Assembly (NCBI GenBank): GCA_002633005.1
Contig: NMRA01000156.1
Coordinates: forward strand, 62,001-126,000
Length of the DNA: 64,000 bases
DNA from: Phoronis australis
Taxonomy: Eukaryota; Animalia; Phoronida
Direction of reading: 5' to 3'
Part shown: piece by piece, positions 1 through 64,000 of the stretch
How the letters are laid out: each line of letters starts with the position of its first letter
Numbering within the stretch: position 1 is the stretch's first letter
The notes under the pieces: generated by a model
What the model saw: the letters and a program-made list of their open reading frames with translations, nothing else
Database searches by the model: none
Told to the model about the DNA's origin: nothing
Translations under genes and position numbers: made by a program

Positions 1-540
1 CAAAAATTGCTATCTCTTTAGTAATACACAAAACAAAAGTCAGAAGGTAGCACAAGCGTGTACCATTATGTTGCTATTTATTCCTCCATATTAAAACAGG
101 TGTTTAAAACAACAATGAAATCAACATGTCTTTAGAGAAGGCAATGAAAACAGTAAACATGAGCCATAGGTTTCTTTCATAGATCACGGACAATAGATTT
201 ACAGCTACTATCCTATGAAATTCCCAGAAGAGGCACCACTTTCTTCCAATGCCTAACTCAGCTTCAGTTTAGTAAGCAGACGACCTACTTGCCGGAAGCA
301 AAACATGCATCACACCATGCGTCACTACTGAATAGTGATGGTCACGGTCAATAGTGGTGGTCGCGGCCAATGGTGGTCGCAACTTGTGCATAAGAGTTGG
401 TGGTCCATATACTATAGTCTATCATGTTTTTATAGGCTTTAAAATAACATGTAAGTGAATGAATAAAACAAATCAAACAAGCTACACAAAAAACAGTGAA
501 TACCGGGGCCCAGACCCTCAACAATTCACTTATCAAGATT

Positions 541-1460
541 ATGTAGAACCTAATCAACATGTCAGTGTATTTAGCCATGTACCCACAACACTATACATAT
601 CAACTGTGTAAAAGCATTTTCTGAAAGTAGAAAGCCTGTAGAATTTGATTTCTGACTTGATACCTTGTTGCTATTAATTGGATCGCGTGGCCATGTGTTC
701 TTAGTATAATTTAGCAAAAAAGACAGGTACTTTCGAAGCAAAACAACGGTATCAATAACTTAATCAAATTTTGTTTGATATAAATGTCCAAGATGAAATC
801 TCAAATGCTGTTACAGTTTTTCATTTTCTTGTGATACGAATCCCATCAGTCGTTTTTGAGATATTAGGTTTCAAAGTTGGCCAAATTTGACCACTTACGA
901 GATTCCTACATAACTTAAAAGATTATGTAGGACCCTCATCCACAAGTCTATGCACTTAACCAAATATCTACACAACTAAAGGTAATTATATAAGTCTGTA
1001 AAAGTATTACACTTTCTGAAGCTTGTAGATTTTGATATTTAGCTTCCTACCAATATGTCGTTAATTGAATCGAGTGATCATGTCTTTTTAGAAAAGTTTT
1101 GCAAAAAAAATAATTCTAGGGTACATTCATAGCACAACAATGGTATCAGTAACACAACCAAAATTTGTTTGATATAAATGTACAAGATAACATCTAAGAA
1201 AAGCTGTTAAAGTTTTCTAAAATATTATTTTGTTTTTGTCTTATGCCATTTTTAAAATTTTCCATCAAAATCATAAGTCATATTTCTTGAGAGCAGCTCG
1301 TGCAAAAAGGAACGTTTATAAAAACAATTCCTAAAACCATGTTGGAACACAGCGCATAAAGCATAACGTGGGAAAGTTTCATCTGAATCCAATTAGCCAT
1401 GTCTGAGGTATGATGTCCCAAACTTAGCAAATTTTGAAATTTTTCTAAGATCCTACATAC
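541..1460 (+). repeat. Two adjacent copies of an AT-rich MITE-like family (541-911 deleted copy, 925-1458 fuller copy)
   Basis: Shared blocks (aacaacggtatcaataac..aaattttgtttgatataaatgt..aagat); ends atgtagga.. / ..tcctacat; reverse copy at 51183-51720. Confidence 0.7.
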
Positions 1461-2274
1461 CTTAAGTATTACTTAGGTTAAGTGAGAGCAAATGTAACAC
1501 GAAATGTCACTTGCACGTGTCATATGAGATCCTGACAGAATGAACCAGCAGTCAGATGCTGAAAATATGAGCAGTTGCGAATGGCTTGACGAGGGTACGT
1601 GAGACACTAACAGGACGAAAAGAGTACCACTAGATATAAGTATGCGAGACATAGTGAGCTTGTTTTTTACTAAAACCTATAGTCACTAGCACAAGACCCT
1701 GCGCGTCGTGCGCTGGACAGAATGTCACTTCAGCTGCATACGTGTCCTTGATTAACTCATGGCAACTCAAATATTATTGATGCTTCGGACGTTGCTGAAC
1801 CAATTTCGGGAACCCTTCACCTATTAAGCCCACAATATGGTAGCCTGGTGAAATTTTACTTTGTTAAATTTAGCAACAACAAGAGCAATGTAGAGAGTTG
1901 AAATGCACCCACCGTGCGCTTCACAAAAGAGTGCAGATACAAGAGATGATCATTATTTTACTAATTTCTACCAAATGGAGCAATGCTAGTATACTTAATA
2001 ATGGCCTCTAGGCGGTGCAAAACAAGTCAGAAATGCTTTCCTCAATAGGAACACACCTGCCACCTTTCATCATGATTCTTCAAGAAGTTTGGAGGATAGG
2101 ATGGCAGACGACAAAGAACAAAAACAATAGAATAATAGAAGGCGCAAAGTAAGTCAAATCCATCTGAAACAGGGTGCTGCTGTCTGCGTTACAGTAACTT
2201 ATTAGCCCAATTTCATAAATATCCATGGAGGAGCTTGGTAGATATCAAAGCAAACGCAAAGCAAAATAGAAATT

Positions 2275-2358
2275 GCCACAAGGTGTCTCTTCTCTCTTCG
2301 GATTTGTCTTGAAATAGCCACAAGGTGTCTCTTCTCCCGTCGGATTTGTCTTGAAATC
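2275..2358. repeat. 42-bp tandem duplication
   Basis: gccacaaggtgtctcttctc..tcggatttgtcttgaaat x2. Confidence 0.9.
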
Positions 2359-5132
2359 CACACCAGTTGACCGTACTGTCCTCAACAAAAAATTCCCAAT
2401 TTTATGAAGACCAACGAGTAAGAAATAAAATTGCCCTGCAGCAGAGGGCGCCACAGCAGTTGGACTCCTTCAAAAATCAACGTTGGCTGGGCACTTCCCA
2501 GTAGGAACATATTCCAACTTTCATGATGATCCTCGGTGTGATTTTGCCGATAGAGAAGCAGACGTGAAAACTTGAAAAAAATTAAATTGGCCACTGAGTG
2601 GCACACAATAATCACATTCATCCAAAGATGTGAAGGCGTTATCGTTTCTTTAACAAAAACCTACTTTCTATGTTTCATGAAAATCTGTCAAGGAACAGCG
2701 AAGCTACGGATGAAACGCAAACAAGTAAAATTACCACCAGGGGGCACAATGGTAGTCGAACCCATCCAAAAGTTTCTAGATGTTCCGTTCAAATATAACA
2801 AAGATCTTACATGTCTTGAGGTTTAGAGAGAAAAAAAACAGCCAGAAAGGGACACCACAGTAGTTGAAGCCATCCAAAATCATCATCATCTGCACTCTTC
2901 CCAGTAGAAACACAAGGCAAATTTCCATAATAATCCTTAGAGTGGCTTGTAGGATGATAGCGAGAGATGGATGGTAAAAAACCATACTTGAAAATAATAA
3001 AAATAGCCACAATATGTCAAATCTACCTGAAAATGGGAAGGTGTCATCGCCTCTTCAACAGAAATCTATTTCCCGAATTTCATTAAAATCTGTAAAAGGA
3101 AATTATTAACTACTACGATTGTCTCTAAGGTGCACACCTTAGTCGGACCCATACAAAAATTTGCTCATATCATACCATCCAAAATAGTAATACGTCTGCA
3201 AAATTTCACAGACATCCATCAAGGGGTTTAGGAACAGCGAACGCCGGACACCGCATGGACATACGGGGATAATGCACCTAGATATAAATAGACTAATAAA
3301 TATAATTTTGTGCACAGTATACAAATCTGTGGATGCATGTATTAAGTAAAGATTTAAAAGGTTCTAGTATCTTATCTAGGCTTATACAGTTTAGATGTCA
3401 AAAACAAACGTTTGATAAAGTTTCTATCACTTGCCGGAAGGTAACAGGCCTTTGAAAAAAGAAAAATTACAAATTTGTCAATTATTTTCGTGCGAAATAA
3501 GCAAAGATTTACTGTAGTTTCTTGAACCAGGGAATTCAAATTGAAAAGACAGCAGTGCCATCTGCTAGTAGTCCTGAACAACAACTCCAGTCACTTTTGC
3601 AGGAATTGACAGAATTCCCCAGTAGAAGAAACCAGTTGGTTACATACGAAAGGGTAATTTTCAGTTAAGTTGGTCTAGCGATTGGATCGATACATTGCAA
3701 GTACACACCCTGTATAACAATATCTATCATCTAGACTGTTCAGTGGGTAAAGTAAAACTCATGTGACTGTCCAGATTTAGGAATGTATAAGCAGCAGGTA
3801 ATTTTAACCCGTGGGAAATTTGGTTCGGATGACAAATTTCGTATTTCACAATTGAACCAAAGAGTTCACTTAAGGTGACCTAGCAGTAACTCTTCAGTTG
3901 CTTAGCAGACAATATGGCCGACAATAGAAATTCTATTTTGTCAACTTTACTCACAAAATAAAGATTAAGAAGATGTTAGTCTATTACTAGACTGGTTTGT
4001 ACTACGTGAATGTCAAAAACAACATTTGATAAAGTTTCCACTATTTGTAGCAAAGTTATTGGCCTTTGAAATATGGAAAATAACAATTTTGGCAATTACT
4101 TTTGAGCGAAATAAGCGGAGAACCATAACCGTTTTTAACCTTAATTGTCGTCAACCTAATAAGATGATGAAAATGCTGGGCTTTTAAATATTACATCTAG
4201 ATCAACATAATTAATTCGAGTGCTGACACAAATTCATCACCGACTAATTAAGAGTAACACAGCTCAAACTCTAATCACATCCCATTACCAGCAGACATGA
4301 TGATTTTCCATTAAGGCACAATTCTGCTTCGGGGTCACAGAGGCATATGCTGGCAGGGGTAAACAATAAACTCGACAAAATTGAAATTTAGTGCCCGTTA
4401 ACAGAAATGTAATTTTCACCAGCATACTGCATTTCAAAGACTGGCAATCACAAATTAATCACCGTTAATCGCTCTGAATGCAATAACAAGCGAAATGCAT
4501 TCGTCAATGTCGCATTCGGCGGTTACCAACCATTACCTAGGCTGGCGTGAAGCTGATGACTTTTTAATTCTAGATATCATGAGAAAAGAAGCGGGATTCT
4601 TCCTAAATGAAAACTCGGCAGAGCGAAACTGTTTACACATTGTTTGTGTCAAATATGATAATTGAGTTTTGATGAATCTCATGAACAAAAGAAACATTGT
4701 TGTAATTTGAACACACGTGGTTGTAATTATCACAGGTAGACGGGGGAAAAAAGCCTAATCAAAGACACTGAAAATGAAATTTTCCCAAAATAAAGGGTGA
4801 TGTCCATCATTCCGAAAAAATTGAGAGTAATTGGAGACCAAGAATGATGTCTGAATTTACCTAATTTCTTTCTCTTCAGGAAATAAAATGACAAATTTTC
4901 ATACTTCCCAAAAAATTTTAATTATTGTTCCAAATTGAGGGGACAATCATCCAGTAAATCAATATGTACCACAAAAATATTTTTTTAAAAAATATTTGGA
5001 GCATTTAGGCATGAAACTGTGTGTAACATTATGGAAGTATGCAAAATCTCACATATTTAGAAAACAACAGGGCTTATAACTGAAATATTACTCCCGTCAG
5101 GTAACATAGGTCGAGAACAGTCTGTACAGGTA

Positions 5133-5288
5133 CACATCAAAATGCATTGTGAGGGGAGAGACCAGAAATCAAAACAGTTGGAGCTCAAAGGAAACAATCT
5201 TTCTATTTTCTGAATATAAAAAATTGATTCATTTGAGCTCTAACTGTTTTGATTTCTGGTCTCTCCCCTCACAATGCATTTTGACGTG
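5133..5288. repeat. Long inverted repeat (57-bp arms, 42-bp spacer)
   Basis: 5133-5189 versus the reverse complement of 5232-5288 differ at 2 positions. Confidence 0.92.
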
Positions 5289-8200
5289 AAATATTATTGT
5301 TTTTTTTTGTAAAAGATAAATAGCTCCCAAAAATAACCCTTCACAGTTATCAACTTCTGGACCACATAATGTAGCTACCAATAAGTGACAATTGAAAACC
5401 GTAGTAAAAGATTCAGAAAAAGGTAAAGGACAACACTGGCAATTATTTTTGTCAGAAATTGGCGAGGTTTCACAGCAATATATTATAGGGCACACGCACA
5501 CAGATTCACTTCAGAATAGCTCAGACTCAACGTATGAATACAGAAAAGAAAGTGAGCACATCAACATACTTTTGTGATACACTTTTTCAACATCGTTTAA
5601 TTTCATACGAAACTACAAAAAGATCAATCATTTTCATATTAAAGAATGAACCCACATACAAATAATTATGTGCGTGCATAAAAATAGCTAATTTTGCCCC
5701 GAAATGGCCATCACTTCATCTCGATAGTATTTTTTAAATTTATCTTTATACCAAGAAGTAGTCGTCCTTGAAATATATTTTATTCAACAACTCAGTATCT
5801 AGCCACTTTGCCGCATTTGAACAGCCAGAGTTGGGCGTCATGGCAGAATGACCCTTAAGACAAAAACTTTAAAGTACACATCACAACTGTGTGCAGTTTG
5901 CATAGTTCATAAACTAGATAAACAATGCCTCCCTCACCTCGTTATCAAGGCAGATTAGTTCGTTTGCACCTGAATACATTGAACAAGATATCAGCAGAAA
6001 CAAAGTACATGAGTTTTAATTAAAAGTTAAAGATAACGAAGGATCTTATTAACAAGAACATGTATGCTAGTGCAGTAAGTCTCCAGGTATTTCGCACATA
6101 AAATTATTTTGAAAAATAATATTTTGTCCCTTCCTTACTTCGCCCAGGCTACTTGGGTGGGTATTTCTTGCCCCCAACTAAGGTGAAAATTCTAAATTTG
6201 TTACGCAATATGGCAGACAGTTGAAATTTCATTTTGTCGAATTTCTCAACAAAAATAATCTTTTGAAAAAATTTACTTTGTTTTTATCTTGGTTTGTATG
6301 GTATAATTATTACCAAACAACATTTGGGACGATAGATTTTTCGTAACGGATGACCGGACCTTGTTCAGCAACTGGTCATGTCATAATTAATAACCAGATT
6401 TTAAGGGGCTTTAATGAAACCCTGCATTGCATAAACTTCAAACTACACTGACATATAACATTTTACTTGCTTTAGAAAATGCACTTCGGATGAAGATATG
6501 CACTATTTTTGAAAAACAGACACTTATTCACAATTTTCATTACTGTCTGTTGGCAGGTGGCATAAACTGGGAACAGAGAGCAATCAACACTTAAATAATG
6601 CCAGATATTGTATTTTATTGTAATAATCATACTTTATTAAAGTAAGCACTGACAATTTGGCATTCCACATATATAATAACAGTGAAATATCATAACATTG
6701 TTATTTCGAAAATCCATTCCGTACACGTCTTCTACCCTTATTAAAAAACCAATACAAATCCTGGGGACCAACACCAAGACCACAAAATAATGAAAAAACT
6801 CGGTTGAAATAAGCAATTTGTTGCAAAACTTAAGAATGGCGCAGACTCAATATCAGTCGGCTATGTCTGACCATATCCAGAAATTTCTATATGCGTTTGA
6901 TCGGCTTTGGCAACATTAAGCTTGAGCGCTTAAATTTTAGTCACGATAGAATTTATCATCAATCATCAGTACATCACAAGTTAGAACCATGACGTGCGAC
7001 AAAATAGTCTTTGCTTCTTATCTCGCAAAAATCTATTGGATCTCATAACGTTAATGGAAACAGGAAAGGGTCAGTGACCACACACTGAACAAAATCTTCC
7101 TAAACTTATGATAAAGCCTGCTATGTTCGAGTATTTGTTCACCCATAATTTCAGTTGGACCAATTAATTCACAATAACGCAGAATGATATAGACTCCTCA
7201 GTTTTACTGAATTTCGTTGGATTCATAATCGTAATTTGCCACTGCGCGCTGCCCTTAGTCAGGAAATCTGTTTGTTACATCACAACTCCCCTGTCTTGTT
7301 TGTGCAGCCATGGTAAGACTGGATCGTGTTAACATCATTTGCAGTAAAGTAGGTTAGAGTCAAGGCCTGCCACCAGGAGGCGACGTAACTTGAAGCAATT
7401 ATTGGTTGGTTGTTTAGACAGATAAGTAGAATGCATTATGCCAAAAATATTAGAAATTCATTACAAGCATGTTTAGTGCTGGCCAGCTGTCATCAAGCAA
7501 AATTTTTAGTCTATGAACAAAGCAGGCAGGCTTTGAATGCAATCGAATTTGAAGAATTACATGTTACAGTAAAACCAAAATCAGTCATGGCCATGGCAAC
7601 TGGATGAGAAAACCTACATAGCTTTAGGTGGTCTGGAATAATTCTCCACCTAGTATATGACAGACAAGTAAAATTTTATTCTATCAAACTTTAAACAAAA
7701 AGATTCGGAAAATCTAAATCCATTAATAGCTTAGTCTGCACTGTGTTGATGTCATAGAAAACATTTGGCAACTCTCCAACTACAGCAATGTCACCAGACA
7801 TTGCGAGATGGTAAACTGACAGCTTTGGCAATTACTTTTATGGGAAATAAGCAGAGAATTACCACATTATATACATTTAAAATGCCCTTAAAAATTACGC
7901 TGATACAATATCAGGTAAACAGATAAGCCCCTCAAATTGTGTAAGCAACACTTAACTTTGTATAGAACGCAGCACAGACAGCACAATTGTAAAAGCATAT
8001 ATCATTTGATGATGACGATTCAACAAATAACGTGAACAGTACTACGAAACGACCACCACTAATAATGATAACGGTGAAAATAGCACGTCTAACGATTGAG
8101 TAACAGTAACAGCAGTAGTTGCTGTTGTTTTACTAACCCTTATACACGCAACTGATACTACAAGTACTAATACTCACGAGACACGAAATTATTACTATCA

Positions 8201-8592
8201 CAGTATCAACAACTCTTAGAATTTACCATCAAAATATAAGTCTGTCCGTTCTCTTAAAGAAGACACTCAGACTTGAAAACTTCCTTCACGAAGAACCATA
8301 ACGGGGCTCTCGTGTTTTTAGCTCAGGTTTTTTGTGCAATGGGCCCAAGGTAAGAGGCCTGCACACGGCTGATGCACCACAAATGACATCAGGCTACTTG
8401 CACTGCTTTTTTTCAAAACATTGTCATATTTATTTTGAGGTTTTTTTTCCACACATACATGCAGGTTGATTGAAGCTCGCGTGAAGACACAGTAGGGCGA
8501 ACTTATAGGTCATGTATAATGTTAGTGTTTGAGAGAATGAAAGATAGCAAAGAAGATCCCAAGAATAACTATTAGTTGCACAGTGTACTTAC

Positions 8593-8657
8593 GTCATAAT
8601 GGACACCTTGTCTTGCTGTGATGCACCACGCATGCTGGCAGACATGGACAGATCCAT
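8593..8657 (-). CDS. RB1CC1: RB1CC1 coding exon 20 (start of Claw domain)
   Basis: MDLSMSASMRGASQQDKVSIM(T)|gtaagt; corresponds to recalled human MSQSMSSVSSRHSEKIAIRD. Confidence 0.85.
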
Positions 8658-11600
8658 CTATTGGCAGGAAAAGTAAACTCAAGTCAACAATTTACAGAAA
8701 TCATCACCAGTTTGTATTGAACTCATCTTTTACTTGCAGCATTCTATTGAAGTTTGGGCAGTAGTCACCTACAGGGGTTACACGTTTTGAGAACCAATTT
8801 GATGCTTGTTAATCAGCATAGAAAACTGGTTTCCATAATGTGGCACCACTCTACGTGGCTGTTACCAATTTTCGATCAATTTGGAGTGTTTTCCGATGCA
8901 TGAATTGAGGTGATATTAATATCACTGTACGTGATATTAATATCACTGTACGTGATACAGAAACGAAAATGATTGTAAGTAAAGCAGCACTTCAGAATTT
9001 GTTAATTTTGTTCCGCAGAAAAGATGCAGTTATCGCGCAGAACACACCAAATAACACATTTACGTCCATAAGGTAACACTGAAGAAATTCATCAAAAACG
9101 CAGGGAAACACATATAAGTGATTATTGACATTGTTGTGAAACACCATAATGAATAAAGAGTTGTAATTAATGAGAAATAATACAATTTATGATTGACATT
9201 TGAAGTCAGTATTTATGTGGCATACAGCATGGACAGTGCGACACGTGCGTTGTCATGGTGATGAACAGTTCTAGCAGAGGCTGATACAAGCAAGAAGTAC
9301 ATTGTAATGCAGTGTGAAGACAGTCCTCATTAGCACTTGAATGTACGCTACGTGTGATTGGCTGGATTCTGACGATCAAATTGTGGGAAGTGATCTACTC
9401 GACACGCTGCACTTTTTGTTCCAGAGTTGAGAAAATTAACGCTAGTATTGATTTGCATAATAAACGTACGTTATCGGACTAAATGATGCGAAATCCCCCA
9501 TCACGACAGTTGGATGCAAGTGGAATCCATTGCCATGAGAGAAATTTACCAGAAAGTTAAAATGGTGGAAATCCTATTGTATAATAAAAGAAGCATGAAG
9601 TGATGAATTATTGCCATTCGTTTTAGCTGTAAGAGGAATTCGGCAGTCACCAAGGGTTAGCAGTTATGTAATATCAGATTATTTTTGCTGCTGATATTAG
9701 TGTTTCCTACAAGTAATGAGGTCAGTCAGGACAGCCAATGACATTCATTCACTGAAAGCAATATGGCTGCCAGCCGGACGGTTCTCCGTTTGAACACTGG
9801 ATGGAGTGACTAGTCGCATGAGCCAGTTGTTTACTGTCTGGCTTTGTGCACTATTGTTCTATGTTCAATGGTTGCCTGGCTATATCATCTGTAGTTCTCT
9901 ATCTTATTTGAGCATGACTTTGCATAAATGAGTGTTTGGATAGCACTTCAAAGGGATGAAAGTGTGATGTCACACATAACAATGAATCCTAAATCTTGGT
10001 TATAAAAACATGCCAAACCCCTTTTGTGACTGCAAAGTTCTCTAGTTTACGCAAGTTTAGTGTTATTCTCATATTGCCAGATTCATGTATCGTTGTCGCT
10101 GATAGGCCAACATTAAAAAGGCATTTGTGGAGTTCTTTCAGATGATAAAATTATTCATCTATAAACCTGCTTTGATCGTGCACATTTATTTAACACTTCT
10201 AAATCAAATCAACACTGTCACAGTCATGTTGTCAAGTTATTGTTTGTAACAAAAATGGCCGACCTATGACCAAGATGGCCGACCTTTTGTTCAGGGTGAC
10301 GTACCATTTTGGCTCTAAGTTCCACCACCTCACTCTCTTTCTCTCGAAGAGTCTACAAAAAGTGAAAAAATAAGGGACTTAGTTACACCTATTTCCAGGT
10401 AAAAACACTTCAATTGGATATTAAAACGTAAAACAATTACCGCTTTTATTCCATTTGTCAAAGCGTAGTACATCGCTGCATATTTTTGAAATTTTTCGAT
10501 TGCTGTTGTGTGCAAACTGAACTAAAAGCAAAGTAAAATTTCTTGAAAGTTATTTCTGTTGAGAATTTTCACAACATAAAATTTCATTTGCCTGCCATAT
10601 TATGCAGAAAGACAAAGCACTCAGCTTAGTCAGGCTTCATATCTGTTATTACACCTAAGGTAAAATTCTTCAGTCTAGGACTGATCACCAATGGCAGAAA
10701 AGAAGAATTCTCTTTCATTTTGTCAATTTTTTGACAAAATTAACTGTTGAGAACATTTTACTTATTTGCCAGGGTGCCTTGTGATTTACAACTATCGTCA
10801 AACAGCGTTTGGTCCACCATTGAGCCTTTGCAGCAACTAAGCAAGCCTCTGACAAAATGGAAAAAGAAGGTAATTCTACCAATTACTTTTTGTCCTAAAC
10901 AGGAAAATTTGTACACAGTAAATCAGTTTACCATTAGAAAAGGAAAATCAGATTGTACATAATTATAAGCTAAAGCATAACACTATAATGAAACAACCAT
11001 TACACGAAGCTGGTGTCAGCCATAATCGGTTTCAAGTTGCAAACCCCGTCTTGTATAAAAATGATTTTGGACACTTACGGTAATAAAACTGGAACAAACT
11101 GGTTCCATGCAAAGACCTAAAGCGATTCCTGGGTCTGGAAAGAACTGACTGCTACAGACCAGGCTAAAAAGTTGGTCCGTTTCATGAAAAGTGACTTAAA
11201 GGCTCAAGTCAGGAATTAGGTCTTATGCTTCACACAATTATTTCCCAATAAATCTCAGCTGAGTATAACATAACTACTACTTACTGAGTTAAGTTTCTAT
11301 AACTTATTTCTCGACTGGGATAATAATTACTTGGCTAAACCTTTATACTTCTGGTATTGTGACGTGGTAGCATAAGAACAAACTTAATTTTAAGTCTTAA
11401 GTCATTTTTCATGACACAGGCCCCTGAAATACCTTTTAATCTGAATATTATGCAATCAAAAAAGTTGAGATCATTTTTAAAACACCATCGGGCCAAAATC
11501 AAAGGTCAGTTTTTGACAGCAGCTTCAATGTTTCTAAAACTGCTGTCCAAAAATAATTTTCAAAGTCCCTTATCATACCAAGGACAGGGTTAATTTTCAA

Positions 11601-14600
11601 AATAAAAATTTGACACATCAGATTGGTACCTGTAATTCACTTAGGCATCAGAATTTTCCAGTTTTAAGGGGTTTGTAATGAGAAGAGCGGTATCACCAGT
11701 TAGTGCCCGACAGTCATCTTTCAAAACAAATGACAATTTTCTCCTTCAAATTTAAACTAAATGATTATCTTCAACATACCTGTTTCAATTCATTAACTCT
11801 CTGATCAGTAGTTACACTGAAAAACAAAATCAAAATAATTAATCTCACCATTCACCTTGCAACTAAATAACCATGAAGAAATTTACTTTATTCACAGACA
11901 GAAAAATTATTTCTTATCTAGGACGGCATGGGTGAGCACTGTTCTCCTACGAAATGTATTCACCTGTTCACAAGTCCATGTCCATCCTAAAGGGGATTTG
12001 TACGTACAGCCTTGAAAATAAGTACACTGAACTAGTGACATACATCTAAATTGCCGTGACACCCTCCCCCCATTCAAATTTCGCTGTATTTTTGGGGTAG
12101 TGCACCCAAGTCAAGTCACTCCACTGTGTTACACAAAAGAGGTTGGGACATCTCAGCAAAGAGACAGTAACTGCAGTGTGTTGTCGCTTTTCTTCTGTTC
12201 TAGTTATTAATAACCGAATTTTGCCATTCAAACAACGATACATTTATCGCAATTATTTTTAAACCGGTCAGCACGCCACCTGTGGCCACATCACGTGAAC
12301 TAATGAATATCAGCGTGAAAAGATTTCTGCCCCAACCGGAACTCGAACCCAGGACATTCTGCTAACCCTGCTGACCAGCCTTAAAAACAGTGGCAATATA
12401 CATTTCCATGTTGGTTTAAAAATTAATATATATTTATATAATAATGACAAATTTAGTTTTTAAAGCACACAGGGTGTAAAATGAACAAATGTTGCCACAA
12501 ACAGGCAGTGGTTATCACTGACGCCCAGCTCTGTACCCTATTCTCCAGACAAAAAAATGGTCATAAAAAGTCCAGGTGCTACCTACAATAATCCCAAGTA
12601 GAAGCATGAATTTCATAGTTGCCTTTGGAAAATGTAATGTTGGGTGTAATGCCTAATTTGATGAAGAATTGACAAATCTTTGAGCTCAAAATCGTTGAAT
12701 TGTTTTTCAAACTCGGTGCATGTAAGCCAAACTCATCATGGAAAAATCCAAACTTGTTGCAACGACGAGTTAAGTTAGGTTGCGGAAAAGACTAATTAGC
12801 TTTCTCAAACGCTGCACTTTTGTTACGTTCAGTAAATACTGTCAAGGACCTCCAACCAATCAAACTTTCCAAAAACAAAAACTCATTCGTGGCTCTTTAC
12901 AGAATGACAAAACTACAAAACTTATTTGGAGTTATGATCATATGCAATTCACATGCACAGCAATCAACTTAAAATTGTTTCCACAGCCTCCGATTTGGAT
13001 TTACACCCACCAGGGACCACATGTGATGTAATACATGTTTTTATATTACAGTTATGAATAAACATTTTAAACTCCCTCCCTCCCTCCCCCTTCCCTCCTT
13101 CCCTCCCCCAAACTTAGCCTTAAGGCGTAACTATTGTTTTCAAGACAAACCTAGAAAGTTCAAACGAAGCCACGAGTCTTTCTCGCTCAAGCGCTTCGAC
13201 CTTTGCCTGAGCTTCATCTAATTTTTTCCTCAGCTCGTCTCGTTGTAACCTTCAGAAAAAGAACCAACAGTAGGTTCAACAAAGAACTAGACAAACCCTA
13301 TAAAGACATTCTACGTGTTAGCCAATAATGCTCAAAACAACAATTCAATTAGAACTTAGCATGAAAAGAGCAACTTATCAACTTGAAATTTCTTTCAAAA
13401 TACGATTACAGATCTAACTTTCGCATTAAAAATGATGTTAACAATTATTCCTGAAGTTGGGAAGAGCCAACTTGTTAGTTCTCAAGACCCGATTCAACAG
13501 GTTGGCTAGACAAGGGTTATTATACGCACCCAGCCTAGTCTCGAGCAATAACAAAATGTCCGATCTTCCCAATCCCAAAAATCACATCAAAACTGAGTTT
13601 ACTACGAAAATTTTGAGAACAATTTTATGACTGTTAGCAAGTGGTTCATATATAATTAAGTAAATCATGAACGGGCGTGGAAATATAAATCACAAACATT
13701 TTAAGTCCGGTCAGCCCGCCACCTAATGGCCACATCACATGACCTAATGTACATGAGTCCGAAAAGATTCCTGCCCCCGACCGGGACTCGAACCCAGGAC
13801 CGTCGGCTAACTGTGTGCAGATGCTCTAGCCACTGAGCTATCGGGACCACCAGACTTATGTTCAATGGGTCACGTGATGTGGCCAATAGGTGGCGTGCAG
13901 ACCAGTGAGTTGCAAAGTGGTCTAAATCGAAAGTTAGCTTTTATGACAGAAGGAGAGTTCATAACATCTTTAAATTGTTTAAAATCAAATACTTTTCATT
14001 TGCTGTAGGATGGAATGTTTCGGCGATAAAAACGAATAACTCTGGGAACGGAGAGCTACACAGGACCACACACAGAGTCACATCTACTGCACAGATTGGA
14101 CATATTTTTAACTACATGACAAGTGACCTTTGCATTGAACAATTACAAACTACAGGCGTTTTGCAAGTATTATTATTGTTCTTTCACCAGGTAGATGGCA
14201 GCACAAGTCAATGGTACTATGTGAAAATTGTGGACATAGAAGTCTCTTAGTCCAAGGGTACTTAAGTAAAGGACAACAATTACTTTACCTTTCTTCCAAC
14301 TCTTTTTCCTGAGATCTTGTCATGGCGTTCCCTATAATATCAACATCTGGTCATATTTAAGTTAAAAAACACCACTTAGAAGGTACAGCTGGTCCACACT
14401 CACAAGTGTGTTTCTTCCTTGAGAGCATTTTGTGTAGCTAACTCTGATATTTCATAAATAATCCGTCTGGGATGAACATCCGCAGATAGTACAACTGCAT
14501 GTACGATACTGTCAGAGAGTGGAATGCCCTTTGATACAGTTTTAAGATTTTGTCTGAACAAATTGCTTTGATAAATACCGAGAAAACTCCAGGAGTATAC

Positions 14601-17600
14601 TGTTGAGTTTTGACATGGAAACTATTTCACATCAATCGCATATCAAGACTTCACACACTGCAAACATCAGTAACATTGAGAGTTGCTCTTTAGTTTCAAC
14701 ATCTATCTTGTTCAAATTATGGTTCCCATTATTGAAAAGATGGCTTCTTCGTACCTCGTTCTTTCTCTAGATCCTGCAGCATGGCCGTTTCCTTAAGTTT
14801 GAAATTTTCAATAACTTTATTTTTGTTTTTCACAATGTTATCCACAGCAGCATTGAAGGCAACCTAAAATGTAAATCAGACAAATAAGAAGAGGAAAACA
14901 ATACAGAAAAAAGCAATGTTTCATCAGCCACTGCCCGTTTTTCAAGTTTAAGAGACACCTGGTGGTGTGAGTCAGTCTTGAGGTGAACCGTCCCATTGTG
15001 TGGTAGGTATTGTTGAAGGTTCACCACCGTATCTCTCAAGACTGACACACACCGCAGTGTCACAGAAGTTAGAAACAGCCGCTGACTGGCCGAGAAAATG
15101 GTTCAATATTTCCATCGAAATAACCAGAAGTGACAGAAATAGGCACACACAGAACTCAGCCTGTTTGCGGATTTTAGTATTGTTGAAAGCAAAAACATCC
15201 TTATAATTTAGAAATAAAAAATAATTCATCCATATTGCATCTCAAATGGGGAACAAACCTGGTGCAAATCTTTATTTCTAATGAAAATTAATTGCAGAAG
15301 CTAAAATGGCATTAATTTCAATGCATATTCCAACATTGAAAGGCACACAGACAATGTTTGTTATTTATTGTCATAGGGAATAAATTCAAAATGTGTCTGT
15401 CATAGCGAAAATCGTCAACTAAGTTTGAAACCACGATTACAATGATGACACCACAGGAAAAGATTCCATTATGTCTAACGGAGTGTGCCTGCGCATTGCG
15501 AGCGTAAATTTAAAATGAATTTGCTGCGAAATTGAATTAGAACAATGCACGTCGTGACAATCGAGTGAACACATATGTGAGCATGTATGTGAGTACCAGA
15601 GTCGCAAACTGTTTATGAAAACAAATGAAGCAAAATGGTCAGCGACGTTCAATTGTCGCTGCATTACTACCCGAGAGGTTAACTTGGGCAAGCTGCAGGG
15701 GAACGTGGATCTTAGATGTTTCAGCACACCTGTGTAAGGTGTTGTGTATACAAGTGACTCTTCACCATTAGTAGAAGTGAAATTGTATGAAAACTCTTTA
15801 GCTTAGGTCACAATACGGAAAACTAGTGAAATTTTGTTTTTTTATTTTATCATGAAAACATGAAAAGAATCCTACGTTGAAAACGTAACCGGTCGTGATT
15901 GGGCAATTCGACCGGTTTGCATACCTCAGGATCTGCCGGTGTTGATCAAAGACATTATGCTGTTATAGTTAATAACATCCCCTCAGGCTGCTGATGTTAT
16001 CCTTCTATAGATAATCAGACCCATCATACACACGCTGGGGGCTACAACAGTATTTTCAAATTTTCGTTTTGGAAGTTTGTAAATAGCATAGTTTGTGAAA
16101 TATACACGTGATTAGAGTTTTGAATTTTGAAAATTGGTCAAGAAATGTGACTTTTACAACCTAAAATGCTTGTTTAATGTCATAAAAAGTTCCTCATTAA
16201 TTCTGCTGGGTGTGCAACATAATTGGGCCAATTACCAAACCACCAGGCAGCAGTTGGATTTTGAGGTAAGCCAGGTGTCATCACACCATTCACTGTAGGC
16301 AGCAGCATACAACATTTGGAAGAGTTGTGAGCACTCACAGTAAATACCATATGTTGAAAAATACAAAACAGGTGCAACTTTGGACATTATCGTGGTCTGA
16401 AATTGGCGAGATTTTTTTCCATGCGTGTGGCTGGAGCTCGAGACATCCATCCATTTGTAGCAAGCCTAACCATTATGATTGTCACATTATGAATTCTAAA
16501 CGAGTTTGCCTGTGTTTGCCTGAACTGTGTGTGATTGCCATCAGACCCAGTGAGATTGTATGTTAGTCATTCACACATGGGAAGACTCGGGAACATCATT
16601 GGTCAATATAATGTTTCTACGCCAAGTCATATCCACCAATAACATGCCTGCTGCTCCGCAGTGATGCTGGACCGGAGTGATGATAGGCTTGCCTCTTTTT
16701 CTTTCTGTAACCTAGCAACCAAACGATCCGTCTCTTGTTTGTGTTGGTCAGTCAGACTCTGTCTCACCTGAGGGGTTAAAGGTAACAAATTGAGTACCCA
16801 CTTCAAAGTCAAAGTGAGCATTCTTGAACATGGTATAAAAATAATTGCTAAAATATCTCTTTTTCAAAGTCTACTACACTGCTACAAATGTTCAAAATTT
16901 TACGAAATGTTATTAGGTGACAGCTACGCTATACAAATCATGCTAAAAAAAGAATGAAATTTACATTAGCGTTATTTTTGTTCAGAATTTGACCAATTAC
17001 AGGACTTGATGATTAGCCTAATGTCAACATGGCAAATGCGACCTGGCACAATTCGCAGGTCACCAAACAGGAAATAAAGTCGGCAAAACAAAGAAACCGC
17101 GCATAAGTCCTGGTCCCTACAGACAATGCATAGTTGAGAACAGTTAAAAATGAAAAAAAGGTTTGTCTGAATTTAAAACTTGCGAACTCAGAAAATGTCT
17201 GCCGGAACACCCGAAATTGCCTGGTCACAAGGATAACCGGGGATCATTAGGAATATATTGCAACTCCAACCCCCTCCCCCCCGGCCCGAATACCTCCTAC
17301 CTAAGGGGGAACCAGACGATGAGGACACGCATCCTGCGTATGACCTATCAATGAGCTCTTACCGTTTTTGCTAAACAATTCCAACTCCCGTTCGTTTAAT
17401 TTATGTAGTATTGTGAGCGTGTGCTCGGATGTGTATATTGCGACTTTGGATTTTACCAAGACGCCAAACATAACCTGAGGACACATTGGCGACCTGCAGG
17501 TTGTCACATTGAGCCCCGAACTTATGTTCTACTCGTCCACCACATAACACCCTATAGTGAAGAATTTTTACCATTCATCCAATTTGTTCTTCTCAACAAA

Positions 17601-20600
17601 ATTAAAAACTGTAGAGGTCATCGACAGTGCATCCAATCTAAAAATATTGAGCAATAACTCTAACCCTCGAGGTTAATGTCCCTATTCGGTTTGGTGCTCA
17701 CCAGTGAAAGTTCCAAATTTACCCTGTAAATGCCCAAGCTTGGCTCATTGCGCACCCTCAATTTATACAATTAAAAGTTCCTTGAATTTTATTGTTAGTC
17801 TCCTTCGCAAGCTTACAGAGCAGACAATCTACCTACGCCACTCCTTGGTATGAGTGCTCCGCGATGCGCTCGCATGTAAGTTTTCACAATCCGTAAAAAG
17901 ATTACGGGATTCTTCAGCGTTTTTTAAACAATTTTTGGGATAATTATGCCAAAAGACAAAACAGTCAACAATGAAAAATAGACGGACAGAAATCGTTTCA
18001 TGTTCATCACCTAGGGCTGTCTTGACCATTAAAGTTTGACAATGAATCAAGCTGAAGTCCCTTTTGTGCTCTCGCTAGACAAAAGAGTTCCATTTCACTG
18101 AGTTTGCCAACCATCCAGTCCCAATGGAAGAATCCTCAACCACAGTCACAACCAATTCGACTGCGACTGTGTGAGTTAAATGTGATTCTAAACTGGAGGA
18201 GTATCTTTTAATTATCGGAGGGTATTTTTAGGCCTGATGGAGGAATTCGCCTGATTCTTAAATATTTTTCAAAGGAGAATGTAACTGATATTCGGTACCA
18301 AAATTGAGGCATCGAGAGCCCTGGAGAATGACGAGCTGAATGTAAAGCGGAAGTGATTCCAGGAGACGTATTAAATGACTATCAAAAATGATTTAAAATT
18401 ACAATAAAACTGAACAGGTCATTTTACAAAATGTGTAATTTCTCATTTACGAAACTCTAATTTTTCACTAATTTAGCATACGTTACGATATGGCTGACAG
18501 GTGAAATTCTAATTTTGTTAAATTCCTTCACAAAAATAACAATCAAGAAAATTTGAGCCTATTACCATGCATGGTTTGTGCTGCATAGATATTATAAAGC
18601 AACATTTTGCAAAGTTTCCATTATTTGCAATTTTGACAATTATTTTTGTGTGAAACAAGTGGAGAATTAATTATTGAAAACTCACATGCTCAACAGCTTT
18701 TTCTAATCTTTCTTCATGAGCTATGTTGATCTCGGCAATGATTTGGCCATGCTTTTCAAGAGCGATGAAGTCGTTCAAATCCACGTGAAACTCCCCACTG
18801 ATCACTTCTAGACTACCTCCGCATGGACGAGTGCCGTCAGTGGATTTCACCGCAGATAACTGGTCTCTGCCATCTTGTGGCTCCGACCGAGTTTGTGTTC
18901 CACTCGACGTCACACCGACTGTCTCCTGATACATCAAACTTGTTTGAGCAGAAGCGGACAACACAGTTATATCACACGTTTGAATATTTTTCTCATAAGT
19001 TGTAACATCCGTATCTTCGAGAGTTTCAAAGGATGGCATGCTCGTCTGAACTTCTAAAGAAAGAAGTTCAACGTCCTCAGTTTGAGTTTCTCCTTCAGAC
19101 GTTATCAATTCATTTTTGCTGTCACTGGAAGCCGAACAGGGACTTGTCTGCATATAGCTTGACATAGTGTCAGTCTTTAGCGTTTGAGTTTGATCTTCTG
19201 CTACAGGTATGACAGGAGTTTGAGACACACCTGACGAAACGCTGACACTGACTGTCTGCATGGACGCACTATCTGTATGTACGCCGACTGTTTGTAATCC
19301 CACATGGTCCCAAGCAACAGGGTTTGTTTGTGTTTCAACAGAAGCCTGCAAACGTCTGCTATTCGCTCTTTCTTCCACTAACTTCAGCTCATAACATCTG
19401 ATCGCCTCATCAATTGCCTTTTCTTTTTCCGCTTCGCATTTCTGTTGCATCTCTGTCAAAGCAGAGCGATGAGCTAGTTCCAAGTCATTTTTGACATCCT
19501 CCACATGTCTAGCATGCTTTTCCAACAATTCATGCTCCTTAATCACGTAACTATCATACGTTTCTTGTCGAAGCTGCTCCATATTCTCAGCATGCTCTTT
19601 GAGGAGTTGCGCACGTAATTCCATTGACTGTGTGTCACACTGCCCTCGCAGTTTAACTTCTAAATTCTCCATGTCACATTTGTGATCATCAGACATGCCT
19701 TTTTTCTCAGCAGCGTGGTTTGACAGGCACAGTTCCAATTCCTGTGATTTCGCCGCCAGCTGAGACCTCAGGCTATCCTGCTCTAGGCCTCTGGTCTCTA
19801 AATCTTGCGCAAAATCCATCTTAATTTTCTCTAGTTCTAACTCCTGTTCTAGTGTAAGCTTTGTTATGGCATCAGTGTGTTCTGCAGTCAATGTTGCCTT
19901 AAGTTCATCTAGCTTGGTTTCTGACTCCTCCTGGATCAACTTCAACCTAGCGTTAGTTGCTTCAAGTTGTTCATGATAAACGCCAACCTCTTTTTGAGAA
20001 TCCTTCAATTTAGCCGTAGCCACGTTCAACTTGTCCCCTAAATTTGACACCGTGCTCTCATGTTGCCGTTTAAGCTCTGTCATCTCACAATCAAAATTAC
20101 ACACTTGTTGATCCGTCACTCTCTTGATTACATCCGTAAGTCGTCCGGCAACGGTTGCAATAGTTTCCATCATATCATCGCGTTCTTTTTGAAACAGCTT
20201 CTCAACACTACGGATCTCGTGCCTCAGTTTTAAAGAGTCCTTTCCTACGACATCACCTAACATCTTAAAGCGTCCATTAACATTCTCAAGACTTTTCTGG
20301 ATTGTTGCCAGTTCCCTTTCCTTTCGTTCTAACAGTGACGACCTCTCTTGGAGCTGTCGCTGCAGTTCGGCCATCTTCTCTGCCATCTGTTTGTGCCCAT
20401 CCGAGTATGAGGACGGAAGGGACTCCTCGATGTAAAAATCTGCCGTGGTGAAGTCATTAGACTCAATCGCCACTAGCGAATCACTACGATCTCTCTCGTC
20501 AAGTGAAACCACAGGCCGTTCAGCGACCGAATAAAATCTTTGGCAATCCAGCTCGTCCTCATCCTCGTGTTCAGGAGACGCCAGCACTTCTATACTCCCC

Positions 20601-23600
20601 TCTTGTGTATCAGAAACGTAGTCAAGACTCTGCTGAAGAGTCTCGTCCATGAGGTGCACAACATTCACTTCCTTGGGCAAAGGAGATTGGCTGCGTGTCG
20701 ATTTACGGCTTTCTTCCTCTTTAGTTGCAGTTAACATATCCGCTGGACTGGGAATGATGCTAGCACCAATGTCAGTATCACTAGGCTCATACCTGTATAG
20801 CATACAAATAAGATGTTGTAAAAAGAATACTATACCCGGATTTGGCCTGTTAGCACACATTGTAAACCAATTCCCTGACACAAAATAATCTTCTTAACCC
20901 ACAAAAGTTTGGAGTAAAATTTGAAAACTCCTTTCGAACTTTGCTAGACGGGCAAGCGTGACCTATGCTATTAGTGAATTACATGGCAACTGTGGTGAAA
21001 AACCACCTACCAATAACGATGATATCCAATCTGTGAAATAGGAAGTAATAATTTTCAGTTGAATCCGGCTTTTATCTTACAAGATTGGCGCCAATGATGC
21101 ATTAGCAGGTGACAAAACAAGGATTGGTTGAAATCATAAAAACATGGTTTAGCCTCCTTCTTATGTATTACTCCTTAATAATATTTCAAAATTACCAAAA
21201 TATTGTCAAAACTGACAGATTTCGCAGAAATAAAAAGATGGAATTGTCGAGGGTTTCAGTTTAAGAAATTAAAGTGCTAAAAATGACAAATTATTAAGGT
21301 TTGCCACCTTTCACATAATTCAAAGACTATTCTAAGAATGTTGACACAAAAATGAAGAAAAGTTAATGAACTGTGTACAGATGAATAAACAAAGACAAAG
21401 AAAATGAATATCAGAAGACAGTTGACTGTAAGATGGTTAGCCAAAATATTATTGCCAAATTGACGTCTCAGCGAGAGGGTTTTTATCAATTTTTGGAAAA
21501 GCATTCCTTGATACTCTGACTGTTTCTCTTCATTCAAATTGCTGGGTGATTCCAATTCTTTTCAAAAATGTATGACACTACACATCTAAATTTTAGAAAA
21601 TTACTCCATCTACAAAGCCTATGGCTACAATCCTGCAAATGACGGAGTGTAATATTAGTTCAAAACAAAGGCAACAACTACAAACTGTATAACTGCTAGA
21701 GCTAACCACAGTGGCCCTGTCACTCCAAACACACTATCAGACTGTCCTAGCCATATTAACCTCTTGATGAAGAACACGGATGTCTGGAAGCAGGCAATTA
21801 TGGCCAAAAACACGCCTCGATTATGACACGGTCCATGTCCATGGGATTCAGACTGTACCACATTTAGTCCCGAGGACTTGCTCGTGTGACGGTCCAAAAC
21901 AAAATTCTCCAGTTTGGGACGCATTAAAAAATAATTATTTTGCTCAGGGTCGGAGCTTGTACCAAATTTTAGAAAAAGGCAAACTAGCAGTCCAAATTCA
22001 AGAATTACAATCAACTAGAGACGATCATTCATCTTGATGTTACACACTATGGGGACTCATGAAGACGTTGCGTCAGTGGCTATTTTTGACCATTTTGTCG
22101 ACTGTTAACTAGTCTATTTTCGGACTCTGTTTATACAAAAAGCGGAGTGTCTGATATTCGAGAAATATCAAGAATGCCAAAATCACCCACGTCTTAATTT
22201 TCCGAATCAAGAAAATTCCATTTTGCTATGAATTTTGGTGTCACAAAGTTTAGAGGTTGAATCAAATTCTACATAGGCATCCTACATTGAAAAAATAACA
22301 CTTTACTGAGTAAATTCTACAGTTTTTTAAGTAATTTAATCTAAATGCACAGACCTGTCATTGAGACCCCACATAACTCTGAAAACTGACAGGTTTACAT
22401 TTAAGCATGTGCATGCAAACAATGCTACTATGAACACTGACGGGTAGGTTTACATTTAAGCATGTGCATGCAAACAATGCTGCACAAATCTTTCGTAAGC
22501 ACCAACCCATGAGGACAGCCGACTTACCGAAGAACATGAGCCAGCTCTGGCGTCTGCTCCTGAAGGAAGATCATGTCTGACTCCATGATAGGTGGCAGCA
22601 TCTGATCATATTGTTGGGGGGGCTCTGTCTAAAATGACAACAGCATCAGTCCACAAATGTCCTCCTTGTAGAACAAATGAGCAACAGGTGCTTACAGGTA
22701 TACAAATCACTTGCAGGAATTTTATTTATTTTATTGTTTATTTCACTCCCTTGCACATTTTTGGACACCAAAACATGAACAAAAATATTTACCCAACACT
22801 GAACTTCAACGTTATGAAATAATAATACAATGTACATTATTGCTGTTTATAACCACGGAGATGCTTCCATAAGAAACAAATACCTCGCTTCAAATCAAGA
22901 AGTTTGAAAATTTCACTCTTTTCTGAAAAGTTTCTTCATTCGAATTTAAAGAGAACGTCATAACATAAAATATTTGTTCACAGAATCATTCCGCATTACA
23001 CACGTCAGCGTCGCACGTCCATACTTACTGCATATGCAGGAGGCAAGTCGTTGAGACCAGTGAAGAGGCTGAGGAGAAAATGGCGACCTACAATAAACAT
23101 AACAGACACTAAGAAGATTGGGCACAGAAGCTGACTGGGTCAGACCAGTTGAAAAATGTAATATCCAGAGCGTAACATAGCTCCATCGGGGGAAAGCTAC
23201 TTGGAGCACAGTTCAAATTTCATTGCAAAGGGTGCAAGTTTCAGTGTGTCAATTGTGTCAATTGGGGACACAAAATTTATTGAAGACTTTCCGATTCTGG
23301 TAACAAGGAAAAATGGGCTTTTACACCAGGCACCGACTATATTTCCTCACCAAGCTTATGTCGATCTTCAAATTATACTTGAGGGTCACACATTTTCCAG
23401 TTCAGTGAGGACTTAAGATGCATGACTTTCACAATCAAATTTAAACTCTCAGTGCAAGCGTTCATTATTACCTATCTGGTCCATGAACTGTTTCCTGCGA
23501 GCGACTTCCAACTCATGCACAGAACTAGCCTTGCCTGCCAAATGCTCTGCCCACTGAAAGCAGTAATGTTCATGCTTATTTGAACAGTTAGCTACCGCAC

Positions 23601-26600
23601 ACCTTGGATCAAATGCCAAGCAAAGGGATGTGGCCTAGATGGCTACGGACTTCTGCAACCTCTCTCGAGGAGAGCCTACTGGCTATTTATACAGAAGAGG
23701 GTTCTCATGAGTTTCAAATGGTATTTGTGCAATGGTGGTCTATGTGGTCTCCAGACATTCAATGCAATTCAGACACCAGGCCACCTGCAATCACTATAAA
23801 TACCTTGCGACACCATATGCAGTGAAAATACTCTAAAACATTTTCAGCAGAAAGACACAAAAATAGAATGATACAGATACTAAATAATAAATAAAAGTAT
23901 TGTAGGTATGGCTGAAGGTTACTTTTTATTTAAATCTGGTCGAGCAACACCCATGTTTTAACTACATCCAAACAAAACAATGGCCTCTCATAACGTTTCA
24001 AAATTAAACCTCCACAAACAACACAGACACTGGAAATGCCTACAGCTAAGTCAGGTTACCTTATAAACTGTACTGTGCCCGGCACTTGACAAAATAAAAT
24101 GGAAAACCAAGAACCCAACTTCGGTCAAAAATAACATTTGATTTCGATCATTTACTGTAGCAAAATAGGCCTCACTACATTCCATATTAAGATTAGAGGT
24201 GATTTCTCAGCTCGGGTGGAGTCGACAGCTCACTGTTGTTGAAGACCAGGCTAAAAAGGATGCCTCGTCACGGCAGGTTATTTCATGTGCCGAGCATAGT
24301 TTGGAACTGTCAAATTTTCAAAGCCCAGAAATCAACTCTCATCTGAGTAACAAACAAATTGAGCCCGGTCTAAAACAAAAGTGATGTCTGTCCGTTCATA
24401 GCATTAGTATTGCCATCACACACTTTGATAAGTCAGTTATTACATCTTCTCAAAGACAATGCTGACTTATTTTCAATCCTGGTTGTCGTCCAATGTCAAC
24501 ACTTTCATGGAAGGTGGGTTTAAAGGACCTTTTCAAGAATCAATGACAACTGTCGTGAAGTCTCGTATGATGAAAAGTGCATCCCAGCAATCGGTTCTTA
24601 CAATACCAAACGTCATTAATGAAGTGAGGCCAACTGTTACCTCCGAGTACTGCCGACTGAACTGTTTCCTGCGCAGCACCTCGACGACGGCCATGGCGTA
24701 CAGCTTGGGCGCGTTGTACATCTGCTGTAAGATTTCCAGCCGGCGCTTTAGACGGCGAACGTTGTCCTGATGAAGTGTCAGCTTGTCGCCGCAGTCACAG
24801 ATTGATTTCTCAACGTACATCACCCACCTGAAGTAGACGGACTATGATGAGCAGATCTTTAAGTAAATGAGAGCAGGCGGGGGGAGACAATTTGAGTCAG
24901 AATCCATTTTGCTGAATTAATGTCTCAAATAAGCAATGTAGGATAATAATTTAAGGCTATATTGAGTACTACATCGTTGGGTCAAAAGTTCAAGGCAAGA
25001 CAAAACAAGAAAAAGCAGTCTATTTGACCATAGTATACCCATAAAAAACAGAATTCTTAACTTGCCATATTTCACGACTCAATTTGTTTGTCAAACATTG
25101 TAAAATTATATCAAAACAATCTTGAGTCACTTTCATGAAACAGACCCCCAGTGAAGCGACGCCTGGTGTTCTAAAGAGGAACCTTTGAGAGCAGTCACGT
25201 ACACTCATTTACCTGAGTCGTGTGTGTAGATTGATGCTAAGTTCCTCCTTGGCCTTGCTACACTTGCGCTGGATGTCTCTCAGCTGCTGGTGCTTGGTCA
25301 ACATTAGGATCATCTGAGTCTTGTGACTGGCACACAGGTCAGGAAGAATCGACGGGTCGCGCAAGTTACCGGCACGGTTCTGGTTCTGCACGAACCCCTG
25401 TGGGTTGAACAACGAAGGAAAAAAAAAACGAGGGTGACAGATTACAGATCCCGCTTTGCACAATCCCCTCCCAATTAAGCACACAAGAAGGCATGATGGT
25501 CTAATGTGGAAGCTCAAAACTCATTAGGTGGCACCAGTGTAACAAATATGCTATTTGCAAAAATGCATGCATACATTAGATGCCCTTACAAGTATACAGC
25601 TTTCCATTCTCAGTAGCGCCACCTAGTGAACATCGAGTCTCCCATTGGTAGGTAATAGCGGTAGCTAGCTTGTATTTTAGCCAGGCTTTGATTGGCTGTA
25701 ACTTCGGTACAGTAATGAAGAATGTGCTCTGAACTCGGGTGCATTCCGTAGACGGAGGAATCTTGCAACAACAAAGATCCTGCGCAGCATGCCATGTGTA
25801 ACCATAGAATCATGTAATCACACCTATCTACCTTTACTTGCAAAATTCTTTCATATACGCAACGAATGCCTGACTTAAACCAAACTCAGAACATCCTAGT
25901 CTGTCTTAAAACTTTAATAAGTGGATAGCGGACAGATAGAAATCGCGAACTTTGACCAAGAGCATGCCTCTGAATGCGACATTGTTCACGAGACTCTTAT
26001 CCACGTTGTAAAACACGATTATTTCCCCACTCTCTTTTTATCCCGTTTTCCACATGTTACCAAGAGCAAGGTTGGTATGACAGGGTTCTAAGAACTAAAA
26101 AAGCAGCTCAAATGCAAACTTCGATCAAGTGCCCGAAAACGGTGTTTCTCCGATTTCAATCAAGTCCCCCGTTCGACCGTGCTCCTACCTGAGCCATGTC
26201 AGCTTGCTCCTGCACAATTTTCCGAGCGCCAAACATGATTTGCTCCAGGCTGCACAATCTATCCTCAAGTCCTTTCACTTCCTTCATACTCGTGTTGTTG
26301 ACATCAGCCAGAACTTGCGCGACGTCTGCCATCAGCGCATCGCACACTCTCTTATCAAACTGGTGGCAAAATTAGGCAAAGTTGGAAATGAGTTCAAACT
26401 AGCAATTGCACATCTTATAACTTTTATACAGAAATTAAGTGATTTACCTCAAAGGAAAAACATAAAGATTAAAAAGTTAAAAATTTATGTACAGTATACT
26501 TAAATATATCAGATCCAACCGAACTGAGAGATTTCATCTGAATAAGACAAAATCTGACTTTCTGAAGAGGCGAGTTCACAGACTAGAACTACTGTACCAT

Positions 26601-29600
26601 GGGATTTTGTCAGAGTTAAGGGAAAATCTTACCTACAGTAAAATTCATAAGTTTGGGGCACAATGTGGCAAATGAGAGTTTCCTTTTTTTTCAAAATTTC
26701 AAGGAAAGTGAGTATGAGAAAATTTTACTTTGTTGTCAGTATGATTCGTGTAGTTCAGCTGTCCCAAGACAATAAGCTTTTACAACAAAGTACTTACTAA
26801 GCCTTTAAAAAGTAGAAATTTCTAATTTTAGCAATTATTTTTGTCCCAAATTGATGACACCACCTGATGGCATGATGTCACTACATAAACCCAACAAGTA
26901 CTTTTTAATAAAGGCTCTAACAAAAGCTGGGCTCTTATGGAAGGCAGGGCAGAAACAACAAGAACTTAAAGGCTTCTATCACCTGTTCCACTTCCTTAGC
27001 CGCCTGTTCAGCCATCTGCTGCAGACTCCCCTTGGAATCTTGTAGACTGATCCACTCTAGTAAGGTCAAAGGTCGCTGGCTCTGGGTCATCGACTGGATG
27101 CCGTGTATAGACTGTTTTGGGCTGATGTTTTTTAGTAGACATGGTAAAAGAGGCGTCTTGCCGAGAAGCACAATGGCCTCGTTAAAACTGAAATATCACG
27201 TGACATATGCGACAGAATATGCGTGGATAAGACACCATAAGAACAGAGCATAAAGTACTATGGTTTATACAGCAAGGTAAGCGTTGAGCAAATTTTTAAC
27301 AATTCTAAAAAAAATTAAATTAACTGAACAGTTTTGCATGCATCTCCAACAGACTATATGAATATAATATTACATTCAACTGCTGAATTTTAAAATTATC
27401 AGAGATGGGACACTTAGAAGTTACCGATTACACTATGCAATTTACAATTAGTTGTATAACAAAGTATTAGGAAACAGCTTCATGCAACATAGCCAGCTAC
27501 GATATACACATCAAAGTAGCTATAATTTGCTAAATTCCTTTACACTACAGACACTGATGTCTGTTCAACATGAATACAGTAACTGACAAACAAAATTGTC
27601 GCCGTTGAGAAAAATTTCACATTTATCCAAGTGTACTTACTGTACTAATCCACACTACTTAAAAAATTCAAAATTCGCCTCCAATTAATACAATATTACA
27701 ACACATGAATAAGCAAAGGCAATAGCATGATAATACAGAGGAGCTCCCTTAATGTCATACCTGATAATAGAATATCCGGTTATTGCCATCGAATGTCAAA
27801 AAACAAATGATTTCCCATTATACACACGTAAAAAACCCGCATTATGTCATGACCTATTGCCATATTCCTGGATATTGTCATTAAANGTCGGATCCGTCCG
27901 AAAGTTCGCACATGCCGTCCCATTCATGAATGGAACATATGTGCCAAATTTCATGAACGTATGTCAAAGGGTTTTGGAGATAGAGCAGCGGACGCCGGAC
28001 GCCAGACGCCGGACGCCGCCCGGACGGACGGACGGATGGACGGACGGACGGAGATGACGGCATAATGCGTCCACATATAAATATGTGGGCGCATAAAAAT
28101 CAGAAAAAAAATTATTCTCAATAAGTTTACTAGCACGTGTACCTTCGCTTTTGTGTCTAAAAACTAAGTGTAAACCTAATTCATCTTAAAAATCATTTAC
28201 TTCATCAGATCTCAGCGCAGGCAGTAAAAATCAGTCATTTCCTGTTTACCTGTCTTACACTGTGACTCTCCACAGCAAGTTTAGCTTATAAGAAGAGTGG
28301 TTATGATCACAGCCAAGACAAAAACCACTTAATAGAATATCCTGCTTATTATCATAATTTATGTCGCCTCCGAGGGTGTGACATTAAGAGGGTTTCATTG
28401 CACTATTATAATTGTAAATATCTCCATCAACAGAGTATTGCTGCTTACTTGCGCAGAATCTCTCTGTAGCCATCACGTGCTGCAAAGTAGTCTTCGTAGC
28501 TGGTCCTGAACTGTTGCGTGCGGGCACGGAACGCGGCTGTGATGTCATCCAGGTTAGCGATGACCGCTGCCCAGCCCTGGTGCTGCAGGTGTTGATCGTG
28601 AACGAGCCGCTCACACGAGCGCACGTCTTCGCGTGCCATGTCGTGGAATTGCTGAAAATAACAGAAAAGGCATGTGAAATGAGAAAATATTTGGATAAAA
28701 AATAGTTTACACGAGTTTAAGATGCTATAAACGTGTGTTTTGTCAAAAAAGACACAACTAAATGAAATTGTTAAAATCTCGTCAAATGGCTCTTATTCCG
28801 GAAGTTTCTGAAATATTTAAATGTAGGTGGTTTTTCGCTAATGTCCTACACAACTGTTTTTCTCATGTAGATGGGCATTACAGTTATTTATTTCCAAAAC
28901 ATTTACAATTAAATAAATAATTAACCCTGTCAGGTGTATCATCCAAGCATTGTTGCTAACTGGATTATTACTACACTATTACTATTATTAACGTTTGTAT
29001 TATTGTTATTTATTGCCTGTAGTTTTAAAGAGACAAGTTGAGACTAAAGCGGTCAGAGTCAACAGTCAGGAAGGAAGTTGAGTTTAAAGCTGTTCTTTAT
29101 CTCATATCTAACATACTACACAAAAAATCTTAAAGAAAGGACACATTGCTACTATCTTCAAAACAAAATAACACATACTTAGAACTTTTGCCTTCAAATA
29201 ACAGGAGACAATTTTTGAAACATATTCTTATCACAAGGAACTGTAGAATTCAATACGTGTTCATATCTGTTCATTGGTGCAGAGAAAAAGTATGCAACTG
29301 ACTTATTTCTTGGTGTTTGAGGGTACTCGTACTCCCACAGCGGGATATACATGCTGTAAAAGGGGTTAATTCATTGCGCGAAAAAATTTAACAGAGATTT
29401 ATTCGAGTATGGGTTTTGCAAAAACCTTGCACACGAGACAAAAAACTTCTGAACATAAACAATATCTTGAAAACCTGAATTCAATAACAGCTTTCAATTT
29501 GGTCGTTCCGAACGCAAAAAATCGACTGTTCATGTTACTTACCAAAGCCAACTGGGCCCTGGCGACGACAGTCTCGTAACTGGACGGCATGTTTAACGAC

Positions 29601-32524
29601 CCGTCAACAGCGGCCTTTAGGTCGCGGTCTAAAAAAATGCAAGACAAAGATGGTGAATATATATGCACAATTAAATATGCCAAGACACCCACAACTGTGA
29701 AGTGAGCAGGACAGTCCGATCTTGACAGAATCAAGCAATTCAAACTTTACCAACAGCAGTTTAGTGAATTCTATCGAGAGCTTTTCTACTCATGGGCTCC
29801 GATTCGTAAAAAGTGACTAAAGACTTGTCTAGTTCTCACACTCCACACCACTATTTCACTTATTAAACAAAAATACAAAGACTATAACCATTACTTCTAA
29901 AACAAAGAAATAGGCCAGTCAAACTGAACTTAAAAGTGAATGTTTAAATTTAGCTCAAGTTATTTTTTTAGTTAATATTAGTTTTGATTTCAAGTTTCTA
30001 AGATTCTTAGATAATCTATGTCAACTTGTCAGCACTAACATCAATTTTTCCCATTTTGGGCACAACTATTCAAAACCAACAAGGGGTATTAAAACAATTT
30101 CTCATTGCAACAACCACAAAGCCTCTCTTAACATACATTTATATAATAAGGGGTCAACTCAACAGACAATGACCTTGATAATCACCAGTAATAAACACCA
30201 GTCTTAAACACTAATTAATTTCAAAAGGCCAACTGTTTCTTACAATAGCCCAAAGATTTACAAGGGTCAAGAAAAACGAAAAGCGCTTTGGGAAGCATTT
30301 ACCCGTCTCAAGACAACACAATGCACATTTTTTAGTAAACTTACCAGAACCATAGTAGATACTCGGTGATGGCGGCTGTGCAGACTCGATGGTGCTCTTG
30401 CTGAACAGGAAGATGGGGTTGGTATCCTACACAGAGAAACACTTAACACTAAGAAAAATGACACAGAGTAAAACTTCACCAATTTTGGACAAAAACAATT
30501 GTTGGAATTGCCCTTTTTCATTTTCCAAAGGCTTCTGTCATAGCTGAGTATGTCCACAGTTTCTCAAACTATTGTCTTACGGTATCTGTGGTCTACAGTT
30601 TAAAAATGGTAAAGAATTATGATGGTCCTACTTGTGGATGATCAATTATCCATTATATTGTGCCCTAAACTGGTATATTATGGTGGTATACCTAAACTGA
30701 GTTGGCCACTGATACATTATGGCCAGACTGCCTCAAACGCTTTGTTGGACACATGAGCATCTTGGGGGTGAAGCAACTTAGGAGTGATTGCATGAGAACA
30801 TCAGGCAAAAGTAGAGACATAACATGCCACAGATTTTTTGACATGTAGCTTATTTGAAGACCGAGGTAGAATGATTAATAACTGAAATGTTTTTACTTTA
30901 AAACAGTACTAGCTTCTATAAAATTGGCACTCTTTCATTTCGTGAATAAATTTTGATCAGTGATAATGCCAATTTAAACAAACTTTTAAACAACTGCAGT
31001 GACCAGCAGTTTCATGAAATCAGGTGAAGGCTAATATTCGGAAAATCTGTCAACAACTTAATGTCAAAAAACAGAAATCCGTAGCCTGCTCAGGAGCAAA
31101 TTAAAAAAGAAAGACAAACAAAGATAAACAAAATCAACTTTTGTAAAGACTGTTCGATAAACAGGCCCTTCTTGTTTTAGTCTCAATGAACGATCCACTT
31201 ACTGTCCCCGCACTGTAGCTGCCAACCCTGGCTGTGGGGATCAGGTTCTCGCCCCCACTGATCAACAGCACCTGCTTGTCCTCTGGTATGCGACACACCC
31301 TGGCAATCTCCGTACGCAACCTAGCAACACTGCAGGGAAAGAGCAAATGCGTAGTTACCACTGACAAAGTTCTCTGATACATTTTCACGCAGAAAAACAT
31401 ACAGTGCGTAGAAATTGGGAAAATGGAAACTTTTTGTCCAATGCAGTCTATTTGTGGGGACTGCTTCTCAGAGTCCATTGGCTTTTGTATATATGGATGG
31501 CTCAGCTTATATCACAACGCTGCAGCAGAAAGTCAGAAAATTTGTTGCAAAGACAGAAATCTGCAGGTTTTTGAATAGATAGAAGTTAAAAATTTTTGAG
31601 AAATGCATTTAATACAAAGACACCAAATTTTGGCTAATCATAATCAGATTTCTAACTTTTGGCGGTAGTCAAAAGACAAACGCTAATGGTCTCTTTGAGA
31701 AACATGCCCCAAAAGTATGATTCATTAGCACCACTACAGCCGATGGCAGGTTGCAGAAACGATTCAGTGACTGTTGGACTTGAAAGTATTGGTGCTGGAC
31801 CTATCAATCCATCAGCCAGCCACAACAGAGATTGGATTCTGTGTCCAGACCTGCTGTAACCTGCTGTAACTCATAGCTGATTGGTCAAAATACTTTAGGA
31901 TCCCATCACTACATGGTGTCTCTATCCATNGATGAGGATGATAATCAAACTATAAAACCCAAGCAGCTCATTCACATCCGCAGAGTATATAAAATGTTGA
32001 CTTGAGCGGAAGTAATGGGAGTAATTACGAACAACACAACTCAAATAATTAAAAATTTTGTCTCACGCCAGCCAATCAGCAGTCCAGTAGGAACATTTGT
32101 CAGCACAGTCCAACTTTATGTTAATTAGCAGTTGCCGAGATACAAGTGGTAATTGGTTAAACTATGCCATGTCGTATAGGCGACAACCAATCACAGCCTT
32201 TGTGATCCTCCACTGCGTTTCTTATGGAAAATCATCACAGCGTTTCTAGTTTTCCACTCATATCTTAGCTTACATACAGCAGAATTCTGCTGAAAACAAG
32301 AACATAATGGGTTCAATCACGGCTACATGCTGAACAGCGTTTCTAGTTTTCCACTCATATCTTAGCTTACATACAGCAGAATTCTGCTGAAAACAAGAAC
32401 ATAATGGGTTCAATCACGGCTACATGCTGAACAACAGCACAAGTCAAGAAGAATACCTCTCCATGGCCAGGTTCATGTCAAAGGTCACCATGGTCCCGGT
32501 GTCGACGAGGAACACATACAACAT
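8593..32524 (-). CDS. RB1CC1: RB1-inducible coiled-coil protein 1 (FIP200), whole spliced gene, 20 coding exons, 3' end incomplete in window
   Basis: Spliced translation starts MLYVFLVDTGTMVTFDMNLAME-SVARLRTEIARVCRIPEDKQVLLISGGE...YSAGT-DTNPIFLF and contains CERLVHDQHLQHQGWAAVIANL, LPDLCASH, KAKEELSINLHTRLRWVMYVE and AEQQVAFN. These match recalled FIP200 motifs. All junctions are phase-consistent. Confidence 0.95.
8910..8957. repeat. 21-bp tandem repeat of a palindrome-containing unit
   Basis: gtgatattaatatcactgtac x2 plus a partial copy. Confidence 0.9.
10305..10352 (-). CDS. RB1CC1: RB1CC1 coding exon 19
   Basis: tttgtag|TLREKESEVVELRAKM|gtacgt; resembles the recalled FIP200 segment TLQLKEEENKRL. 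Confidence 0.78.
11173..11425. mobile_element. MITE (Harbinger-like ends)
   Basis: ggtccgtttcatgaaaagtgactta ... taagtcatttttcatgacacaggcccc inverted ends; a related end occurs near 29794. Confidence 0.6.
11780..11816 (-). CDS. RB1CC1: RB1CC1 coding exon 18
   Basis: tttttcag|T..VTTDQRVNELKQ|gtatg. Confidence 0.72.
12264..12379. mobile_element. Second, internally deleted copy of the tRNA/inverted-repeat element
   Basis: ccggtcagcacgccacctgtggccacatcacgtgaac...actcgaacccaggac...gctgaccag; TTAA close to both ends. Confidence 0.8.
13151..13249 (-). CDS. RB1CC1: RB1CC1 coding exon 17
   Basis: LQRDELRKKLDEAQAKVEALERERLVASFELS, aag/gtttgt bounded, coiled-coil composition. Confidence 0.8.
13707..13905. 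mobile_element. Inverted-repeat element enclosing a tRNA-like cassette (full copy)
   Basis: 53-bp arms at 13707-13759 and 13853-13905 are reverse complements with about 8 mismatches; tRNA-like core between them. Confidence 0.85.
13772..13847 (-). pseudogene. tRNA-like sequence (tRNA pseudogene or SINE head)
   Basis: GTCCCGA TAGCTCAGTGGCTAGAGC...CTGGG TTCGAGT CCCGG TCGGGGGCA: A box, B box, acceptor and T stems, downstream TTTT; anticodon loop irregular (9 nt). Confidence 0.75.
14289..14331 (-). CDS. RB1CC1: RB1CC1 coding exon 16
   Basis: (G)NAMTRSQEKELEE, phase 1 to 2, bridges the neighbouring exons; further small exons in 14400-14560 cannot be excluded. Confidence 0.6.
14755..14863 (-). CDS. 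RB1CC1: RB1CC1 coding exon 15
   Basis: tag|VAFNAAVDNIVKNKNKVIENFKLKETAMLQDLEKER|gtacg. Confidence 0.85.
16648..16767 (-). CDS. RB1CC1: RB1CC1 coding exon 14 (GC donor)
   Basis: VRQSLTDQHKQETDRL...SLRSSITAEQQ followed by gcatgt; no in-phase GT donor before the stop. Confidence 0.85.
18686..20792 (-). CDS. RB1CC1: RB1CC1 giant coding exon 13 (2107 nt; disordered region, coiled coil, QT-motif array)
   Basis: Inside the 736-aa ORF; acceptor cag|G TAT GAG in phase with exon 12; donor CAT|gtgag; contains DFTTADFYIEES and long E/K/L-rich heptads. Confidence 0.92.
22528..22628 (-). CDS. RB1CC1: RB1CC1 coding exon 12
   Basis: TEPPQQYDQMLPPIMESDMIFLQEQTPELAHVL|gtaag. Confidence 0.88.
23029..23087 (-). 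CDS. RB1CC1: RB1CC1 coding exon 11
   Basis: GRHFLLSLFTGLNDLPPAYA|gtaagt, phase 1 to 0. Confidence 0.88.
23472..23553 (-). CDS. RB1CC1: RB1CC1 coding exon 10
   Basis: WAEHLAGKASSVHELEVARRKQFMDQI, cag/gtaat bounded. Confidence 0.9.
24641..24827 (-). CDS. RB1CC1: RB1CC1 coding exon 9
   Basis: WVMYVEKSICDCGDKL...APKLYAMAVVEVLRRKQFSRQYSE|gtaac. Confidence 0.94.
25213..25397 (-). CDS. RB1CC1: RB1CC1 coding exon 8
   Basis: GFVQNQNRAGNLRDPSILPDLCASHKTQM...KAKEELSINLHTRL|gtaaat. Confidence 0.95.
26189..26359 (-). CDS. RB1CC1: RB1CC1 coding exon 7
   Basis: FDKRVCDALM...MKEVKGLEDRLCSLEQIM...QADMAQ|gtagg. Confidence 0.93.
26983..27187 (-). CDS. RB1CC1: RB1CC1 coding exon 6
   Basis: FNEAIVLLGKTPLLPCL...TLLEWISLQDSKGSLQQMAEQAAKEVEQ|gtgat. 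Confidence 0.92.
27887..28098 (+). mobile_element. Helentron-associated (HINE/pearl-like) non-autonomous element 3' end
   Basis: Core motif ccaaatttcatg, (GGAC)n microsatellite, terminal stem-loop atgcgtccacatat-aa-atatgtgggcgcat, then an A run; starts at an assembly N. Confidence 0.65.
28449..28651 (-). CDS. RB1CC1: RB1CC1 coding exon 5
   Basis: QFHDMAREDVRSCERLVHDQHLQHQGWAAVIANLDD..., cag/gtaag bounded. Confidence 0.95.
29543..29628 (-). CDS. RB1CC1: RB1CC1 coding exon 4
   Basis: DRDLKAAVDGSLNMPSSYETVVARAQLAL, ag/gtaag bounded. Confidence 0.92.
30345..30426 (-). CDS. RB1CC1: RB1CC1 coding exon 3
   Basis: tag|DTNPIFLFSKSTIESAQPPSPSIYYGS|gtaag. Confidence 0.92.
31203..31329 (-). CDS. RB1CC1: RB1CC1 coding exon 2
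   Basis: cag|T GTT..VARLRTEIARVCRIPEDKQVLLISGGENLIPTARVGSYSAGT|gtaagt. Confidence 0.93.
32237..32430. repeat. Perfect 97-bp tandem duplication
   Basis: acagcgtttctag...ctacatgctga repeated at 32237-32333 and 32334-32430. Confidence 0.93.
32457..32524 (-). CDS. RB1CC1: RB1CC1 coding exon 1
   Basis: ATG...MLYVFLVDTGTMVTFDMNLAME, donor AG|gtattc; acceptor tttttcag at ~32573 implies an upstream UTR exon. Confidence 0.93.
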
Positions 32525-33069
32525 GGCTGCTACCTGGCGAGTCTCGCTCCTTTTCACGACACCAATATCATACTGAAAAAGATGACGTAAGAGTTAAAAA
32601 CTGCTGATATGGAGGTAACATAATCCCACACGAGAAAATTATACGGGGACACATGTCCTTGTAAGGCTGCTTGTGAGAACACGCTATTGTGTCATACCAT
32701 TCATTGTGGAACACAAATGGTAGTGTAGGACTTCACTACACAGTAGCAATGCTGTTGCACAGTAAACACAAGGTCCAATTTTAGTTTTGCTTTCCATTTC
32801 TAAGAAAAATTGCAAAGTTCAACAGACTGGTTCAAAATTAAGTTAAGGGTTAAATATGTCACAAAATTTTAACAATTAAACAGTTTAAAAGTGTGATAAA
32901 TAACATACACATATTTTCGTTGGTGGCAAAGTATTCAATAGCAATTAAGGAATTACTTTCAAGATTATTTCTTATCAGTCAAATACACAAATTAGATGGG
33001 GGATTTCCAAAATGATACATGACTGTGAGCCCTGTTTGTAAATTTGAGGAGGATTCTAGGGTGTGCAAG

Positions 33070-33165
33070 CCATGCTTTGTGCATCCAGCACTGGGTTTGG
33101 TCGTCGGTGGACCATGTTTTGTGCATCTGGCACCCGATTTGGTGGTTGGTACATCATGTTATGTG
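33070..33165. repeat. Degenerate 42-bp minisatellite (about 2.3 units)
   Basis: ccatgctttgtgcatcc.. / ccatgttttgtgcatct.. / tcatgttatgtg. Confidence 0.75.
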
Positions 33166-34179
33166 AGGTGTTCGACTGAGCTTATTGGACTCATGAGCCA
33201 TGTTTACTACTGAAAAGTGTTACGGCCATGTTGTTCCAGTAACCTGAACTCCCAACATAGACTGTATATAGTGATTTCTGGCAGACAGCGGCACAACCTA
33301 ATCAATGTTATACACCGGAACATTTTCTGCAAATTACTTTGAAGCCTGGCTAAAATGTCAAAGTCAGGTTACTACATATACCTTTTCCAAATAATACTTT
33401 ATTCCGTCAACGAAAATGAAGACTGAACTCCATTACACTAAATGTGGTCAAGGTCAAACGAAAACTTAAAGAGGATAATATGAGGTCAACCGTTACCAGC
33501 CACGCTCAGAGGCGGCAGCATAGACAGATAATATTCTACTAGTTTAGTAGACGTCTGTCTCAGTTGCTCTCATATAGAAGTGTACAAGTTCCTGAGCAAC
33601 ACCAACAGGCGGTTATCTAAGTAGTTAGTTTAGTTCCTTGTTGGGTGAGTTGCAGACCAACGTCACTACCAAGCAACAGACAAAGGGCAGGCAGTATAAG
33701 GATATTGTTGGTGATGAGATAAAACTTTTTATCATGCCATGACTAAATATCCTCACATAGATCAGCTTTATCAACTGCTGTAGATGTGATAATGATTACC
33801 AATACTAATGCAGTGCACAACAGTCACCCAATAATATCTCACTAATTCGTTCAGAAAATGATAACTTGCATCACCAAAAGTGCACGGCTCAATGGATATT
33901 TAGGTTAAACCTAACGCAGCACTTACCTACATAAACGGCTAGCCACACAGTCAGGCTTGAAGAAACAGGGCCATATGAACTCTTGTTTCGCCTTCTCTTG
34001 CTGCTTGTCTTTGATGCCTACGTGCTTTGACTGGTTCTTAACCAAACATGTCGAATTAACTCAGCCAAGATAAACAACACAATGGCTGCAAAGAAAAAAT
34101 AAGTTTCAAATCACGCATCAACGTAGTCGTGTGACAAGAAATGCACATGGTCACTACTAAAAATGATGTCGAAGCTTAC

Positions 34180-34335
34180 CTTATTTTCATCATGCACACA
34201 TTTAGTTCATGACGTGTATTTTTAACAGATATTTAGAGATGACAAAACAAATTTGTAACCTGACCCGGAAGTAATTCCAAATGAGTGCGCAAAGAAAGTG
34301 CGCGTTTGGAGAAAAGGACATCTAGTGGCGTCAGG
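34180..34335 (-). promoter_or_regulatory. Putative RB1CC1 promoter and non-coding first exon
   Basis: Donor G|gtaagc at ~34179 on minus; ETS-type CCGGAAGT at 34265-34272; CTCF-like CGCCACTAGATG at 34319-34330; start of a CpG-richer region. Confidence 0.5.
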
Positions 34336-37300
34336 CGAAACTACTGTTCAGATGGTGGGTACAGTCAGGGGATGTCCCGGGTAGGCGTACTCCTTAATTC
34401 CTACGCAGAAGAGGTCAGAACAATTCTTAAGCATTCGAGGGGTGTGAAATTTTCATGGAAACTATGTTGCCTGTTTTATACATATAAACCGGCGTAAAGT
34501 AAATCATCTTATATGTTGTATCTTGCAATTGCCCATTCTCGAGCCCACTCTCTAAAAGATGGGTGCTGCCCATTTCTGACCGTCAACAATACAGGTGCGT
34601 AACCCCCGGAATACCCCGGGTTTTAGCCCATACGCAAGAAGTGCCAGTGTCAGATACGTCAATCTATCTTACACCATACAGAATCCTATGCATTTTGATG
34701 AAGCCAATAACCTGTTGTAAAACCATGGCCCGGCCGGATATGAAACTATAGTTGCCAGGCGAGAATTCGCTTTCCATTGTAATATTGATATAGGGATGTT
34801 AAATTCGAGCAACATTTTCAACTTGAACTAAGATGCTGAAGAGTTGGCGCGATCTTCGCTGTTGTCCGTATTTTTTTCGAATGTTCGCAGTAGGCTTCAT
34901 ATCAACATTTACAAATTTAAAGGCGCAGGTGTTTGCTGATTGGCCAGTGTTCTGAAAAATGTTGTGACGGTCCTTTTATGAGAACTTTTCGAGTTGCTGA
35001 TTATCATTAGCAATGAAATTGGATGATCATACAACATCTCACCGTCGCAATCGATATTATAAAATCTGTTCATTGGTTTTACTCAAGCGCTTCACATCAT
35101 TGGGTAACGGCGGGTGCAGTGTGACCGCGTGAAAAATAACCCAAGGCCTACTTTTCAACGTAAAAAATTGATCCCGCGTCCCGGCCTTATCCGTCATTTG
35201 CAAGGCAGTTGTCGAGATCACCAGCCTGGAGAGAATCAATTAAGCTCACTGAGTCGCGAGTCTACGGGATGGAATTGTAAACTTGAGTCAACTCCAACAG
35301 TCACCTTCATTCCCGGTCCAGTGGCGTCAAGGGGGACCGCGGGGGTCGTTCAATGTGACCCTCAATTTTCGGCGCCCTCTTGCGGATCACCAGCAATTTT
35401 CCGAATTGCCCTCAAATTGTTCCCTGAGTCCCCCCTCCAATGGAAACAGTCGCCACCCCTTAACAATTTCCACGCGTCCTTGCTGAGCGGTTAAAAGTCA
35501 GAGGCACGCTCGCCCGAAACATTTGTCCCGGACCCTTTGACCCCAAACCATATGCTTTCCCAAAACTTCGATCGTTTTAGTTGATTCTACTAATCTCGGC
35601 TGCGAAATGCTCGGCTGCCCTTCGTCCTTTGAACTAACTAACAAGCAAGTTTTCAACAGCGGCGGAGTCATTTTTTTACAGACTTTAATGAGCGACCTGG
35701 GGTCATAACTCAAGTTGAAAAACGAGTCCATAGGTCCGCCCTTTTCACCTGGCAAAAAACAGAACGGTAGACTCGACCAGAACTAGGCTCCTCCAAGCCT
35801 TCCTTTTTTCAATAGCATTCTTATTAATGGTGGACAGACGTCCTGCCTTTGCACTCCCGTCAAAAATATAGGCCCTAGTAGAGTAGCCGGGACATTGCAG
35901 CTTTAAAAGTATAGTAAGACCGGCTCAGGTGAGGGGGCTCACTACCGAAAATAAGATTTTGGCTCGACTTACAAATCTGGCCTCATCTTGTTTCTATATT
36001 AGAGATGGTCTTGACTTGGGAAGAACAGTTCGTTATCACTTAAGATCGTGTTCGGCGCGCAAAATGACCATCCGCGTCACGTGTCAGACTTTCGACCCCC
36101 TCCCGGACCGACATTTATTTAATTACGGTGCAGGCGTGTTATACCGTCAAGGTCTCGTCTCTAAGGTGAATCTATTCGAAAGTCAGGCAACCATATTGTC
36201 AAGTTTATGAAGTGATTATCAAATAAGAAGTGGTGGTCTCCTAAATTGGTATTGGAAATCAACGATTTCGGAAAAGTACGGGGAATAGGCTAGGCACTTG
36301 CGTGTTTGCGGACATCGGTCATCCAAGACATATTACTGGGTTCTTCGGTGGGAGGTTCTTCGATTTTCTCACAAGACGTTAGCGCCGCCTTCAGGTCTCA
36401 TATATAATTTGCCAAATGTACTTGAAAGCAGACTACTACTACTACTATGTTTTCATCTAGGACCAATGTTTTCATAAATCAATTGAACGTTCGTGAAAGT
36501 CAAATAGGGAGTCGAGACAACTGAGCGCATTTCACCGCTGTTTTGCTGTGAATTTTGAATTCTCAACCGAAGCAATTTGGGGTTTCACACGTCCTACCTT
36601 TAAATGTTGCTGAATGAACCAGCACTAGTCACAGGCAATGCGCACATGCGCCATTTTCGAATTCGCAAATTCAGGGTAGTTGGCCGACGCCAATAAATTC
36701 TAAAGCGTTTCTTTAGACGCTGATGGTTTCGATGTTTTTTGTTGGTGTCACGGAAACGATTCCAATCACGCTAAGGGAGAGTAATAGGACCAATGCGATT
36801 TTCGTGTTTGAACCAGCTGAACAATAAAAGCGAAAATAAAATGTAGCATTAAACTGAATAATTTACAGTGCCGGAGAACAGACGACATTAAAGGGACATT
36901 GACGGTTTTTGCTGCGGCCGAAAAACGCAGTGTTCGGCGGGGGTTTTTCATTGAATAGGATTGATAGACTTCTTGAGGCTAGAAAACAACAAAATCTACC
37001 GTTTTTGTAATTTTACAAGTAATCACCAATATTCGACGTTGTCTGCCAGACCAGCATTCGCTGAAATCAAGGTCAGTGCCTTTACCATTTTAAAATAATC
37101 CGCCATTTACCGTGTGGGATTTGGCTTAGCAGTAGAGCGCTGGGTCGATCCCGCGAGGTTTATTTCTTTCAGTTAAAATTACTTTACAGAGCTGTGGTTT
37201 ACCACTGATTAGCAGCAACTGAAGTAACTGTGCGCACATCTTGAAAGTTTATTGATGTAGATAAAATGTGCTCTCGAAAGCAAACGATTCCATCGCGCAT

Positions 37301-37710
37301 CGTTCAGTAAAAACGTTTTAAAAAATATGATAGCACAGTGAATTCAATCAATTTTGCCGCGAATCATCCGCGTCAAACTAAACACGACGCAATTTCTCGG
37401 CGCTTCCAAACCCTATGCACACTCACTAAAACCGCTCCCTTCAAGGGCCATTATTGGCACGAAAAGGGGTTTCCGAGAACGGCACCAGCGCGGAACCGAA
37501 CCTGCCATCCCCTCGGTCACAGTCTAATCCTCTGGTGCTGGACTGTATTTAACTGGAAAAACGCACCGGCCATGATTTCCCCGAGTCTGGCGCTCAACGG
37601 CGAGTGTCAGAAATTTGCAATAAAATCCCCAAAACACACCGGATTTTGTTTTATGTCTCTGGACAATTAAGCGAATAATTTCTAGAATAATTCAAAAATG
37701 CGTTTTTCGA

Positions 37711-37984
37711 TAACGGACCGCCAAACACAGGTTACGGACTCATTGGCTTCCTGGGGTCAGCTGACATCATCACTTTGTCCGTGACCCGTATTTGGCGGTC
37801 CGTTAACCGTGTTTCCTCGTGAATAATGAGTCCGTGTCCCGTGTATTTGGGTGCGTGGATCGTGTTTTGTGAGTCCGTTCCAGTGTTAGTGAGTCAGTGG
37901 ACGGTGTTTGCAGGTCCGTGAGTCGTGTTCATGCGTCCGAACCCGTGTTTACGAGTCCGTTGACCGTGTAGTTTAGATACCTTG
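37711..37984. mobile_element. Partial copy of the same fold-back MITE family as 49152-49484
   Basis: Shares the core ggcttcctggggtcagctgacatc (opposite orientation) and the right arm ending gtttagataccttg. Confidence 0.85.
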
Positions 37985-38558
37985 TTGTAACACATCTCGA
38001 CTGTAGAGCAACTTCAATGGCATAATAAAAGCTCCTTGTGAAATCATCGGACCCAATAGTTCTACCAATCAATGAATAAAAATAATCTCCATAAGACTAG
38101 TTTACACAAATGGCAAGATTCAAATTGTCTAAATGGCCTGTTCAAATGGTCTCAAAATGTCTGGGGGAGAAGATTATCTGGTCCTGTACCTTCTTATGGG
38201 GACTCCCCTTGTCTTCATGGCTAACAGGATTTCTAAAGAAATAATCATCAAAATGTTGTTCTCAGACAAAGAAGGAACCAGATTCTCTGAATCAGATTTC
38301 AAGGGTAAAACTTCGGTAATCAAAGTGTCAGCTTTCAATACATCTCCAAATGCTGTGATTTGGCCTCCAAAAGTTGTAGTACCGTTACTACCGTCACCTG
38401 TACAATTATGATCAATATCACCCTCACCATCATCCCACAGGACAGATACAACACATATCCCATATTCCCTGACAAAGGTTCTAACACTCACGGAAACACG
38501 GCAAACTTCAATATGTGGTTAGTATAACAGTGACACTCTTCCTAATCGCCCCTATTAC

Positions 38559-38982
38559 CAGGGGTTTTCCGTAGATAAGCCCACCAGATGAAACGCCCAT
38601 GGGCGTTTATTCGGAAAATTATGCTAAATACACGCCCATGGGCGTTTATTTGGTGTTACAACTTGTGGTGTCAAGTGTCCAGACAGTGGGACGTTTATTT
38701 GTAAATTTTCCTCTTAAAAGCCCACTCAGCATCAACTTTTTGTCACAATTCCAGTTTTGTGGAGCACTGATTTATCATTTATAAAAACGAACAAGGTGTT
38801 GGCAAACTATGCATTTATTAACAAAAAATTAAAAACGCAGTTCTAAGTAAAAGAGTGTCAAGTCAAACAAAACTAAGGCTTTCTGTTTACACGCCCCAGG
38901 CGTTTATTCTGTGTTGCTAAAACGCCTGAAAATTTTCATTTTAAGAATACACGCCCATGGGCTAATCTATGGAAATTCCCGG
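38559..38982. mobile_element. MITE with ~25-bp TIR and palindromic subterminal repeats
   Basis: caggggttttccgtagataagccca / tgggctaatctatggaaattcccgg; TAC on both flanks; repeated ACGCCCATGGGCGT palindrome. Confidence 0.8.
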
Positions 38983-39780
38983 TACCAAGATCTCTCACAC
39001 TTGGCCTCATCACTTCGGTATGTTTCCCGTCTCAGAATTATTAGCTTGAGAAGACCTATCCGAACACTTGCCAACCTCATGTGAATTCAAGCTGTCTATG
39101 CCATACTTATTATTACTTCTCACAATAGGACACTCTCCCTCTCGGCACTACCATTGGCCACCATCACTGGTGCACTACATTCAAATGTATAACTGAACAG
39201 AAACAAGTTCAAGTCATCATGGCCTCTTCCAGCAACTGTTACATCACGCCCATCAGTTGAGGTCAATGAACCTTCCCTTAAACTATCAGAAATATTGACT
39301 GTCTTTACAGAGTAGTGTAAGTGAGAGCAAGTTACCAATGATAGCTCAGTGTCTTCCGCGGTTCTTGAATTCGCTGGGAAGAGTACTTTCAGACGAACCT
39401 TTGGCAGTCAATCCAGAACCTTCCTCACTTCTGACCACTGATGATGCAAACAATTAACTAGAGTCTACTGAATATATCACATACATGAGTTTGCATACAC
39501 TTTCCTCCGAAGGAAGGTATATTTTCTGAGGAACATGTAAAAGTCAACTCGAGATCACTCTCATAGGAGACCATCGAGACAACATCTTCAGACTTAGTTA
39601 CTTTCTCCTTTATAGGAAAAAGTATCACCAGTGAGAGTCATGGAGGTTAATCTATGACCTTCCTTCCTTCTGTCAAATGGTGGTACAGCTCTCAACAACT
39701 CATTGAACGCCAAAGCACTAACGACAACACCAACATGATTGCTTTCTCCTTCATGAAACCTTGCACTCTCATGGCAAGTA

Positions 39781-41665
39781 CTAGAAATCCACACAGTTTG
39801 CCTGGCTACTCACAGCGGCAACAACGCACAGCTGACGTGGTGTCCTCCTATCCAAGAGCTCGGAATGTTCGTGGATTTCATCATCAGCAACTACGCTCTG
39901 AGAGGAACCAACGGATGAAATTCGCAAACCTCCATGATTGCTTGCAATGGTACTGACGCTCAACTCATTTGACACTGGTGAAATTTCTGTGGTGCCAACA
40001 CAGCTGCCAACCAGGGCTCCACTATTAAGTGCGCTTTCATATGAATGAACCTGGACTGACTCAGAATCCAGCTGGATGCTTGCATGCGGGATATAGTCTA
40101 CATCAGCGGACTCTGGTGCCGTTCCTTCTGCGTTGTAACAAGAGCCATCACCAACAGCGTCCAACCAAGTATGTCCAGAGGGATCAACGGAACTGACGTC
40201 ACCACGTTCCTGACTTTTCATAACAAGAGCATTGACCGTTTCATCAGCAACTGCACAATCAATAGCGTCTCCACTCACCTCACTCGCCTGGTCATCACAG
40301 GCTTCCTTTGCAGCCCCACTCTTGTAGGGTCCCTGTTCATTATCATGGCCTACATTCTCTTTTAGTACAACGCTTTCACTGCTCAGCTCTGAACTCCCTT
40401 TTGCATTATTATCAGCAAACAGGTCACCAATTTGATCACTGGACACCAAGTCGGACGTGGCAAAGGTGTCGACGAAGCAGCCGGAACTGGACTCGTACAC
40501 AAAAATATTTTCGTGTTCCGAATGAAACAAGAGCGTGTACTCCTGCGTGTCATCACATTTCGTCAGATGTAATTTCGGTAACTTTCCACCTCCAATACGA
40601 AACAGGCTGTGCGCAAAGTCATATTCAATGTTGGCATCTAGACATTTAATTTCACTGTCAGGAATACATGGACGAATTCGTTTTCTCTTTTTCATTCTCG
40701 GCTTACTGTATGCATTGTTACTGTCCGTTTCCATCATGCTCGCCTCTATGTCTTCATCAGAGCTGTAAACAACGCAGGCTTTTTTCCTCCTCTTACGGGC
40801 AACGGGGATGCCGACACTGTCACTAGTACTCGCATAGTTTGCTTTTTTCGCTCTGTGTACCCGCCTTAGGTGTAGTACAACATCGCGTCGGTTGACAAAC
40901 ATTTTGTTACAGAGGTAACACTTGAACTCACGAGACTTCTCATGAACACATCTCACATGACGCGTCAAGTTATCCTTTGTCTTAAATGACTGTGAGCAAT
41001 CTGCACAGGAAAATATCTTTTCGTCCGAGTGTACTAACAGATGGCGCTTCAAGTTTGCTTTCTGACGAAACTCTTGACCACACATGTGGCAGGCAAAAAT
41101 GGCTCCAGTGTTCATATGCTGTTGCTCGTGACGAATGAGTCCCGTTTTCTGACGGAAAGATTTTGAACACATCCCACACTTATGGGGGTAAACGTCAGCG
41201 TGAATCTTTAAATGCTCGACCAAAACGTTCTGCGTTCGGAAAGCTTTGCCGCATTCTGCACAAGAGTACGGGCGAACATCCGTGTGCGAGCGCATATGTT
41301 GCGTCAAGTTGCTAGTGTTCGTCGAGACGAACGAGCAGAATTCACAGGCATGTGGTCGCTCATTCGTGTGAATGGCACGCTTATGCAGCACAAGACTGTT
41401 GCGGTACTTGGTAGTAAAACTGCATTCCTCGCAGCAAAATTCAACATCAGCAGAGTGTACCTTCTTGTGCATAATCATGGCCGACTTCTGACGTGTCTCG
41501 AAAGGGCAAAGGTGACACAAGTAGCTCTGTTCGCGATGGCTCTTCATGTGTGCGTTGTGAACAGCCTGCCCATTGGACACGTGATGACAAATATCGCAAG
41601 TGACAGGTTTAAGTGTCGCCGAGTGGCTGTTGGTGTGACTCTTGAGTTTCGTTTTACTTCTCGTT
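39781..41665 (-). CDS. ZNF terminal coding exon (fingers 1-10 plus acidic/Ser-rich tail)
   Basis: 643-aa ORF with tandem C2H2 fingers; acceptor ttttag at 41666; TAG stop at 39781-39783. Confidence 0.92.
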
Positions 41666-44600
41666 CTAAAAATAAAAATCAGATGAACAATGATTTTTGA
41701 TAGTCGAGACATAAAAGTAGTACAATGTTGCTAAAGACACCGTAGGAGGGTTCATGTATTTTTTGTAAATTTCGTGGTTACCACTCAGTTGAGGTCTTGC
41801 TTTACAGGGCGTTTTCCCCATTAAGGTAGATTATTAAAGGTGCTGTTGCCTATAATGTTAAACCAATCATAACACTGATGGCAAATTTCAGGTGGAAGAA
41901 ATGTATTGCCATAGGTAAACTGATTAGACTATAAAATATCGACAATTATGTGACCAGGACAAGAGGAAGTTAAAACTGCTGCCAAACTAGTGAAAGCAAT
42001 GGCATTATTTTTCTGTTTTATTGTCACCCTCAGTTTAATCTAACCATAATTTCCATGTGAATTTAAGTAGTTAAACTAAGATCACTGGCGCTGTCCCATT
42101 CATAAAACATCTGCAAAATTTCATCATCATACACCAAGGAGTTTTGGAGACACAGCAGTGGACGTCTAACAGATGCAGGATGGCTGCCAGATGGACGCAG
42201 GCCGGACGAATGCTGGACGGACGCTAGCCAGACAGATTCTGGACGGACACCAGATGAACGCCGAATAGACAGAGATGATGGCATAATGTGCTCCTTGGCA
42301 TACACACTCGCCCATAAGATACTTACGTAAAATCGCAATGTGGACAGCAGTACAGGCCAGATGACTCGAGCGCCTCAGCGACTAACTTCTTAACAAGATT
42401 CCATGGTTTTTCTGAAAAAACACAAACACACCTACATAAGTCATGATCAATGCAAACTGAAACCAGCACTGATTACCGAAGGTAATTATTCACGAAAAGA
42501 ATTCTATACCGATGCCCTTACCGGTATATATATTGTAATTATGTCATATGCCACTTAAATTCCGTGAAGGAAGTCAGATTCTGTGACTTGCATTCGTTTT
42601 CCATTATTGAGGAAAACCACGACACCTACATTATACAACAGGTACAAACTTGTTCCTGAAAATTAGAGGTGATTTCTGAACTTACCACTAGAGGACACTT
42701 AAAGCACACAACATGGCCAGCCAGGTCGAGCCTACACCTCAAGCAACAACAAGCTGTCAGCTCATCACATGCCCAGAAATCACTGTGAAACCATGTAAGC
42801 TGTCTAATTCCTAAGTTTAATGTTTTTGTCAGAAGGCAGGTTTATTGTTGCTTCGCAAAAAACACGCTAACCTGCTACATCAGATTTTTCAACGGACGAT
42901 TCGTCAATGCTTCCACTGTATGGTGTTGTGTCTTCATCTGTAACAACAGTAATACTTCTATTACTTAGAACACTCTTAATAGTTCATACATGGCCTTAAA
43001 ATGCTGTGGAAATTTTCCAACAGTTCAGACATGTGACGCCATAGGGAACAATAATTGTGCTAAAAGAAAATAGTCTGCAAACCTCTTGGCCAGATTTAAT
43101 CCAAAAATGACTTTCAAATTATTCTTACAGGCAGTTGATAAATATCATATTCCATCAAAGTAACACCACAGTGTTAAATGTTGAAATGTGATTTACGAAG
43201 AGAAGCAGGTGACTCCGCAGGGTAGCATGTAATTACCAATACATCCATGCCGTACGAGGAAAATGAGAATAATTGGTTTATTATGCTATGGAGGAGATAG
43301 TGGCCTAGTGGGATAACTACCTGCTTCCTTTACTTAAGGTGGTGGGTTAGAGTCCACAGGAGGAACACCGTTAAGACTTCTGAGACAGCTCCGCAGTTCA
43401 GTTTTGGGCGGCTCCAGGTGATCAGTGCAATGGGCCCACTTGAGTGGCCTGTGCAGGTCTGGTACGATGTGTACCACACCGCTTGCAATTATATTTTTAT
43501 TATTATGCTCCACACGAGAAGCAGGTACATTACCTTGGTCAAGAAGGTGTTTGTCCACACTCTCATTATAGGGTGCCGTATTCCCAGCTGTAAAATGAAG
43601 TAGGGTAGTTACATTATTTCCCATGAATCAAGGATGACAGTCTTAAATTCTGTAACATCTGCGAGTTTTTAAACGACTATTGACAAACTTGCAAGAGGCA
43701 CTAGTATTGAATCATCTGCTCAAACCATCGAAGTAATACGTGCAAACTACGAGACCGTGTGCAAGATCAAAAATCACAAGACCCACTAACTCGTTTGCAC
43801 TAACATATTTAAGTAATCTTCAACAAATCAGCATTTGTCACAGATATATAGTCATTATGTATATGTATATTGACGTCTATATATACAATATAGGGCTTGA
43901 TGCATGGCCAAATGCAACAATTGAACATGGCAAAATTTCTGGGACACAAGAAAGGGAAATGAGGTCCCATAAACAAGGAACATTTGTATCCAAATACGCA
44001 AAAGTCCAGGCCCACACAAACAAGGCATACTTAGAAAATTCGAACATAAAAAACAGTATATATGAATCGAAGAACTTTCCTGTGGAACACTCGCGATTTC
44101 ACCCACGCAACAGTTTAAGTCGAGGGTTACTTTGTATGCTACCATCCTAAGCAGATTCACCTTTTACTGCAAAAGGGAGAAGCAGATAATCCGGTCACAT
44201 CGTCTGTGCATGAGTAATGTACCAACCCTTCCGTATTTTGCTGAACAAATCCAACCCCCATCCGTTTACTTCCTGCAGCGTTTTGAGCGCGTGCGTGGAT
44301 GAGAGCGTGATAACTTTATGGCAACTTGGGGTTTTTTACAAGGTCCTCTGAGGTCACTAAATCCAGCCCTGAATACATAGCGATATCTTGCAAGTTTTTT
44401 TGTGACTTTGCATGTACATAAGGTTCTCGCATCGGGAAAACACACGCCAGCCCGAGTGCTTGATTCGTTTTCATTTCATGTACATCAATGAAAAACTCAA
44501 CTCCTTAAATCTAGGGAGGCGACATTTCTAGTTTCTCATTTTTGTAGTAAGTCTAGGAGAGTGCTCACATGTGTAGCACGTCTCAAACTTCCTACATATT

Positions 44601-47600
44601 ACCTTAGTTGGAAGTTGCACATCTAAGCCTGCAAGTCCAAAAGCACATGCAATCTCACAAGTATCGAAATACATAAGCTGAAAACTCACATTTTTGACTT
44701 TTTAAGGAAGCTTTTGATTTGTGCTTTGGAAATTTCTTCACAAGCGATTCACCACCCTCCTTAGCAGTAACACCCATGAAATAGTCGGTAAAAACTTTCG
44801 GCTGTCTTTGTCGGCATCCTGACAACACAATGTTCTTATCAACATTAACCTCTATGTGGCCATTACTTGACTTCAATTTTGATTTTTCATTATTCACAAC
44901 TGTCCCTTTGCTAGATTTTTCCCGAGTCGATTTGGTGCCTTTTGTCACAGCAGAGGTCGAGTCTCTTTTGTCCTCAAGAGCCCTTTTTGGCTTTGATGAC
45001 TTGATTCTCATGTTTCTGTTCGCAAAAGTGCTTGCATTAACCGAACTATCCAATTCCATAGACCCGTTTTGGTTAGTGGTCGACGAAACTACCGACACTA
45101 AATCTGAACATCCAGGATCACTCCCCACAAACCTATTTTCAGCATTTATGGGCCCAGACCTAATTGTGTTCAACAACTCGGTTTCTTTCGCAGCACTGAC
45201 TCCATTAGACGCACTACCAGTGCTCCCTGGACTCTTGGAAATAACGATATGAATCTCACTAGGTGTACGCTTCGTTTTCCGTCCAGCATACTGCACTGAT
45301 TTGACGTCGGCTTTCCTACGCTTCCGTGTTTGCTTGGCCTTGGGAGACACAAGACTGGTTTGTGAAACCTTGACTGCCTGAGGCTCGGTGGCCAAGGCAG
45401 CTTTGATAAGCTCCAGAATGTCCTGAGACATACGCTGGCTGTCATTCATATCTACAGTTTTAGTTGACTGTGTATCTGAAAGTAGTATTAACAAGCAATT
45501 TACAGAAACAATAATAATAATGTGATTGATAAACTGGTCCCATCCGACAAACTGGTATTCTCTCCATAGTCTTCAAATTTGTCAAAAATTACAGAGTATT
45601 TGTAAACAGACACGTTTCATATATTAAAATCCTTACACAACGAATAAGAATTGTAACTGAAAACCAATGAGACAAAATGGTATCCAAATGTTCTTTTAAC
45701 ACATACATTAATTGGCATCAGGTAACTTATAAGCCCAAGAGGCTGGGGATGTATTGAATAAAGAGTCTATTTATTTTTATATTGTATTCTATCACGCATC
45801 GTTATAATAAATAATAATAATGCCATGAATATTTTTTGAATTTCCAGTACACTTTCATACATAGAGGAACAAACAACTTTAGAGAATTTTGCATAAAGTT
45901 ATGATAAAGGTAACATATTTCAGTATGGCCGTAATACAATACAACACAACAAATATGGTTGAAGGAACAAAAGATCTTACAGAAGATCTTGCACGCAAAT
46001 TCCTCATCTCTGTGATCGCTTGGTCAAATTAGAATCATGACATATATTGATGGTGTGAATATGAGGGATGTTGAAAATTGCCAAATGTTTTTAAGAACGA
46101 GTTTTGCGCCGGAAATTATCTGCCTAAAATCACTCAACCGTATCCAGTAAGTATCTTGACATGGTGTTGGGGAATAACACTGCATGATGTGAGCCCCCGA
46201 GGTACGTAATTAGTGCAAAGGTCACCTATTTGCAGAATTTTTTGTTTTCACATTTGCAAGTTTTCAACAAATACAACAGCACTTTGTTTAGTGTAGATAA
46301 TGTTCACATAGCAATGCCGCTTAGTTCCTGCTATACATTTAGAAAAGTTACTAATCAGAGCATGTAAATACATCTTTAAAATGTCTTTAAACTTTGATAA
46401 AGAAAAGATATAATTTTTACTTAGTAAAAGAGAAGTGTCTATGAAACCAATTTGCATATCTTTTTCAGAAAACTGTAAATCAGTGAACAAATTTGTGCCA
46501 GTGACACCTATACTAAACTCCAACTTACCAGCTGAATGAATGGCCAAGTAATCCTGTCGTGATTCAGATGCGGGAACATATACTTCATTCGACCTAGTAT
46601 TGTTGACATGGGAATCCTCACTTGTGACAACACCTGATGAGAAAACAAACATTGCATAAACAACAAGTGACCAGAGTAGACATATCACACTGCTATTGGT
46701 TAAGGTTGCGCGTACCTCTAATTAAAATGTTGTCTTCTTGAAATAACTAGCGACTGTCACGCCATAAAAGCTGTACTATTTTCTAAAGCTGGGAGTGTAG
46801 ACAAATTTAGATGTCATTCACAAAACTGTGACATTCTTGTGCGCATGTGACATGGGTTTTCGACAACAATTTTGTTTTTTGAAAGGTAGATTGATGGGAA
46901 AAAGACCTTTTACCATCATTCATTAAACTTTCTGTATTAAAACTTTTGTAAAAAGATCAAAAACAGTGTCTGGAATTTTCTTGCCGCGATGTTCTTTGAC
47001 GTTTTCATCAGCAAACAATGTTCTGCGTTTTGTACTAATCTAAATAACACAACTGTTGATTTTAAATTCAAGTAACAGCATTTTTTATGAAATAGAAGTG
47101 CACGTAACCTTACTTCAACCAGATTTGAAATTCAAGCAGTAAAAACTATGCCACCACTCATATCAGCCACCACGATAGAACACAGCAGTTCAAATCAAAA
47201 GTTGTTTTTATGAAAAAGGTTGCAATGCCAATGGCGATTTAGTAAAGTGCAAGTGTTAACCTAAACAGGAAATACAGGAAATAATAAAAAAAAACATTTC
47301 TTTAGAAATCTCAATGCACACAAGCTTTTCAGAAACTGTGAACCAATAAAAATGTGAGTTCACACCAGGCCTTCATGCAGCGTACGTCCTGGGCGTCCAT
47401 TTGGACGCCCTAGCACTAATGTAGACGCCCTGGCAAGGACGCCCAATGTATCATTTGGACGCCCTGTCAATCAGAATTTCTCCAGTTTGGACACCCACAT
47501 TGAAAGATTACTAAGACTCCCGGTTAATCAAAGCGGGAAGTTGGCCCTTTCAACTCAGAAAGAAATATACAAAGTATTTAAAATGTTGCAATATTCAAAC

Positions 47601-48374
47601 TACTTGGTAGACCTGTCAATCATGAGCACGTGCTTGGTNGGGGGTAATGCGGCGTTGGAATCATGGACGCCCTGGAATATTGGGAACCCCATTTTGGACA
47701 CCCTATGTTCGAAATCCTAGATGAAGCCCTGGTTCACACTAGAGAAACCAGTACAATCTTGCAAAAATGTAGGGACATGAAAGTAAAAAATTGGGTCCTC
47801 CTTCAGAAATTTTGCATGTAACTGCACACCTCAAAAGCTCAAAAACTGCCGACTGACACCTGACCTGATGATCCAACTACAGAATGGTTTCTAAAACGAA
47901 CTAGCTTGCCCATCTTGCAGTACAGCCACCACACTTTTGTAACTATAGAGCCAAAAACTTGACAGTGTAGAAAGAAAGTTATATCAGATTAACAAAAAAA
48001 GAATTCCGAGTTTCTGAAGCTCAGTCAATGACAATGTCATTGTCATAAACATTAGCTCAATCAATCATTTCACTAGCGGCATTTTATCAACTCGAAAGAT
48101 CAGAGAGTGTAACAACCCTTTGATTTCATTGCCTCCGTGCCGCCAGTTCCTCGGGGACGTTTTCGGCACTCTACAACTTGCCTAAATCATCACGAATCAT
48201 GAACACGATCCCACCCGCAGGGGGGAAGCATATCGACAAAATGAAATGCTCGTGAGTCGCGAGATGAGAAACACAGAGAAATGCTTAGGGCGATCATTTT
48301 CACGGTTGACTCACCCATAAAAACGTACCCAGTTTCTTGCAAAGCTGTTGCAAGTCGTCTCGCTCGTCAGACAT
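39781..48374 (-). CDS. C2H2 zinc finger protein (10 fingers, ~1008 aa), whole spliced gene
   Basis: Exons 48329-48374, 46529-46633, 44690-45475, 43534-43587, 42872-42937, 42327-42411 and 39781-41665 join in frame (3027 nt); ten CxxC...HxxxH/HxxxxH fingers with TNERPH/TDVRPY-type linkers. Confidence 0.85.
42085..42320 (+). mobile_element. Older copy of the same HINE-like family
   Basis: gtcccattcat...aaatttcat...gttttggaga..degenerate GGAC repeats..gagatgatggcataatg, homologous to 27887-28098. Confidence 0.65.
42327..42411 (-). CDS. ZNF coding exon 6 (first half of finger 1)
   Basis: EKPWNLVKKLVAEALESSGLYCCPHCDF(T)|gtaagt; completes finger 1 together with TRSKTKLKSHTNSH in the next exon. Confidence 0.85.
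42872..42937 (-). CDS. ZNF coding exon 5
   Basis: (D)EDTTPYSGSIDESSVEKSDVA|gttagc, symmetric phase 1. Confidence 0.6.
43534..43587 (-). CDS. ZNF coding exon 4
   Basis: ttttacag|(S)GNTAPYNESVDKHLLDQ|gtaatg, symmetric phase 1. Confidence 0.55.
44690..45475 (-). CDS. ZNF coding exon 3 (K/S-rich, NLS-like)
   Basis: Inside the 279-aa ORF; tttcag acceptor, gtgag donor; contains RKRRK. Confidence 0.8.
46529..46633 (-). CDS. ZNF coding exon 2
   Basis: cag|(G)VVTSEDSHVNNTRSNEVYVPASESRQDYLAIHSA|gtaag, phase 1 to 1. Confidence 0.7.
46704..47109. mobile_element. MITE at a TTAA-like site (Kolobok-like ends)
   Basis: ttaa|ggttgcgcgtacctcta ... tagaagtgcacgtaacc|ttac imperfect TIR. Confidence 0.6.
47366..47731. 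mobile_element. hAT-type MITE
   Basis: TIR caggccttcat / atgaagccctg; exact 8-bp TSD GTTCACAC at 47358-47365 and 47732-47739; internal GGACGCCC subrepeats; one N inside. Confidence 0.88.
48329..48374 (-). CDS. ZNF coding exon 1
   Basis: MSDERDDLQQLCKKL G|gtacg. Confidence 0.65.
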
Positions 48375-49151
48375 ATTTGAACGCTGGAGGTAAATATTTT
48401 GCAAAATATTGTGGCTATTAAAATAAAACGTGCAAAACAAATGTCTCGTGTTTTCCGTGTAAATGCGAGAAGACAGTTTTCGCCACCTGTTGTATATTAT
48501 GGGAAGTATTTCAGTTTTCATTTTAACACTTTTTATCCTTTTATTTTCCAAAACTGACTCAATAAAATTTAGGAAAATTCGGTGAACAAGTTCTGTAGTC
48601 TACGTTTCACAAATAAACTGCGTGAAATAGACTGCGACGATCTTAATGTAAATATCATAGTTACACGTCTTAGTGACTAATCACGTGATCAAGCTTTCAC
48701 GTACAGGTTATTAATACGCTAACTTTTTGAAAATTAAAATTCGATTTCTCATGTAGTATACACAAAAACTAAAAATTTCAATCCAATAAAGTGAACATGT
48801 AAAGAGAAAATGTCATTTTAAACAAGAAAAATAGCACAAAACCAGGTGTTATTTTTTTATGCGTCGTCTCTTCTGTCTTAGAAAAGAAGTGCGGAGTTTT
48901 TCTGTTTGGGACAAGTTGTTTTACCGAAAATTTATGAAGATTGATTCGTTTTTTGTATTTAACTAGTGCTGCTTGGTAAAACAGTAAGTAACATCATATG
49001 CAACTCAAAAGACTTAATTATTAACCTACCGTATTTACCAGGTTACAGTTGAACTTGAGTGAAACCAGTATTCACCTTGGCATGTGACCCGGGCCAGGAC
49101 TGGCCTCTCTCGGTTCGACTATAATTATAAAGTAGACAGCCACATCAGTCA

Positions 49152-49484
49152 CAAGGTACCTAAACTACACGGTTAATGGACTTATAAACACGGCCATGGA
49201 CTCACAAACACGATCCATTCACCCAAATACACGGAACCCGGACTCACTTTCACGAAGAAACACGGTTAACGGACTGCCAAACAGTTTACGGACAAAATGT
49301 AGATGTCAGCTGACCCAGGAAGCCGATGAGTCCGTGACCCGTGTTTTTGGGTGAATGGATCGTGTTTTGTGAATCCGTTCCAGTGTTTGTGAGTCAATGG
49401 ACAGTGTTTGCAGGTCCGTGAGTCATGTTCCTGCGTCCGTGACCGTGTTCATGAGTCGGTTAACCGTTTAGTTTAGGTACCTTG
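49152..49484. mobile_element. Fold-back MITE, complete copy
   Basis: TIR caaggtacctaaactacacggttaa / ttaaccgtttagtttaggtaccttg; 5-bp direct repeat AGTCA on both sides; GTCCGTG-like subrepeats. Confidence 0.88.
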
Positions 49485-49984
49485 AGTCACCATTCCCGTG
49501 GCTGTTGTGTCATTTCGAGATCCGGTTTCTACTCGCAGGTTTGTGCTGAAGTCGTTGCGTATGGTGTAAACTCGATTGGGTTATGTACTCATCCGTAAGC
49601 CATAGCTCATTATCACTACATTTCCGTTGACTTCATACTACTATCAAAACTATGATAGGAGTTATATTTTTGAAATTAAATCATGGTGGTATTTTGCTTT
49701 AGAATTTCAGTGTAACATACTTATCATATACATAATGATCATAACTCATCTTCAGATTTTCTGTTTTTGTTCTAGAATCATCTCCTTGGATGGAGTTATC
49801 TCCAGCGTGTACCATAATCAATCAAGGTCCCAGTGGATACAATGACGTGATACACATGTCAATTTACATCACTTTGGTGACAGCTAACAAAATGTGATAT
49901 TGCCAGTGTTGTGTCAAAAGTACAAGACAAGTTCTTTGAATTCTACTCATTTACTCTACTTGTTATTTGCTCAATACCGAAACT

Positions 49985-61234
<11,250 letters not shown>

Positions 61235-64000
61235 CGAACGTAAGGCCTAATCTCCAGACACAACTGTGTGATAGAATGCATCGGCGAGACTTTAAATTTG
61301 GGTTACTGGTTTTGGATTTGGCACAAAGTCGAATGAGATTTTGAACTCGAGTCAAAATATTTTAATATGGACTCTGAAAAAAATTCCGGAGGAAGATATT
61401 TCGTTATGGATTCTGCACATTTTTGCATCTAGCATGTTTTTTAACAAGAAATGACATGAGGAGATTGTGGGTGCCAAGCTGTACTAAACTAATGGATCCA
61501 TGGTTTTTATCTCTGAATTCTCACTCAACTTGAGACTCAAAAGTTTATCTTATCCAAATTTTCGGTCAGCATGCATTCACTGTTACGATATTTGGATTCC
61601 AAAAACTTATTTTTTTGCATTATTCTTTCCGCTTAAGTTGACTGTTTACTTGAGTTGAGTAGAAAGACAGTATTAATTTTGAGTCCAAGATTGAGTCTGA
61701 GTTCGGAGGCGGAGTCTCGGACCCTGATTGCTGTTGTTTGATTGATTGATTGACAAGTGTGGGTGTGGGTGTTCAATATGTTGCACTTTTGTTTTGTTTG
61801 CAGTTCAAGATTGCACACTGTCTACTACTGAGCTTACGGTCACCTGCGGTGGTGTCATAGGTGTGTGTTGACCACTTGCTAACATTAATTTGAAATGTGT
61901 GAAACGTTCATTAGACTAATAATTACTGATTAGGTTTAAACAAGGAGATAACGATGGTGAAACGATGAAAATGAGTCAGAGACAGTAAATTTACAAGATG
62001 TACCATGAATCTTTTCTAAAACTCCGACTTGATTGGAGCACAATGCTAAAATGCATCTGTGTAAGGCATTATGCCGTCCAGTCATCGTTCAGTCATTTTT
62101 TTTGAAAAAGCAACTGATGTAAAATTTAAGACATTTGAGAAATCAAATTTAATTTAGCTTGTATTCATTATTTCATTCATTTTCTCCTATTGGTGAGTGT
62201 GTTAATTTTTTGAAGATCAAAGTTGTTCTTTGGTGCTTTTAATGTGTTTTATACATGTTTTAAAAATGTGTTTTTTTTTTCGATCGTCGTTTATTTTAAA
62301 ATCATTAATGTAGTATTCTGAGATATCCTGTAAGTTTTGTCTCTATTTACAGATTTATTGTTTTTTGTAATTGTATTTCACTACAATCAATTTTGGACAC
62401 CGGTTACTGAGAACTTGGGCAGCAGTGTCCCTCCAGAATGGCGATTGAACAGATGTTTTCTGATTTCTCTGAAGACAAACAAGACATAATAAAAAGTCTT
62501 TGAAATGAAAACCTTTTCATCCAAATACTGTATTGCTAAAAATATCACCAGCCATATCAATTACATGTTTAACACCACTAGTAAGAATGCGTCGTACATA
62601 AGATGTTTGGTGTCAAGTGCAAACTAAAGTTGCTTTCATGTCAGCTCACGTACACTGTAGGCTATCTACAGCACTTCAGTCAAAGTGTTATGGATGCTTC
62701 TCTGTCGTGATTTTCCAAAGGAAGCTTTAGATATTGTACAATACCTTTGACTGTGCCTTGAAGTGGCTGTGAACCCTGTTGGCCAAGTTCCCATATTGTT
62801 GATTGACACTGTTAAATCTTTTTTTAAACATTTATTGAAAAAAGCCACATTTAGTCACTGAATCACCCTGTTATCACAATCGCCTCCTAGAAACAAGACA
62901 AGGATTCTGAGATTTAGTTTTTGCTGTTACTTAATTAGTGCCGTGTTCCCGAGTGTGAGGCGTGACACGTTTCAACAGCTGACAACTGTTCTAGCGTGTT
63001 TGGCTTCTCAAGGCCATTGTGTTTCACAAGGTAATGACAAGTACTCGCAACTCAACAGTGATTAATTAACGTGTTGTCAGACACTAATAAGGACTGTTGC
63101 GATTCAATGATTTAGGAGTTGCTTTCTGAAGGAAAATTATTATAAGTTAACGTTAACTTTATTAGCCATCTTCAGGTTACTTTAATGTTTTCATGAGTTT
63201 ATGCACTAACAAGCTTTTTCCAAAATTTCAGTATTTATGACTTGAATGACGCGACCATACCAAATGTGTTCATACCAAGATTCGGCCGGAAACGCCAAGC
63301 TCCACTAGAGACGCTGCCAGACATACAAGAGACTAATGGCCAATAGTTGCTGTGACAGGAATGTTATGATACATTGTAAGGAAAAACGGACAAATTTATT
63401 ATTGCTCAACGTACACCATTTTGAATATAGTAAAGCTTTTTGTATTTATTTTGGCAGTGATATTATTTTGTGGACTGAAAAGTGTTTGTAGCTTTTTGCA
63501 GACTAGTTTCCTGTGTTCTATCTGCCCGCTTAAACACATAAAATTTTACGTTTTGTCACGAAACTGGAAAGACGTGTAAAGGAAATGAAGTACATTTATG
63601 GTTTTCAGTCGGTAAAGATGATGGAAGTGTTAGTATTAAAGAGAAAAGTGTGGTTTCTCTTCTTCATGCTGATTTAGTGGAATTTTATTTTGTCAAAATT
63701 CTCACCAAAAATAAATATTAAAGAAATTTTACACTGTCTGTTAATAGCTTGTTTTGTTGTGTAAAGTTGCCATGAACACCAAGGGAGAATCTGGTTATTT
63801 TTGCAAGGTGACCAGCATTTGAAAAGTAGAAAAATGGGAATTGTAGCAATTTTTTACGCAAAGTAATTAAATTACCGTAAATTTTTCACATTTTTTCCAA
63901 CTGGGAAAATGGAGCTTTTTAATGTTTTGTTGTTATTTAGTATTTTCCGTGTTTGTACTGTACAGTAGAACATGCACTGAAAGTGATATTTCTTGATCTT

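What the first reader, a model, noticed from the sequence alone, without database searches (positions are those of the whole stretch)
18882..19345. FIP200/RB1CC1 carries an array of 11 QT motifs with 12-residue spacing: a candidate multivalent LC8 (DYNLL)-binding tract inside the coiled coil
Seen: the giant exon encodes SVETQT, HVGLQT, SASMQT, SGVSQT, EDQTQT, SSYMQT, EGETQT, SLEVQT, EKNIQT, SASAQT and SSGTQT. The QT-to-QT spacings are 12,12,12,12,12,22,12,22,12,17 residues. The intervening residues and DNA have diverged, so the register appears to be kept at protein level. The tract interrupts E/K/L heptads on both sides. Established: the LC8/DYNLL hub binds TQT-anchored beta-strand motifs, and tandem arrays next to coiled coils occur in ASCIZ and yeast Nup159, where LC8 dimers zip two chains into a rod; AMBRA1 links LC8 to autophagy. 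I do not recall such an array in human FIP200. Inference: in this lineage the ULK1-complex scaffold may be stiffened, lengthened or regulated by stacked LC8 dimers.
Basis: partly seen in the sequence, partly recalled or inferred. Interest (0 to 1): 0.9.

Follow-up and report, generated by a model that had tools for sequence, protein, structure and literature searches.

The report
LC8 docking ladder inside FIP200
The autophagy scaffold FIP200 of this marine invertebrate, and of most oysters, mussels, scallops and clams examined, has its long rod interrupted by an evenly spaced row of short QT motifs that likely dock many copies of the hub protein LC8, which would make the scaffold's length and stiffness adjustable; binding is untested.

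Summary
Exon 13 of a true RB1CC1/FIP200 gene encodes 11 QT motifs at the stated spacings. The pattern is far beyond chance, is kept at protein level rather than as a DNA repeat, is spliced into mRNA, and lies in a predicted disordered break between two helices.

New here: the same array, at the same place and with the same 12-residue period, is in 17 of 18 autobranch-bivalve FIP200 proteins. Gastropods, cephalopods and Lingula carry a QT at that hinge but no array. The window's protein groups with Lingula, not bivalves, so the array probably expanded twice from one motif.

The motifs fit published LC8 rules at -1 and -4. The window's own look individually weak (4 of 11 TQT; 2 of 11 with P/D/E at +2); bivalve ones fit better. 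The site maps between the membrane-binding and NDP52-binding parts of human FIP200.

Best reading: a multivalent LC8 ladder like KANK1 or Nup159 that zips the dimer across the break. My paper searches found no FIP200-LC8 report. The scan has noted LC8-type arrays in five other proteins, none in FIP200.

The parts
8593..32524 (-). RB1CC1/FIP200 gene, 20 exons in the window, 1394 residues; the Claw-domain exons were not found in the window and probably lie beyond its start
   Evidence: tblastn with orthologs; GT/GC-AG model with open frame; 15 RNA joints shown; no Claw exon past 8593 by profile search
18686..20792 (-). exon 13 (2107 bases): disordered region, first coiled-coil segment, QT tract and start of the next helix
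   Evidence: RNA joints 16762>18681(+5) and 20792>22531, depth 8-14 in X1 and X2
19376..20374 (-). long predicted helix upstream of the tract (first coiled-coil segment); the membrane-binding region of human FIP200 lies in the matching part by position (inferred)
   Evidence: AlphaFold2 helix 140-472; PMC7447430 passages
18761..19375 (-). predicted disordered break of about 205 residues in the coiled coil
   Evidence: no secondary structure, pLDDT mostly under 50
18890..19345 (-). array of 11 QT motifs (12 QT counting QTQT), 7 pairs exactly 12 residues apart; candidate LC8 sites
18695..18760 (-). conserved helix that resumes the coiled coil after the break; a single QT precedes the matching helix in gastropods, cephalopods and Lingula
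   Evidence: helix 678-699; ortholog stretches
16648..16767 (-). exon 14, ending in the AEQQ anchor that matches human residues 1326-1329 in the NDP52-binding coiled-coil construct (PDB 7EAA, human 1286-1395)
   Evidence: window to P0156 alignment, P0156 to 7EAA E 2e-6, numbering checked against L1367 in PMC8363153; a direct search with this exon alone found nothing

Best explanation
The tract is likely a multivalent docking ladder for the dimeric hub protein LC8 (DYNLL), placed in a predicted disordered break of the FIP200 coiled coil. Human FIP200 is a parallel dimer (from papers; assumed here), so the two chains would present the motifs side by side. Each LC8 dimer would take one motif from each chain as a beta strand, and the 12-residue period (8-residue motif plus about 4 linker residues) would let neighbouring dimers pack. 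Weak single sites would bind cooperatively because the flanking coiled coils already hold the chains together. Filled, the tract would change from a coil of about 8-10 nm into a segment of about 40 nm (my estimate from the KANK1 paper's figures), with hinges at the 22- and 17-residue gaps. It would set the reach between the membrane-binding coil and the cargo-receptor end. Shown: the array, its transcription, its period and its conservation. Predicted: disorder. Inferred: LC8 binding, rod formation, function and two separate expansions from one ancestral motif.
For: Array beyond chance and held at protein level. Included in mRNA. Disordered between helices in both the window and Pecten models. 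8-15 QT within 200 residues in 17 of 18 proteins of the autobranch clade, at most 4 in the 31 other rows. Among 153 motifs of 13 named bivalves, pair distances peak at 12 (81), 24 (55) and 36 (39), against 6 at 11 and 3 at 13. QT columns conserved over linkers. Fit to the rules of PMC6607443, with residue sets of my choosing: position -1 in 11 of 11 window, 134 of 153 bivalve and 144 of 326 background QT; -4 in 11 of 11, 143 of 153 and 209 of 326; +2 P/D/E in 93 of 153 bivalve against 52 of 326. A QT 66-73 residues before a conserved anchor in 8 of 8 gastropod, cephalopod and Lingula proteins; 5 of their 7 distinct motifs have P/D/E at +2. The two LC8 sites of AMBRA1, Q1076 and Q1088, are also 12 apart. 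KANK1 forms a rod from weak sites with 3-4 residue linkers.
Against: No binding data and no complex model. The window's motifs are not enriched for P/D/E at +2 (2 of 11, p 0.55) and have a large residue at -3 in only 5 of 11, below background (234 of 326); none meets all seven rules. 61% of tract residues already fall in my -1 set. Many TQT peptides fail to bind alone, and the nonbinder EIF2S2 in that paper's Table 2 resembles the window's seventh motif. Nup159 and ASCIZ give substoichiometric, heterogeneous complexes, so an array need not be a stiff rod, and very short linkers can also be heterogeneous. Most animals sampled, and Dreissena among bivalves, lack the array, so it is dispensable. 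Bivalve proteins are related, so the p-values overstate independence, and QT-anchored alignments favour QT identity.
Confidence: 0.62

Rival explanations
1. LC8 binds the tract but fills it partly and reversibly, as in ASCIZ. The tract then acts as a brake or sensor rather than a strut: LC8 holds the coil closed or damps the NDP52-triggered loosening of the membrane-binding coil, and phosphorylation of the many S/T residues could release it, as ULK1 releases AMBRA1.
For: Uneven gaps (22, 22, 17) and mixed motif quality in the window. The site lies at the edge of the zone (human 800-1250) that NDP52 loosens and just before the NDP52-protected zone 1290-1320. AMBRA1 precedent. The tract is 32% S+T.
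Against: A strict 12 period over ten motifs in scallops and across bivalves suits packed dimers better than a loose sensor. The human SKICH-binding residues are not clearly matched in the window protein (my reading), and no NDP52-like partner was sought. LC8 is now regarded as a dimerization hub, not a dynein cargo adaptor, which weakens the microtubule-tether version.
Confidence: 0.22
2. The QT register serves another partner or modification (a phospho-threonine or glycosylation array, or an unknown beta-strand-binding dimer), or the tract is only a flexible spacer.
For: No binding evidence exists; window motifs miss the +2 and -3 preferences; length and number vary freely between species.
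Against: A plain spacer would not keep QT and a 12 period while linkers drift. ATM/ATR-type S/T-Q sites number only 5 in the tract and the kept element is Q-T, not S/T-Q. Bivalve motifs match LC8 rules at -1, -4 and +2.
Confidence: 0.13
3. The 12-residue units fold on their own into a beta-solenoid with a glutamine/threonine ladder.
For: Regular 12 period, up to ten perfect steps in scallops.
Against: AlphaFold2 with 18-row alignments gives no strands and pLDDT under 50 across the array in both the window and Pecten; spacing tolerates 11-17, 22 and 24. The alignments are shallow and single chains were folded, so this is not final.
Confidence: 0.03

Closest known systems
KANK1 linker L2 with LC8 (PMC12803091; parts 1-4 of 9 read)
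   Same: Long disordered stretch next to a coiled coil, many individually weak motifs, short even linkers, predicted to extend into a hinged rod.
   Different: KANK1 motifs are mostly non-QT and binding, stoichiometry and rods are measured. Here every anchor is QT, the tract has coiled coil on both sides, and nothing is measured.
Yeast Nup159 Dyn2-binding domain and Drosophila/human ASCIZ (as described in PMC12803091 part 4 and passages of PMC10046861)
   Same: Tandem QT-anchored motifs; Nup159 has 4-5 residue linkers and a structural role.
   Different: Both give heterogeneous or substoichiometric complexes; ASCIZ has uneven linkers and acts as a sensor. Neither is an autophagy scaffold.
AMBRA1 with DLC1/LC8 (PMC2953445; passages read)
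   Same: Autophagy-initiation protein with TQT motifs 12 residues apart (Q1076, Q1088).
   Different: Two motifs in a PI3K-complex regulator, against 8-15 inside the ULK1-complex scaffold.
Human RB1CC1/FIP200 (PMC7447430 passages and Discussion; PMC8363153 passages; PDB 7EAA)
   Same: Orthologous N-terminal domain and coiled coil; the AEQQ anchor matches human 1326-1329.
   Different: No LC8 tract is described in what I read; the human stretch at the hinge (about 1255 by inference) was not retrieved, so its sequence was not compared.

Membership tests
RB1CC1/FIP200 (Atg11/Atg17-type scaffold) | N-terminal ubiquitin-like and ATG17-like scaffold domain | tested here: met
   About 55-58% identity over about 520 residues to named RB1CC1 proteins; nests among them in two trees. 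Pfam on one window exon alone was weak (ATG17_like E 0.026).
RB1CC1/FIP200 (Atg11/Atg17-type scaffold) | long central coiled coil | tested here: met
   Helix of 333 residues and a further helix after the break; dimer state not tested.
RB1CC1/FIP200 (Atg11/Atg17-type scaffold) | C-terminal Claw (ATG11) domain | tested here: inconclusive
   Only the lead-in exon 8593-8657 is in the window; an X4 contig of 1059 bases holds that exon at record 169-233 and no listed piece places the rest. Array-bearing bivalve proteins have the domain.
Multivalent LC8 client (KANK1, Nup159, ASCIZ type) | Q anchor with T at +1 and a mid-sized polar or hydrophobic residue at -1 | tested here: met
   11 of 11 window and 134 of 153 bivalve motifs against 144 of 326 background; strict TQT in 4 of 11.
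Multivalent LC8 client (KANK1, Nup159, ASCIZ type) | favourable flanks: P/D/E at +2, large residue at -3, no bulky hydrophobe at -4, no internal proline | tested here: inconclusive
   Window: -4 and proline rules 11 of 11, but +2 only 2 of 11 and -3 only 5 of 11. Bivalves: +2 93 of 153, -3 at background. LC8Pred itself was not run.
Multivalent LC8 client (KANK1, Nup159, ASCIZ type) | motifs in an intrinsically disordered region | tested here: met
   Prediction only.
Multivalent LC8 client (KANK1, Nup159, ASCIZ type) | client is a parallel dimer or lies beside a dimerizing coiled coil | not tested
   Human FIP200 coil is a parallel dimer; assumed for this ortholog.
Multivalent LC8 client (KANK1, Nup159, ASCIZ type) | measured QT-dependent binding of several LC8 dimers | not testable with these tools
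   Needs ITC, SEC-MALS or EM.
ATM/ATR S/T-Q cluster domain | clustered SQ/TQ as the conserved element | tested here: not met
   5 S/T-Q in 157 residues; 7 of 12 QT are not preceded by S or T; bivalve -1 is T in 26 and S in 18 of 153.

The most novel reading that the evidence does not exclude
FIP200 of molluscs and brachiopods has an ancestral single LC8 site at the hinge between its membrane-binding coil and its cargo-receptor coil, and at least two lineages independently expanded it into an LC8-built strut of up to about 40-50 nm. LC8 would then be an unrecognised structural subunit of the ULK1 complex in these animals and would set, reversibly, how far from its cargo an autophagosome starts.
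Probability: 0.35. Interest if true: 0.8.

Novelty: new variant of a known kind. Interest (0 to 1): 0.62.

Why it matters
FIP200 is the tether that joins cargo receptors to the first autophagic membrane, and little is known about how its coiled coil is regulated. A natural series at one hinge (no QT, one, four, and 8-15) makes the role of tether length, register and stiffness directly testable, using farmed bivalves whose proteins are public. It also offers a natural case of repeated expansion from one motif to a ladder, with a 12-residue period found in separate lineages, which tests the linker-length rule for cooperative LC8 binding. The ladder mechanism itself is known; the host protein and the evolutionary series appear not to be described.

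Tried and rejected
No genome is held for this window, so the host's own LC8 gene, NDP52-like receptors and the Claw exons could not be sought. Complex prediction of LC8 with two motifs: tool not available, no verdict. A finer read lay on the array was not obtained, so inclusion rests. No RNA holder was listed by index; the three raw-read runs came by species label. Search with exon 13 against longer proteins gave only two tick RB1CC1; the representatives search gave 39 hits, best alignments mostly ending before the array. ESM Atlas on the tract: best score 0.77, uninformative; the lineage of unnamed P0156 stayed open. Pfam finds no family for the tract. A tree of the exon-13 coil did not place the window with support and dropped Lingula, Ptychodera and Amphiura for lack of an anchor. 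Window against bivalve arrays: z 0.1-4.3 over linker shuffles, like distant bivalve pairs (1.5-7.4), so the arrays' own sequences cannot tell common descent from convergence. Window as sister to or within gastropods plus bivalves was not rejected (p-AU 0.076; no cephalopods in that tree), so a basal mollusc remains possible. Recent DNA duplication rejected. S/T-Q cluster and beta-solenoid readings considered and disfavoured. Of 16 read variants in exon 13 shown, none hits a QT codon, but 69 variants were not shown, so I draw nothing from it.

Full report
Observation. In the 157-residue tract 12 of 14 glutamines are followed by threonine. None of 200,000 shuffles reached 12 QT and none of 500,000 random placements gave the 7 pairs lying exactly 12 apart; the tract was chosen after seeing it. 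The 36-base units are no more alike outside the QT codons than random in-frame pairs (0.29 against 0.27), the QT codons vary synonymously, and TRF finds no 36-base repeat. The register is therefore held at protein level.

Gene and expression. tblastn with named orthologs and canonical splice sites give 20 exons from 32524 to 8593 and one frame of 1394 residues. The Claw exons were not found in the window. About a fifth of each of three RNA runs was laid: X1 and X2 cover exon 13 at mean depth 8-14 on the gene's strand, with joints at both ends; X3 barely covers it. No internal joint is among the 15 of 18 joints shown, and sites inside the array have 11-18 reads in X1. AlphaFold2 on an 18-row alignment predicts a helix over residues 140-472 of the exon product, no structure over 473-677 and a helix over 678-699. 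The array (488-634) lies in that break.

Relatives. Two searches listed the best 120 of 1174 and of 976 hits, and a third gave 39; no named vertebrate protein was among them. In a 50-row tree, 17 of the 18 proteins of the autobranch-bivalve clade have 8-15 QT within 200 residues; Dreissena has 4, and the 31 other rows have at most 4. The bivalve arrays lie at the same place, ahead of the same conserved anchor. Among 153 motifs from 13 named bivalves, pair distances peak at 12, 24 and 36 (81, 55, 39). In an 18-row alignment 308 of 326 QT positions match Pecten, against 278 of 1459 linker positions; six pairwise alignments give 122 of 136 against 453 of 824. Both are biased by aligning on QT. 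A QT lies 66-73 residues before the anchor in 8 of 8 gastropod, cephalopod and Lingula proteins (Patella has two there), in 0 of 5 annelid and nemertean, 0 of 4 amphioxus and 0 of 6 echinoderm proteins, and at 50-80 residues in 1 of 50 arthropod or other proteins that had the anchor (64 of 114 did not). Solemya has four, 49, 49 and 71 apart, each followed by a copy of the next helix.

Origin. On the N-terminal 520 residues the window's protein joins Lingula (98/90 and 96/89 in two trees). Holding it with eight autobranch bivalves is rejected (p-AU 9.3e-6). Holding it with gastropods and bivalves together is not rejected (p-AU 0.076). It is thus a lophotrochozoan outside the autobranch bivalves, most likely a lophophorate. 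The array needs two changes on the tree. With single motifs in the intervening lineages, two expansions of one ancestral motif is the simplest reading, but this is inference: change counts cannot tell gain from loss, and the arrays' sequences do not decide.

Motif quality. I turned the positional rules of PMC6607443 (parts 2-3 of 8 and passages read; its 4 text supplements do not name RB1CC1) into residue sets and compared array motifs with 326 distinct background QT 8-mers from array-less orthologs. Position -1 fits in 11 of 11 window, 134 of 153 bivalve and 144 of 326 background motifs; -4 in 11 of 11, 143 of 153 and 209 of 326. Position +2 fits in bivalves (93 of 153 against 52 of 326) but not in the window (2 of 11), and -3 fits in only 5 of 11. 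The window's sites are probably weak alone. That paper lists binders resembling the window's first motif (OFD1) and bivalve motifs (SON, MAST1), and a nonbinder resembling the seventh (EIF2S2). KANK1 shows that weak sites with 3-4 residue linkers can bind cooperatively and form rods: 15 dimers span about 53 nm (PMC12803091, parts 1-4 of 9). The two LC8 sites of AMBRA1 are 12 residues apart (PMC2953445 passages). ASCIZ work shows that very short linkers can also give mixed complexes (PMC10046861 passages). The motif is 8-10 residues long (PMC12057147 passages).

Place in the scaffold. The window's AEQQ (1258-1261) aligns through P0156 to human 1326-1329 in PDB 7EAA, checked against L1367 (PMC8363153 passages). 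The single-motif position therefore falls near human 1255. In human FIP200, membranes protect 844-1073, NDP52 protects 1290-1320 and 1339-1392 and loosens 800-1250, and the parallel dimer has a modal reach near 75 nm (PMC7447430 passages and Discussion). The tract thus sits between the membrane-binding and receptor-binding parts, by an indirect mapping.

Mechanism. The likely working is that LC8 dimers thread both chains across the break. At about 3.5 nm per dimer, 11 dimers give about 40 nm, against 8-10 nm for the free coil by the worm-like-chain values in the KANK1 paper (my arithmetic). I give 0.62 to this strut, 0.22 to partial, regulatory LC8 binding, 0.13 to another partner or a plain spacer, and 0.03 to a self-folding solenoid, which two models do not support. 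No complex model could be obtained, and no binding is shown.

Novelty. Full-text searches for FIP200+LC8+dynein light chain (3 papers), LC8+TQT+RB1CC1 (0), FIP200+DYNLL1 (12), RB1CC1+DYNLL+interactome+autophagy initiation (3), FIP200 with bivalve terms (11) and LC8 with Atg17/Atg11/Dyn2 (2) showed no FIP200-LC8 report. I saw most of these only as listings, read passages of PMC2953445 and PMC8526019 (AMBRA1 only), and the library lacks most subscription papers; interactome supplements were not searched. The scan's notes hold five LC8-type arrays in other proteins and nothing on FIP200. The ladder is a known kind of assembly; its presence in the ULK1-complex scaffold, with a series from none to 15 motifs at one hinge, appears new. 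Verdict: real, conserved and testable; new variant of a known kind; interest 0.62.

Noticed in passing
P0064 (Solemya) residues about 1100-1290 and unnamed P0150: The unit of one QT plus the following helix is repeated four times (49, 49, 71 apart): a different way of multiplying the motif, with coiled segments between sites.
   Followed up: partly
P0050 (Dreissena) residues about 1000-1270: Only two motif-like QT remain; the rest of the region is a tandem coiled-coil-like repeat of about 32 residues, as if helix replaced the ladder.
   Followed up: no
P0156 near residue 1306; P0031 (Owenia) hinge: Non-canonical look-alikes at the same hinge (GIQS in unnamed P0156, ETAT in Owenia) may be degenerate LC8 sites.
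   Followed up: no
window 19296: All reads of X1 (11 of 11) and X2 (8 of 8) differ from the window here, changing the residue before the second QT from L to S.
   Followed up: partly
window 18630-18680: Intron stretch next to the exon-13 donor is covered 17-22 deep in X1-X3, also in X3 where the exon is nearly silent; probably a repeat read from other loci, but an alternative 3' end was not excluded.
   Followed up: no
window 18686-20792: Exon 13 is nearly uncovered in run X3 (depth 0-0.3 over most of it) while X1 and X2 give 8-14; the other exons are also low in X3.
   Followed up: no
window 1-8592: No Claw-domain exon found in 8.6 kb after the last exon, so the next intron is long or the assembly lacks the exons.
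   Followed up: partly
window 39787-41730 and 44661-45572, minus strand: Neighbouring C2H2 zinc-finger frame (Pfam zf-C2H2) and an upstream 304-residue frame with no Pfam match, possibly exons of one gene.
   Followed up: partly
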